A DNA stretch of 64,000 bases from positions 1,248,001-1,312,000 of the forward strand of contig CM000208.1 of the NCBI GenBank assembly GCA_000002445.1, read 5' to 3'. Below, piece after piece: positions 1 to 64,000 of the stretch. The translations under genes were made by a program, and so were the position numbers. The notes beneath the pieces are model-generated. The model was not told the DNA's origin. It saw only the letters and a program-made list of their open reading frames with translations, and did not search any database. Origin of the DNA: Trypanosoma brucei. Its lineage: Eukaryota. Positions within the stretch are counted from its first letter, which is position 1, and each line of letters opens with the position of its first letter.

Positions 1-275
1 TTGTGCAGGTTATCGGGGTTTGTGGGTGTTAAACAGTTGGTGTTAGGATGAGGTGAGTTATGGGAACGGGCTTGCTCACTTGGTGTTGGTGGCCATTTGC
101 ACCCCCCTTTTTTAAAGAAAAGGAATGCGGTGGCGGGTCGCCGTTGTTTGTTGTTTTCGTGAATCAATTGATTAAAATTCCTTTTCCCCCTTGTGGTTTC
201 AACAACTAATTTCAGAAGTAGTGTTCCAAAGAGGAAGTTGCGTCACAGTCTTCATTAACGCCAAAACCGAAGAAA

Positions 276-503
276 ATGATCCGCCGTAGTTGTGCCCTGT
301 TAAGCTCGTCATGGAGGGATCATGGCATCAGTTATCTCAAGTATCTGAACGTTTGCACCGAGACACTCCACAGCACCGTAAAGGAGTCACGACGTGCCAA
401 ATATGAGCGTTGGTCAAAACCATGCTATACGGCGCAGCGACCCGATGGAGCTGGTGGACAGGAAACCATCGACAAGGTTCCCATCCACACCAAGGATTAC
501 TGA
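276..503 (+). CDS. Small hypothetical ORF (75 aa). It may be a short real protein or just 3' UTR sequence of a gene that lies off the window.
   Basis: ATG at 276. Pyrimidine stretches at about 100-130 and 180-200 precede it. The composition is not the low-complexity kind seen in spurious intergenic ORFs. No recognisable motif. Confidence 0.2.
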   Translation: MIRRSCALLSSSWRDHGISYLKYLNVCTETLHSTVKESRRAKYERWSKPCYTAQRPDGAGGQETIDKVPIHTKDY

Positions 504-976
504 GAACTCTTTGATCTCAGGAACGTAGCGGAGAACATCTGTTCATCATGTGTAGGGACGAAGGAACTAGCGAACTGAAAATTAAAGCTGTTAGGGGGTG
601 TTGAACAGTGCGGAACCTGGTTGAGCCAAATTACAGGGGAGTAGTCCCCGCAAAGCGGGTCGTGGTTCGGTGCGTTGAGCTGCTGATCGGCGTGCAGAGG
701 TGTTTGTGGCATGTGGACAGTTATGGCGTTTTCGTTTTTGCACGCTTGCAATTTATTTCAACGTCGCCTGTGTTCTATCGTGGTAGATTTCTTTGTTTTT
801 TTTCGAGGGTGATGTGGCGGAAACGTGTATGTGGGGTTTTCTGTCGTCTTTCCCGTCATCTTTTCTATTTTATTCAAATATTTTGAACTGTTTTTTTTTT
901 TAGAAATTAGGCGCGACGTGCTTACCGGACGCTAGTTCGGCTTGCTGAGAGTGCAAGGGTAGGCACATCTAGCCCT

Positions 977-1543
977 ATGCCGTGGTATTTAAGCACTTTC
1001 AGGGTTTCGTTCTGCGCCATTTACTCGTACTTTGCGTACGCCCAGATGCGATGGATCGTAGATGCTGAGGAGCGCTACCGCCGCTCTTTAACGTGGAAAC
1101 CTGCAGTTGGGACAATATATGATCACAAGATAGTTATGAAACGTGGAGGTTCGAGTCATGTGCAGTATCGATTTGATGTCGACGGCAAGGAGTACCTCGG
1201 GGACCGCTTTCGCAGCGGTGGTGTTCACAAAGAGGAGATGGTTTCAAACCCAGCGCTACTCGGTGCCGGTACGCAACTGGTCGTGTACTATAACCCTTCG
1301 GATCCTAGTGAGAGCGCTATCAAACTTCAAACAGACCGTGCTGCAGAGTCTGCATTTTTAGTGGGCATAACTATTTCACTGCTCGTGGCGTATCGGTCGG
1401 TACGTTGTGAGACAATACTGCCCAATATGTTCTACAGCTTCTTGGCTGTGAACAGACGACTTGGAGGCATCACCGGCCTGCGTGAGGCCAGAACCCACTC
1501 CAAGCAAAAAATGAAATATGGAAAAGGAACAGGGGCCATTTGA
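977..1543 (+). CDS. Hypothetical membrane-associated protein (188 aa). A hydrophobic N-terminus and a second hydrophobic segment flank a beta-rich core (RFDVDGKEY...VVYYNPSDPSES) that resembles DUF3592-type folds.
   Basis: ATG start. Amino-acid composition is non-repetitive. Two predicted hydrophobic helices (FRVSFCAIYSYFAYA; FLVGITISLLVAY). It is on the same strand as its neighbours in the polycistron. Confidence 0.45.
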   Translation: MPWYLSTFRVSFCAIYSYFAYAQMRWIVDAEERYRRSLTWKPAVGTIYDHKIVMKRGGSSHVQYRFDVDGKEYLGDRFRSGGVHKEEMVSNPALLGAGTQLVVYYNPSDPSESAIKLQTDRAAESAFLVGITISLLVAYRSVRCETILPNMFYSFLAVNRRLGGITGLREARTHSKQKMKYGKGTGAI

Positions 1544-1925
1544 CAGGAGGTAATTTGATATCAGGTTTCTCAGGGGGGAAACGTCTTTGCAATACAGTTG
1601 TGCCAGGATGCACTTGAGTGGACATAGTTAGCTTGGTTCATACTACCCCGTGGCACCAACTTGCTCATCTGTTTAGGTTCGCTTGTCAAAAAGAAGTGTC
1701 CAAGGGGTTGCTTGTTCTCTCACTTTCCCCCCATCCGTTGATGTTACATGCATGTAGGCTTGTGTCCATTTCCCCCCGTTTGATTCTTTTGTTGCAGCGG
1801 TGACACTAGAGGCGAGACAACAGTAGTGACAAGTGTCAAATACGTGGGTAAAAGTTGGCTAAATCTTCTAGATTGCCTGGCTAGTTTGATTTTCTTTAAG
1901 TGTAGAAGTATTCAGTAAATTTAGA

Positions 1926-1946
1926 CCCTGGCCCTAACCCTAATCC
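1926..1946. repeat. Short interstitial telomere-like hexamer run (CCCTGG CCCTAA CCCTAA TCC).
   Basis: Seen directly. About 3 imperfect CCCTAA units, 57 nt upstream of the RNase H2A ATG. Confidence 0.6.
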
Positions 1947-1954
1947 ACTTCTGC

Positions 1955-2983
1955 GTGTGTGTTTGTGTGAGCGACATTCAGTGGGTACGCAGCAACGGCA
2001 ACATGGCGGAACCTCGGTCTTCCAGTAGTAAGATGCCGAGCGGTGCCAAGAGCAATCGTGCTGGCATCGAGTTCGATGTTTCCGAATTTATGCAGTCAAT
2101 GGAGTGCTCAGAGAATCATTTGGTGATGGGTATTGATGAAGCAGGGAGGGGGCCTGTCGTCGGGCCGATGGTCTATACCGGCGCGATGATTGCCCTGCAT
2201 GAGCACGATAGGTTGGTTGACTACTGCGGCGCGAATGACAGCAAAGTCTTGAATGAGGACCAGAGGAAAAGCGTTGTTAGCAAGCTCCACGAACTCGCCA
2301 CGTTCCGTACATTTACGGTAGTAGTCACGCCAGACGAAATAGCCGCAGCTATGACAGGTGCACACGGTACCAACTTGAACACGCTTAGCCATCAAACAGC
2401 TATTTCCATAATATCCAAGTTGACACTCGAGGGAATGGGGATGCTGACTGCGGCCTATGTTGACACGGTGGGGCCGCCTGAGTCCTATCAGCAGAAACTT
2501 TCGGGTCGCTTCCCGCACCTTCGCGTGACAGTGGCGAAGAAGGCGGAGATAAAGTTCCCCATCGTAGCAGCTGCTTCGGTTGTGGCGAAGGTGGAGCGTG
2601 ACAGTCACATTGAACGTCTCGGCATTGATGTTGGCAGCGGGTATCCCAGTGACCCAAAAGTAATGATGTGGGTGCGCTCACATGTTCACCGCTTTTTTGT
2701 TATGCCGCGCGAATGCAACTTTGTGCGCCTTTCATGGGCCCCCGTCACACAACTTGCTAACGATCCCGAAACCTGCATCCCTATCGTCTTCGAGGAGGAC
2801 ACCACACCCAAAAAAGAGCGGAAGCAATCCAAATGTTCTGGTGATGGTAAGAAACAGAAACTGCTCAGCTTTGTCAAGCCAGCCCCCCGTCGCCATTTTG
2901 TATACACACATCTGTTGAAGCTGAGGACCATTGCGGGCATCCGAGACACCCATCATACAGCTTTGTCGCGGGAAGTCCCTTAG
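1955..2983 (+). CDS. RNASEH2A: Ribonuclease H2 catalytic subunit A (RNase HII family).
   Basis: Hallmark RNase HII motif GIDEAGRGPVVGPMVY, plus DSKVL and the downstream conserved VDTVGPPESYQ / ASVVAK segments. The track start at 1955 is a GTG; the first ATG is at 2003 (MAEPRSS...) and is the likely real start. A polypyrimidine tract with AG lies upstream at about 1726-1797. Confidence 0.85.
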   Translation: MCVCVSDIQWVRSNGNMAEPRSSSSKMPSGAKSNRAGIEFDVSEFMQSMECSENHLVMGIDEAGRGPVVGPMVYTGAMIALHEHDRLVDYCGANDSKVLNEDQRKSVVSKLHELATFRTFTVVVTPDEIAAAMTGAHGTNLNTLSHQTAISIISKLTLEGMGMLTAAYVDTVGPPESYQQKLSGRFPHLRVTVAKKAEIKFPIVAAASVVAKVERDSHIERLGIDVGSGYPSDPKVMMWVRSHVHRFFVMPRECNFVRLSWAPVTQLANDPETCIPIVFEEDTTPKKERKQSKCSGDGKKQKLLSFVKPAPRRHFVYTHLLKLRTIAGIRDTHHTALSREVP

Positions 2984-3655
2984 ACACCCCTGACGCATCC
3001 ATCATTTCTTGGAAAGAAAGTAAAAGAAAACGAGAAGAAAACAACGTGCAGTGTATAAAGTTCTTGAAAACAGCAGCTTCTGCTGTCTTCACAGGACGGA
3101 AACACAACTGTCAAACACCTATGCAGGATGTCCCTCTGGTGTGTTTCATAGAAACAATTTTGCGGCAGGAAATGTTCGATGAGGTGGAGGGACGAATATT
3201 TGTCCTTTTTGGTAATAACAAGAGTTCTACACGCACAGGCATACGTAATACATCGGTGTGAAAAACAATCATTTGTTCAGTTGGACGCTGTTTTGCGTAC
3301 TAACTGGGTTGTTTTATCGTGTTTTTCTCCTATCCCAACATTTTGGTGCGGAGACCGTCTTCACGTTTGATCAGACTCAATCCTTCACGTTTTCTTTTCA
3401 CTGCGTGCATTTATGCATCATTTCAGTCCATACTGTCTCATTAACATGATACTGGCTCACCTAGGAGGACGATCCCTGTGGTACAGTGAAAAGGATTATC
3501 TCCTCTCGCTTTTTAAAATTTTTTAGAACTGTCAAGGAAAGGTATTGAAAAGCCGTTGAAAAGCGTGCTTGACAGCCGAGGGGAGGCAAGAAAGAGCGGA
3601 ACGAAAGAACGAAACTTCAGCTTTGAGCGCGTCGTTACGTTAAGAAGTTAGGGAA

Positions 3656-4888
3656 ATGTTGGGCAACAAAGTCGTGTCTTCGCCACTGGTAGCCGCTCTT
3701 GTGGCGTTAGCTGTACGCTTGCTTGCTCACAATTTTTCCCATCATATTCATCTCCCATATCACTTTGGCATTACAACATCCAAAACTGGTTCGGAGATTT
3801 GGAAGGAGGCCGTATTTTGGAAGCAGCAGTTTGGGGTTGTTCCTGCCTTTCTAACAACAGTGGGGCCATGGTTCATGGAGTATATTCCTCCTGCATCGTC
3901 TGATGCTTATGTAATATTTTTGTGCTTATGTGATGCACTGACGGTTTATATTGTTTCCCGCTGGCCTTCCGCTAAGCCGCAGCTGACTTATGCTTTGTTT
4001 GTCCTGAACCCCATCATGGCTTTGTTGCCCATGTTGGAGTCACTCGCTCCCCTAGAGCACGTACTTCTTGCGGTCATCTTGGAGTGCTGCAGAAAGCGGC
4101 GGATTCACCCCTGGCTTATTTTCGCTGCGCGCCTTCTTGCACCGTTGTTGGGGTTCCATTTCATTGCCATAATTGTTGCATTATGGTATCCCGTCGGAAC
4201 GCCGTGCCCCAAGATTGCACTTGTAGGTGTTGCACTCTGTACTGCTTGTATAGGAGGGTGCGGAATGCTATATCTCCGCTGGTGGGGTGAACATGTGGAG
4301 CGGACGTCCCTTTACTCTCCGCCTGATAATGGCGTGATGTGGTACGTACGGCTTCTCATTATGGCCGCGTTCCACCGCAGTATGGAGGTTGGTCAAATTG
4401 AGCTGCCAGCAGTCTTAACACTCATCTTTTCTACTGGAGTGCCCTGTGAGAAAGAGGCAGCAGCAGAAACCATGAAAGATGGGGGTGCAATCCCCGGTGA
4501 CAGGCGGCTGTTGGTTACACTTCTAGCGATTTGTTTTAGCAAGCTGTTCTGCGAGCATGTGATTCTTGCAGACTACATGATCACTGTGTTTTTCTTGTAT
4601 TCGTTGCTTGAGGTGAAAGGGAGAGGTGGGTTTAAGTCTATGCTTGACCGCGTACGGGGGCTCAACATTTTCCTCCCCATCTGCACGCTTCTGCTCGGTG
4701 TACCATTGCAGTATGCATTCTACACTGGTTGGGTAATGTGGGACATGGCAAACCCCAATTGGGTTTTCTTCCCTCAGGTGGCCTTCGTCACAGGTGGTGG
4801 TCTCTTCCTCCTCGCCTTTGTCAATTCTCTTGTAGATGCCATGAAGGAGGAATGCGTGGCTGGCATTACCAAAGAAAAGCAGGCTTGA
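3656..4888 (+). CDS. Polytopic membrane protein (410 aa, about 9-11 predicted TM helices). It shows weak resemblance to PIG-U / GPI-transamidase-subunit-like proteins (CDALTVYIV and LNPIMALLP segments), possibly the trypanosomatid TTA2-type subunit.
   Basis: Long ATG-initiated ORF with many hydrophobic helices. The motif resemblance to PIG-U/CDC91 (TDALTAIALY, LNPYTIL) was judged by eye only. Confidence 0.6.
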   Translation: MLGNKVVSSPLVAALVALAVRLLAHNFSHHIHLPYHFGITTSKTGSEIWKEAVFWKQQFGVVPAFLTTVGPWFMEYIPPASSDAYVIFLCLCDALTVYIVSRWPSAKPQLTYALFVLNPIMALLPMLESLAPLEHVLLAVILECCRKRRIHPWLIFAARLLAPLLGFHFIAIIVALWYPVGTPCPKIALVGVALCTACIGGCGMLYLRWWGEHVERTSLYSPPDNGVMWYVRLLIMAAFHRSMEVGQIELPAVLTLIFSTGVPCEKEAAAETMKDGGAIPGDRRLLVTLLAICFSKLFCEHVILADYMITVFFLYSLLEVKGRGGFKSMLDRVRGLNIFLPICTLLLGVPLQYAFYTGWVMWDMANPNWVFFPQVAFVTGGGLFLLAFVNSLVDAMKEECVAGITKEKQA

Positions 4889-5544
4889 TGACCTTTCCTC
4901 TCTTTTTTTTTTACTTCAAGTTCCTTGCCACTTTTTCATTTGTTGGTCACCGGACCTCTTCGGTTCGTTTTTAATACCTTTTTGTTTTAACTTTGGAGGC
5001 GAGTGTGGGCGGCTGCCGTGTATATGCGCCCTGTGGCTTCTCTGTGTTTGTCAGTGGTGGTTCTCAGTAAAGAGGAGGTGACCTGTTGAAGTGGAAGCGG
5101 TATTCCTAATAGACTTCAACCGCCATTAACACTGATATTCCCGGTTCGATATGCACTCAGACAATATTCTCACTGCTAAATACGCACAAGATTGTGGGGG
5201 AAAGAAGGTGGACACGTGTGCGTGTGTATGAGTATGGGGGAGTGTCGCCGCATGCCAAGGGGTGGTGCCATGTGTGGCGAAAACGAAAGAAATAAGTGGA
5301 ATAATAATGGTGAGAGGTAATTGAAAAATCGACAACGTGTACAAGCGGACTTCGTACCTGCACTTGCGGAGTGTTGGGAGAGGGAGTGTGTACATCTCTG
5401 CGTGTCACTGCCTCTTTGTTTTTTCATGTGTGTGCTCTCCTTCCCTTCCCGTGATTACGGAATTAAACAAAAAAAACAAACAATGATAGTCAAGCTATTC
5501 AGAACAGGTAAATCGAAAGAACAACTAATCCTTCGTATTGCTAA

Positions 5545-6102
5545 ATGGGTCGCAGGCATGGAGTTATTCGTGGCTTCATATTCGTCCTCTTTCTGCTGCT
5601 ATGTGCCACAGCCGCCGCGAACGTAAGCAGAGAGGAACAAAGTCACGCACGGGAAGGGGGAGGGGCGCAGGCAACTGCTGAGCCTTCCTTTTCCCTCCTT
5701 TCCGTTTGTAAGCAAGAGGCACATAAGCTATGTCCGCGTCAGGAGCATGCGCCTCTCAAGTGCCTTCTTCACCACTTCGCAAGCTCGAGGTCGGGTCCAG
5801 GCATAAACGAAGCAAGAAACCTCGCATCGGCGAATCCTCTCCGGCGCTCGTATCGCAACACCGCATTCTTCAATAGGGAATGCGCCGCTTGGCTGCGGGC
5901 GCGCGAGGAGTGTGTTTCTTTCGTCAGACGCGCCGGATATTGCCGTGATGACGAGACGGCACGCGAATGCCTCCGACGTATCCCCCAGCATGTGCTTCGT
6001 CCCAGCTGCCGTAACAGCGCGTATTACAACAGCGTTTTACTCTATGGAAAGATGAAGCAACAACAACAACAAGAGAGCGTATCACAAGACTCATCCGCCT
6101 AA
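5545..6102 (+). CDS. Hypothetical secreted or Cys-rich protein (185 aa). It has an N-terminal signal-peptide-like hydrophobic stretch, 10 cysteines and a C-terminal poly-Q.
   Basis: ATG start preceded by a pyrimidine tract (5400-5460). The N-terminus MGRRHGVIRGFIFVLFLLLCATAAANVS looks like a signal peptide. The ORF is GC-rich and non-repetitive. No known domain recognised. Confidence 0.35.
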   Translation: MGRRHGVIRGFIFVLFLLLCATAAANVSREEQSHAREGGGAQATAEPSFSLLSVCKQEAHKLCPRQEHAPLKCLLHHFASSRSGPGINEARNLASANPLRRSYRNTAFFNRECAAWLRAREECVSFVRRAGYCRDDETARECLRRIPQHVLRPSCRNSAYYNSVLLYGKMKQQQQQESVSQDSSA

Positions 6103-6309
6103 CACCACATGAGGGAGGAACGCGGTCACGCAGAAGGTTACAATTCTTTTTTTTGTTTTATCATTTTTTTTTCTTTTTTTAAAATCCGTTTTTGTTGTTT
6201 ATGTTAAGTGTACAGTAACGGTCTCCTAACATCGAGTGTGGAGTGCCGTCTTCCCCCTTCTTTGTCTTTTTTTCTTTTATTTTATTGAGCTTTTGGCGTG
6301 TCGGGGGCG

Positions 6310-6336
6310 GTGTGTGTGTGTGTGTGTGTGTGTGTT
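6310..6336. repeat. (TG)n microsatellite.
   Basis: gtgtgtgtgtgtgtgtgtgtgtgt seen directly. Confidence 0.9.
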
Positions 6337-8689
6337 TCCCCGCCCATGAGTGTGTGCAGGTTGGGTAGAAGATAGTGGAAAAGGGAAGGTGCATGTTTAT
6401 GTGCGTAGAGAGAAGGGAATAGAAAGAAAGAAAGAAAAAAGGAAAACGGCAAGAGAGGGAGGGATGAGGTAAATGGAAGTAAGGGGAGGGGGAGGAGGCA
6501 GAGCGTTGCAACCATATTTGCGGCAATTAGAACTTCATTGTATAAAACTGTTTAACGGCAACAACAACAACAACAACAATAGCAGCGAAAGTAAAACAAT
6601 AAAAAAAGAAAAGAAGAAAAAACAACAAAGAAACAAAAGAACAAGAAAACTTTCAACTTTGTTTTTTTTTTCCCCCCCCGTTGCTGTTCTTACTTCCCTT
6701 TCTGCTTTTCTCCATCTTTTTCCGTACTGTCTTCGCATGTGGCAGATGTGTGTGGGTACTGGGTGCTCGGCAACTTAGATGTGGAAAAAAAAAGAGGCTA
6801 AATAATCAATGAAAAGAATATTAAAAAAGAAAAATAATTGGGATTGAGCAAACAAGAAAAAAAAACACACATATACAAAAAATAATAAAGAAGAAAAGGG
6901 GTAAAGGTGAATTTTATATTTTGGTATGCGAACGTTCTTCTAAACATCACATAAGGCAACAGCGAGCAGTTAGGGGAAAAGGTAAGAACAGTAACCTTTT
7001 TTCTATTATTTTTAAAAATTTTCTTTCTTTTTTCGTTTACGCTTTGCTTCCCGTAATTGGTTTTTCTCTAATTTTGTTTTGGAGATTGGTTATGCGTGTT
7101 TGCAGTGGCAGCTGGTCGGGAGATTAATGCGCATGTATGTGTTGCGGGCATGCACTGGAACGTATGTGACTACAGGAGTTTTGCAGCACGTTTAAACTTT
7201 TGTCAGCTGCCCTTTCGTTGAGGCATGTGTTCTTTTTTGTTTTTTTTGTCTTTTTTTTAAATTTCCCTTCCCCCATTTGTGTCGGCAGTTTTAATGATAC
7301 GGTTTGCGGGGAAGGATAGAGATATGGGCGAAATCCTTTAGCTTTACCTCCTTCTTCTCACTTTTTCCCTTTTCCACTTTTCTCCCCTCACTGTTAAACC
7401 AAAATGCGGTATAGGCGCTGACGATTATGAATCTCCTTCCGCAGCCGACATCGTTCTTGATGCAAGAGAGGTATGTAAACATTTTTTAAAATTATTTTGC
7501 GAGAACAAGTGCGGGTTTCTTTCTTTTTTTTTTTTTGATATTTACCCCTGGAGAGTGGGAGGGTAGAGAAGGGAAGAAGAAAGGGATTTCGTGTTAAAGC
7601 AACGTGAGTTGTTTTGTTTTGTTTTTTTTTTACTTTTTCTCGTTATGCACCAATTATCCGTGTTTAGAGGAAATGTGTATTATACTACGGTACTGTTGTA
7701 GAGGTTGAGTAGTAGTGGCTCACCTATTTTCCATTTTTTTTTCTTTCCGTTTTAAAAAAATAAAATTTACATGTTTTATTGGTTGGTGTATTGTACTCCT
7801 TGTTTTTGAGGGAGAGATGTTACATAAGCCCAGTAAGTGGCCAAAGGTGTTTGAAAATGTGATTGTGAGGACCGTTCAATTATAGGCAGCTAGAGGTGTC
7901 ACTTGCCTTTTTTTTTCTTTTAAATTTAAGTGGTGCGCACGATTTTTTTCCTTTCTTGTTCATTTTTATTTTCTTTCTTTTTTGTTTTACTATTATTATT
8001 ATTGTTGTTGTTGCTGAAACCGGTTACCACTTCCGCTGTTGCCACTCCCTCTACCCTTTCGGTGTTTTTTTCATTTTCTGATCCTTCCCTTTATATATTA
8101 ATATAGTCTGTCACTGTTATTGTGTTGTTTTTCCTTTTGGCCTTTTCCGCTTTCACTTCCCGGCCGTTCCTTTTACTACTTTTGCTTCTATCGTATCATT
8201 CTTTTAAAACTATGTTTGTATTTGTGGTGTGTCCACGAATACGAGTAATAGGGCAGAGGACTGATTCCATGTACCTACCACTTTTGAATGCCGCCTTCTC
8301 TTTCTCTTTCTCTCTCTCTCTCTTTCTCTTTGTTTTCCTTTTTTTTTACTTTCATCATTTCGATATATCTTCCGTCGTGTTTGTTTTTTTTCGTTTATCT
8401 CATTCCTTATTTTCCCCATTTACTCACCTTTGTTGCTCCCTTAAATTTTTTTCTTTTCTTTTCGATCCCCGTCGGTACATATTTTCTTTTTCATATATGT
8501 TTTGCTTGACTGTTACGTATTCAGAAAGCATGTTACACGTTTCTTTGCTCCAGCCATCACGCGATGCGGAAGGGGGAAAGTCCATATCTAAGAGCTGCCT
8601 TCTCTTCTCTTCTCTTTTATTTTTTTTTAAATAATATATTTTGACTTTACCACTGCTCCATTTCCTCATTACTGCTATAACTCTGATGA

Positions 8690-9439
<750 letters not shown>

Positions 9440-9839
9440 TGAATTTGAATATGTCTCGTGGCTTTTTTTGTCGCATAAAAATGATCCATGATCTCTTCTT
9501 TCCTTTGTTTCGTTCTTTTTGTTTGTTGTGAGTTTCGGGCGGTCTCCTTCATTAATTAGGGCTAAACGTCTGGTGGTTCCTTTTCTATCTTTTTTTTTTA
9601 AAATTCGCATTTACTCCCGTATACCCTTTCAATCGTTTACTCACACCATGTTTTAACCACTACTTTGCCTCTTTCCTCCTTGTGTAAGTAGTACTAACTT
9701 TGTGTTTGCCGATCCCTAGAGTGATTGCACCTTGAGAACTGGTGGCAGCAGAGTTGTGGATTACAACTGGTCTAGTGAAGTGAAAGTCTACCATATTGAG
9801 TGAGGGAAGCTTTTACTAAAAAAAAAAAAGGCCACGTGA

Positions 9840-10424
<585 letters not shown>

Positions 10425-10888
10425 TGCCCTTGTGTTTCCGCAGTGTGAAGGAACTGTGATGGTTTTCTTCCTCACAGATGTGGAGGTTTCGTGAAGTGAA
10501 TGGATTGGTGGGGAAATCGCTTTCCTCTGCTTTGTTTCGCGCTTCGGCGATCTTCGGTGTGTTTGGAATGCCGGCGTTGTCAACTAAATTAATGGTGTGT
10601 GACTTTGTGGTGCTTCGGTTGGTGAGTTTAATCGCAGGTCTCTGTGTTTCTATTTGCTCGTTTTTTTTTTCTGCCAGTCCAGAGTTTGAACTGTAACGAA
10701 CGTCGTGGGCAGTTGTCGTGACATTTCCCCCTTTTCACCTTTTTCCCCCTTTTCTTTTTTTTTTAAATGATATAATCTCTCTTTCTCTCTTTGTTGTTTC
10801 GACTTCCTTGTTTTCTCCCTCAGACGGGAGTGAGAAAGACCAAGGGTCGAGAGCATAAATACTTTCTTTCAGGATCTTAGGGGGTAAA

Positions 10889-11716
10889 ATGATCCTTAAG
10901 GAAGAGACCGTACTGCGCAAGACGAACGCAGAAAACTTAGCTGCGGTGCGTAACCTCAACTTATGGGGTGAAGGTCTTACGGACGTGTCTATAGTTTCTC
11001 GGTTACCGAGAATAGAGGTACTCGCTCTCGCCGCGAACAAACTCACCACGTTGAGCCCATTCGCTGCCTGCACGCAGCTGGAAGAACTATATCTGAGGCG
11101 GAACAACGTTGCATCGATGTTGGAGATTAAATATCTTCGTCATTTACCCAAGCTACATACACTATGGCTCATGGATAATCCATGCGCTCGGCACCCGCAT
11201 TACCGTCAAATTGTTATACTGTGCTGTCGCCACCTCCGTCACCTAGATGAGACAGAGGTATCAGAAAAAGAGCGTGCGGAGGCCGAAAAGTTACTTCCCG
11301 AGGGCATGCTGCAGGAAATGCTGGAGAGCGAGTCCGCTGAAGCTGCTGTTGGTACGGCTAACAAGGCTCAACTCCAGAACCGGACTCCGGTGAGTGAGCG
11401 GAAACAACCAATGGGAGAGGTGGTTCAGGGAGGCGCAATTCACGAGACTGGTGCTGGGAGGGAAAGAGGGCATCGAGTAACATCGAGTGACACAAGTGGA
11501 CGAGGTCCGAGTAGCGCCCCTGAACGCCGCCAGGGTTCTGCGGACGATGGACTGGCGCAAACTGCAGTGCAGGTCCAGCGGGCCATGTTCAGTTCGATCA
11601 TGGCGCTTGTTCCGGAGCTTGCAGTGCAAACAATTGAGGCCTTACAGAAGGAACTGGCGGAGGAACTGTGCAGGCGGGGGAAACGACTTCCCCCTGTAGT
11701 GCGGGACCGAACATGA
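10889..11716 (+). CDS. Leucine-rich repeat protein. It has SDS22-like LRRs plus an LRRcap, then an acidic/Ser-rich C-terminal tail.
   Basis: Repeats NLNLWGEGLTDVSIVSRLPRIEVLALAANKLTTLSPFAACTQLEELYLRRNNVASMLEIKYLRHLPKLHTLWLMDNP, followed by the cap YRQIVILCCRHLRHLDETEVSEKER. ATG start. Confidence 0.7.
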   Translation: MILKEETVLRKTNAENLAAVRNLNLWGEGLTDVSIVSRLPRIEVLALAANKLTTLSPFAACTQLEELYLRRNNVASMLEIKYLRHLPKLHTLWLMDNPCARHPHYRQIVILCCRHLRHLDETEVSEKERAEAEKLLPEGMLQEMLESESAEAAVGTANKAQLQNRTPVSERKQPMGEVVQGGAIHETGAGRERGHRVTSSDTSGRGPSSAPERRQGSADDGLAQTAVQVQRAMFSSIMALVPELAVQTIEALQKELAEELCRRGKRLPPVVRDRT

Positions 11717-12264
11717 GATACGCTACGCCACATATGGTTTGTTCTCGTAGCGCTCGCCCCCTTCTTGTCTTTGTTGCTGTAAACGTTTGTGACCATGCGG
11801 TGTTTGGGGCGTGCGGTGCAAAGTGGGTTGAGCGTGCACTGGTCAGTGACTACGGATATTCCACATTTGGTCTTTACTGTTCCCAGTGATTGACGTGGAG
11901 GAAAAAGCGTGAGGTCGCTCCTTCCATGTGCTCCCTCTTTTTCTTTGCCCATGTGCATCGAGTTATTTGCCCTCCTGTACTTCTCTCCTTCACGCGCGCA
12001 ACCAAGCGATTACTTTCACAACAACTGAATTGTGTCGTGCTCAGCTTCCATCGTGATGGAAGAGAAGATTGGTGCTTCATACGTATCACATTTATTTTCT
12101 GTTCCAAATTCTTATATGCATATTTTTTGACACCTTGAAGAACCATAGTGCTCCACTGAGCGTAGGAAATATTACATAGAACCAATCCGCTTTAAGTTTT
12201 GTCCAAGGAAGGAGAAACGCGGCAACGATTACGACTCCCTCAACATAGGAGAGGAATTGGACAC

Positions 12265-12316
12265 GTTTTTTCTTTTCATTTTTTTTTTTTTGGTGGGGAC
12301 TTATTTCTAACCTCAG
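12265..12316 (+). promoter_or_regulatory. Polypyrimidine tract plus AG: candidate trans-splice acceptor for the ERK8 gene.
   Basis: ttttttcttttcatttttttttttt followed by cctcag (AG at 12315-12316), about 190 nt upstream of ATG 12504. Confidence 0.5.
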
Positions 12317-12503
12317 AAATAAAATATCAGTTTGTACACGGACGCGGGACACCTCTGAACGTTAGTGCACGTAAAAGACAAATAGGAGGAACTCTGTCGT
12401 TAAGCGGCAACAACAGGAGAGAGAGAGAAAAGAGGTGATTGAAGAGGGCGAAAACAAAAGCAAATAATAAAAGGATACATATATATAAAAAGAGACCGGC
12501 GCC

Positions 12504-13832
12504 ATGTCATCAGAAATAGAGCCACATATCCTCCGGAAATATGAGATACAAGCACAGTTAGGGCAGGGGGCGTATGGCATCGTCTGGCGCGCAATTGACC
12601 GGCGGACGCGGCAGGTTGTAGCGTTAAAGAAGATATACGACGCTTTTCAAAACGCAACTGACGCGCAGCGAACCTTCCGTGAAATAATGTTTCTCCAGGC
12701 TCTTAGTCACCCAAACATAATTAAATTGCTTCATGTGCATCGCGCAACGAATGACAAGGATATTTACCTTGTATTCGAGTACATGGAGACGGATTTGCAC
12801 GTCGTAATTCGTGCCAACATCCTGGAGGATATCCATAAGCAATTCATAATTTATCAGCTTCTGAAGACAATGAAATACCTTCACTCGGCGGAACTGCTGC
12901 ATCGCGACATGAAACCGTCAAACCTGCTTGTAAACAGCGATTGCTCAATGAAAGTGGCAGATTTTGGGCTAGCACGCTCCATTCTATCGCTTGAAAAGGA
13001 GCAAGTGGCGCGTCCCGTACTCACTGATTACATCATGACACGTTGGTATCGGCCACCTGAGGTTCTTCTCGGCTCCACTCGCTACACGAAGGGTGTTGAC
13101 ATGTGGGCCATCGGATGCATTCTCGCCGAGTTACTTCTGGGACGACCCATATTCCCAGGCCGCACCACAATGAAACAGCTAGAACTAATTATCAATGTTC
13201 TAGGTGAACCCACAGCGGAGGAGATTCGGTCGACGAACTCCCAGTTTGCCGAAGCTATGCTGAAGGACACGCGTCGTACGCAAACCACGACGTTCGCGGA
13301 ACTGCTTCCCAAGGCCCCTCCTGATGCCCTGGACCTCGTACAGAAGCTCATGCGCTTTAACCCAAATGAACGACTAACCGCTGAGCAGGCGCTTGAACAC
13401 CCGTATGTGGCGGCTTTCCACAAACCCCAAGATGAGCCATCTGCTCCCGCACCCATAACTATTTCCCTCCCAGACGATACCCGCTTCACCATGCAAGAGT
13501 ATCGTGAGCGGCTATACCAAGAAATTGCTAATGCACGGCGCAAAGTCCGACGAGAGGTATTGGGCTCCGGCGCGCCTACTCGTGGAACGCATTCCTCATT
13601 GGCCACAGGAACGGCTTCTGGAACCTCAGAGGAAAAAAAGGAAAATGCACGTGTGTCGTCGGCGGCCACACGACCGGCGTCATCATCAGCTGCCCGTACC
13701 ACCGCCACCGCGGGCTCATCTTCGGGTGCCGGGTTGCACCGCACGACCGTTGCGTCACGATCAGCGCAGCACCACACGCGACCGGCAGTACACCGACAGC
13801 CCTCTGGAGCCTCTCGTGTGTTGCACAAATGA
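12504..13832 (+). CDS. ERK8: MAP kinase of the MAPK15/ERK7-ERK8 subfamily.
   Basis: Motifs: GQGAYGIVW (Gly loop), VALKKIYDAFQNATDAQRTFREIMFLQ (nearly identical to metazoan ERK8), HRDMKPSNLL, DFGLAR, activation-loop TDY (VLTDYIMTRWYRPPE). The C-terminus is a Ser/Thr/Ala-rich tail. PolyY-AG upstream at 12265-12316. Confidence 0.9.
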   Translation: MSSEIEPHILRKYEIQAQLGQGAYGIVWRAIDRRTRQVVALKKIYDAFQNATDAQRTFREIMFLQALSHPNIIKLLHVHRATNDKDIYLVFEYMETDLHVVIRANILEDIHKQFIIYQLLKTMKYLHSAELLHRDMKPSNLLVNSDCSMKVADFGLARSILSLEKEQVARPVLTDYIMTRWYRPPEVLLGSTRYTKGVDMWAIGCILAELLLGRPIFPGRTTMKQLELIINVLGEPTAEEIRSTNSQFAEAMLKDTRRTQTTTFAELLPKAPPDALDLVQKLMRFNPNERLTAEQALEHPYVAAFHKPQDEPSAPAPITISLPDDTRFTMQEYRERLYQEIANARRKVRREVLGSGAPTRGTHSSLATGTASGTSEEKKENARVSSAATRPASSSAARTTATAGSSSGAGLHRTTVASRSAQHHTRPAVHRQPSGASRVLHK

Positions 13833-14461
13833 AATTAAGTGCGGTCGTTGGGAGGGCGACATGTTAACGCACAGGCGGGTGTTTGGGAGGAAAAAGGGGG
13901 GGAAAAAAAGGAAGAGAGATGGTCGTGTTGTTACGGTTTCTTCTTCCGTATACTCGCTTCTTCCCTTTTGTTTCTGTTTTCCTTTCCTAGTTTTACCAAC
14001 CTGTGAGGGCAGTGGATGTTCGTATGTTCAGACGTGAAGGTTTTCCCCCTTTTCGTCTTCTATTACTGCGTGTCGCAAGTGGTTTTTTTTTTTTTAGGGG
14101 GGGGGTTGAGGGTGTTATTACAGGTGGAATGATAGGGGGAGAGACTAGATAAAAAGGGAATGTTTGGGAGGCTAAAAACAAAAGCAAAAACTGAAAGAGA
14201 TTAAAAATGGGTGGAGAGTGAAATGAAGGGAAGATAAGAAAAATCGAAATGTTATTTTGTTTGGCAAGGCGTTGTGGTGGCGTCATGACGCTGGGAAACA
14301 AAAAAAATTTTGCCAGAGAAATGGCTGTTTCTTTCATGGATTTTGCAGTCTGACTCTGTAGATGTCACTGTCCCGTGCCCCCTATGCTGGCAGCTCCGGG
14401 ACTATTCTTTTCTTTTATGTGTAGCAGTTCGGTTGACTTGCGGAGTCCTTATGTTGACTCT

Positions 14462-14490
14462 CGTTGTTGTTGTTGTTGTTGTTGTTGTTG
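14462..14490. repeat. (GTT)n microsatellite, about 10 units.
   Basis: gttgttgttgttgttgttgttgttgttgttg seen directly. Confidence 0.9.
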
Positions 14491-17387
14491 CTTCCTTCCC
14501 CAACACAGAGCCTCTGCTTCTGTTGGTTGGTTGATGTGGTGCATAATTTTGTTTGCATTTTTTTTTTTCTGTACCTTCCGATCCCTTTCTTTTCTTTCCT
14601 CAAACACTTCCTATTTCTACATGTCTCCTGTGGGGCCACACTCGGGATGCAATTAACAGTTGTGTCCAATGCTCGTGCAATGGTGGTAACTGCAATTAAT
14701 AAATTAACTAATTTGTTTGAGCAAGGAGAAGGACTTTATGTGACTGTTGCCATGCCGTAAGGAATGTGGAAACGAGTATTTGAGGGAGGTTTGAAAGGAA
14801 TGTGTAACCCGTTCGAATGGGAAATGGGACTAACAGGATGATGAGTGTGACATTACGACATTTGTTAATAAAAGGTCGATGATTTTATAAATTTACGACA
14901 GATTAGGAATGGACGAGCATGTGTGTGAAGTGTGACGTGTGAAGTATGGAGGGTGAATGGAAGAGGTGTCGGAGAAGAAAAAAAAAGATGAAATAAAAAT
15001 AAGCAAGGGATGGGGAACAGAAATGCATAGGTGCAACAGAGAGAGCGCGTGAGAGGTGGTTGGCAACGTTTGTGACGTGCATGAATGGGAAATGGGGGGT
15101 GGAGTGGTTCATAACGTAGGTCGAACGGCCCTTTTTTTTTTTTCCTCTCTGGTCTTTAAATATAGAGGAATAATTGAAGCGGATTCCGTCAAATAGAATT
15201 CAGAGGGAGGGAGGGAGGGGGGAAATTCGCATTTGCCCCGCACTGTCCCTTTATATGCATTTCCCTCTTTCGTTGTACCTGTTGGTTGGCGTCTTTTTCT
15301 TACCATTTGTTTTTTTTTTTTAATCTCCCGGTGCGGTTTGTGTTTGTGTGGCGTCATCATTATGTCGTCCTGTGATTTATTTGGGCAGTGTGCTCGTGTT
15401 GGCGTTTGTTTTTTTCTTTTTTTCTTTTTTTCGCTTTCGCACCCGCGTGTGTCGCTGTTACCGCTTCTACACCCGCCTTTCCTTATATTTTTGGCCATGC
15501 ACCACCCCGTCAGCTGCTGGTTGGCTTCATTCTGACAGAGAACTATGAGCACAGAAGAAAAATAAAAAAAGAAGGAAGAGCAAGAAGAAGTGGAAGAAAA
15601 AGAGGAGGAAGGGGAGCGTGGGCTAGCAAATATTGTATGCTTTGAAGGGGGGGGGGGTTTCTTTCTTCTTGTTATTGTTGTTTAGCTTTGCGTTCCTTTT
15701 CATTTTCTTCCGTCTTGTAAATGGTAGTATGCAAACGAATATATACATATATATATATATGTATATGTGTGTGTTTGTGTGTGTGTTTGTGTAATATGAC
15801 GATACCGGGGTTCACCAAGACCAGTTGGCTGTTGGGCCTGGGCCTGCTCTTTGGTGGACGATAATTATATGACGCACACATATTCCCTTCTGTCAGTTTT
15901 GTGCTCGTGTAATCTTTTTTTTTTTTCGTAGCCCAGCTTTTGTTCTATGCTGTACGGGTGTGTATGTGCGAGCACCATATGTAGCGCACACTGTTTGCCT
16001 TCCACTCTCTCTTTGTATATGTGTGTACATGTGTGTGTTACTTTTTTTTTTGTGTGTTTTTTTTGTTTTCTTATGTTGGTGGTTGCTTTTGTCTTTTTTG
16101 GTCGGTTTCCGTCTATTACTATATTATTATTATTATTTCCACCACAGCTTCCATTGGTGCCTCTTGCCATCAATTGCCGCTTGCTTTCACAATTCAAAAC
16201 CCGCTTGAGCTCACGGTTGTTTCGCCGCGTAGTGTGGACTTTAATGATTTACTCTTTTTATCTATGTTTATTTATTTATCTATATATTTATATCTATTTA
16301 TATTTTTATATATATGTCTGTGTGTTCCTCCTTTAGTTACCCGAAGTCTCCGTCGTTCCCTTTCTTTCTTTCTTCCTAAACCCCTTCTTTGTTGTTGCTC
16401 TTACGTTGGGCATGCTGTATTTTGTGTTGCGTCCTTGCGGCGTGTACTGCACATCTGAAAATGGCTTAAATCTCTTCCAGTACACGTCTTCCCTTTTTCT
16501 TTTTTTCTTTTTCCCCCCCATTCCTCTTTACTTCGTGTGCTTATCGTTCTGATTTCTCGTATTCACGTACTTGTAGCAGGCATCAGTGCTATTAGCGCAT
16601 ACACACGCTATTTTAATGTAACAAAATCAAGTAAAATGCAGCTACCCGATAGAGGGATATCATTTTCTCGAAAGCATCAGCAGTGGAACTGCCATCGAGA
16701 GATATGTGAGGTTTTGGGTTACGCGACACGCAGAAGTAACCGGATGGCGATGCAAAAGAAATAACAAAAAAAAAAAGAAAAAAAACATGTTGATCCGGTT
16801 GGAGTAAAGTGTGGGGAGCTTCATAATTCGTTTTTTTTTTACTTTCCTCACCTCTTTCTCTTTCTCTCTCTTTTTCACTGCTCTCATATGGAGCGTGAGC
16901 GGGCGGCGTTTGTATTTACTCCAGTTGTGGCACTGCTCTTCCAATTTCTCCTCTTGAGTGTCAATTTATTACTGTGCTGTGTTCTCATATATTCCAATGA
17001 TGTAGTGTGTGTGTATGTGTGTTCTATGAGGCATGCAACTATTTTTATTATTTTTTTTAAAAATAGCCCGTGTGCCATACTGATACCTCCGTTGGTAATG
17101 AATAAAATGTACACTCGCTTATTCGCCCATTGAATAAATTCTCGATGCCTTTTTTTTTCCATATATATCCCACACCCTCATTTAATACACCGAATCTTGA
17201 AAATTTTATTTTATTTTTATGTGCGTGTGAGAGTAAAGGACGAAAAGAAAACAACGCCAGGAGCAGAGGGAGTAATCATAGCTTTAACGTGGCATTTCAA
17301 CATTTGTGCGGGCAATAGCGTCGTGTGAAACAGGGTGTGTATTAGTGGTGTGTTTGTGAGAGGGGCGGGTACTTTTCTAGTTTAAAA

Positions 17388-18932
17388 ATGTATCGGCCAA
17401 CTAACAGATGCGTGGCGGATGTGGGACAGGGAAACCCACCAAACTTACAGCAAGTTATGTATTCAGGTTCTGTGCCGCAGACGGCGCCCGTGCAAATGCA
17501 ACTTCATCCGCATCCGCAGTCGCAGTCGCATATGGTAATGCGGCCGCAAGCGCATACAATGGCGACAGCAGTGAACTCCAAACCCAAAGTTCACGTCGTC
17601 AGTCGAAGCCCACCTTCGCGAAGTGGCGCCTCTCAAGGCGAGCGTAGCGGTACCGTTCGTTTTGTGTGCCCGCGTACGAACACCATTGTGTGTGCAAGGT
17701 ATAATCGTACCGTGCACACACGCGCAAAGCTCCAGCATGGTGCAGTTATTTGTGAGGATTACATGCACAAGTTGCACTGCCCAGAGGGTGATCAATGCCT
17801 TAAGGTGCACGTTGCAGCGGAACACACATGGAACTATATTCTACCACATATTGGTGCCCCACAAGGGATTTTCCAACATGGTTTCACAGTTCGGTGTTTC
17901 CACCCCAGCATGACGGAGTACTTCAACATCCCCAGTGAACTCGTGTACTACACAAAGGGAAGCATGGAGTACATCTACGATTATAATGAGCATGGTGATA
18001 ACTCCAAGAAAAAATTTGTACTGTGTGAAGAAATGATCAATAACAGAATATGCATGTCCGGTATGGCTTGCGAGGACGTCCATGCTGTCATGGACGACTT
18101 TAGTTCCGTAGGTAGAAACAGCACACACATCGTCGATGAGAAACTGCTTCCGCTCTATCCGCGCCTTCGTCCCGATGTTGTGGTGCGTGTGTTTGAGCAA
18201 AACAGTACTGAAGAGTATAAGGACTACACTGGAGATCAGATTCTTGTGACGGATGGTGCGCGGCAGTATTTGTTGGCTCTTGATGTTGAGGGAGCCATCC
18301 CACGCAAAAAGATGCAACACTGCGCCCACTTCCGCACAAAACATCTTTGCCGCATGGGCAGTGGCTGCAACTTCATTCATGTCCTGCAAGGTCTCGTTGC
18401 GAATGCTGAAATCAGCCCACGGTCCACGTCTCGTAGTGATTCGCCAACTTCTGAACTGAGTATCAGCGTGCGCAACCGTCCAATTGCCTTGCGGCAGTCT
18501 GGCAGTCAGGTTGCAGAGATGTTGGCTGAGAAATATGGATTATCCCGGGATGAAAATAGTCAGGTAGGACGTCATGCATCTCCTTTTGTTAAGCAACCAC
18601 CGAATGAAATGGCGTCTCTCCCTCTCTGTGATGGGGGGCTCTTTCAAAGTAATACCAAATCCCAGGGAAATGCTGTTATTAACAGCAACATTAACGGCAA
18701 TTATAACAAAGAATACTGCCGGAACGACGATTTGTTTCCTTGCGGCGCAGCTGATGCCGGGGACGAGAGGGTAACGCAACGTAATCAACAGGGTGAGCAA
18801 ATACATGACGGTACGCAACCCGTTGCCGTATGCTCCAGATTCCGTCAGATAAGTCCACCACGTCGCAATAATCCATACGCTTCACCTGTTCTCAGCCAAC
18901 AGGCATCGCCACACCCTCGTGAAACCATCTAA
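17388..18932 (+). CDS. CCCH-type zinc-finger RNA-binding protein (ZC3H family) with three C-x8-C-x5-C-x3-H fingers.
   Basis: Fingers at nt 17751-17810 (CEDYMHKLHCPEGDQCLKVH), 18024-18083 (CEEMINNRICMSGMACEDVH) and 18321-18380 (CAHFRTKHLCRMGSGCNFIH). N-terminus is Q/P/H-rich. It is a paralog of the ORF at 56572. By chromosomal position it could be ZC3H30, but this is tentative. Confidence 0.8.
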   Translation: MYRPTNRCVADVGQGNPPNLQQVMYSGSVPQTAPVQMQLHPHPQSQSHMVMRPQAHTMATAVNSKPKVHVVSRSPPSRSGASQGERSGTVRFVCPRTNTIVCARYNRTVHTRAKLQHGAVICEDYMHKLHCPEGDQCLKVHVAAEHTWNYILPHIGAPQGIFQHGFTVRCFHPSMTEYFNIPSELVYYTKGSMEYIYDYNEHGDNSKKKFVLCEEMINNRICMSGMACEDVHAVMDDFSSVGRNSTHIVDEKLLPLYPRLRPDVVVRVFEQNSTEEYKDYTGDQILVTDGARQYLLALDVEGAIPRKKMQHCAHFRTKHLCRMGSGCNFIHVLQGLVANAEISPRSTSRSDSPTSELSISVRNRPIALRQSGSQVAEMLAEKYGLSRDENSQVGRHASPFVKQPPNEMASLPLCDGGLFQSNTKSQGNAVINSNINGNYNKEYCRNDDLFPCGAADAGDERVTQRNQQGEQIHDGTQPVAVCSRFRQISPPRRNNPYASPVLSQQASPHPRETI

Positions 18933-21408
18933 TTTGGAAAACCTGGAGTGTCCCTCTTATTCCACTTCCTTGCGTTTGTGTTTGTTTTGTGGACTTTGTT
19001 GTCTTTTCCGTTTTTGTTTATCTGTCTTTTTTTGTTTTTTTTTTTTACCCATCGTCCCATCATTTCTTTTCGTTTTTTCCCCCTTCCTTTCAGCTCCCTT
19101 TGCCCACGTTCGATTTATTTTCATACCTTTCCCCTTCGTTTTTTGTTTTTTCCTGCTTTTTTTTTAAAAAATATTGTGCCACCTTTTTCCCCCTTTTTTG
19201 TTTGTTTTATTCCGTTGCCGTGAGATGACATTAGTCTTTTACTGTTTTTGTTTTTGTTGTTTCCTCCTTCTTTTTTGCTGATGGCATTACGACTGTGCGC
19301 GGGAGAGAGAAGAGAAAAAAAATGGTAAAGGAGAATGTGACTGATATGTGAGGGGTGTTGAGGTAATTTATTGTTTTTTTTTTAAATAACTATTCTCCTG
19401 TTTCGTCTTATCCCCCACCAAACTCTGCTAAAGTCCTAAAATAGCTGGCGGGTTTGAGATGTGAATAAATTTTGTTTCCTTTTCACCTCCCTTTCTGCAG
19501 CTTTTTTGTCTTTTCAAGTTCCTTTTTTTTTCTTGCTTTCTTTTCCTTTTTTTTCCCCCTTTTCTTGTGCAACTGTGGTGGATGTTTGTTTTATTTGCCT
19601 GTGCGATTTGTGCGCCACTGATTGGGATGGAAAAAAAAAAAAAGGAAAAGAAAGAAAGGCAAGAGGGCGGCGGTGGTGAAAAGGAACGGAATTTGGATGC
19701 GCGTGCTTGTGTGTGTGTGAGAGAGAAAGAAAGAAAGAAAAGAGAAAGGTCATAGTAATGGTGACATCAATAATAATAATAATAATAGTAACAATAAATA
19801 TTATAATCGTAATCATAATCATGGTAATAATGGCAACGACACTAACGGAAGGGGGAAGGGAAAGGGAAAGGGAAAGGGAAAGAGAGAGAGAGAAAAAAAA
19901 AGGCAATACTATACAATTTGGTATGATATTTAATATGTGGTGTTAAGGGAGGGTGTCTTTTTTTTTCTTTTTCTCTAAGTATGTGTGTTGGGAGAGAATA
20001 TCTGAGGCTCCAGTTTTATACATCAATTAGTTTGGAAGTGTGAAATAATCGGGATGGGTAATTTTTCTTTTTTTTCTTTTTTTTTCTTTTATTGCTTGAT
20101 GCAGGAGACGAAATGCGGTGTGTGTGTAGGGGGGGGGGTCATTTTTTTTTCCCCCTTCCGTTTTCTCTTCTCTTCTCTTTTTTTTTAAATCTTGAATGAG
20201 CCGTTGTGCCGCATGTTTTGTGTTTGGTTTCCTCATTTCCATTTGAAGGACTGGGGCCGCTTTTTGTTCATTTTTTTCATTTTTTCATTTTTTCATTTTT
20301 TCATTTTTTCATTTTTTTTATTTTTCTTTTTTTTTTTTTTCATTTTTTCATTTTTTCCTTTTTTTTTTATTTTTCTCATTTTCTGGTCTTCATTTGAGGT
20401 ATGTGCGCCTCCCTTTTTTTTTTGTTTTTTTTTTTTGAACATGAGAGTTAACTGACGGATTGAAGACAAAAGACGCCAAACATTACAAGAGGGGAAGGGA
20501 AATGAATACGAGGGAGAAAGCGAAAAAGATTAAAAAAAAAAAAAGTCATTATCATCAGCAGTTGCGATGGAAAAAAAAAGGAGTGAAAAGGAAAAAAAAA
20601 AGACGAAAGCAAAAGAAGAAACCAAAAAAATAAATAAATAAATAGATAAAATGAGTAAATAAATATAAATATAAATGTGCGCGTGTATGTCAAGGGCAGA
20701 GAAAGGTGAATGCACAAAAGCTGATGTGCGCACCATGTTCTGTGATGGGGACGGAGGCTTAGATTGTATAAGTGCAAATGTATGTATGTTTTTCTTTTTT
20801 TCTCTTTTTTTCTTTTTTTACCTGGCCATGTTTCTTTGTTTTCATTTTTGGGACAATAAGCAAAAAAGTATACATATATTTATATGTGTGAAAGGTACAC
20901 AAGCAAAGAAAGAAAGAAAGAAAAATAAAAAGAAAAAAAAATATATATATATGTACACGTGTGTCTTTGTGTGTGATCCGTTGTCGAGGGGTTGTGGCCG
21001 CCTCTTGGAGCGGTTGCTTTTTTTTTTTTCTCTCTTCTTCTTTGAATTAACAAAATTTTCCGTACTTATATATTTAGAGCCCTCGTCTCGCTCAGTTTAT
21101 ATATGCCCAATTAGTGTGTCCATTGGGGGATATATTTGCTTGTGAGTTACTTAATTATACTTTTGTTTTTTGCAAAAAAAAAAACAACAATAACGGCAAC
21201 AGCTAACAAACGAAAAAGGAGATGAATGAACTGATAGGGGAGGAGCAGAAGGGAGCATCTTTTAGTTCTTTATGCCGTCAAACCCCAAATTTTATTTGTG
21301 TATTTTTTCTTTTTTCCATTTTGTTGTTTCTTTTTCTGAGATTTTTTAAAAATTAAAAATGATCGTGATAGGCGGAGGAAGGGTAAAACATAAATACATT
21401 TACATGCA

Positions 21409-21440
<32 letters not shown>

Positions 21441-24400
21441 TATATGCATATAATTGTATACATATGTGCCCACCTCCCCTTCCCTCCCCTCCCCCCAAAA
21501 TAAAAATAAAAATAAAATAAAATCATCCCTATCACACTTTTTTTTCTTTTTCTTTTTCTCACTTTCCTTTCTTTACGGGCTCCTCTATTCGGCATGCTTT
21601 CCTCTTATTTTCACCAATTAAGGGGAAGATGGAGGGGAGTGGTGGGGCTTGTTTTATTATTATTATTATTTTGGCAATTTGCTTTCATTCAATTTCATTT
21701 TATTTGCAGTTTCTTCTTTTTTCCCCCTTGTGTGTGTGTGTGTGTCTTATCGTTATTATTATCATTATTATTATTATTATAAATATTCCGGTTCTTTTCC
21801 TATTTATTCCGGCGCGTTACATATATATATATGTTTTGTGTCCTTTTACATTGATGTTCATGTTTTTTATTTTCCTTTTCTTTTCTTTTTTGCCACTGTG
21901 ATGATGACCGATGGCGCCAGTAATTATTATTATTATTATTATTTTTACCACTAGCGCTACCACCATAATTATTTTTGATATTATTCTTGATGTGTTTCAC
22001 GAAGGAGGAGAAATAAAACGAAAAATTTGTTTTTTTTTCTTTTAAGAGAGGTAAAAGGTAAGCGAATATAATTATATAATAGGAAGTGTACATCACAAAT
22101 GAAGGTTTAGAGTTGAGGAGTGCGTGTGGTGACGGCAAAAAAGAAAAAAAAGAAATAAATGCAAAATCCAAAATGTCACATAAAGTAAGGTAAAGAGATA
22201 AGGTAAGAAGTGAAATGGAAAAAAAAAAGAAGAAAAGAAACCAATGGACCGTGGGCTACACGCAAAGCGACAGTGGAGTTGCAGTGCAGGGAAACGGAGT
22301 GGGAATGAGAAATGTGTCTACTTTATTTTTATTTTTATTTTTCGTCTTTTCTCAATTTAAAAGACAAAAAAGAAAAGAAATATTTTTATTTTGTTCTTTT
22401 TATTATCTTACCTTACCTCACTTTTTCTTTTTGTTTCCTCTTTATCCTTAATGACAGTTTATCGTATCCTTTACGTTTCCCGCTCCAGAGCCAAATCCTT
22501 AAATCCCTTTTCCTTTATATGTTTATTTATATATTTATTGTTTTTTTTATATGTTTTCTCCCCTTTGCTTCAACACTTAGAAGGTATGATGTGCGAGGAT
22601 GTTGGTGTGGTGTAAAACGAAATCAAAAAAAATATAATAATAATAAATGAAAAAAATGAAGAAAAAATAAAAGATGAAAAACTGGTGGAGTTGTACAATA
22701 GAAATAAATAAAAAAAAATATATATATATATAAGCGGGTTATAGTTGTCTTCATACGTTGTCTTGTATATCCGCTCTTTATACGTTTACTATTTTTATTT
22801 TCATTTTTTTCTTTCGTTTTCAATGAATGAGCACATTTATATATATATATATATATATATAGATATATATTTCTATTTATATACACACAAACAGTCATGC
22901 AGTTATACACTTATGTCTTATATACTCTCTTTCACACACCATAAATTATATACACATGTCACATTTTTTTTCATTTTTTTTTTTGAACTGGAGATCTCTC
23001 TTATTGATTTCATTATATACTTCTCATTTTTTTTCTTTTTAGTGGTGTTATGCTGATGTTTGTGCTTGTGTATTTGTATTATTGTGCCCGTGATTTTCTT
23101 TATTATTAACATTATTAATAGTAATAATATTAATATTATAATATTATTATTATTTGATTTTATTCGGATTTATACTCTCCTCCTTTTTCTTTCTTTTCTC
23201 TTTTGTTATATGAAAAAAAAAATAACAAGAAAAAAGTTGTTTTTCGTCAACTGCTTGAAGCAACCACCACAACAACGGCAAATGTTTTATTGTTGTTGAA
23301 GTCGGAAATATTTTTCCGTAACCCTATCGTATATGATGTTGTAGAGATTTAGGTGCCAACTTTTTTTTTTTAAATTTAATTATTTATTTAATTAATTGTT
23401 TATTCTCCTCCTACTTTCACTTTTCTTTAATTTTGTTGTGATGCAAATTTTGGAAAGTAGATTTCTGTTGGGACAGAAAGAAGAAAAGTGATAGAAAGAC
23501 ACGAGAAAATAAAAATAAAAGAAAATAAAAAGAGACTTCAAAAAGGCAAGAAAAAAAAAGAGAAAAAAAGAAAGAGAAAAAGAAGAAAAGTAGAGAGAAA
23601 CAAGAAACATGAAAGATATGTTGAATGGTACCGTTTGTTTTTTTTTTTTGCCGCGGTGGCATTTCAAATATATCTTTTTTTTTCAATTTTTCAAAACTTT
23701 AATAGAGAGAAGCAAAAAATGAAAGAAAATCAAAAGAAATGAAAGAAAATAAAAGAGAACAAAAACGGAAGGGAATTGGACAAGTTGTTACGAAGTTGCG
23801 CTGAAAAAAAAAACCCATAGGAGAACATTTGCGGGGTGATTCTTTTTGTTTTTTTCTAGAGAGAAAATGTTTTTTTTTCTGGTATGATCGTAATAGTAAT
23901 AATATTGACAATAATAATAATAATTGTTTTTTTTGTTATTGTGTATTTACTTTTGAGTTTATTACTGCTGCAATTAAAAAAAAAAAAACACCACCAACAA
24001 CAACAACAACAACACACACACACAGGAAGGGAGAGGAGGGATGAGAAGAAAAAGGGAGAAAGAAAAGAAAAGAAACCGTTATGAGGTAAGACCTCGGATT
24101 TACCAAGCGTTTTTTTTTCTTGTTTGCTTGCTTGCTTGCTTAATCAATTAATCAAATTTTTATTTTGCTTTGTTTTATTCCACGCGTTTGCTACGATTTT
24201 TTTCTTTTTTTTCTTTTATTGTCATCATTTGTCATGATGATTCTTACTATTAATATTCTGTTGAACCCACATCCTTCCTCTATTCCATTATCTTATATTC
24301 CTCTCTCTTATGTTATGTTATGTTTCTTTTTTTTTTTTACTTTGCTCAACTTTAATTCGCAAACAAAAAAAGAATGAGGGGGGGGGAAAAAAAAAAATAC

Positions 24401-26339
24401 TCCCCTACTGGTCGTTATTTCTCTCATCTCGGTCGCACAACGCTAATGGTTTAGAGGCCGATTTGAATGAATGAATGAGGTGAAATCATTTTGCTTTTTT
24501 TTTCTTTTCGTTTTCGATTTCGATTTTGTTTTTTTTATTCATTTAAATTTATATACCCACGTGCGTTTACGCACGATTATACTGACGAGGATTTGTTGTC
24601 GTGTTATATAACCCTTCTTTTTTTTTTCGTGTGTGTGTTACCTCTAGTATTATTATTATTATTCCTGTCATTCCCATTATTATTATTATTGTTGTTATTA
24701 TTATTATTATTTCAAAATTCATGGGATGTGAGACAGTCGGTAGCACTAAATTTCAATATTTGCTTACTTTTATTTTATGTTTATGTTTAACTTTTTGTTT
24801 TTTTAAAAATTTGATAGGGATGTGGTTAAGTTGGTGGTGTGGGGCATCGATTAAATGAAATATGTTGTTGCTTTGTAGATGCTCTGCTCCTTCTACCTTT
24901 CACCTTCCCTTTTCTTTTCTTTTTTCTTTTTTCTTTTTACTATTATTATTATTATTTGGTTGGTTTCACTGTGCGTGTTATTACTTTAAGGTTTTTTTTT
25001 CCTTTTGTCACTGTAATTAAATTCTTGTTAAACAGTTGGGCTACTTAATATTCTTTTCTTTTTTTTTTCTCTCCAACCAAAAAAAGAAAAAAAAACGTTA
25101 TAAATGGCTACAGAAATGGAAGAAGAGGTGTTAGTTGTGCTTTTGTTTTGTAATGTAAGCAACTCCCCCTCCCCCACCTTTCAAAAAAGAAAAAAAAGAA
25201 AAGAAAAAAATATATACAAAAGGGACCGCGTGTTTGTGTTTTTGTGTCTCTTTTTTTTTCTTTTTTTTCTTTTTTGAAAGGTGGGGGAGGGGGAAGGGGG
25301 CGGGGCGGGGAAGGGAAGGGAAATTGAAAATTAAGATGAGGCAAAAGAAGACACTTTTTTTTTTAAAAAATTTCTCGTGTTTAACTTTATAGTTTCTGTT
25401 TGTCATTTGCATGCAGTTGCACATTAATAAATGTATAAATACACACCAATATGCATACGAATGTGAATATCATCTTCATTTCTCTTTTTTCCTTTTCTTT
25501 TCTCTATCTATCTTTTGTTTTTTTTATTTCAAAAAAAAAAAAAAACTACCTTCATTAGTTTGCGTAGAGGACGTGTGTGGCTTACTACCGTCTTCATCGC
25601 CGTACAGGTCAGGCGCACAACGGAAAGAAATTTGAGGTTCGTTACTTTTTTGCTCTTTTTTTTTTTAAAAAAAAAAAGATATTGGTTATATTTGGATAGG
25701 GCGAATATCACAAACTATTTTCGTTTTTGGTTTGCTTTGCTTGAGAAGAACGCACACATTTATTTATATAAATACATATAAATAAATAAAAAAAGGAACG
25801 AAAGAAAGAGTGAAGGAGTAGTGGGAAGGACAGGAGTAAGAAGACGATATATATATATACACGCACACAAAAAACAAAAGCAAAAGCAAAAGAAAAAAAA
25901 GAAAGAAAAAAAAGAAAGAAAGAAACAAGGAAGGGAAATTAGACACTCTCTTCCCCCCAAGGGGTACCCGCTTCATAGATATTATAAAGGAGCGAGAAAC
26001 CAAAGGTTGGAAGTGAAAGAAAGAGGAGGAGGAGTAAAAGGGGAGGGGGAAAAAAAAGAAAGAAAGCGAAGAATACAATCAAACAAACAAAACAAGGCTG
26101 GGAGAAAGTGAAAAATAGCCCGTAATCGTACGACTTACAATATTTGTTCCAGAGGCTCGCACATCTCCACTCCTCGTCCGCTTTGTTGAGTGACAAGGGA
26201 AGGTTAACAAAAACATACCGCTTCAAAAGGAGGGGAGGGAAGGGAAAAGAAAAGGCGACAATATTTAATTTTCCTTCAGAAGGGAGGACACCGTGTCCGG
26301 TAGCGCAGGCCTCTTTTTTTTTTTTTCTCCAAATTTTGT
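18933..26339. other. ORF-free low-complexity tract of about 7.4 kb. It is presumably long UTR or intergenic sequence of the polycistron and is packed with microsatellites.
   Basis: No non-repetitive ORF on either strand. Alternating poly-pyrimidine and poly-purine blocks. Embedded repeats include (TTTTTCA)n at 20266-20360, (GGAAAG)n at 19857-19885, (TA)n at 21409-21440 and 22838-22870, and (TATTAT)n. Confidence 0.7.
26311..26335 (+). promoter_or_regulatory. Poly-T tract upstream of the 1098-aa gene: candidate splice-acceptor polypyrimidine signal.
   Basis: ctctttttttttttttctcc directly upstream of the first ATG at 26355. Confidence 0.4.
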
Positions 26340-29300
26340 TTGTACGAAGTGACGATGCCTACGGCCGATTCAACCTCTTCTGTTTTCCTGAAGACCCCAG
26401 CGGGAAGGAAATACATTCTTGAGCCGCCCATTACTATTGGACAGTTGCTTGACGTAGCGGCAAACCAGCTTCTTCTTGAAGTCAGCAATGCAAAATTCTT
26501 TTTAAATGGCTCTCTACTGTACGCTGCAGGAAAAGATGATACGGGCGCAAATGCAAATGTACTTCAAGAGGAGATCATCATTCCTGGTGGGAGATCCATT
26601 ATTGTTGTGGCAAAACCACTCCAATGTGTGGCAAAGTGGGCCGCTGCAGAGGCAATGCGTAAAAAGGTTGACATAAAAAATAGCAGAGAACCACCTGACC
26701 AATCATCCCCGAAACGGTCGTGTGCTTCACCCCTTTCACCTTCTGAAAATGCTTCCCCACAAAGTGGCGGTGCAGACGAGCTCGCCAACGGTCCAAGTTT
26801 ATATGAATTTATGAAGCAGTTTATATTTCTTCAGGGACGCCGCGGGCTCCGACAAATGCTTTACATTGCCAGAAATCAGTACGGTGACTTCCCACGAAGC
26901 CTCCAAGATCACCAAACTATGGTGTCGATTGTAGAATATGTAGATCGAGATCCAACGCGACTGAGGGATGTTCTTCGTACCATCCTTGAGGAGGAGCCGG
27001 ATCTTTTTAGGTGGATTGAGGCAAATTCTGAGGTGTTTCTCGCGATAATTAACGGCCCTGTGCACCGACAGGAAGCGGCTTCTCCCGTATGGCTCATACG
27101 CAACATGACGGAGGCGTACCACAGACAAAATTCGAAGTGTGGTTTACCCCGTCGATTTGGCCAGCCAGAGAACCCCCAGCCGTTTCATGGCAGTGAGAGT
27201 CCTCAACAGAATGGTGAGGTCCCTGCATTGCGTTTGGTTGCTGCAACGCGGCCCCGCAACTTAGAGACGACCCACAACGCGGCGGCAAAATCGTCTTGCC
27301 AATCAGATATCCTCGTGGACGCTAAATATCGGAACGCTGCGGCGGAAAACACACTTGGTGCAGATGAGGAGGGTCGGCAACTCGTTGACGAAAGCATTGA
27401 GGCGGTTCAAACAACTTGCAATGCCTGGGAAGTTGCAAAGGATCGCTGGATGGTACCTGCTGAAGGTAACACAAATGTACAAGTAGTAAACCACCTGATG
27501 TGCTCTCGTCTTCGAGAGGCACAGGAGTCTCTACTGCAGAGCATGGAAGGTTACATGGTGTCACAACCGCCGTTATCTATGCTACAGAAAGTCTGTGAGC
27601 TTGGACAACAGTTGTGGCAGGACGGTGAACAATGGCTCATCAAACAAAACGATGTATTGGGTGCCTTTCAACACGCGTTGGCCTGTTTACTGTTTGAAAC
27701 AGGGAGGGATTTGCTTACAGACTTTATTGACGCGAATAGCAAAAGTCCCCGTGGTTCACTGCGAAAGAAGATTCCAGCACGGGAAGGTGTTGAATACCAC
27801 CCCTTGCTGGATCCGTCTGTTAGCTGGATCACACCCAATGGACCGGAGTCTCTTGCCAACAAGTTACGGGACTATACTGTGCGTGAGGAGGTAACCGTTG
27901 TGGTTTACACTAAGCTGTCGCCGAACCATGCCAACGCCTACGTTATCCACACGGGGCGGGTTTATGTTGAACCGCTGATAGTCGACGATACGGCAAGGTA
28001 CGAGCTGGAGGATTTGGAAGTGTTATATTCTCTCATCTCATCAAGGGAATTTTTATTGCAGGACCCAGGAATGCGGAAGGTAACAGAAAGCAACTGGAAC
28101 GACCTTATGGTCAAGTTGTACAAAAGATTCATAAGCCCTATTGGGATGCTTCTTCCGCAACCTGCCCATGATGTTAGTTCTCCCTTGTGTGAGGTGAAGC
28201 AGGTTTGCTTTATTCACACGTGGTCCTCCAGGCACATTCCGATCCCATTTCACGCGTTACTCAACCCAGTGGACTCAAAACCATGTGTCTTACGGTGGGC
28301 ACCATTCGTTGCAGAGCGGCCTTGGCACCTTTTGGTAAGCGAGGGGATACCATGGTCCACTCCAGTTCCGCAGTCTCCCGTGATAACACGGCTTACCGCC
28401 CCTATTGCCTTTAGGCGGGAACCTCGGGAACCGGACAGTTGCTTAGTTTCGAAAACAAATATGGTAACGTACGTGAATGTTAACGGTACGCATTGCTCAT
28501 CATTTGGGGAAAAGGAGTTGAATCAACCCTTGGGGGTGCTAAACAATGGACCAGTAGCGGATGAAGGGGGCATGTGGCAGGATGTACCATGGAAAACGTG
28601 GCTGACTGACGCGTTAGGGGACGTTCGCGCCGGTATTCCGACTCATGCTTCTATGTTTGGCCGTGATGAGCGTCACTTTAAAAATACCGCACTTCTCATT
28701 CATGAGGTGACGCGCGGCTCCGGAGATGACGCCAATTGTGAAGCCAACGGAGCGGATGGATCGGCGGAGGTAATCCGCGCAAAAACTCACTCAGTGATGA
28801 TGGACAGACGAGTGCCGTATAATCAGGGTTCTGATCTGTTTGTTTCTCACGTCTGTGGTCGTGAGAGTGGTGTGGGCATTCACCGCTGTGCACTTTTGCC
28901 CGCCTTTAAAGTAAGTGAATATGAGCCGATAGAGGTGTACAATGCATTCTTCAGGCTTCTTGTTGAGACTGAAAACGCAACCACTGCACAGGCGTATCGC
29001 ATGGCGTTGTTAGAATCATGGAGCTCTAATTTCAAGGAGGAGCCCTGGCGCTACACATCAGTAATGCTTTTTAACTACGGAGGTCCCATGAAAACGCTCG
29101 AGCACCTCTGTGGGGAGGGATCCGAGCCGCTCTCTGTAGTCAGTGAGGAGACAATAATAAATAATGTATCGGAACAAGCTGAGGTGCCTAGAACTCATAC
29201 AGTTGGGAAGAGAACGAAGCGACTTTCTGCTCACCGTGACACAACGAATGGACGCTATGTGGAGGGCCGCGCCATCGACGTTATTTACGATGTCGTATTG

Positions 29301-29636
29301 CATGGCCTTTCCACCAGTCGTCCGGAGGGAATGGTTGCTATCCTAGATTGTATGATTGGTTGCATTGAGAAAAACCGTATAAGCCTCGAAAAATCTATAA
29401 AGAGACGACAGAAAAAACAGGACAAGGCATCGAAACAACTCAGTCTCTATTTGTGCTCCCGTTCATCACCAACTGGGGGCCACTCCGCCCGTGGCTCGCC
29501 TGGAACTGCGTCCGCCAGAGGAAAGGCTCATGCATCAAGAGGGAATTGCAACAAAGCTAATGATGAGATCCAAGAGGGAGTTATCTCACCACCTTCGGGA
29601 CGAGGAGGGAAACGATCTCCATTCAAGCGGCGCTGA
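26340..29636 (+). CDS. Large hypothetical protein (about 1093 aa from ATG 26355). It has an N-terminal ubiquitin-like fold and a Rad23-type XPC-binding / STI1-like helical segment. The remaining ~800 residues have no recognised domain.
   Basis: Track start is TTG; first ATG is at 26355. UBL-like segment VFLKTPAGRKYILEPPITIGQLLD...GGRSIIVVAK. Rad23 XPC-binding-like segment FLQGRRGLRQMLYIARNQ...EEEPDLFRWIEANSEVFLAIINGP. PolyT-AG immediately upstream (26311-26335). Confidence 0.75.
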   Translation: MYEVTMPTADSTSSVFLKTPAGRKYILEPPITIGQLLDVAANQLLLEVSNAKFFLNGSLLYAAGKDDTGANANVLQEEIIIPGGRSIIVVAKPLQCVAKWAAAEAMRKKVDIKNSREPPDQSSPKRSCASPLSPSENASPQSGGADELANGPSLYEFMKQFIFLQGRRGLRQMLYIARNQYGDFPRSLQDHQTMVSIVEYVDRDPTRLRDVLRTILEEEPDLFRWIEANSEVFLAIINGPVHRQEAASPVWLIRNMTEAYHRQNSKCGLPRRFGQPENPQPFHGSESPQQNGEVPALRLVAATRPRNLETTHNAAAKSSCQSDILVDAKYRNAAAENTLGADEEGRQLVDESIEAVQTTCNAWEVAKDRWMVPAEGNTNVQVVNHLMCSRLREAQESLLQSMEGYMVSQPPLSMLQKVCELGQQLWQDGEQWLIKQNDVLGAFQHALACLLFETGRDLLTDFIDANSKSPRGSLRKKIPAREGVEYHPLLDPSVSWITPNGPESLANKLRDYTVREEVTVVVYTKLSPNHANAYVIHTGRVYVEPLIVDDTARYELEDLEVLYSLISSREFLLQDPGMRKVTESNWNDLMVKLYKRFISPIGMLLPQPAHDVSSPLCEVKQVCFIHTWSSRHIPIPFHALLNPVDSKPCVLRWAPFVAERPWHLLVSEGIPWSTPVPQSPVITRLTAPIAFRREPREPDSCLVSKTNMVTYVNVNGTHCSSFGEKELNQPLGVLNNGPVADEGGMWQDVPWKTWLTDALGDVRAGIPTHASMFGRDERHFKNTALLIHEVTRGSGDDANCEANGADGSAEVIRAKTHSVMMDRRVPYNQGSDLFVSHVCGRESGVGIHRCALLPAFKVSEYEPIEVYNAFFRLLVETENATTAQAYRMALLESWSSNFKEEPWRYTSVMLFNYGGPMKTLEHLCGEGSEPLSVVSEETIINNVSEQAEVPRTHTVGKRTKRLSAHRDTTNGRYVEGRAIDVIYDVVLHGLSTSRPEGMVAILDCMIGCIEKNRISLEKSIKRRQKKQDKASKQLSLYLCSRSSPTGGHSARGSPGTASARGKAHASRGNCNKANDEIQEGVISPPSGRGGKRSPFKRR

Positions 29637-30511
29637 AAACAACAACAACAACTGCAACAGCAACAAATTTTCAACCGGTTTCTCTGTACGACGCAAAAGA
29701 AAACAAAAAAATATTCCAACGGATATACCGCGCACCCGCGCTTGAATGGGGAATATATTATTCACCTCTTCAGCCAAATTCACCCCCGTTTTGTATATGG
29801 TTGTGTTGTAACGTCGTTGCTTTGTTTTTTTCCTTTGTAGATCCACTTAGCGGGTCTATCCGATACGCAGCACGTTTTTCGTTTTCCCTTCTTTTACTAT
29901 TATATCACCGAGTTCATATATATATATATACATGTATATTCTTTTGTTTTCCGGGACCCCCTGTCATTAGGCCCATTCTGCCCTTGCATTTGTATTTTTC
30001 AAACCGTTCACTCTCATGTTCGGTGAGGGAATATTTCAATGGTGGGTACCGAAAGAGCCAAAAGAAAAAAAAAGAGGAAGAGGGGGACGATCCTCCCCTT
30101 CCCTGCCGCAGGCGGGGTATTCTTCTCAATTGTGATATATCTTCACTTTTGCTCTTTGATCTGCCATTCTTTTGCGTGTACACATTTACGCGTCTCACTA
30201 TCCCGTTGTATAGTTAAGCAAGCGGAAAGGGATAGTGAATTACGCAGGGGCTTTTGTGTTGTGTATTCTTTTCTTGGCCCCTCCTCATCCAGTAGTGAAG
30301 GTTTTTGTTTGTTTGTTTTTAATGTTCTCCACGGTATGTGGATCCCCGTAGCGGATGTTGCGACTTGTTTTCCTTCTACTTCCTCCCTTATTCTTCCCCT
30401 TCCCCCACGCCCCTGTGTTTCCTTATAAATATATGTACATTGTTCTCATAAAGTTATTTTTTGTCCTCTAAAATAAGGGTGTACTATTTTTAATTAGAAC
30501 TGTTATCGAAT

Positions 30512-33454
30512 TTGCCCCTCCCTTATTGGAGAATGAGTGTAAGGCACCTGTTTGGAGCCTTGCAATGGGTTACGACAGGGTCAGTTGCTGGACGCCCTCG
30601 GGATATAGAGGAGCGCGTTGAGCTGAACGGCCTCTCAGTTGGACCAAAGGACTGTGGGCGTGTTGTGGGTGTCGTCAATCCGCATCAAATAACAGAGGAA
30701 CCGTGCGATAGTTTAGAGGGTCGAAGTGAGGGCGAACACGACCACCAAATATTGATGGACAGCACGCGTGAAAACTGCGTAAATGGGAATGATAACGTGC
30801 CGGTGCATTGTGGAGAGAAGCAATCAACGTATAAGCGTGGTGGGGGTTTCAACAATGAACAAGTGTTGCTTCAGTGGAAGCTGCGCCAGTTCGATCAGCT
30901 GAGCGCTAAAATCGAGGCAAACATGGCCCGGTATCGTCAATCAGGTGACCGACGGCGCTTGAACGAGATGGAAAAAGAACTCCAGGTTATACGAATTCTT
31001 AGGGGTAGTGCGGTGCGCTGCCTAAAAGATGTAGATAATGCAAACAGCCAAACAAGCGAAAGTGGCGCGCAAAGTCCGGGAGGCGTGTCGCCGTCACCAG
31101 TGCTAAGTGCTAGTCCCTCCGAAAGTGCTTCCCATCCAGCTGATAGTGTCTCCGATAATTGTGTATTTGACACGCGTGCGCCAGTTGAGAATGGGCTGTT
31201 CCAAACTCCATTGGCGGCTCCGTCAGGCTTGCCAAGTGGCGCGACTGCCACGGACGCTGTTTTAAATGAGGCAACACCAGTTCCCTCAACGGGCGTTTCC
31301 GCTCCACCAGTGCCCCTGGCGCCACAATCCCGAGAATCGTGTAAGGCCGACTCCGACGATGCCGTTCATGCACAAGATGCGCTGCAGCAACCAAAGTCGT
31401 ATGATACCCGGTGCCCTCGTCGCCCCGAGCACCCGGCCGCAACCGCTGTGAATAATTCCATTAGGAAGCAAGGGATCCATCCCGCGGGGTCACATTCTGC
31501 AACTCCTGTAAACCGTTTTAGCAGTGCAGGTGGTAATTCCGAGGGTTGCGGGCCCACAACGAGGGAGGGGTCACCAACAGTTCAGTCTTTCATGCATCCG
31601 CGCGGAAGTGTGGGTCAGGCACCGACAGCAGCAGCAGTGCAAAATAAAAAGCCTAAAGAATGGCATGGAGATTATTTTGAGCCGTGTGACATAGGCGGGG
31701 GTGAGTCTACTTTACGTGATAAAGCGAGACGCGCTTCAGCAATAGCCACACCGACTAGTGAAGTTATTGATTCAGCAGCGTACCGCGGCTCCAGTGGAAC
31801 ACAATCTTCAGTTTCAGCGGTTGTTCACGAAATGTTTAATCGGTTAAAAAACCGTGGTTCACACTTACATGGGAAAGTTGCACCACCAGCAGCTCCTATA
31901 GTTCCTCGAAGCGAGGCAGCAGCAGAGGTGTCGGACGGCTTGTCCTCTGCAGCCCAAGCTGTATCGGTTCTTCGAAAACGTGGCAATGACCTTGTGAAGA
32001 AGGGACAATACAAGGAGGCCATACAAGTATACACAGACGCTATTAGATGCGACCCGGAAAACAATGTTCTCCTATGCAATCGAGCTGTTGCCTACTTACT
32101 CAACAACCAGTACAGGCTCTCTCTGATGGATTGTGAGAATGTGCTTTACAACTCACCAACCAATCTTAAGGCTCACTGGCGCGCCGCGAAAGCACTTCTG
32201 TATATGTATAGGACGAAAGAGGCACGGTATCACTACCGAAAGGCCAGTGAGCTTTCTACCAACGCGGCTGATGAGCGGCTAATAGCCGATGAACTGGAAC
32301 TTCTTCATTCGGTGGAGATGTACCACAGCTGCAGTAAGGAAAAACACTGGTCAAAGTGTTTGTGGCACGCTAAACAACTTCTTCAAACTTTTAGCCACAT
32401 CAGCCCAATAAATATTCCGTGGCATTGCCTGAAACTTGAGGCCCTTTTGCATTTAGACTGCTGGAAAGCATTGGAGGGTGTCAAGCAACTGAAGAAGAGC
32501 CATCCGACGTGCGCCGAGCTGTTCTTTCTCCATGCGAAGAGCCTGTTTTACTGCGCACACAATCAGCGCAGTGTGGCGGAGGCTCTAGAGCTGGTTCGGC
32601 ACGCAGTTGAGCTGAAAAAGGCTGACGGAGAAGTAGAGGATAGCCGTTATATCGCCTTAGAGCGCAACCTCACGTTATTTGAGAGATGTCGTGATCGCGG
32701 TAATGCGGCATATAAGAGCGGAAACTGGTCAGAAGCATACGATGCGTATACTTCCTGCATTTCGATAGATCCACAGAATACTTCACTTGTTGCAATGGCA
32801 TATTGCAACCGCGCAGCAACATGTATGCAGTGTGGCCGCTGGGCTGAGGCGCTGGAGGATGTCAATAACTCTATTAGCATCAACGGCACGGCACCTAAGG
32901 CATATACCCGGAGGGCTCACATAAACATCCATTTATTTAGCGAAAAAGGTGGAACAGATATACGCCTTCTTAAACAAGCTGTTAGCGACCTCCGCACGGT
33001 AGTAAAACTTGAGCCAAGCAAAGCAAACAAGCAGCATCTGGATGAGGTCGTTAGAATGACACAAGAAAAAGAAAAACAGATACAGCGCGCACACAATGAT
33101 AATTGCAACCGCTATGGGTCTGGCAGCGAGCGCCATGACTGGCGTGGTAAAGGACATCAAAAACATTCTAGCTCTCCTGGTGCCCAGCATAAAGCTGAGG
33201 GCCAAGACAATCGACGACCATCGGTTGCGACCGCATCACACTCTAGAGCTCAACTTGTGCGGTTGTTGGGGTTGGAGACCACCGCCAATTTGGATGAACA
33301 GGCACTTGTGAGGGCATATCACAAGGCTGCACTTCAGTGGCATCCTGACAGGTGGGTTGGGGCACCCAAACATGAACAACAGGTAGCGGAGCAAAAGTTT
33401 AAGGAAATCAATGTTGCGTATCAAGCGTTGAAGCAGGTGATCGGCAATCGTTGA
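30512..33454 (+). CDS. TPR-repeat co-chaperone with a C-terminal DnaJ (J) domain (DNAJC7/TPR2-like architecture). A roughly 480-aa low-complexity extension precedes the TPRs.
   Basis: TPR motifs (e.g. AIQVYTDAIRCDPENNVLLCNRAVAYL; GNAAYKSGNWSEAYDAYTSCISIDPQN...AYCNRAATCMQCGRWAEALEDV). J domain at about nt 33230-33430 with an HPD motif (YHKAALQWHPDRW...KFKEINVAYQAL). Track start is TTG; first ATG is at 30533. Confidence 0.85.
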   Translation: MPLPYWRMSVRHLFGALQWVTTGSVAGRPRDIEERVELNGLSVGPKDCGRVVGVVNPHQITEEPCDSLEGRSEGEHDHQILMDSTRENCVNGNDNVPVHCGEKQSTYKRGGGFNNEQVLLQWKLRQFDQLSAKIEANMARYRQSGDRRRLNEMEKELQVIRILRGSAVRCLKDVDNANSQTSESGAQSPGGVSPSPVLSASPSESASHPADSVSDNCVFDTRAPVENGLFQTPLAAPSGLPSGATATDAVLNEATPVPSTGVSAPPVPLAPQSRESCKADSDDAVHAQDALQQPKSYDTRCPRRPEHPAATAVNNSIRKQGIHPAGSHSATPVNRFSSAGGNSEGCGPTTREGSPTVQSFMHPRGSVGQAPTAAAVQNKKPKEWHGDYFEPCDIGGGESTLRDKARRASAIATPTSEVIDSAAYRGSSGTQSSVSAVVHEMFNRLKNRGSHLHGKVAPPAAPIVPRSEAAAEVSDGLSSAAQAVSVLRKRGNDLVKKGQYKEAIQVYTDAIRCDPENNVLLCNRAVAYLLNNQYRLSLMDCENVLYNSPTNLKAHWRAAKALLYMYRTKEARYHYRKASELSTNAADERLIADELELLHSVEMYHSCSKEKHWSKCLWHAKQLLQTFSHISPINIPWHCLKLEALLHLDCWKALEGVKQLKKSHPTCAELFFLHAKSLFYCAHNQRSVAEALELVRHAVELKKADGEVEDSRYIALERNLTLFERCRDRGNAAYKSGNWSEAYDAYTSCISIDPQNTSLVAMAYCNRAATCMQCGRWAEALEDVNNSISINGTAPKAYTRRAHINIHLFSEKGGTDIRLLKQAVSDLRTVVKLEPSKANKQHLDEVVRMTQEKEKQIQRAHNDNCNRYGSGSERHDWRGKGHQKHSSSPGAQHKAEGQDNRRPSVATASHSRAQLVRLLGLETTANLDEQALVRAYHKAALQWHPDRWVGAPKHEQQVAEQKFKEINVAYQALKQVIGNR

Positions 33455-34289
33455 CTATTAACAACAATATACATTATATATATATCTATATATACATATA
33501 TGTGTGTTTTCTCTTCGCTCCCTCCCTCTTGCCGCAGTTACAATGTCTAGATCTACAAACTCATGGCGCATGAGTTTCTTTCTTTTTCGCAAGGCAATTA
33601 ACATGTACAGGTGGTTTAGTGTTGCGTACACCTTGCCTTGACCCTTTTCTGTTCCTTGCCTTTTACCCACGTGTGAAAACCCCGGCTTCTCTGAGACCAT
33701 ACGCTGTTTGATCTCACTTTTTTGTTTTGTTTAATTTTGTTGGCGTGCGTATATATGTAACGTGTGTGTGTGTGGTGATGTATTAATATATACCCTTGTG
33801 CATCTACTGACGTATTTGAGTAAAACGAATCCCTATAGAGCGTACTAAAGGAAAGGGGATGAGGAAAAAGAAGAGGGGAAGGAGGGGGAGGGGAGGAATT
33901 TAGGGGAAGGTAATTACGGACGTTATGAAGGCACATCGGCCTTGTGTTAATAGAAGGACGGCGGTCATTCATTATTTGTGCACTATGGGACGTTAATGCA
34001 CGGGCTAGCAACTCATTGCCCCTGGCGCCTTGTGTGCTCATGTTCGTTTCTTCTTTCCTTTTCCTTTTCCATTTTGTTTTGTTTTTGTTTTTAGTTCCGT
34101 ACATATTCCTTTTTTTTTTCTCCCGTGTTCACGATACGACATCAATTGCGAGGTGGATGAGGAAAAGAAACACGTATTAGTAGAGCTTTAATCACAAGTG
34201 AAAGATGATAAACAAGAAGTGAGAGGAGGAAAAGGGGTAAACCCCCAAATTTACGTTAATATCTAAGTCATGTCTACGTTTAGCTGAAT

Positions 34290-34316
34290 ATGTGTGTGTG
34301 TGTGTGTGTGTGTGTT
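34290..34316. repeat. (TG)n microsatellite.
   Basis: tgtgtgtgtgtgtgtgtgtgtgtgtg seen directly. Confidence 0.9.
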
Positions 34317-35189
34317 TATGTGGTAGGGGCCCCGGGGATACGTGGGATCGTGATAGAGGTTCGAATGCTATTCGTGGAAAGACTTCTTTATTTTTCTTTT
34401 TTCCCCCTCCCTTTTACGTTCTCTTTGAATTGTTTTATTTTGTTGTGCGTTGCACCGGTTGCCGGCACATTATAATTATTACTTCTACCATTTTGCGTTG
34501 TAGAAATGTGGTCTCGGTTTAAAACGAACGAGCGAGAGGGTGATTTGATGCAATTTGCCCCCTTTTTTATTCCCTCATTTCTCTGCCGTTCAAGGTATTA
34601 CCGTGTGAGGGTGGAGGGACACATCCTTATTTTCTTTTGCGTTCTTCGCTTCCTATTTTCAGAGTGGCGATTTGACAGAATTATTATTTTTGTCATTGCG
34701 CTGTGCTTGGCACGGCTATAGCTACCGTCCCCGATGCTTTGTTGTGTTTACACGATATATGTTTTATCTCCTTTGTTATCTGTTTGTCGCCCAACATATA
34801 TGCAAATAATTATATCTTTATATATCTGCATGCATTTCCCCCTTCTCTTATGCTGCTTCAAAGTGCGTGGTAGTCGTCGGTAAGTTGATAAGCGTATTTG
34901 GGGTTGCAAAGCGGCTAAAGGAAAAGCACCAAAGGTGGCGAAGTTTTGAGGAAAGGTAACTGAATTAGAGAAACTTGGAAAACATCTATAGGTGTGTAAA
35001 AATCCGAAAAAAAAATAGGTGAGGAAGGTTAAATCGAGGAAGCGGAAAGGAACGGGTGGTAGGATCATATACTGTGTGGAAAAGGCGGTTTGGTAGCGTT
35101 ACAGTGTTAATCCATACGGTTCCTCGACAGCATTTTGCACTGCGCCTCCCACTTAATTTTCAAGGTGTCAGCCGTGTAAAGCTCGCAAC

Positions 35190-36137
35190 ATGGGCTCAAT
35201 GGTAATCGGAGGTGACCGCAAGTCAATCTCCTCGGTCGAACCCCTCACGGCCCTTCAATCGAGTAACGCAACACCCAACAAGGTCAATCAGAGGCCAACT
35301 CCCTCACAGAGGGAACAAAAGCAGGAGACGTCAAAGTCACCGCTTGTTATGCGGGCAAATGCAGCTGCTGATGTGCATCAGTGGCCAGATTTTTCGGGAT
35401 TCCGTGAGAGGAACGACATCTTCAACACCAGTAGTTTACCGCGCTCCCCCAATCAGAAGCAAATGGACACTCATGCAGAGAATAACAGTAAAGCAGAACT
35501 TACCTCACCGGCAAGTGAAGGTAGTGGACGTGTGATGGAACGAAGCATGACAGCGGCGGTATCCGCTCGAACATTTAGTGACGACAGAGTGTTAGATGAT
35601 GAATCTGATATTGACATCGTCATTCACATGCCAACACATTACCAGCCGGGCCCACCGGCACAGATCCAGGAGAAGGAGGTCGTGTCATCATCATCCCCTA
35701 GTTGCAACACAGGTGTCGCACTGTCCACCAACGAGGTGCCCTGTAGGGACATTATTAATTCAGCGGAAAACGAGAAAGTTTCCTTTACTGGGGCATGTCA
35801 GCAAAAAGAGATTGCCCATCTAAACGAATTTGTTGCAGTGGTAAAGGAGGCTGTAGTGAAAGCTGTGGTTGAAATTCCCGCATCGCCAAAGCCTCAACGT
35901 CGACCTCGGTTGACCCGGGCACTTCTCAACAGGACCAGGGAAGTTACCTTTAAGCCGTACACCATCGAGGAGTGGCTGGGGGGCGTACAACTACTTGGGG
36001 ACCAACCGGCTGCGGTTAAAATTTGTTCAGTGGAGAATGTTATACTCACGGCCACGATAGCGACAATGAAGGTGGAGGATCAGTTCACCGGAAGCAACGG
36101 ATGCACCGATGCTAGATTGGAGGAGTCCACTAACTGA
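35190..36137 (+). CDS. Hypothetical protein (315 aa). The N-terminal half is Ser/Thr/Pro-rich and disordered; the C-terminal half is structured.
   Basis: ATG start, non-repetitive composition, same strand as neighbours. No motif recognised. Confidence 0.5.
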   Translation: MGSMVIGGDRKSISSVEPLTALQSSNATPNKVNQRPTPSQREQKQETSKSPLVMRANAAADVHQWPDFSGFRERNDIFNTSSLPRSPNQKQMDTHAENNSKAELTSPASEGSGRVMERSMTAAVSARTFSDDRVLDDESDIDIVIHMPTHYQPGPPAQIQEKEVVSSSSPSCNTGVALSTNEVPCRDIINSAENEKVSFTGACQQKEIAHLNEFVAVVKEAVVKAVVEIPASPKPQRRPRLTRALLNRTREVTFKPYTIEEWLGGVQLLGDQPAAVKICSVENVILTATIATMKVEDQFTGSNGCTDARLEESTN

Positions 36138-36225
36138 ATAAATGATACTCTGCTGCTGGAACTTACCAAATGGGATTTCTATTGATACAATCTTAGTTTA
36201 AGGCAGCCCTTTGAATCAAATATTT

Positions 36226-36563
36226 CTGCAGCTTGAAGTTCCCGTGTATTTTCTGAGGGCGAGACATTTATAACGTAAAAGTGGTATTATTTTCAGATAC
36301 ATCGCCTCTTTCCCTCTATCTCTCTTTCTCTGGCGGACGTTTATTTTTGTTTTATACACACCTCCAGTGGTAATTTTTTTTTCTTGTATTCTCTGCGTGC
36401 TGAAGTTCCACTTTGTTCCGTTCCATGTTATAGAGTAGTGTGAACTCAAATGTGTGAGGGAAATAAGAGCTGTCTGATTATCTTCTGTGTGTGTTTGTGT
36501 TTGTTCGGGAAGTTCACGTGCAGAAGTTTATGCGTTACATTATTTTGATACCACTGTATTATT
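36226..36563. repeat. Copy 1 of a dispersed ~340 bp repeat element, located 89 nt after the stop codon of the 35190 gene.
   Basis: About 97% identical to 45729-46085. It begins ctgcagcttgaagttcccgtg. Near its end is cgggaagttcacgtgcagaag, which is an imperfect reverse complement of the start. Confidence 0.8.
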
Positions 36564-38920
36564 GAAATACCTCACAGCACACAACTGTTTCCTCCATTGA
36601 TGTCTTGTTTCCGCAAGCATATTGATGTATGATACACATTTTCCATCTATTGTTCCTTTCCGTGGTCTTGTAGACAGATCAGCAATATCGTTTTTCAATT
36701 CTTTAACGTTCGGACAGCTAACGTTATTGTTATTGTCATTATTACTATTTTCGTTGATATATATTACGTGGGTTAAATTGTTGTAACCCAGGAGTACTCG
36801 TTCTGTGGATTTTGAGTTATTTTTTCCCCCTTTAACCCACTAGGTTTTCTTATTTTCTTCTCGTTTCTCAGATCGCGTCCATGGGTAAGAAAATGTGGCA
36901 AGGGCGGAAAAGGGAAGGGAGAGGGATGCGTAAAAGAAACGGAGAATTTAAACTGAATGTAATGATGGGGGAATCAGTTCTGTAGAAATAAACAAGTGAT
37001 TCATCACTTTTTTTTTCAATTTGTCAGTGCTTGTTTGTCTTTTTTCTTTCCCTACTTTAGTTTTTTTTCTTTTTATTATTATTTTTTGATAGCCCTATAT
37101 CCCACCCTTTCCTTCCAGACCCCCTTTTCCCAGTTGTGGATGTGTTATATATTTTTTTTCCTTTTCTTTTCCATCTTTGTTGGTACGTACTCGTGCACAT
37201 CGTCACATGCTGCGAATGGTCTCTAAAAGCAGAATTTAGAGGGAATTGGTGACGGATTGTGGAGAGACATGTGAGGCGTGTGCATTTTTTTTTATGTCCA
37301 TAACCACGCGCGTGTGTGTTTCATATATCTATTTATGTGTTTAAGTACCAGGGGGGGGAAAGAAGGGCGGGAGAATAAATAAATAAATGAAAAACAGATG
37401 AAAAGAGTGTCAAAGTTGATGAGAGAAATGACAAAAGAGACTCGAATGTGATTTGTTACTTTATCTATTTATTTGCTGTTTATTATTATTTTTTAACTTG
37501 TGTGTGCGTTTGCATCACTAAAACGTGAGCACAAGGGGATGAGTTGTCAGTGGCAGAGCCGTGAAGGAAAGGGGCACTATTTGACGTATATATATATATA
37601 TATATATTCAATCTTACGTTTTATGATAACAATATAAAGTTATTATTACCAATGCTACCATTGTTTTTTCTCCATGTGCCGTCTTAAACCCTTGTGAAAC
37701 GTCTTACAGCTCATGAAAGGGTGGCGGAAGGGAAACGAGAATAAATAACTTTTTCCTCTAACCGTAGTATTTGGTTTGCGCCCCACTACAGCCCCCCTCT
37801 TATACTTTTTCTTACCTTTTTAAAATTTTGTTTCAGCAACGTGGTAGCGCAGGGCACGAAGTGTTGCGTTGTGAACGGTCGCTCATTGTGCTACCAAAAC
37901 GATGGACAGAAGCGTATGAACACAGACGGACAAAAAATAATATATGTATGCATTTGTGTGTTTGTTTATGCCTTGTAGTCTATAAATGTAAAAGCAGTTA
38001 TGCACCTGATTCTGTTCGAAGTTGCTCTATAGGATCAGTGTGAGATGGAGTACTCGTGAGCAATACGGACACTAGTAATAATAATCATAATCACGATAAT
38101 TATGGTCGCAATTTTTATAAATTCTTCTCACTTGTATATATAAATATGTAATTGTTTACTCGCATGTGCAGGAGGACATACTCCTCAGGTATGGAGAGTG
38201 GTGAAAGACTCTGCCGTGGGGCGGGGGCTGCCAAATATTTGCGTGTGTGTATGGGCAGGTGTGCTTTGAGAAAAGGAAATGATGGATTACGGGAAACAGG
38301 TTGAATGATTCAATACCCCAATAACACTTACCGATGCTATTCAAACCTCTTCATCCAAAAGGGAGTGCATATATGATTTCCAACTTATTTTTTTCTCATT
38401 TTTATTCCTATTACCATTACTATGATTATTATTTCAAATCACTATGGGCACTTTCTTTCGGCTCAGTGTCAATTTGCATTTTATTTTTGTTTCTCAGTTT
38501 GTTAAGCAATGCAATACACTCGTTCCTGCGTCGTAGTGATAGTTTACTGCAGTATTCCCTCGTAGCTAAAAGATATGCACCTCCAACTTCATTGAGGGGA
38601 GCGCATGAGGCTAATTTATGTCTGCTCGTGGGAAGTACCCAGCGTAATAGCCCTCTCCATTGTTTGCTGCTCAGCCGTGACTGATGATTTTTTTCTTTCT
38701 CTTACTCTTACTTTTCTTCTTTGTGTTGGTTTCTTGCCATTATAGGTTACAGCCGCTATTTTTTTTTTTTTTTTTGATAAGGCCCTGCAAAGGGGATCGT
38801 AAGCGGAAGGGGTATACGGTGCGATTTGTTTGAGCGGGCCGTTCCTCTGCTTTATATTTCCTTCAGTTACCGTTCTTTTAGTGGAGGGGGGCACCTTAGC
38901 ACGAAGGGGAAATATAGGGG

Positions 38921-40216
38921 ATGCAACACATTAACCATAGATTCAGTTACTTCATAGATAACTACATTCTACTACTTGCAGAGCGGTTTGGTATTCCACT
39001 CAGCACTGAGGCCCCTTCAGAACGCAGCGGCGGTGACGACGTTGACGATATCGATGGGAGCGGTCTCGCGAAATGGGAGCAAGTTGCCGAATGTGTGCGG
39101 GAGGCGTTGAGTCGCCCGAAGACGGCAGAAGAGCGCCAAGCGCTTCTTCACGTCGACGTGAGTATGCTTGATGCAAAGGTTTGCCGCGGGAGGTTGCAAT
39201 ATCTCATATGGCAAGCTGAAAGGTCGGTGGAGGGTGGGGTTGGGGAGAGGATAAAAGGAAAGGAATCACCATCCTTTTCGGTATTTAATATCACACGTGA
39301 CTCACTACGGGACAAAATTCAGGGCATATATGCCTCGGTTCGGGATCATTTACCGAGCACAATCGCCCCTCGACGCAACCACAACGGGAATTCCACCGGG
39401 CCCGCCGTTCAAAGTGGTTCACAGGGAGATAAGGACGTTATGGATTACGATAGTGACGGTGACGGAAGCGAAGGCAGTCTTCATGTCGTTGATGTCGTTT
39501 TGCCAACGGAGGCGGAGGCTCGGCGTAACCGAGTGGTGGCGGAAGCTCGTGATGATCTTCTGTCGAAGATACAAAAAATGCAACTGGATTTCTTTGAGAA
39601 GCATAGACGATGGGTGGACGTTCCCTTCGATTTCGACACTGTTCCTAACGATGGTAGTGGGCCTGAGGAAACATCCCCTCAATCGGACAGCACTGGACTT
39701 TCGAAATCCGCCGCGCGAGAGGCACTGGAAAATGGAACTCCAACTCGGTTACCACCCAGTAGTGAGATGCCAGAGCCCACAATGCGCAACGAACTTGCAG
39801 GGGAATCTGATGGCCCTAAACTTGATCCGATAATGAGTCTTTTCAACGCCCTGCGGGAGGACCGTCGCGTCGGGCGCCCACCACGCCCTTCTCAAATGAG
39901 GGAAGAGGATTACGAAAAGCAATACGTGCATGCCTCAACAATGCCCTCCGCCCCCGCTGGGTTTCCTAATGCATTGGATGGACAAACTATCCGCCGTTTC
40001 AATGGGAGGCCGAGCACTGAGTCCGTGCGAACGCCGGAACCCGAAAAGCCGGCGAATGAGCCTCTGCCCATCAAGAACACCATCAGTAATGGCGGCGCCG
40101 TGACACATGAGGGGCGCGCACCACAGCTACGGGCAAATAGGTGGAATGTTGTGGAGTACGACGGTGAGGATAGCTCTGAAAGTGAGAGTAGCACCGATGT
40201 AGAATGCGTGACGTAG
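38921..40216 (+). CDS. Hypothetical acidic protein (431 aa). The ordered N-terminal helical region is followed by D/E/S-rich disordered segments.
   Basis: ATG start. PolyY tract 38690-38780 upstream. Acidic clusters (DYDSDGDGSEGS, EYDGEDSSESESS). No motif recognised. Confidence 0.5.
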   Translation: MQHINHRFSYFIDNYILLLAERFGIPLSTEAPSERSGGDDVDDIDGSGLAKWEQVAECVREALSRPKTAEERQALLHVDVSMLDAKVCRGRLQYLIWQAERSVEGGVGERIKGKESPSFSVFNITRDSLRDKIQGIYASVRDHLPSTIAPRRNHNGNSTGPAVQSGSQGDKDVMDYDSDGDGSEGSLHVVDVVLPTEAEARRNRVVAEARDDLLSKIQKMQLDFFEKHRRWVDVPFDFDTVPNDGSGPEETSPQSDSTGLSKSAAREALENGTPTRLPPSSEMPEPTMRNELAGESDGPKLDPIMSLFNALREDRRVGRPPRPSQMREEDYEKQYVHASTMPSAPAGFPNALDGQTIRRFNGRPSTESVRTPEPEKPANEPLPIKNTISNGGAVTHEGRAPQLRANRWNVVEYDGEDSSESESSTDVECVT

Positions 40217-42068
40217 GTGAAGGGAAGGTTGTAGGCCTCTTCCCCTAATAGGTCATTACTTTCCGCTCTTATGACTCACCAGGTAACCACTTTTCTTTTT
40301 CTAGGGATGAGGGTCAGTTCACTTCCTCCCTGACTTACTGCGTCTTGCGTGTTAATATACCTGAGCCGTTCGGGATGTCGTCCGTTGGCGCTTTTCCGCC
40401 ACGAGGGCCTCATGCATTCACACACGAACTACGCAGAGATATAGATGGTAGGTGAGTGAGGTAAGGCGGGTCATGCGGCGTGTGGGTTACGAGGCGCATG
40501 GGGAGGGGGGAAGAAAAAAGGAATGCGTATGAAATAAGAGTGGAGTGATGTAGTTAATAAAGTTGTGGAGGCAGGGAGGGTACATCAGCACCCGAACAAT
40601 AGATCTTTCGTGCATGCATGTGGGGGAGTTCCTTCGTATACATCTGCGCTGTCATTATTACTGAGAGGGATGCTTGTTTCATCAAGTGAATTTGAAGTGG
40701 GCCGGCGAATGGACAAACCAGTGGGTTTGTGTGACGGTTAGTGACTTAAACTTAAAACAATTTCACGGTGTGTGCGCACCCTGAGGCTAACATGCGCCGC
40801 GTTGTTCTTCAACAGTTGCACCACTCAGTGTTCCGAAAAGAACGTTTCAGAATCACCCCTATTTTTAATCCATTTCTTTTTCTCAACTTGTGCGAAAAGG
40901 GTATTATTTTTGTCTCATTTACTTTTCCCTAGTGTCCTGTATCGGTGGAGGGGGACTGCTCCTCCAGAACACGTAAAAAATGGGGACTTAGGAATCACGA
41001 AGGATTAGCTCTTGATGGTTAGAGCTACACACTGTAGTATAATATGCTATCGGCCCCTAATAACTATAAGTTATAAATGTGGAGCGCAAGTTCTCGTAAA
41101 GCAGTTCGTCTTAAAAATGCTAGTGGTTGAGTGTGTGTTTGTGTGTTTGTGGGGATAGTCGGATCCACACCAAAGAGAGAAAGTTGTGAAGAGAGGCAGC
41201 AGCATCACTTGTTGGATGGTTATCCCTGTCACCAAACATATCCAACATTCCTCAGAGGCCGAGGTGCGGTGTGCTCACGATTATTGTGGTCTGCAAGCTG
41301 TTTATGTGCGTGAAAGCCCCCACTTTTTTTTTTGTGCTGCCGTAAGCGGTTTGGCCACTTTGGTCGATGTGACACGTGTATGTGTGTGTGCGTGGTGAGC
41401 ACCTCGTTATGGGAAACATCGATGACTTGTATCTGCGTGTGCTGCTGCTTGGGGGTTGTTGGGACACTTTTTTTTCGGAGGTGGCAGCCACAGTGGTGCC
41501 ACGGAGTTGCATTATTCAACTGGCAGCAGTAGCGGGGACGTCGGAGCCGTGTCCCTACACCTTTTCGTTGACCCTTTGCAACCGTTGGTGAAGGCGATGA
41601 GATCCGTAAAGCCCTCTGTTTAGGGGTTTCTTGTTTTTATATGCATTGCGCGTACGATAGTTTTAGTTTTACGACCATTCTCTGACCCGCAGATGCGTAA
41701 ATGGGGCCAGCATACTGAGAGAACACCGAAGGGTCACTGTTTTAACGCGGTGTGACTTTCCCTCAAGCTTCCTTATTCTGCATTGTGTTATCCTCGTCAA
41801 TAATTCGGAAACGCTCTCAATTATTTTGCTTTTTGCTTTGTTGGCACCGCCGTCGCCACCTGTTGGGGACGCACCGGTGACTACTTTTCATTCGTGCAGG
41901 GGAGGGGACTGGAAGGCGTAGGGACATCGTGGCAGTTGCTTAACTGTAGTTCAGAAGGGTCGCACTCAGGAAGGCGCCAGAAGTGTGAAAGGTGTTGGAA
42001 CTGCGGGACCGTTTACGAGAGGTAGAGATCCCTGAGGTGTTCCTTTTCCCACATTTCAGTTAGGAGAT

Positions 42069-43571
42069 ATGAACCCGTCCTATTTGAATCAGATATTGAG
42101 TTACCCCCAACGCGAATCGCTAATTTCGGAGTGCCCCGCGCTTGCACTCCTCTGCTATCAGGAATTAGTGGCTGCCTTCCGCAAAGGGAAACGCATTGCT
42201 GATCCGCTGTCTTTGAGGGATGATGTCACAGTCCTACTTTCCATTGGATCGTTGCATGAACTGACGGACCGGATTTTCTCAGCTGCACCGCATGAATCCG
42301 CTTTGCCTCCTCTCTGGTGTACGCTTCGGAAGGCTCTTGAGTGTGCCTGGGACCCCAGAGGTGATGGTGAGCGACAATGTGAACTAACGATGGTGGGTGG
42401 GAAACTCCGATTTTACAAGAAAAAATGTGATAGGATGCCGCTTGCACAGTCATCAATGCGGAACGCACTTAATATGAGTAGAACACGCATTCGAGAAGTT
42501 ATTGCCTGTGCCCTATCGGGTTCACTGGAGCCCCTTGGAGGGAGACGTAACGAGCCTATCGCTGCATTACTTCAGTTTTCCCGCCTGATCCCACCACCGT
42601 CGGAAGAGCGGGTCGTCACCTCTGAAGGATTGGCATTTTGCATGCAGCCCCTTCAACAACAGTGGTGGACATTAGTATCTGTTGTGTTAGATCGCGCACT
42701 GGCCATAATGTCGGGTAAAGGAGTCTCACGCGCCACTCTTTGGCAGCTTCTAGCTGTTCTGTTTGCACTTAACACAAGTGATTATGTTTACTTGTTTCCT
42801 TCAAAGGATGATGACCTTGAGGCCTTTCAACTGCTGGCGCGCCTCTCGGAGGTCGGGTTGGTTTACCCCCTTATTTGTAACGGAGAGAAATGCTTTGTGC
42901 TTTCTCCCCACTTCCACCACGCCATATGTTGGAGTTCTACACCATCGCTTTGCACAGCGGCATTGCTGGACGACACGAGGGGTCCATCGTCTCGTCTACG
43001 GCGGGAGGATGAAGATACTATCATCACTGAAACAAATTTTCGACTATACGCATACACGAAAAATCCTGACATGCTGCGCATTCTTGATCAATTTGCGGTA
43101 AAGGAAGTGGATGTGGTGGGAATGGTTGTATGCTACAGGGTGACACGAGCATCATTTGCAAGTGCACTAGCGAAAGGCATAGGCGCAAACCATATATTGC
43201 AATTTCTTACGGTGAAGGCACATCCTTCTATGATCAAGCAGAGCAATAGTGAGGCTGGTGACCCGTCGTGCCCGGTTCTCCCCGCTGCTTCTGTGGGATT
43301 CGGTAATACATCTGAATATCGTCAGGGAAATATTATACCACAATCCTTTTGTGATCAACTGTTCACGTGGGAGAGGGAATGCCGAAGACTAATTTTTCGT
43401 CACGATGTGGTGCTGTTGAAAAATATCGGGAAAGAGCAGATGGAAATAATCTTAAACTGTCTTTCAAATAGTGGGGAACAGCACGCCGTGGTGCATCGCG
43501 AGAGCGGTACTTTGGCCATTGAACAGGAGGTTTACACGCGTGTACTGTCCAATTTCATTACTCCGGATTAA
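42069..43571 (+). CDS. Possible TFIIH subunit p52 (Tfb2/GTF2H4-like); otherwise a hypothetical protein.
   Basis: 500 aa. The N-terminus YLNQILSYPQRESLISECPALALLCYQEL resembles the Tfb2 N-terminus ([27 protein letters not shown]). Size matches p52. The functional call is tentative. Confidence 0.45.
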   Translation: MNPSYLNQILSYPQRESLISECPALALLCYQELVAAFRKGKRIADPLSLRDDVTVLLSIGSLHELTDRIFSAAPHESALPPLWCTLRKALECAWDPRGDGERQCELTMVGGKLRFYKKKCDRMPLAQSSMRNALNMSRTRIREVIACALSGSLEPLGGRRNEPIAALLQFSRLIPPPSEERVVTSEGLAFCMQPLQQQWWTLVSVVLDRALAIMSGKGVSRATLWQLLAVLFALNTSDYVYLFPSKDDDLEAFQLLARLSEVGLVYPLICNGEKCFVLSPHFHHAICWSSTPSLCTAALLDDTRGPSSRLRREDEDTIITETNFRLYAYTKNPDMLRILDQFAVKEVDVVGMVVCYRVTRASFASALAKGIGANHILQFLTVKAHPSMIKQSNSEAGDPSCPVLPAASVGFGNTSEYRQGNIIPQSFCDQLFTWERECRRLIFRHDVVLLKNIGKEQMEIILNCLSNSGEQHAVVHRESGTLAIEQEVYTRVLSNFITPD

Positions 43572-44056
43572 TGACATCAGAGGTAACGACATGAGTGCTG
43601 CTCTTGGAGTTCGTTTCTACCTGTTTATTCTTGGTGTGTGAGTGAGCGCACGCGCATTGGTTCCCTTACTACAGTGGTCGGGTCGCGGTTGGGGGCGTGG
43701 TGGCCGCTTGGGTGCCGATTCCGTTTCCTTTTTTCCCCCCTCCTCCGCGGTGCCAGTAACGCGAGGGATCGGCTTGGTCTCCATCTGCGGTGTGTATTAT
43801 TCGGTAAAAAAAAAAATAATAATTCGACCTTAGCCTTTTTCCAGTGGAAGGGGTAAAGAAGATGTGTCTGTCATGTGTGTTTGCTCGTTTTTGAACGCTG
43901 TTGCTTATGCTTGAATTGATGTATACCTCATTTCCCCCCGTATTGTAATTGTTCATTATTAACAACAACAATAAGGCTCAGTGAAGGTGTAACGGCTGGT
44001 TCTGGGCTGGCCTGCGGCGTCGATCCCTTCCATTTGACCATTTTAGCGACTCGGCG

Positions 44057-45400
44057 ATGCGTAGGGGACCACAATGGTTTATCCAGAGCCGGTCACGTGA
44101 ACGGTTTCACCAGTTATGGCCATGGGCACTTGGGGGCGTATGTGCCACTTTGTACTTCTTCAATCGCGAGCCTTTTGAAGAAATGGCTGGTACTGTGGTA
44201 ACTAAGATACGGAAACCCCTACTCAAGACGATGGAATGGATTGAACTGCACGATGTGGACCCGGAGACGATGGCGCTGGAACTTCCTCCTGACGTGCTTT
44301 TTGGCCCCTTGGAGTTCTCAAAGCAGATGCGATTCCTAATGGCTGCGCTACGGGCTGATAATGAACTTGCCGATGGGTATCTTGCTCGTGTGCTGGTGGA
44401 TCATATGGATCTTTCTCTCGATCCACCATTGCTCACGGAAAAGGAAATTCTCGAGACAGGTGGGAGGCAGTTGCTTGACTTTGCCATTGAGGATTTTTTG
44501 GGTGCAGGTTCTAGGAAGACTCGGAAGCATATATTCTTTAGGCCAGACCAATTTCTTCGTCTTATAAACTTTTTAGCCGTTTATCCGTCATTGACAAACT
44601 ACTTTGTGAAGGAACGCAACGGTGTGGACATGATTTTTCGCGCGCTACGGCACAGCAGCGACGAATTCGCACGTGTTCTGGCGCTTCGCAGCCTATGTCT
44701 ATTCTGCTTTACGCAGCGCGAAGACGGCGACGTGGAGCGGCGAATAATGCAGGCGAATGGTGTTGAGCAAATTGTGAAAGCTTATAAGCAAAGTACGGGT
44801 GACCCAACCGACACAAGGTACATCACCTTACTCGTCTCTTCCCTGTTGCGCCACTATCCTCTAGAGGGCGGAAAAGAATTTGTTGAGGCTGATGGCATTC
44901 AGGCAGCTGTTGACAACTTGAATATTGCTCGGTACAAGGGCATACCTCAACATGTGCGAGTTCTTCATGATGCGAAACGACTCCCACCAGCGGCCATTGG
45001 CGGGAGGTCCATCAATTCGCGCATTGAGGATGCTGACTTTATTCCTATAGCGATGGGTCTTCTTGATGCCTTTCCTGAATTCTACGAAGCTTCTAGTGAG
45101 ATATTACTACTACTACGAAGTATTGTACCGTCGTGTGCGAGTCCGTTTAACCTTTTGGAGTATCGTGCTATGCCTATTTTATCAAAATATTATGTGCGAT
45201 GGCAGAATGACACCGTTTTTCACACGGATGGTACGCTCCAGTTGTTGGTGGAACTGTTTAAACTAATGTTAGAGGACCCGACGTGCCAGCGCTGTTTTGA
45301 CCCGAGTGTGGCGTCATATGAGTTGCAGGAGTGTCTGCGGACCGCACGCGCGGCAATTGAAGCGGAATCATCCAAACCTGTGGTGCAACCCACACTTTAG
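44057..45400 (+). CDS. Hypothetical protein (447 aa), mostly alpha-helical and possibly an ARM/HEAT-like solenoid.
   Basis: ATG at 44057. An alternative in-frame ATG at 44183 (MAGTVV...) exists. Several candidate polyY-AG sites lie at 43690-43980. No motif recognised. Confidence 0.6.
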   Translation: MRRGPQWFIQSRSRERFHQLWPWALGGVCATLYFFNREPFEEMAGTVVTKIRKPLLKTMEWIELHDVDPETMALELPPDVLFGPLEFSKQMRFLMAALRADNELADGYLARVLVDHMDLSLDPPLLTEKEILETGGRQLLDFAIEDFLGAGSRKTRKHIFFRPDQFLRLINFLAVYPSLTNYFVKERNGVDMIFRALRHSSDEFARVLALRSLCLFCFTQREDGDVERRIMQANGVEQIVKAYKQSTGDPTDTRYITLLVSSLLRHYPLEGGKEFVEADGIQAAVDNLNIARYKGIPQHVRVLHDAKRLPPAAIGGRSINSRIEDADFIPIAMGLLDAFPEFYEASSEILLLLRSIVPSCASPFNLLEYRAMPILSKYYVRWQNDTVFHTDGTLQLLVELFKLMLEDPTCQRCFDPSVASYELQECLRTARAAIEAESSKPVVQPTL

Positions 45401-45728
45401 TTTGTGCAGAAATTGATTTGTGTTTTGCGTCTTTTTCCGTTTGGATAAGGGAATATGAAAAGTGGAAGAGGGCGCAACGGACGGTGAAATTGTTAGTCAC
45501 CGTGTTAATGTGAGGTGACCATCCTCCCTTTCCTTTTATTTTTTGTATTTTTTTTTTTCGTCATCATCTCTTTTGAGCAACCTGACACGACAGATGTGTG
45601 TGTGTGGGAACACGAACAGGAGCGAAACAAAAGGAATAATAGAGGAATAAAAATATGATGAATTGCATTTATTCCATGATAGTCAACAACAGACAAGATA
45701 ATTCTTAAACGTCTTGATTTCGATATTC

Positions 45729-46085
45729 CTGCATCTTGAAGTTCCCGTGTATTTTCTGAGGGCGAGACATTTATAACGTAAAAGTGGTATTATTTTCAGA
45801 TACATCGCCTCTTTCCCTCTATCTCTCTCTTTCTCTGGCGGACGTTTATTTTTGTTTTATACACACCTCCAGTGGTAATTTGTTTTTCTTGTATTCTCTG
45901 CGTGCTGAAGTTCCACTTTGTTCCGTTCCATGTTATAGAGTAGTGTGAACTCAAATGTGTGAGGGAAATAAGAGCTGTCTGATTATCTTCTGTGTGTGTT
46001 TGTGTGTTTGTGTGTTTGTGTTTGTTCGGGAAGTTCACGTGCAGAAGTGTATGCGTTACATTATTTTGATACCACTGTATTATTT
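45729..46085. repeat. Copy 2 of the dispersed ~340 bp repeat element, located about 330 nt after the stop codon of the 44057 gene.
   Basis: Near-identical to 36226-36563. Differences: an expansion of the (TGTGTTTG) motif, one extra CT unit and two point changes. Confidence 0.8.
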
Positions 46086-46291
46086 AGGTATTACCACCTT
46101 ATGTGTTTTATTGGTTTATCTTTTTTTTTTCATATTTAGTGGCGAAAGGGGGGTTTGCTTCGTGAGTTTGTGCTCTTGTGTTGAGAAAGGGATCAAACAA
46201 TCACCGAATTGGTCGAAGCTAAGTGACCTGAATCGTTTCTAAGTAAGAGAATATTTTTTAATTAACCGATAGATATTCAAAGGAATCGATT

Positions 46292-47104
46292 ATGAGCAGT
46301 TCTGAACACGATAGTCGTGTTGCGTACTGTAAGGAGCATAATGTGCATCATCTCTTTGAGCTCATGGCTTCCAGGTTGCTAGTTGAGCGCCCCGAGAACC
46401 CTTTTGAATACCTTCGGGAGTTGCTGGTCACGGTGGAGAACTCCAAGAAGCAAACAGCACATGATCCCACAATGCTTCCGTCGTCGCCATTGGGGGCGAA
46501 GGACAAGCTGACGAAGATCACAATAGGCACATTTGGTATTGAGAATGCCGGCAAAACAACGATCATTTCTGCTTTGGGAGGAAATATTGAGAAGAATCCT
46601 ATGCCTACCGTCGGATTCACTCCTACAAGATTCCAGACGGATAGGTGCGATCTTTGCATCTTCGACCTTGGCGGAGGCGCCAACTTTCGAGGAATTTGGG
46701 TTCACTATTTCCACGACTGTCATGGTTTCATGTTCGTCATCGACTCTGCAGCGGATGATGCGGTTGTGGAGGAATCCCTCAATGCACTTCGCACTGTAGC
46801 GCAGCACAAGCATGTGCGTGGCAAGCCGGTGCTGGTGCTGGCTAACAAAAAGGACTTAAAGAGTAGCAGAGGCGTTGAGATTGTTTCTGAAGGCCTCTTG
46901 GAGGAACTCTTTGGGGATGTTTCTCTCTACCATCTAGTGCCTTCATGTGGCATTGAGGAGGATCCTGAACTGGAGAAGGGCGTTGATTGGCTATTGACGA
47001 AGATACAGAAGGAATATACTCACATTGATAAGTTGGTGGAAAGTCAGACGCTGGAGGTAAAAATGGAGGCGGAACAAAAGAGGAAGAAGTTGCTTGAAGA
47101 ATAG
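46292..47104 (+). CDS. ARF-like small GTPase (ARL) with an N-terminal RIIa/DPY-30-like dimerisation-docking helix and a C-terminal coiled-coil tail.
   Basis: G1 GIENAGKTT; switch I PTVGFT; G3 FDLGGGANFRGIW (non-canonical, against the DVGGQ consensus); G4 NKKD; G5 SCG. The N-terminal VAYCKEHNVHHLFELMASRLLVERPENPFEYLRELL matches the RIIa/DPY-30 pattern. Confidence 0.85.
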   Translation: MSSSEHDSRVAYCKEHNVHHLFELMASRLLVERPENPFEYLRELLVTVENSKKQTAHDPTMLPSSPLGAKDKLTKITIGTFGIENAGKTTIISALGGNIEKNPMPTVGFTPTRFQTDRCDLCIFDLGGGANFRGIWVHYFHDCHGFMFVIDSAADDAVVEESLNALRTVAQHKHVRGKPVLVLANKKDLKSSRGVEIVSEGLLEELFGDVSLYHLVPSCGIEEDPELEKGVDWLLTKIQKEYTHIDKLVESQTLEVKMEAEQKRKKLLEE

Positions 47105-48356
47105 AGAAACAGCTGATGTGTTTTACATTGCCCGTAAGGGAGAAGGCGGGCACTGTTAATCATAGAGGACACATGCATGGGGAAGTTGCTGCTCGTGTGA
47201 GTAACATATTGACAGTGACATTAGAAGCGAGTGCGGGCATTTATTGTTCTTCGGTGCTAAACTCTAGTGAGTACGTTTCGGTGAGTTGTGAACTGATGTG
47301 GGCGTTCCCTTGTGTTGTGATACTGCATTTCTCCGCCTTTCGACTTGTTTGTATGAAAACTACATTTGTAGTTGCCACTATCACACTATTGTGCGTCGAC
47401 GTGCCAACACTTTTTCTTTGTCATCTGTTTTGCTTTTTTTTTTCGTTTCTCTTCAAACATCCTTTTCGGTGTTCGTGCACCGCTCATCCGATCGGTGGGG
47501 GTCTCGTTTTGTGCGATCTAATTTTCGATTAGCGGAGGTAGTGTTTCCTTTCCTTCCCCATAGGTGGATGGTTATCATTCCATTTCATCTTCTCTATTTT
47601 TAGTATTTTGATTATCCCTTAATGCCACTGCATGTGTTAATTCACTGTTTGCTGCCCACCGTTCTGCCACTTTTTTTTCCTTTCTCCTTCTTTTACTTTT
47701 TTAAACATTGTCTGTACTTACCCTTTGTCTCTCGGTAGGTGTAAAGAAGGGGTACTCTACACCAACTTTTTGTTAGCCTCCTTCTTAGTTTAAACTAGGG
47801 GTTCAGAATCCTTATTTTCCCCCTTCCCTCCCCCCCAAAAAAGGGAAAACAAAGCAAATCAAAGGAAGGGAGAAGGGGTTACGGAGTTAGATATATAGAT
47901 AGGGGGGAAAGTGAAGGTGTGTCCTCCTGCCGAGAAGTAAAGCAAAAAAGACAGGAAAGGTAGAATAGAAGTGGGAAAGGAAAGGAGGGCGCATCCCCGC
48001 CACTTAGCATTACACATTGTTCTATTTCACCCTTTTTTATTTCGAAATTTTTGTTGGTGTCGTTGTTATTGTTATTGTTATAATTTTTTTTTGTATTCTC
48101 TTTGTGTTATTGTGGCCCGCGTGCTTGTGTGGTGGGAGAGTGACATACGTACATTCAAGTTTTTGGTCGGCTCATTTCTTAGTTGGAGCGAGAGGACGTA
48201 CTTGCGCGCACGCACACACAAACAAACAAAAGGGTTGACAGACACAAAGCAACTCCATACATTGGTGTGGTGGAGGTTCGGGAGTATTTTATATAGCACT
48301 CCCCTACACTGTTATTTGCCTTTTCCTCCTTTTATCTCGCGTGTGGCTGAAATACG

Positions 48357-51300
48357 ATGACTTTAATTCCTCAAAACCCCTACCGAATGAGTTTCAGCAG
48401 ATGTAATAATGAGCGAAAAGCTTCAATTCCCTTGCAACCGACCAACACGAATGGGGGGATCAGTGCTGATAACACTGGTGTAGATCTTAAAGCTCATCGT
48501 GTGACTCCATTCACCACCACATTTGGACGGAGACACACCCTATATGGGGAGACAGAGATACGCGAGGCAAAGGAAACTTTAGCAAAGTTATTTGTGCCAG
48601 TGGCAAAGTTGGGAATGTACCGGCTGCGAAGAAGTAGACTGCACAAAAAGAATTCAGAGCTTCGGAGCTACACTATCGACTCCATTGTTCAGGCATACCG
48701 GAGTTCCAACTCAATAATCTCCACTTGGCCTATGGACGTGCTAACCTTGCTTGCTGAGGGAGCACAGTATCACTACTTAGAAGATGGCGAGGTGATTGTA
48801 TATGCGAGGGAATGGTACTTGTCGACTGGAATTATTGTTGTTCTCTTCGGTGAGGTGCAGGAGACGCTACCAAAATCTGAGAAAAACTTCACACCGAATA
48901 AGACGTCTGGTAACATACGGCACCCTGAGCGTTCCGTTTTATGCGAACAAACCGTTCTCTGTAGGGATTTTGCACCTTCGCGTCTAAAGGCGCACGGTTA
49001 TGCCGATGTAGCAGTAATACCCGCTCGCTGGGTTTGGGATGCCATCAATTACACCTCAATGGAGCCATTTGCTGAGGGGATGCTAGACTCTTTGAGAATG
49101 ACTGTTGCACCATTATGTGAAAGCGTTTTGGAACGAACGTACTTTCCCACCGCGTTGACGCTTCGTCGCAGTTGGCTTTGGTCTTTCTTCAGTGCAGGGG
49201 AGCGAATTCGTCTCGCACGCCTCATGGAGGTGAAGGTGTTTTGCGCTGGCGACACCCTGTTTGGTGAAGGGGACCGTAATCCGTACGTGTACATCATTCG
49301 CCGCGGTGCCGTTCGGGTTGTGGTGTGCAAGGAGCCCATTTTGGACTTTGGCCCCGGCGCAGCCTTCGGCGAGGTGAGTGTCATTTTTGATGAACCACGC
49401 TGCTGCCATGCGATTGCCACGTGTTTATGTGAAGTTTACTGTTTGCACCGTCGTCACATTATGAAGCGACTCAGGAAGAAGGCGCACGTGTGTGATAGCG
49501 TGATTGGAACAGCCCTGAGAAGGCGTGAGCAGTGGTTGGAGGACGCCAAGACAAGGCACGTGATGAGCCTTACTGTTTTGTTAGGAGGCGTCCCCTGTCT
49601 CAGTCAGGCGACAGAAAAGGTCCGAGCGGCCATAGCGGAGAAGGCCAAAACAGTGGTGCTGCCCCCGCGACAAGTGTTATTCAAAAAGGGAACCTTGTGC
49701 GATCATCTTTTCATTGTGGGGCGGGGAACCCTCTTAATGGAAGGTGCTGAAGATACTGTAGCGACTCGTACGTCAACGGGGTTTGTGGGTGAGTTGTTTC
49801 TCCATCCGCATTTGTGGCCCACAGACGTTACCTCCCTCACATCTGTTGATGGCTGGATGTTCCACGTTGATGTAGTGAAGGATGCGCTTGATAGCATAAA
49901 CGCAAGGGAACAGGCAGTTGACATATGCCGTCAGGGGATTGAACTTTATCGCGCTCAGTACGGGCCGGAAAGTGTTATGGAGCCAACCCCTGCACCCCGA
50001 AAGTTGGGTCCCGCGCGTAAAGGCACAACTGCCTTTTCTTCGGGGGCGAAGCAGTCAAATTCACTCCGTCAGAAGGGGCAACCCAGAAGTCCGTCACTTC
50101 CCAGCACGCCAAGGCTTGTAGCGGTAGCGAAGACTACTCCTGTGAAGGAGGAGCCACTGGAGAAGTTTGATTGGAACGCGTATGCAATCGAGGATAAGGT
50201 AGCGCTGCCCTCAGCGGACACGGATGAAAGTGATAAGCGCAGTGAACGGCAGCAGACCGAGCATGTCATTGAGGCTGAACTCGGTGGGCAGGCGGGGAGT
50301 TTGTTGTCCGCTGGTGTAGGGCTAGGAATTAGTGCTATTGACTGCGACTTTTCTGATGAGGTGGATGAGATGCGGCAAATGTTACTTGAGCAGGCCCTTC
50401 TAATACCTTCAAACAGACTACTGTTCTTCCTCAGGCAAATAAATCGCAGCAAGGTTACATTGGTGGTGGACGACGGTGCCGTTGTGACGGGAGAGTGTTC
50501 GTTAGAGACAACCGTGGGTGACGATCTGACGTTCCCCCAGTACGTCTTACCGCCCTCTGTTGTGTACACTTTAGACAATGTGAACACTTATAATGTGGAT
50601 GGCGCGCCATTTAACGGGGAGGACGTGCTAAACGACACCAACCGACAGTTAGCAGACGGAGTCGGTACGACTGCGCACCGACGAGCACGCACTCCCGAAG
50701 TTGCTCTTGTGACACCAGATTTTATGTCAACGTTTCGCTCCACCGATGAAATGGCAAATACAACCTTAAAGGGGCAACAGTTTGGCGGCCTTTCATTGTT
50801 CCTGCGGTCCGGTCGTCCATGTTCGGGGCTCAGTGGTAAGCACCATCTACAGCATTCATCGTCCCTTTATGGGACGCTGCGGCGTAGGAGTCTTAGCGGG
50901 GTGAGCAGAAATTATACTCCTTATCCCCAAACTCCTTTTACGCCTGATGTACACGGTTCGACACAGTACAGTTTCTCTAACATATACACAAGACTCAATA
51001 GCGTGGATTACACACAACAAGCGAAAATCACAGCTTCTGCACTCCAGTCTGCTCTTGATCGTTTTGTGAAACTGGACGACCAAAATTACTTTCAACAAGT
51101 GGTGCGTGTCTGCTTACCAACAGAGGCAGAGCAGCAGTTGATTACGGAAGAGGTTGGTAGTGGTGGTAAGAGTAGCTGTGACTTGATACTACTGCTGATG
51201 CACGTTAGGAAGTGTGAGGGCCTCCAGCTAAGTGACGATATGCAGTACCCTATTGTGAAGGTTTATACCAAGACGCGCGTCCTCATCAGAACGCCAATTA

Positions 51301-53465
51301 TGGAGGATCGTGTGGAACCGGACTGGCCGATTGAGGTGGCCTCTTTTATAACATTTATTCGCCGTGATGCTGACGTCAGCTTTTGCATCTGTGATGCGGG
51401 CCAGGAAGATAAGGTTGAATATACTGCCAACCTGGCCGCAGCTGACTTAGGAGAGAATAGGGGTGTTGGCCTTCGGAAGTTGGTCATGCATCGTGGGGCT
51501 ACGGAATCTAATGATGAAATCAATGAGACCAAAGCCACTATTGAGGTGTGCATGATGGCCGTTACTACTTCCAAGCACCACGCACTGCAGAAGCATCTTG
51601 ATGAGGAGGAGGACGCTTGCAAATCATCTGATGACTTTAGTGCAATCTACCTGCAGGTACTGGGGGTGAAAGGCTTAAAGCATCGTATAGAGGCTGCCGT
51701 CCATATTAGTGTGGAGATGGATGGGAAGACAAAAGAGGTTCTGCGCACCCATAAGATCGCACCCAAAACACGCTCTCCCGCGTGGCCGGGGCAAACCAGT
51801 TTTTGTGTTGCTCAGGGGGACGGTGTAATCAGTTTTGATCTTTTCCATCGCGACACGTTTGTGGCGTCGTACGATACTTCCGTCGACACTCTCGCATTTG
51901 GCGGTACCGGTGTGCAGTGTTTACCTCTCCTTCGCGCTCAGGGGACCGGCGGGGACCCCTATGGCGACTTGTATGTTTCCATTCTTGGAACCAAAACACC
52001 ATGTGGGGAGGAGGACGTCGTGGAGCGACCGTCGAAGTTGCTTGTCGTGCATGTGGAGGCGCTTTCTCTACGCCAAAATCTGGATTTAGAGTTTGTACCT
52101 GATCCATTTGTCATTATCCGGGGCCCCAAAGGGGAGGTAATTATGCGCACCGCAATGAACTTTGGTACGTATGAGGCGAAATGGTCGGAGGAACGTGCTT
52201 CTTGCTTCATCCTTTGCCCCTCGCTCCCCGGTTGCGTCGTAACGTATCACTTGGAGGTGTATGACAACAATGAGTCGAGCAAGATTGGTGAAGCAACAAT
52301 GACGGTTACCGTGAACGGCACAAAACGCAATCGTATGATGCTTGACATTGGGGGAAAGGGACTACTCACAGTGGTGGCTCATTCGTTTCCAATACAAGAT
52401 GTTATCAGCCACAGCCAACCGCCTGGATCAGGTCTTACCAATCACCTCACCGACACCTCCAGCTCTAGTATAGAAGAAGGTTACTTCTTGCAGGTTCATA
52501 TTTGTAGTTGTGAGAGCCTTCAGGGGACTGGGTTTGATGATTTCCAGATTGACCCTGTCGTAACTGCACGGGTTGGACGGAAGCGTATTGTAGTTGCACC
52601 ACTCGTGTCGGGCTGTACGGCACCCCAGTGGAAGTATCCGAAAGCCACTTTTGTCCTTCCGTTTGTCCCTGACGTTCTCAGCCATATCGTTTTGGAGGTT
52701 TGGGACACCAACATCGAGCTATGCGATGTTCTCGGCGTCGCCCGCCTTCCAATGGAAGAGATATGCCGAACTGGAACACACAAATACACTCTGCAGCCAC
52801 ATAAGGATCAAGAGTATGGTCGGCGCAGGGATTTAGGTACCATTGTGGTAAACACTCGGTTCGGTCGCGTAAATGGAGCTGTCGTTTCTAAGGAGTCGCC
52901 CTTGTTCTTTTCAGCGGGCTCTTCAGGCTCAGGTATCTTTCGGTCCCGTTTATTTCCTTCTACGAATAGGGGGCCAAACCTCCCCATCACTCGAGTCCGT
53001 TTGCACATATCCAGCTGCTGCTCTGCCGTATCCGCATGGCCTTTCGACTTTATAAAGGTGACATTAACATGCCTTCATCATGTTTTGCTTGAGGTGCGTA
53101 AATCCTGCAAAGATGAATTCTTCGTCGCATGGTCCGTTGATGATGCGCAAACTATCGTGGACCTTAGGGCCATATACGGACGATCCCTGCGACTCGCTGT
53201 TTCTGGTGGAAAGGAAGAGACTGGACGATTAACAACCCACATTGGCGCCGCGCATTTGCCCTTTTCAACGCTGGCATCAGCGTCCCCGGAGGTTGTCTCT
53301 GTGCGGAGTTTACCACTAGTAGACCAGGCAACTGAGGAACGGAGTAGCGGGAGTAGAAGTGGTCGGCGATGTGTAACTCCGAGTGTTTCAGCGCAGGAAC
53401 CTAGTATAACCGTGTCCCTTCTTGCGCTTGATTCTGACCACTCTGTGAGCTTGGGAAGTGAGTAG
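48357..53465 (+). CDS. Giant (1702 aa) protein with cyclic-nucleotide-binding domains and multiple C2-like domains.
   Basis: Two clear cNMP-binding domains with an FGE signature at about nt 49170-49470 (...GPGAAFGEVSVIF...) and a GEL signature at about 49560-49860 (...STGFVGELFL...). A degenerate N-terminal one is at about 48510-48870 (VLFGEV). There are three or more C2-like beta-sandwich segments (about 51640-51960, 52020-52230, 52480-52800). Confidence 0.85.
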   Translation: MTLIPQNPYRMSFSRCNNERKASIPLQPTNTNGGISADNTGVDLKAHRVTPFTTTFGRRHTLYGETEIREAKETLAKLFVPVAKLGMYRLRRSRLHKKNSELRSYTIDSIVQAYRSSNSIISTWPMDVLTLLAEGAQYHYLEDGEVIVYAREWYLSTGIIVVLFGEVQETLPKSEKNFTPNKTSGNIRHPERSVLCEQTVLCRDFAPSRLKAHGYADVAVIPARWVWDAINYTSMEPFAEGMLDSLRMTVAPLCESVLERTYFPTALTLRRSWLWSFFSAGERIRLARLMEVKVFCAGDTLFGEGDRNPYVYIIRRGAVRVVVCKEPILDFGPGAAFGEVSVIFDEPRCCHAIATCLCEVYCLHRRHIMKRLRKKAHVCDSVIGTALRRREQWLEDAKTRHVMSLTVLLGGVPCLSQATEKVRAAIAEKAKTVVLPPRQVLFKKGTLCDHLFIVGRGTLLMEGAEDTVATRTSTGFVGELFLHPHLWPTDVTSLTSVDGWMFHVDVVKDALDSINAREQAVDICRQGIELYRAQYGPESVMEPTPAPRKLGPARKGTTAFSSGAKQSNSLRQKGQPRSPSLPSTPRLVAVAKTTPVKEEPLEKFDWNAYAIEDKVALPSADTDESDKRSERQQTEHVIEAELGGQAGSLLSAGVGLGISAIDCDFSDEVDEMRQMLLEQALLIPSNRLLFFLRQINRSKVTLVVDDGAVVTGECSLETTVGDDLTFPQYVLPPSVVYTLDNVNTYNVDGAPFNGEDVLNDTNRQLADGVGTTAHRRARTPEVALVTPDFMSTFRSTDEMANTTLKGQQFGGLSLFLRSGRPCSGLSGKHHLQHSSSLYGTLRRRSLSGVSRNYTPYPQTPFTPDVHGSTQYSFSNIYTRLNSVDYTQQAKITASALQSALDRFVKLDDQNYFQQVVRVCLPTEAEQQLITEEVGSGGKSSCDLILLLMHVRKCEGLQLSDDMQYPIVKVYTKTRVLIRTPIMEDRVEPDWPIEVASFITFIRRDADVSFCICDAGQEDKVEYTANLAAADLGENRGVGLRKLVMHRGATESNDEINETKATIEVCMMAVTTSKHHALQKHLDEEEDACKSSDDFSAIYLQVLGVKGLKHRIEAAVHISVEMDGKTKEVLRTHKIAPKTRSPAWPGQTSFCVAQGDGVISFDLFHRDTFVASYDTSVDTLAFGGTGVQCLPLLRAQGTGGDPYGDLYVSILGTKTPCGEEDVVERPSKLLVVHVEALSLRQNLDLEFVPDPFVIIRGPKGEVIMRTAMNFGTYEAKWSEERASCFILCPSLPGCVVTYHLEVYDNNESSKIGEATMTVTVNGTKRNRMMLDIGGKGLLTVVAHSFPIQDVISHSQPPGSGLTNHLTDTSSSSIEEGYFLQVHICSCESLQGTGFDDFQIDPVVTARVGRKRIVVAPLVSGCTAPQWKYPKATFVLPFVPDVLSHIVLEVWDTNIELCDVLGVARLPMEEICRTGTHKYTLQPHKDQEYGRRRDLGTIVVNTRFGRVNGAVVSKESPLFFSAGSSGSGIFRSRLFPSTNRGPNLPITRVRLHISSCCSAVSAWPFDFIKVTLTCLHHVLLEVRKSCKDEFFVAWSVDDAQTIVDLRAIYGRSLRLAVSGGKEETGRLTTHIGAAHLPFSTLASASPEVVSVRSLPLVDQATEERSSGSRSGRRCVTPSVSAQEPSITVSLLALDSDHSVSLGSE

Positions 53466-53631
53466 CGTATGCATGACATCTCTTAAGTCACTAAAGTGTT
53501 CCCCTCTCGTTCCACACTGTTTCCCCAACCCATTTGATTAACTCCTTTTGGTTGCTTGGTGAGTACGTATGTGTGGTTTTTGCGTATCATTTTATTTTAC
53601 ACACTACTCCTTCCATTCCCTCCTCGGCTAC

Positions 53632-53635
<4 letters not shown>

Positions 53636-53664
<29 letters not shown>
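53636..53664. repeat. (TA)n microsatellite.
   Basis: atatatatatatatatatatatatatatat seen directly, just downstream of the giant cNMP/C2 gene. Confidence 0.9.
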
Positions 53665-53668
<4 letters not shown>

Positions 53669-56571
53669 CCTTCTGCACGCTAACATCCGCAGAACTGCTT
53701 ACTGCAGAATTTGGGCAGGTGTCACCACAGAATGTAACTACAGAGGTACGGGCGAGTGAGGGCCCTGGAGAGGAATGGTGATGCGCCCCACAAACTGCGC
53801 TATGTTTATTGTTACCATTATTATTTTCATTACCCCCACTACAGTTATCACTATTAATTCCCCTCCCGTTTTTTCCCTTCCTGCTCGTTGTCACCGCCTC
53901 CCCCAAACTCTCTGTTCGCACCTCACCTTTTTCTTTCCTTTCGTCTCTGCGTTTATCCGTCTACATTTTTGTTTCTTGATTCGCCTTTGACGTTGACTCT
54001 GAATTTTTTTGTATTTGGTTGCTTCTTTCCGAGTGTTTGATCGAAAATATCTTGCACATATAAATAAATAAATATTTATGTTTATTTGTTCGTTTGCCCA
54101 TGCGTGTGCTGAGGTGTGGTCGCTTCCCCTCCTTTTATTATTACCATTATCATTATGTTGTCATTGGTATTACTACTCTCCTGTTGGTGTCACTACGTTT
54201 TTTCTCAGTTTTTGCATTTTGAGAAAAATAGCGTTTTGATTCGTTGGAGCGGGGTGGTGGCGCGAACAAACAAACAAAAAAGAAACACAGAAAAAAGTAA
54301 GCACCAGCATTAACTCAGAATGAGAGAGTAATACACCTGCAGAATGCACGCACAAAACACAGGAAATGATACAAATCCAGTGAAATGAATGCGCAAAAAG
54401 ACTGAGAGAATCGAATATGTCTGAGCAGATAGTGAATATGCCACGTGCTCACGGAATTACATAGTCAAACGCACGCATTACTGAAAAGAAGAAAACCGCC
54501 CTACACTTTTCTTTTGTTCCCCACCCCCGCATTTATTTAACCGCACTCAAGCAATCATAAGTGGACATAAAGGTAAAAGAGTTGAGTATATGTATAAATA
54601 AATTCGTATATTTATAATTATGTAGGATAACTTATGTAAAAATGCAGACGGAGCTAACTAAGAGAGCGGGAGAAGAGAAGGAGAATGAACGGGGTGGCAC
54701 CTGAACGTTTTTTTTTTTCGTACATCGGCATATATATATATATATATATTTATTTATAAATATATACAAAACCGTTTCTGACGAAAGAGAAGAAAGCGAA
54801 GGAGGAAGGAAAAAAAGAGGGAAAGGAATTTATATACTTGTATATGTTTACTCGCGTGCACTTGCTGACTATGAGTAGATGGTTTAACCGCGTAGAAGGC
54901 TTCACCACACTTTTTAGGTCTTCTTCGTTTTCCCTCCCTTCCGTTCCTGTCGCTATATGTGTTCGCAATTCCCTTCATATTTTAATTATCTTCATCCTCA
55001 TTGTTGCCGTTGCCATTGTTGTGTCTTACTTCATTACATATATATATATATATGTACATGCACACTAACACACGTATTTGTTTTCTCTCTCTCTCCCTCT
55101 TCCTCTTAGTTTCTTTTTTCCTCTTCCCTATCCTTTGCTTAGCCGCTGCTTCTCTTATTGTTGCAACTGGCTGTAGAGTAGATGAGAGGAGTTAGGATCA
55201 TATCGACACCTGTGTGTCCGCATACGTGTGAACGAAATGTCTTTCTTAATACCAAACATACCTAAGACACGGAATATAATAGCATCACTTTTTTTTTTTT
55301 TAAAAAGGAAATAGTGTCAGTAGTGTCAACCATATTTGTGTGGCTTTACAACTACGCCTTCCCATGCGGGATGAGCTGCAAGAGAAGATTGTAAATAACG
55401 ATAATTAGAAGGAACGTACCAAAGATGATAAAGACAAAAAAACTTTTTTTTTCCCGTCTCTTCCTTTGAATGTGGGTTACCACCAGCCCTCAGAGGAGAT
55501 GAGGGATGTAGCGACTAAATGACCGAAAAAAAAGATGCACAGACATAAAAGTATGAAGGGGTATAACCAGTCAAACTTTGAGGGGAAAGGGGATAATTGC
55601 GGTCAAGGCGCCACTCTCGCGATAAATAATTAAATATAAATATCTGGTTTGATACACCTCTCGCTTCCTTCAAAAAGACATTTTTTTTTGCTTTTTGTTT
55701 TTTGTCAGCGTTTTGACTATTGTCATTGATTCTCTTATCGATAATTTGGCCTCATTTATATATCTCCGCTTTTTCACTTGCTTGAAAATTTTTTGTTTGA
55801 TTGTTTTTAGGTGAAGGGAAGTCAGAGTTTCTCTGGAAGCCGCAGCAGCAAAGAGGTATTGCCACCTATTTGTGGATTACTAAGAGTGCGCGCTTGCGTG
55901 GTGAACAGGGGGAACTGTCTTTTTTTCCCTTTTTCCTCCTTTGAGGGAAGAAAATAAAAAAAAAAGAAAAAGTAAAGACAAAAATAACCGGAAGACACAC
56001 CCGCCCACGCACACACACACACACAAAAAAAAACGAGGAAAGCAAAGAAAAGAGAAGAGTAAAGGGGGAAAAATAGCATCAAAAACAAAAGGACCAAGTG
56101 AAGGAAGGAACGTTGAACGATTTGCTTTGAGGTGAAGTGAGTGGCATTTTCTGCACATTCATATCACTAACTGACTCACTCATACATCTAAAACGAAGGA
56201 AAGAAAGAAAGGGAGGGAGTTTCAGGAAATTGTGTCGTGGTGAAAAGACGGAGAGGAATATATATATATATATATATATATATAAGGGTGTGGGAGCAGT
56301 TGCCGCTACTTGTGCTGTTCTCTAGTGTTTAATCGCATAGTAACGGCGCGGGAAACTTGCCCACCCCCTCTGCTGTCTCAGGTGGTTCAACTGTATTGAC
56401 TGAAGCTGGTGCTAATTCAGACCCCGGAGAAGCGAGCAGGTCGAGGGGAAGTGGAATATATTTAAGTATATTTATACCACAGGAAGATACGGGCAGAGGA
56501 AACGGCAGGGGTAAAAATTGTGGCAAAAAAACAGAGGAAAATAAAGGAATAAGAAGGGGAAGGAAAACATC

Positions 56572-58539
56572 ATGTCTGGCACTAATCACCTCCGTCAGGT
56601 GGTTCCCGCAGCCGTTTACAACCCAATACCTCCTGCACCACCGTTCATGGTGTTTTGCGACCCGTACGCGAAGGTCGCCAACGCTACTGCAAAGTACAGG
56701 AATCAACCGCCAGTCGCACCGAACGCTGCCGCTGTTTTTCAGCAGCAACTCTACAGTTTACCTTTTCATGGTGTTGCTGGGGTTCCCGCCCCTATGCGTG
56801 AAGAAGAGGACGCTGATGGGTCTTTTGAGGTTCACGACAGCTGCCTCAAGGCACCTATTACTGTAGGGCGTCGAGTTGTAATCCCCACTACCGGAAGCCG
56901 TGGCCTTTTCAACTGTGCGCAGCTTCCAAGTAATGGAAACAGTGGTGGTAACTGCAATAACAACTCCAATAGTAACGGGAATGGTGGGAAAAGTTTCGCG
57001 CGAATTTGTGACGCCCATCCCGAGGGAAGGTGTATTTCAGGTGAACAGTGCCCTGACATTCATGTGCAGGCCGAGTACCTAACTGCTCAGCGACAGGAGA
57101 TGATATTCTGGCTTGAAAGTAAGGAACGTGAGTTCCAGAACACACTGCGTGCGGATCCGACCAAGATGTTCCGTGTGTTCTGTGCGGACCTTAAAGAGGC
57201 CGTGGAAGTCCCGATTAGCGCGTTGCAATTCACTAAAGGTCTATACGTGGATCCGTCGGTTCGGGCTCGCCGGGCGCGTGCGGGTCATCAGAACCAGTTC
57301 GCGATGTTAGCCTCGCAGTTACCAACTGCCTGCGGATTGTTTCTTAGCAACCCTTCGCAGTGCAGGTGGGCCCGTTGGTGTAACCAAATTCATGTCGACT
57401 TCACGTGGATGCAGACGAAGAAGAAAGAGTTTGAGTCGTGGTTCAACGAACTGGAGGGACGCTTCAATGCACTTCCCGATGACTACGAGTTTCATGTGCA
57501 CGACCCACAGCTTAAAATGGGTTTAAGAATTCCGAAAGCAAGCATTGCTGTCTTTTCTCGTGGTCTCTTTCAGGGATCGCCGAAGAAGGCGCCGAGTGTC
57601 TGCATGCTCTTTCAACGGGACCGGTGCACAGCAAATGTGTGCTGCAATCAAATTCATGTGATACCGCGGTACTTAGCTTTGCATCGACTTTTGATACAAA
57701 AAGGGGACAGCATTACTGAAGAGGAGCGCGGGAACATTATGAATCAAATGAAGGAGATACTGGAGTCGCAGAAGCGGAGCATGCAGGTTGCGGACGATGG
57801 TGACGCCAACTTTCTCGCAAGGGAGCTAAATCCTCAGGCCGTACCGTACGTCCCACCGCAGCCAACAAGTGTGTGGCGCACGGGGGGCTCTGCGGGTAGC
57901 AGCAGTCCACCACGGACAGCAGCGGCTCCCATTCCTGTTCCCGAGCCCCTTCCAACATTCCGCCAACCACCGCAGTGGAACGAACACTCACCTTCAGCTG
58001 CTGTGGATGGCTCTCCGTACGCTTCCCCTCACCGACGCGTTGAAAGGTGTGGTAGCAGCGGCACGCGGGACTTGCACACCTGTTCCAATCCACTGGAAGA
58101 TTTGATTGAGTTCGTGGATGGGGACAAGTCGCGTACGTCTCTTCTCGCAAGTCAGAGTACAACGAGTCAGGCTAGTCGCAGTTGCAAGCACACCAATAAC
58201 CCTTATGCGTTTGGTGCGAGCTATAAATGTACCGCATCACCCACTTTTGGATGGGTCCAACCTGTTTACAGTGCAGCAAATAGCGGCTCGACACATCCAG
58301 CGAACCGCTCGTGGGGAAGTGGCAGCGTTACAGGCGGGTGTCAACCCATTCGAGTGCGTGTAGGAGGTGGTGGAATTATGGAACATGAACCGTTGGAGCC
58401 CTTTTCTTTGGATCAACACGATATGGGTGCCAGTCCCTTTGAATGTCGCTCACCAGCGCACCGGACGTTGGGATCAAGAACTATAGAAGACCGCCTCAGT
58501 TCTTCGCCAACGTGGAGTGCCACGCAGAAACAGAGATGA
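56572..58539 (+). CDS. CCCH-type zinc-finger RNA-binding protein with three fingers; a paralog of the gene at 17388.
   Basis: Fingers at nt 57007-57063 (CDAHPEGRCISGEQCPDIH), 57331-57393 (CGLFLSNPSQCRWARWCNQIH) and 57601-57657 (CMLFQRDRCTANVCCNQIH). The inter-finger linker FRVFCADLKEAVEVPISALQFTKGLYVDP is similar to the linker FTVRCFHPSMTEYFNIPSELVYYTKGSMEY of the 17388 protein. The C-terminus is Ser/Pro-rich. Confidence 0.8.
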   Translation: MSGTNHLRQVVPAAVYNPIPPAPPFMVFCDPYAKVANATAKYRNQPPVAPNAAAVFQQQLYSLPFHGVAGVPAPMREEEDADGSFEVHDSCLKAPITVGRRVVIPTTGSRGLFNCAQLPSNGNSGGNCNNNSNSNGNGGKSFARICDAHPEGRCISGEQCPDIHVQAEYLTAQRQEMIFWLESKEREFQNTLRADPTKMFRVFCADLKEAVEVPISALQFTKGLYVDPSVRARRARAGHQNQFAMLASQLPTACGLFLSNPSQCRWARWCNQIHVDFTWMQTKKKEFESWFNELEGRFNALPDDYEFHVHDPQLKMGLRIPKASIAVFSRGLFQGSPKKAPSVCMLFQRDRCTANVCCNQIHVIPRYLALHRLLIQKGDSITEEERGNIMNQMKEILESQKRSMQVADDGDANFLARELNPQAVPYVPPQPTSVWRTGGSAGSSSPPRTAAAPIPVPEPLPTFRQPPQWNEHSPSAAVDGSPYASPHRRVERCGSSGTRDLHTCSNPLEDLIEFVDGDKSRTSLLASQSTTSQASRSCKHTNNPYAFGASYKCTASPTFGWVQPVYSAANSGSTHPANRSWGSGSVTGGCQPIRVRVGGGGIMEHEPLEPFSLDQHDMGASPFECRSPAHRTLGSRTIEDRLSSSPTWSATQKQR

Positions 58540-61500
58540 TTGTGCCTCGTTACCATGGTGATTTGCTCAGGTGTTTTCTACTTGTACCTCCTTTGAGCTT
58601 TTCCCTGATCCCGCCTTTAAAAATTTTTTTTTCTAAAAATCTTTTCGTTCGTGCATTTTTATCCATTCTTGGTGTTTTTTCTTTTTAAATATCCGTTTCT
58701 ATTTTGCATCAGGTGCTTCAATTTTGCTTTATTTTTGCTGTTTGCAACTGCAGGAGTGCTGTAAGGGAGGGGGAAAGAAAAAGAAAAGTAGCATAATATC
58801 TTACTTTAGGAATATAACAGATGGAGGAGAGTTGTTTTTTTTTTCCCCCTCCTCCTCCTGCCTTTTCCCGTTTTTTGTCTTTTTTTTGTCTATTTTTAAC
58901 GAACCAAGTCAGGAAGGAAAACAAAGATAAAGTGATAAATGATTATACTATATTCCTATTTATATATATGTGTGCATATATATATAAATAAGCAAAATTT
59001 CGGGCGATTGTAAGCAAAATATATGAAATTTAATACTTGTAGCTAAACCATTACACAAATAATATAATTTCAAACGACTAAACTGCGAGTAATAATGAAC
59101 CAGACTAATTAAAAGGATATATATTTATTTATATTTATTTATATTGATTTCGTGGGGGAGAAGGGGGCGGGAGGGGGAAAATATAGATAAATATTTAATA
59201 AATTTTTTTTGTTTTAGAGAAGGAAACAATTTCTTTCAACGAAAAGAGGGAGGGGCAAAGGTGGGGTGAAAAAATAAAATTAGTTCATAGGTACAAGCAA
59301 CTAAATAAATTGCAGACCCGAGGTAAAGACAAATAATTTATAGAATACCACAACAACGACCAAATCGTGGTAAAGGTCTAAAGACGGTGAATAAAGGAGA
59401 AAAAGAAAAAGAAAAAGAAAATTGAGAGGGAAAAAAAACAGATGGTGAGGGGAGACAAATAAAACTTTCCTGCCGAGCTAGCTGAAAGGAAGGAAAGGAA
59501 ATGGATAAATTAATAAATAAATAAACGAAAACAATGACAAGAATGAGGGAGACAAAAATAGCGAAAAAAATAATAATAATACAAACTTAATAAGTAAGTA
59601 ACGGCAGAAACACCGCGGAAAAAAAAAAAGAGGAAAAAGGGTCGTTTCAAGGCGTTAAAGGGAAATAAAAGGGGGAAAAAAAACAAAGGAACCCACAAAA
59701 AAAAACAAATATAAGGTAAATGTTCAGATTTGTGTTTATTATGAATAAGTATGCGTTCGTGTGTGTCTGCAATGTAACAACACCAAAGGAAAAAAAAAGT
59801 GCGGGGGAGGTGGAGGAGAGGCGACAAAGAAAGAAAGCAAAAGCGAAAGAAAAAAAGAAAAAAAAGGGGAAAAGAAAGAAAGGGAGAAAGTGAAAACGAA
59901 AAAAAAAGGGAAAAGAAGTACGTGTTTTTCTGCTCGGAGATGATGATATGAAAATGATATGATATAATTTTATATGAAATCTTGACGAGTGGTGTAACTT
60001 AAATGGAAAGGGAAAATGGAAAAGAGAAAAAAAGAGGTCCATTGCATATGTGATGTGTGGCAGGGATGAAGGAAGTTAACTTTTGTTTCCCTTTTCCCAT
60101 CTTTTTTTTTTTACGTTATATCATTTCATATATTCTTAACTTTATGATTTTTGTTAATATTATCATTATCATTACTATCATCATTACCGTGGTTATTAGT
60201 TGATAATTCTCTCTTTCTCTTTCTCTTCTTGCTGCCCTCCTGCTTTTTTTTTCCTCTTTGTTTTTTATTCTTGTTTTGGATTGTTTTCCCCAATGTGTAC
60301 GGGACAGTTTCCTCCAAGTTTGAAAGGAAATGAAATAAATCATAATGATAAAAACAGAAGTAACGAGCGAGAAGAAAAAGGATGATGAAATGAAAAATGA
60401 AAATCACTGATTTGTGCATAAATAATTGATTATACTTTAAGAAAAAAAAAGTATTTGTACAGGCACCAATATATAACACTTATGTTTATAATACATATAT
60501 TTATATGAGACGTGCAGGCTCCTTGATATATGTGTGTGTGTTGACCCACACGTGTGCTAGCATGTTTTTTTTTGGTATTAGTTTCGCATTCGTTTTTTTT
60601 TCTTTCTCTTATAGGCTCCCTTCTGTTTTCGTTTTTGTTTTATTTCGAAACAATTTCTCCCCCCTCATTCCTTCCCATTTTCTAATCCTCTTTGTCAAGC
60701 TTACAACTCATCCTTCCACCTTGTGTGATTATTGTTATAAAAATTATTATTGTTACCGCGTTTACTATCCTTATTATTGATATTGTATTAATACATACCG
60801 TGTTTCCTTCTTTTTTTCTTTTTTTTCTTTTAATTCCGGTGCATGAAGGCCTGCAAACTTTTTTTTGTGGTGATTGTGATGTGACCATCCCTTTGTGCGT
60901 GTGTGTTTTCTTTCATTTGTTTGCAAGGCAGTATTATTATTATTATTATTATTATTTCTCTCTTTTCCTTCAGCTTCTTGTTTGCTGGCTTGGGAATCTC
61001 GCGTAGTTTCTGCTATTTATCATTTTATTTGCTTTGCTGTAGTTTCTTTCTTTCTTTTTTTATCTTTTTTTATCTTTCTTTTTTTTTTTTTAAAAAAGAA
61101 CCTTTTGTTTATTTTGTTGTTGTATTCCGTGGAGGGGGAAGGAGGAACAGAATTGAGTGGTGGAGGAAAAGAAAATGGAAAGAAGAAGGAAAAAAAAAAC
61201 AAAGTGGCGTACGTTCGTATCTGTGCGTTTGTATGTTCGGCCGTTTTCTTTTTCTTTTGTTTTTTTTTGCTCTTTTTTTGTCTTCTTTTTAAAAATTTTT
61301 TTTTGTTTTACCTTTGCATTCTCTGTATTGCTGTTTTGTTTTCCTTTTTCGTTTTTGCTGTTGTCCATTACTCTTTGGTTCCGGTGTTGTGAGCACTGAG
61401 GCGCATGCGGAGATCAAGAAAATATCATGTATACATATATATTAATATATACGTATATTTGAATGTACAGCTATACACACAGGTATGCGTATGTATAATA

Positions 61501-64000
61501 CAAACCTGTTTCGGGAAACATATCAGACAAGAAGGTTACATGTATGAATATAAATATAATATATAATATATAAAAATAAATAAATAAATATATACATTGA
61601 AAGTTTGTACATTTTGCATGCATAAATATGAATCTGCATATGTGAATGAATGCGTGTCTATGTGCGTTTGTGTGTGCACGATTATGTACAAAAATGTATA
61701 GGAAAAATAAAGGGAATGTAAGTGTGTATTGGCATTGCATCATGCCGTCATCATCTTCTCTCATTCCTTATTTCTCTTTTATTTGTGATTTGTGATTTTG
61801 ATTCATTTCTTCTTTGTTTTTTTTTTATTGGTTTGGTTTGCTATCAGTTGTCCGGTTTCGCTTCGTTTACACGCCACCTGAGAACTTCCCCATCTCTCCC
61901 TCCACGACACAAGATAAAAAAAAATAATTATTTGTATGTATGTGTTTCTTTTCTTTTCTTTTCTTTTTCCCCCTCCTTCTTGTTTTATGCGTCGTTCTGC
62001 TTGTCAGGAGTTAGTTTTTTATTTTTATTTTTGTTTTTGTTTTTGTATGACTGTGCTTGTGCTTGTGCTTATGTGTGAAGGAAAATAAAAAAAAGAAGGA
62101 TGAAAATACAAAGAGATGGAGACGGTGATTTGTATGCTTGGAAAGGTATGAAGGGAACAAAAGAGGGAATGTTGAACACACAAAACAAACATAAACACAA
62201 AGGAAAAAAAACGAAATTCTTCAATATTTGTTGTTTATTTAATTGCTTTTTTGTATGTATGTTTGTATGTTTGTTTGTGTGTGTCTTTACCTTTATTATT
62301 ATCTATTTTTTTTTTTTGGTTTTCTCTTTCTCTTCTGTCAACTTTCCTCTCCTGTTGTTTACCGTATTTGTTTGCTTCGGTATTTGTGAGTGCTTGTATA
62401 TGTTTGTGTAGAGGTGATGATGATGATGGTGATGAAAGCAGTTTGGTGTCATTATTGCGTTATAACAATAATAATAATAACAATAATAAGAGCTACAAGT
62501 AAGAAGGAATAGAAGAGAAAGAGAGAAAATGAAATGCTTGTGCTTGTGCTTGTGGTTGTGTTTTTTTTTGCTTTTTGTTTTTTGTTTTTAAATATTATCT
62601 CACGTACACATGAACACTTTACACTTAACTCTGCAAGCAATGGGTGAGATGATGCAAAAGGAAGAAAAAGGATACTAAATTAAGTAAATAAATGCAAATG
62701 AAGGGGAGGGGAGGGGAGGAGGAGGAGTGGGAGGGGAAGGAAAAGGAGAAAAAAAAAAAGAATAATATATACTTGACAACAGTAGCAGCAGCAACATTAG
62801 TTTAGTTAGCGATTCTTTTAACCGTGCTGCGCCCGCACGTTGGTGGCACTCCTTCATTTTTTTTTTTCGCCTTCGGGTCTCTTTCACGCACTGATGTTGC
62901 CACATTTGGTCCGTGTGTCTTTTTGTTTTTTTTTCTTTTTACTTTCAAAGGCGTTTTATCATCGGCTATGACAAAAGTCGGTGTGTTATTTCCTACGACT
63001 GTTTGTGTGACTCCGAACTGTTACTTTCTTCCCATTTCTGATTCCCCTCGCCTTTTACAGTGAGACTTTTTGAAAAAAAATAAACAAAAAACAACAATAT
63101 GTATAATATATTACATGAAAAGTTGATAAAATAAATAAATAAATATATTCATATAACACTTCTCCATATTTTCAAATATTTCCCCTTCCTCTTTTTCTTT
63201 TTATCGTTTCGCGTTTGCTGTATATCTCTTAAGTTTTGAAGAGAATTGGAAGAATGATGATTTTTTTTTTTTAAATATATATATATTTAACGTTGTTGTT
63301 GTTGTTTACATTTTTTTTTCTTTTTTGAAGGGGAGGGGGAAGGGCGTTGCTGCTGCTGCTGCTGTTATTGTCACTTTTGTTGTTATTGTTATTGCCGTCA
63401 CCGGCTCCCTCTTATGACTTGTGGTAATTGAAGGGAAGCTTAACATAAACAACGAAAAAAAAAAGTGAAGCAAAAAACGAAAAAAAAAAGAAAATAAAAC
63501 AAGAAAAAAGAGGGAGAAAAAATGTTTGTTGCGGGTTCTCACCACATTTTTCATTTTATTTTGTTTTTTTTTTAAAAAGAAAAAAATCACTTGATTTCAC
63601 GATACTTCCAGTTTGTTTACTTTTTTTTCTTTTTTTCTCTGTTATTTGATTCCATCACCCCAGAAGGTCCAGGGAATGGGGCAGGGGAAGGGAGGAGAGG
63701 GGTAAGAGTTCTTCTTGAAGGAGGAAACTATGAGAATTTAATTTATTACATTTGTGCGGTTCCTGTTTTTTCTTTTTTTTTCTTTTTTTTTCTTTTCAGG
63801 GAAGGGAGGGGAGGGGAGGGGAAGGAGAATGTTACCGCCACCCAGATATGAAGTAAGGATGCGAGGAAGAGGGAAACATGGCGATGGTGATGATGATGAT
63901 GATTTTTTTTTTTTTAAATCGTGACTTTTATGATAATAATGATAATGGTGGCAGCGTTGGTGCCGTTATGACGAAACGTGACTCGAGCGATATGAAAATA

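What the first reader, a model, noticed from the sequence alone, without database searches (positions are those of the whole stretch)
48357..53465. Giant multi-cNMP-binding, multi-C2 protein
A 1702-aa protein combines at least two canonical cyclic-nucleotide-binding domains (FGE and GEL signatures), a degenerate third one, and three or more C2-like domains, with no kinase or channel domain. This architecture would suit a cAMP-responsive, membrane- or Ca2+-associated scaffold. In trypanosomatids that is interesting given their divergent cAMP signalling, where PKA is not cAMP-activated and cAMP response proteins are involved.
Basis: partly seen in the sequence, partly recalled or inferred. Interest (0 to 1): 0.55.

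Follow-up and report, generated by a model that had tools for sequence, protein, structure and literature searches.

The report
Known trypanosome flagellar protein cAMP-BP1

Summary
ORF 48357..53465 (+) encodes 1702 aa, with Pfam cNMP_binding at E 5e-21 and C2 at E 1e-14, and no kinase, channel or transmembrane segment.

The protein is identical at all 1702 residues to T. b. brucei TREU927 XP_822769.1. It lies between TbArl13 (Tb927.10.5230) and ZC3H32 (Tb927.10.5250). Its predicted 5'UTR is exactly the 618 nt published for Tb927.10.5240. It is therefore cAMP-BP1 (Zhou, Nguyen & Li, JBC 2024).

[quoted passage not shown] Knockdown produces epimastigote-like cells. CNB1, CNB2 and C2-1 are required. 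cAMP binding remains untested. The T. cruzi orthologue is TcCC2CP.

What I add:
- Only CNB1 has a canonical phosphate-binding cassette.
- CNB2 carries a family-wide Trp in place of the Arg, and by sequence is closest to the non-binding KCNH CNB-homology domains.
- A third, degenerate CNB (aa ~107-261), which the 2024 paper does not mention, is supported by fold and by transitive homology to a diplonemid CNB.
- None of the five C2 domains keeps a full Ca2+ site.

Verdict: already known, low interest.

The parts
48357..53465 (+). Complete coding sequence of cAMP-BP1 (Tb927.10.5240), 1702 aa plus stop codon
   Evidence: ORF list and translation. Zero differences over 1702 aa from T. b. brucei TREU927 XP_822769.1/Q38B79.
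47739..48356 (+). Predicted 5'UTR of 618 nt, preceded by a polypyrimidine tract (47660-47705) and the AG splice acceptor (47737-47738)
   Evidence: Sequence read. The length equals the '618-bp 5'UTR' stated for Tb927.10.5240 in PMC11555346. The splice site itself is inferred, not measured.
48594..48653 (+). Conserved basic helix (aa 80-99) ahead of the CNB array
   Evidence: AF2 helix at model residues 2-20, at low pLDDT (37-50). The basic motif is conserved in orthologues and a similar one occurs in the diplonemid P0028. Function unknown.
48675..49139 (+). CNB0 (aa ~107-261): a degenerate third cyclic-nucleotide-binding-like domain. Cassette Gly is replaced by Cys196 and cassette Arg by Ala206.
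   Evidence: AF2 gives the same order of secondary-structure elements as CNB1, with pLDDT about 85-90 in the core. Foldseek aligns 407-459 of 471 columns to Plasmodium PKG, which has four CNBs, against about 275 columns for two-CNB PKA-R. The CNB0 profile hits Pfam-positive CNB domains in P0028 and P0029. Pfam and hhalign do not detect CNB0 directly.
49152..49550 (+). CNB1 (aa ~266-398): canonical CNB domain with cassette G334..F337-G338-E339..P347-R348
   Evidence: Pfam 54.3 bits, E 1.4e-14. Aligns to yeast Bcy1 'FGELALMYNSPRAAT'. Fold from AF2. The Arg is kept in 17 of 20 family members.
49554..49961 (+). CNB2 (aa ~400-535): CNB fold with a non-canonical cassette, F476-V-G478-E479-L-F-L-H-P484-H485-L-W487-P488, with Trp in place of Arg
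   Evidence: Pfam 29.4 bits, E 8e-7. The Trp is invariant in 11 of 11 orthologues and kept in 18 of 20 wider family members. Best PDB sequence matches are the KCNH2/ERG CNB-homology domains, E 1.3e-3. Matches the R-to-W statement of PMC11555346 Fig. S1.
49977..51176 (+). Linker (aa ~541-940): low-complexity, S/T/P-rich, with short conserved islands (DFDWNAY, VDCDF, FLRQIN.SKVTL, LDR[FY]VKLDDQ.YF)
   Evidence: No Pfam hit. AF2 pLDDT below 50 at aa 880-941. Mean identity 0.32. Conserved islands seen.
51183..51563 (+). C2-1 (aa ~943-1069)
   Evidence: AF2 eight-stranded sandwich. hhalign to C2-4 gives 96.5% probability. Pfam C2 hits the equivalent region in the Leptomonas and Phytomonas orthologues. 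Required for function according to PMC11555346.
51639..51995 (+). C2-2 (aa ~1095-1213); loop 1 is basic (invariant K1108-H1109-R1110)
   Evidence: Pfam C2 E 0.0045 on the fragment. AF2. Invariant columns.
52035..52394 (+). C2-3 (aa ~1227-1346); PDPF ... YDNNE
   Evidence: Pfam C2 E 0.006. Alignment to the rice C2 structure 4rj9 places D1249 and D1303 on Ca2+ ligands, N1305 on the second loop-3 Asp, and shows the final Asp pair deleted. AF2.
52482..52883 (+). C2-4 (aa ~1376-1509); FDDFQIDP ... WDTNIELCD
   Evidence: Pfam C2 26.8 bits, E 6e-6. AF2. hhalign to C2-3 gives 96.5% probability.
52992..53429 (+). C2-5 (aa ~1546-1691): highly diverged C2-like sandwich
   Evidence: Supported by the AF2 fold only. 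hhalign to C2-1 is colinear over 122 columns but has only 2.5% probability. Counted as C2-5 in PMC11555346.

Best explanation
This is the gene for cAMP-BP1 (Tb927.10.5240) of Trypanosoma brucei brucei TREU927. It encodes a soluble, non-enzymatic scaffold of the flagella connector and the tip of the growing flagellum attachment zone (FAZ).

Shown by others:
- It associates with FLAM3.
- It keeps the new flagellum tethered to the old one.
- It promotes FAZ elongation. Depleting it turns trypomastigote-shaped procyclics into epimastigote-like cells.
- CNB1, CNB2 and C2-1 are each required.

Inferred here:
- The N-terminal half is a three-domain CNB array in which only the middle domain (CNB1) can hold a cyclic nucleotide phosphate.
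- CNB0 has lost the cassette Gly and Arg.
- CNB2 has an anciently fixed Trp in place of the Arg.
- These two most likely act as allosteric or protein-contact modules. Comparable cases are the degenerate CNB of Plasmodium PKG, CNBD-B and CNBD-C of CARP1, and the KCNH CNB-homology domain.
- The five C2 modules dock the protein to membrane or partners without classical Ca2+ coordination.

Most likely mechanism: cAMP made by the adenylate cyclases of the flagellar tip binds CNB1. This changes how the CNB array presents the linker and C2 arm to FLAM3 and the membrane junction.
For: Identity:
- Zero of 1702 residues differ from XP_822769.1.
- The flanking genes are TbArl13/Tb927.10.5230 and ZC3H32/Tb927.10.5250.
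- The 618-nt 5'UTR matches the published value.
- The R-to-W change in CNB2 matches the paper's Fig. S1.

Function: localisation, RNAi phenotype, FLAM3 dependence and domain-deletion rescue are all in PMC11555346. TcCC2CP could not be knocked out in T. cruzi.

CNB1 competence:
- Pfam 54 bits.
- Its Glu and Arg align to those of Bcy1.
- The Arg is kept in 17 of 20 family members.

CNB0 and CNB2 degeneracy.

Three CNB folds and five C2 folds: AF2 and Foldseek.

No transmembrane segment and no other Pfam domain.

Precedent in the same organism: CARP1 has one canonical and two deviant CNBs and binds cAMP with EC50 about 32 nM. Adenylate cyclases and the CARP3 regulator sit at the flagellar tip (title of PMC9481589).
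Against: - cAMP binding has never been demonstrated for this protein. The only attempt failed technically.
- Deleting whole domains cannot separate ligand binding from folding, as the authors themselves note.
- CNB1's Arg is replaced by Trp in Phytomonas EM1 and in P0027, and by Phe in P0029. Nucleotide binding is therefore not indispensable across the family.
- The gene was not among the CARP hits of the cAMP-resistance RNAi screen, judging from the gene IDs listed in PMC10354285.
- In T. cruzi the orthologue looked vesicular rather than flagellar.
- C2-3 and C2-4 are as conserved as CNB1 yet dispensable in culture. Part of the function is therefore still unseen.
Confidence: 0.85

Rival explanations
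1. Pseudo-receptor scaffold. None of the CNB domains binds a cyclic nucleotide in vivo. They are structural or protein-interaction modules, like the KCNH CNB-homology domains whose pocket is filled by an intrinsic ligand. The protein would then be a constitutive architectural component of the flagella connector and FAZ tip.
For: - CNB2 alone is closest by sequence to the hERG and mosquito ERG CNB-homology domains.
- CNB0 and CNB2 lack the Arg.
- CNB1's Arg is lost in three family members.
- No binding data exist.
- It is absent from the cAMP-resistance screen hits.
Against: - CNB1 keeps F-G-E...P-R in 17 of 20 members across kinetoplastids and a diplonemid. That level of conservation is hard to explain without a phosphate ligand.
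- CARP1 and CARP11, which have equivalent cassettes, do bind cAMP.
- The KCNH similarity is marginal (E about 1e-3).
Confidence: 0.3
2. Sensor of a ligand other than cAMP. CNB2, and possibly CNB1, would bind a nucleoside or another small molecule, as trypanosomatid PKA regulatory subunits do. The invariant PH.W motif would form a new pocket.
For: - The PH.W motif is conserved from trypanosomes to a diplonemid, which indicates selection on the pocket.
- CNB2 is required for function.
- PDB entries 6hyi and 6hyq show T. cruzi PKA-R bound to inosine and guanosine and described as cAMP-independent (titles).
Against: - No direct evidence.
- CNB2 shows no specific similarity to the PKA-R nucleoside-binding cassettes.
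- A bulky Trp could just as well fill the pocket.
Confidence: 0.12
3. Ca2+-triggered membrane binder. The C2 array would confer Ca2+-dependent phospholipid binding, as in synaptotagmins and ferlins, coupling Ca2+ and cAMP signals.
For: - Five C2 folds, with Foldseek best matches to ferlins, E-Syt2, copine BON1 and synaptotagmin-1.
- C2-4 keeps four acidic positions plus an Asn.
- The T. cruzi authors suggest Ca2+ involvement.
Against: - No C2 has the full Asp set.
- C2-1, the essential one, has 'Y/S-P-I-V' instead of 'D-P-Y-V'. Its loop 3 is 'D-A-G-Q-E-D' in T. brucei, so only the first of the loop-3 Asp positions is kept (D-A-G where D-x-D is expected).
- C2-2's loop 1 is basic (K-H-R).
- C2-3 lacks the terminal Asp pair.
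- The partial C2-4 site is not conserved in Leptomonas or Phytomonas.
- C2-3, C2-4 and C2-5 are dispensable in culture.
Confidence: 0.1

Closest known systems
T. brucei cAMP-BP1, Tb927.10.5240 (Zhou, Nguyen & Li, J Biol Chem 2024, PMC11555346)
   Same: It is the same gene: identical protein, same flanking genes, same 5'UTR length, same R-to-W change in CNB2, and two CNB plus five C2 domains.
   Different: Nothing differs in sequence. My analysis adds a third degenerate CNB (CNB0) upstream of the two published ones, and finds that the C2 domains lack complete Ca2+ sites, although the paper's abstract calls them calcium-binding.
T. cruzi TcCC2CP, TcYC6_0079900 (bioRxiv 10.1101/2023.07.09.548290)
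   Same: Probable orthologue. The 1691-aa T. cruzi hit has about 50% identity over 96% of the length and the same Pfam content. The gene length of 5076 bp matches. It appears to be essential.
   Different: It was reported as vesicular and partly acidocalcisome-like in epimastigotes rather than at the flagellar tip. I did not confirm directly that P0007 is the Y-strain gene, because the IDs are not in the tools.
T. brucei CARP1 (PMC10354285)
   Same: A kinetoplastid, flagellum-associated, non-enzymatic protein with three CNB domains, of which only one has a canonical cassette.
   Different: CARP1 has about 700 aa (my recollection) and no C2 array. Its canonical CNB is the first rather than the middle one. 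cAMP binding is demonstrated (EC50 about 32 nM), and it was recovered in the PDE-inhibitor resistance screen.
Plasmodium PKG regulatory region / PKA regulatory subunits
   Same: These are the best structural and sequence matches for the CNB array, as tandem CNB domains linked by B/C helices. From my own knowledge, PKG also contains one degenerate, non-binding CNB.
   Different: cAMP-BP1 has no kinase domain and no evidence of an inhibitor sequence or a catalytic partner. The CNB array is followed by a 400-aa linker and five C2 domains.
KCNH (hERG/EAG/ELK) cyclic nucleotide-binding homology domain
   Same: Best PDB sequence match of CNB2 taken alone. Both keep the Gly-Glu and lack the cassette Arg.
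   Different: The similarity is marginal (E 1e-3). There is no channel, and no intrinsic-ligand strand has been identified.
Ferlins, extended synaptotagmins and copines (multi-C2 proteins)
   Same: Arrays of C2 beta-sandwiches, and the best Foldseek matches to the C-terminal model.
   Different: cAMP-BP1 has no transmembrane anchor and no FerA, DysF, SMP or vWA domain. There is no detectable sequence similarity to any PDB C2 by phmmer, and the Ca2+ sites are incomplete.

Membership tests
cAMP-BP1 / Tb927.10.5240 (identity of the gene) | Protein sequence identical to the TREU927 chromosome 10 product annotated 'cAMP binding protein' | tested here: met
   0 of 1702 residues differ from P0014 = XP_822769.1/EAN77941.1/Q38B79.
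cAMP-BP1 / Tb927.10.5240 (identity of the gene) | Lies between Tb927.10.5230 and Tb927.10.5250 | tested here: met
   The upstream ORF is an Arf/Arl GTPase, matching TbArl13. The downstream ORF has 655 aa and a KHTNNPY motif near aa 529, matching ZC3H32.
cAMP-BP1 / Tb927.10.5240 (identity of the gene) | 618-nt 5'UTR; CNB1 with Glu and Arg; CNB2 with Arg replaced by Trp | tested here: met
   The first AG after the polypyrimidine tract is 618 nt upstream of the ATG (compared). E339/R348 and E479/W487.
Cyclic nucleotide-binding domain (Pfam PF00027): CNB1 | Profile score above the gathering threshold, and the eight-stranded beta-barrel with a cassette helix | tested here: met
   54.3 bits against 27.5. 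AF2 topology. Foldseek to PKA-R and PKG, E 1e-22 to 1e-14.
Cyclic nucleotide-binding domain (Pfam PF00027): CNB1 | Cassette Gly-Glu and Arg (F-G-E-[LIV]-A-L-[LIMV]-x3-[PV]-R-[ANQV]-A) | tested here: met
   F337-G-E-V-S-V-I-F-D-E-P-R348-C-C. Key residues align to Bcy1. The consensus is quoted.
Cyclic nucleotide-binding domain (Pfam PF00027): CNB1 | Measured binding of cAMP or cGMP | not testable with these tools
   The authors' cAMP-agarose assay failed because of non-specific binding.
Cyclic nucleotide-binding domain: CNB2 | Profile score above the gathering threshold, and the fold | tested here: met
   29.4 bits against 27.5, which is marginal. AF2 fold.
Cyclic nucleotide-binding domain: CNB2 | Cassette Arg that contacts the cyclic phosphate | tested here: not met
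   Trp487 occupies the position four residues before V491. It is invariant in 11 of 11 orthologues and kept in 18 of 20 family members.
Cyclic nucleotide-binding domain: CNB0 (aa 107-261) | Detectable by the Pfam profile or by profile-profile comparison to CNB1 and CNB2 | tested here: not met
   No Pfam hit in aa 1-260 even at E 10. hhalign probability is 2.2% or less.
Cyclic nucleotide-binding domain: CNB0 (aa 107-261) | CNB fold, and homology through intermediates | tested here: met
   The AF2 secondary-structure order is identical to CNB1. PKG alignments cover 407-459 of 471 columns. The CNB0 profile matches regions of P0028 and P0029 that Pfam calls cNMP_binding, with E 3e-4 and 4.5e-4 against 1.84 billion proteins.
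Cyclic nucleotide-binding domain: CNB0 (aa 107-261) | Cassette Gly-Glu and Arg | tested here: not met
   The positions are occupied by Cys196, Glu197 and Ala206 when aligned to the cassette 'LGDFTQLTEQPRTA' of P0028.
C2 domain (Pfam PF00168) | Profile score above the gathering threshold | tested here: met
   Whole protein 54.7 bits against 22. C2-4 alone scores 26.8. C2-2 (17.6) and C2-3 (17.2) fall below the cut-off on their own. C2-1 and C2-5 are not detected in T. brucei, although C2-1 is detected in Leptomonas and Phytomonas.
C2 domain (Pfam PF00168) | Eight-stranded beta-sandwich fold, present five times | tested here: met
   AF2 C-terminal model with five sandwiches, mean pLDDT 69 and domain cores 75-90. 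Foldseek to ferlins, E-Syt2, BON1 and Syt1.
Ca2+-binding C2 (synaptotagmin/PKC type) | Five acidic Ca2+ ligands in loops 1 and 3 | tested here: not met
   C2-3: D1249 and D1303 are kept, the second loop-3 Asp is Asn, and the last Asp pair is deleted. C2-4: D-x-N in place of D-x-D. C2-1, C2-2 and C2-5 lack most positions. The mapping for C2-1, C2-2 and C2-5 was done by eye on the alignment, so it is less certain.
Ferlin / extended synaptotagmin | Membrane anchor plus FerA/DysF or SMP domain | tested here: not met
   The maximum Kyte-Doolittle 19-residue mean is 1.55, and it falls in beta-strands. No such Pfam domain is found.
PKA/PKG or Epac type cNMP effector | Covalently linked or partnered kinase, or a GEF domain | tested here: not met
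   Only cNMP_binding and C2 pass in Pfam. A non-covalent partner cannot be excluded with these tools.

The most novel reading that the evidence does not exclude
cAMP-BP1 is a genuine cAMP effector with an unrecognised three-domain CNB switch, arranged as degenerate CNB0, ligand-binding CNB1 and Trp-cassette CNB2. This switch is ancestral to kinetoplastids and diplonemids. Through it, cAMP from the flagellar tip would directly control FAZ elongation and so the trypomastigote-to-epimastigote change in shape. That would give trypanosomes a long-sought cAMP effector for a developmental morphogenesis step.
Probability: 0.3. Interest if true: 0.55.

Novelty: already known. Interest (0 to 1): 0.15.

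Why it matters
Trypanosome cAMP signalling lacks the usual effectors, because its PKA does not respond to cAMP. Any protein with an intact cyclic-nucleotide pocket is therefore a candidate effector. This one sits at the flagellar tip, where the adenylate cyclases are, and controls a cell-shape change linked to life-cycle progression.

That case has already been made in print for this exact gene, so the scan finding adds no discovery.

They are:
- a third degenerate CNB domain;
- only one competent cassette;
- an ancient Trp-bearing cassette in CNB2;
- C2 domains without full Ca2+ sites;
- diplonemid relatives.

Tried and rejected
- The word-indexed homologue search was run twice, with the single sequence and with the alignment. 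It saturated at 8000 candidates and returned only 11-12 trypanosomatid proteins, missing Leishmania. The exhaustive profile search recovered them.
- phmmer of the C2 region against PDB sequences found nothing.
- The C2-3/C2-4 profile found only one marginal C2, 4rj9 at E 0.11.
- hhalign of CNB0 against CNB1 and CNB2 gave no support. CNB0 therefore rests on fold and transitive homology.
- hhalign of the last domain against the other C2s was not significant (2.5% or less).
- Jager et al. 2014, the first in-silico description of the T. cruzi CNB proteins, is not held in the library.
- The Rfam scan of the window found nothing. Tandem repeats were only simple A/T-rich runs.
- I considered and rejected membership of PKA-R, PKG, Epac, CNG/KCNH channels, ferlins and E-Syts, because the defining catalytic, channel or anchor parts are absent.
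- I considered that the antisense ORF at 50069..50587 (172 aa, GTG start) might be a gene. I rejected this because it lies inside a conserved coding region on the opposite strand of a unidirectional gene cluster.
Full report
**1. Observation**

The window carries an ATG-initiated ORF of 1702 codons at 48357..53465 on the + strand. It belongs to a run of 16 long ORFs, 15 of them on the + strand. That layout is typical of a trypanosomatid polycistronic unit. The exception, 13082..13828 (-), lies antisense inside the protein-kinase ORF.

Pfam gives cNMP_binding at E 5.1e-21 (two stretches) and C2 at E 1.3e-14 (three stretches). Nothing else passes its cut-off. Scanning fragments separately gives:
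- CNB1, aa 293-372: E 1.4e-14.
- CNB2, aa 433-511: E 8e-7.
- C2 near aa 1099-1168: E 0.0045.
- C2 near aa 1228-1319: E 0.006.
- C2 at aa 1378-1470: E 6e-6.

The best PDB sequence matches are PKA regulatory subunits and Plasmodium PKG. The description is therefore accurate and far beyond chance.

**2. Identity**

The protein is 100% identical to a cluster named 'cAMP binding protein, putative' from the T. brucei group. It has zero differences over 1702 residues from T. b. brucei TREU927 XP_822769.1/Q38B79, which lies on a 4.05-Mb contig. It differs by one residue from T. equiperdum and by three from T. b. gambiense.

A literature search found Zhou, Nguyen & Li (J Biol Chem 2024, PMC11555346), who describe Tb927.10.5240 as cAMP-BP1. 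Three independent checks tie the window ORF to that gene ID:
- The upstream ORF 46292..47104 is an Arf/Arl GTPase, and Tb927.10.5230 is TbArl13.
- The downstream ORF 56572..58539 has 655 aa with KHTNNPY near residue 529, as described for ZC3H32 = Tb927.10.5250.
- The first AG after a polypyrimidine tract lies at 47737-47738, exactly 618 nt before the ATG. The paper gives a 618-bp 5'UTR.

In addition, the paper's Fig. S1 states that the CNB2 arginine is replaced by tryptophan, which is what the sequence shows (W487).

**3. What is already known**

According to the paper:
- cAMP-BP1 has two CNB and five C2 domains, three of the C2s seen only by AlphaFold.
- It localises to zone 1 of the flagella connector and to the new FAZ tip in procyclic forms.
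- It is in proximity to FLAM3, and the two depend on each other for localisation.
- It is needed for flagellar connection and FAZ elongation.
- RNAi produces epimastigote-like cells.
- Deletion mutants lacking CNB1, CNB2 or C2-1 fail to rescue. A mutant lacking C2-2 rescues partly. Mutants lacking C2-3, C2-4 or C2-5 rescue fully.
- cAMP binding could not be tested, because the cAMP-agarose beads bound non-specifically.

The T. cruzi orthologue was named TcCC2CP in a 2023 preprint. There it is described as vesicular, with a growth defect in the single knockout and no null mutant obtained. A 2026 review lists it as an essential signalling component.

**4. The CNB region re-examined**

An AlphaFold2 model of aa 80-550, built with 12 sequences, has mean pLDDT 81. 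It shows three consecutive modules, not two, each with the CNB order of elements. That order is N-terminal helices, beta1 to beta6, a short helix, beta7, beta8 and the B/C helices. The modules are:
- CNB0: aa ~107-261.
- CNB1: aa ~266-398.
- CNB2: aa ~400-535.

Foldseek aligns 407-459 of the 471 columns to Plasmodium PKG, which has four CNBs (E about 1e-22). Two-CNB PKA-R structures align over about 275 columns.

CNB0 is invisible to Pfam and to hhalign against CNB1 or CNB2. However, a profile of CNB0 searched against 1.84 billion representative proteins found only 15 proteins. All are long, and the list includes Leishmania and Strigomonas orthologues. The two weakest hits are P0028, from the diplonemid Artemidia motanka, and P0029. 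Both are matched exactly where Pfam calls a cNMP_binding domain.

In P0028 that domain still has a near-canonical cassette, 'VLGDFTQLTEQPRTASVRA'. It also has the family motif 'SFWPDEQLQRLA'. Aligned to it, the T. brucei CNB0 has Cys196 for the Gly, Glu197, and Ala206 for the Arg. CNB0 is therefore a true but degenerate CNB, and the 2024 paper does not mention it.

One detail needs correcting, though. The 'FGE' at aa 164-166 lies on the beta3/beta4 turn and is not a cassette.

**5. Cassettes across the family**

CNB1 reads G334-A-A-F-G-E339-V-S-V-I-F-D-E-P-R348-C-C. Its Glu and Arg align with those of yeast Bcy1. It fits the PKA consensus quoted in PMC10354285. The Arg is kept in 17 of 20 family members. 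The exceptions are Trp in Phytomonas EM1 and in P0027, and Phe in P0029.

CNB2 reads F-V-G478-E479-L-F-L-H-P-H-L-W487-P-T-D-V491. The motif G-E..L.P-H.W is invariant in the 11 trypanosomatid orthologues. The Trp persists in 18 of 20 members, including the diplonemid.

Taken alone, CNB2's best PDB sequence matches are the cyclic nucleotide-binding homology domains of hERG and mosquito ERG, with E 1.3e-3 to 1e-2. From my own knowledge, this class does not bind nucleotides. The similarity is marginal and is only a lead.

The pattern of one competent and two deviant CNBs parallels CARP1, which binds cAMP with an EC50 of about 32 nM.

**6. The C2 region**

An AF2 model of aa 880-1702 has mean pLDDT 69, with domain cores at 75-90. 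It shows five beta-sandwiches:
- aa 943-1069
- aa 1095-1213
- aa 1227-1346
- aa 1376-1509
- aa 1546-1691

Foldseek's best matches are otoferlin, myoferlin and dysferlin, with more than 1000 aligned columns and E down to 5e-19. E-Syt2 C2A-C2B, the copine BON1 and synaptotagmin-1 follow.

By profile comparison, C2-1, C2-3 and C2-4 are clearly related (96.5% probability). C2-2 is weakly related. C2-5 is related only by a colinear but non-significant alignment.

No transmembrane segment is predicted.

Ca2+ ligands:
- C2-3: alignment to the rice C2 structure 4rj9 puts D1249 and D1303 on ligand positions. It puts Asn1305 on the second loop-3 Asp, and the terminal Asp pair is deleted.
- C2-4: has FDDFQID1399P and WD1450-T-N-I-E-L-C-D1457, that is D-x-N instead of D-x-D. 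This partial site is not kept in Leptomonas or Phytomonas.
- C2-1, the essential one: has Y/S-P-I-V where D-P-Y-V is expected.
- C2-2: has an invariant basic K-H-R in loop 1.

Classical Ca2+ switching is therefore not supported. The mapping for C2-1, C2-2 and C2-5 was done by eye.

C2-2, C2-3 and C2-4 are as conserved as CNB1, with mean identity 0.60-0.64 against 0.61. Yet C2-3 and C2-4 are dispensable in culture. This suggests roles in other stages or conditions, which is my inference.

**7. Mechanism**

The best-supported account is that of the published work: a scaffold that links the new flagellum tip or flagella connector with the FAZ tip through FLAM3.

What I add by inference:
- CNB1 is the only plausible cyclic-nucleotide site.
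- CNB0 and CNB2 are allosteric or contact modules.
- The C2 arm docks without Ca2+.

Adenylate cyclases and their regulator CARP3 are at the flagellar tip (PMC9481589), so a local cAMP input is plausible. It remains unproven.

Three rivals stay open:
- a pure pseudo-receptor scaffold;
- a sensor of a ligand other than cAMP, acting through the Trp cassette;
- a Ca2+-dependent membrane binder.

**8. Verdict**

The finding is correct in substance, but it concerns a gene that is already annotated, named and functionally characterised. Novelty is 'already known' and interest is low. The residual value lies in the small refinements above and in the unanswered question of ligand binding.

Noticed in passing
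window 17388..18932 (+) and 18933..26339: A 514-aa ORF has three non-canonical CCCH-like motifs (C..G..C...HV) and a C-terminal NNPY motif. It weakly resembles ZC3H32, which lies 38 kb downstream (BLASTP E 0.008). It is followed by about 7.4 kb with no ORF of 200 aa or more (the only listed ORFs are low-complexity, at most 156 aa), at 27-32% GC over 20-26 kb, probably a very long UTR or intergenic region.
   Followed up: partly
window 46292..47104 (+): The gene immediately upstream of cAMP-BP1 is the ciliary GTPase TbArl13 (Tb927.10.5230). Two flagellar genes are therefore adjacent. This is probably coincidental in a polycistron.
   Followed up: partly
window 48594..48653 (aa 80-99 of the protein): A conserved basic amphipathic helix (consensus about RRVLR.RK.KRW) precedes CNB0. 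A similar one is present in the diplonemid relative P0028. It could be a calmodulin-, lipid- or partner-binding helix. There is no Pfam hit.
   Followed up: no
P0011 (Phytomonas sp. EM1) and P0027, CNB1 cassette: In these two family members the CNB1 cassette Arg is also replaced by Trp (GEASALFGDPWNC and GELGLFFHDQWQV). They have no canonical cassette left at all. This is a natural test of whether nucleotide binding is needed.
   Followed up: partly
P0028 (Artemidia motanka, diplonemid, 1092 aa): It carries the same three-CNB module, with a nearly intact first CNB, but has no Pfam C2. Its C-terminus looks like a different beta-rich domain. The tri-CNB module therefore predates the fusion to the C2 array, or the transcript is partial.
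   Followed up: partly
P0010 (Leptomonas pyrrhocoris orthologue): The public record names this 1954-aa CNB/C2 protein 'putative 40S ribosomal protein S9'. This is evidently a mis-annotation.
   Followed up: no
PDB 9ya0 chain MA (Toxoplasma PCR12, TGME49_219070): A 2736-aa component of a solved Toxoplasma assembly matches the CNB region (E 2.4e-8, residues 1603-1822). This is another case of CNB domains inside a large structural protein.
   Followed up: no
window 50069..50587 (-): A 172-aa GTG-initiated ORF lies antisense within the cAMP-BP1 coding region. I treated it as a chance ORF.
   Followed up: no
window 1955..2983, 10889..11716, 12504..13832, 26340..29636, 30512..33454, 42069..43571 (+): The other neighbours have ordinary Pfam content: RNase HII, an LRR protein, a protein kinase, a protein with an XPC-binding domain, a TPR plus DnaJ protein, and TFIIH Tfb2/p52. 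No Rfam family was found anywhere in the window.
   Followed up: partly
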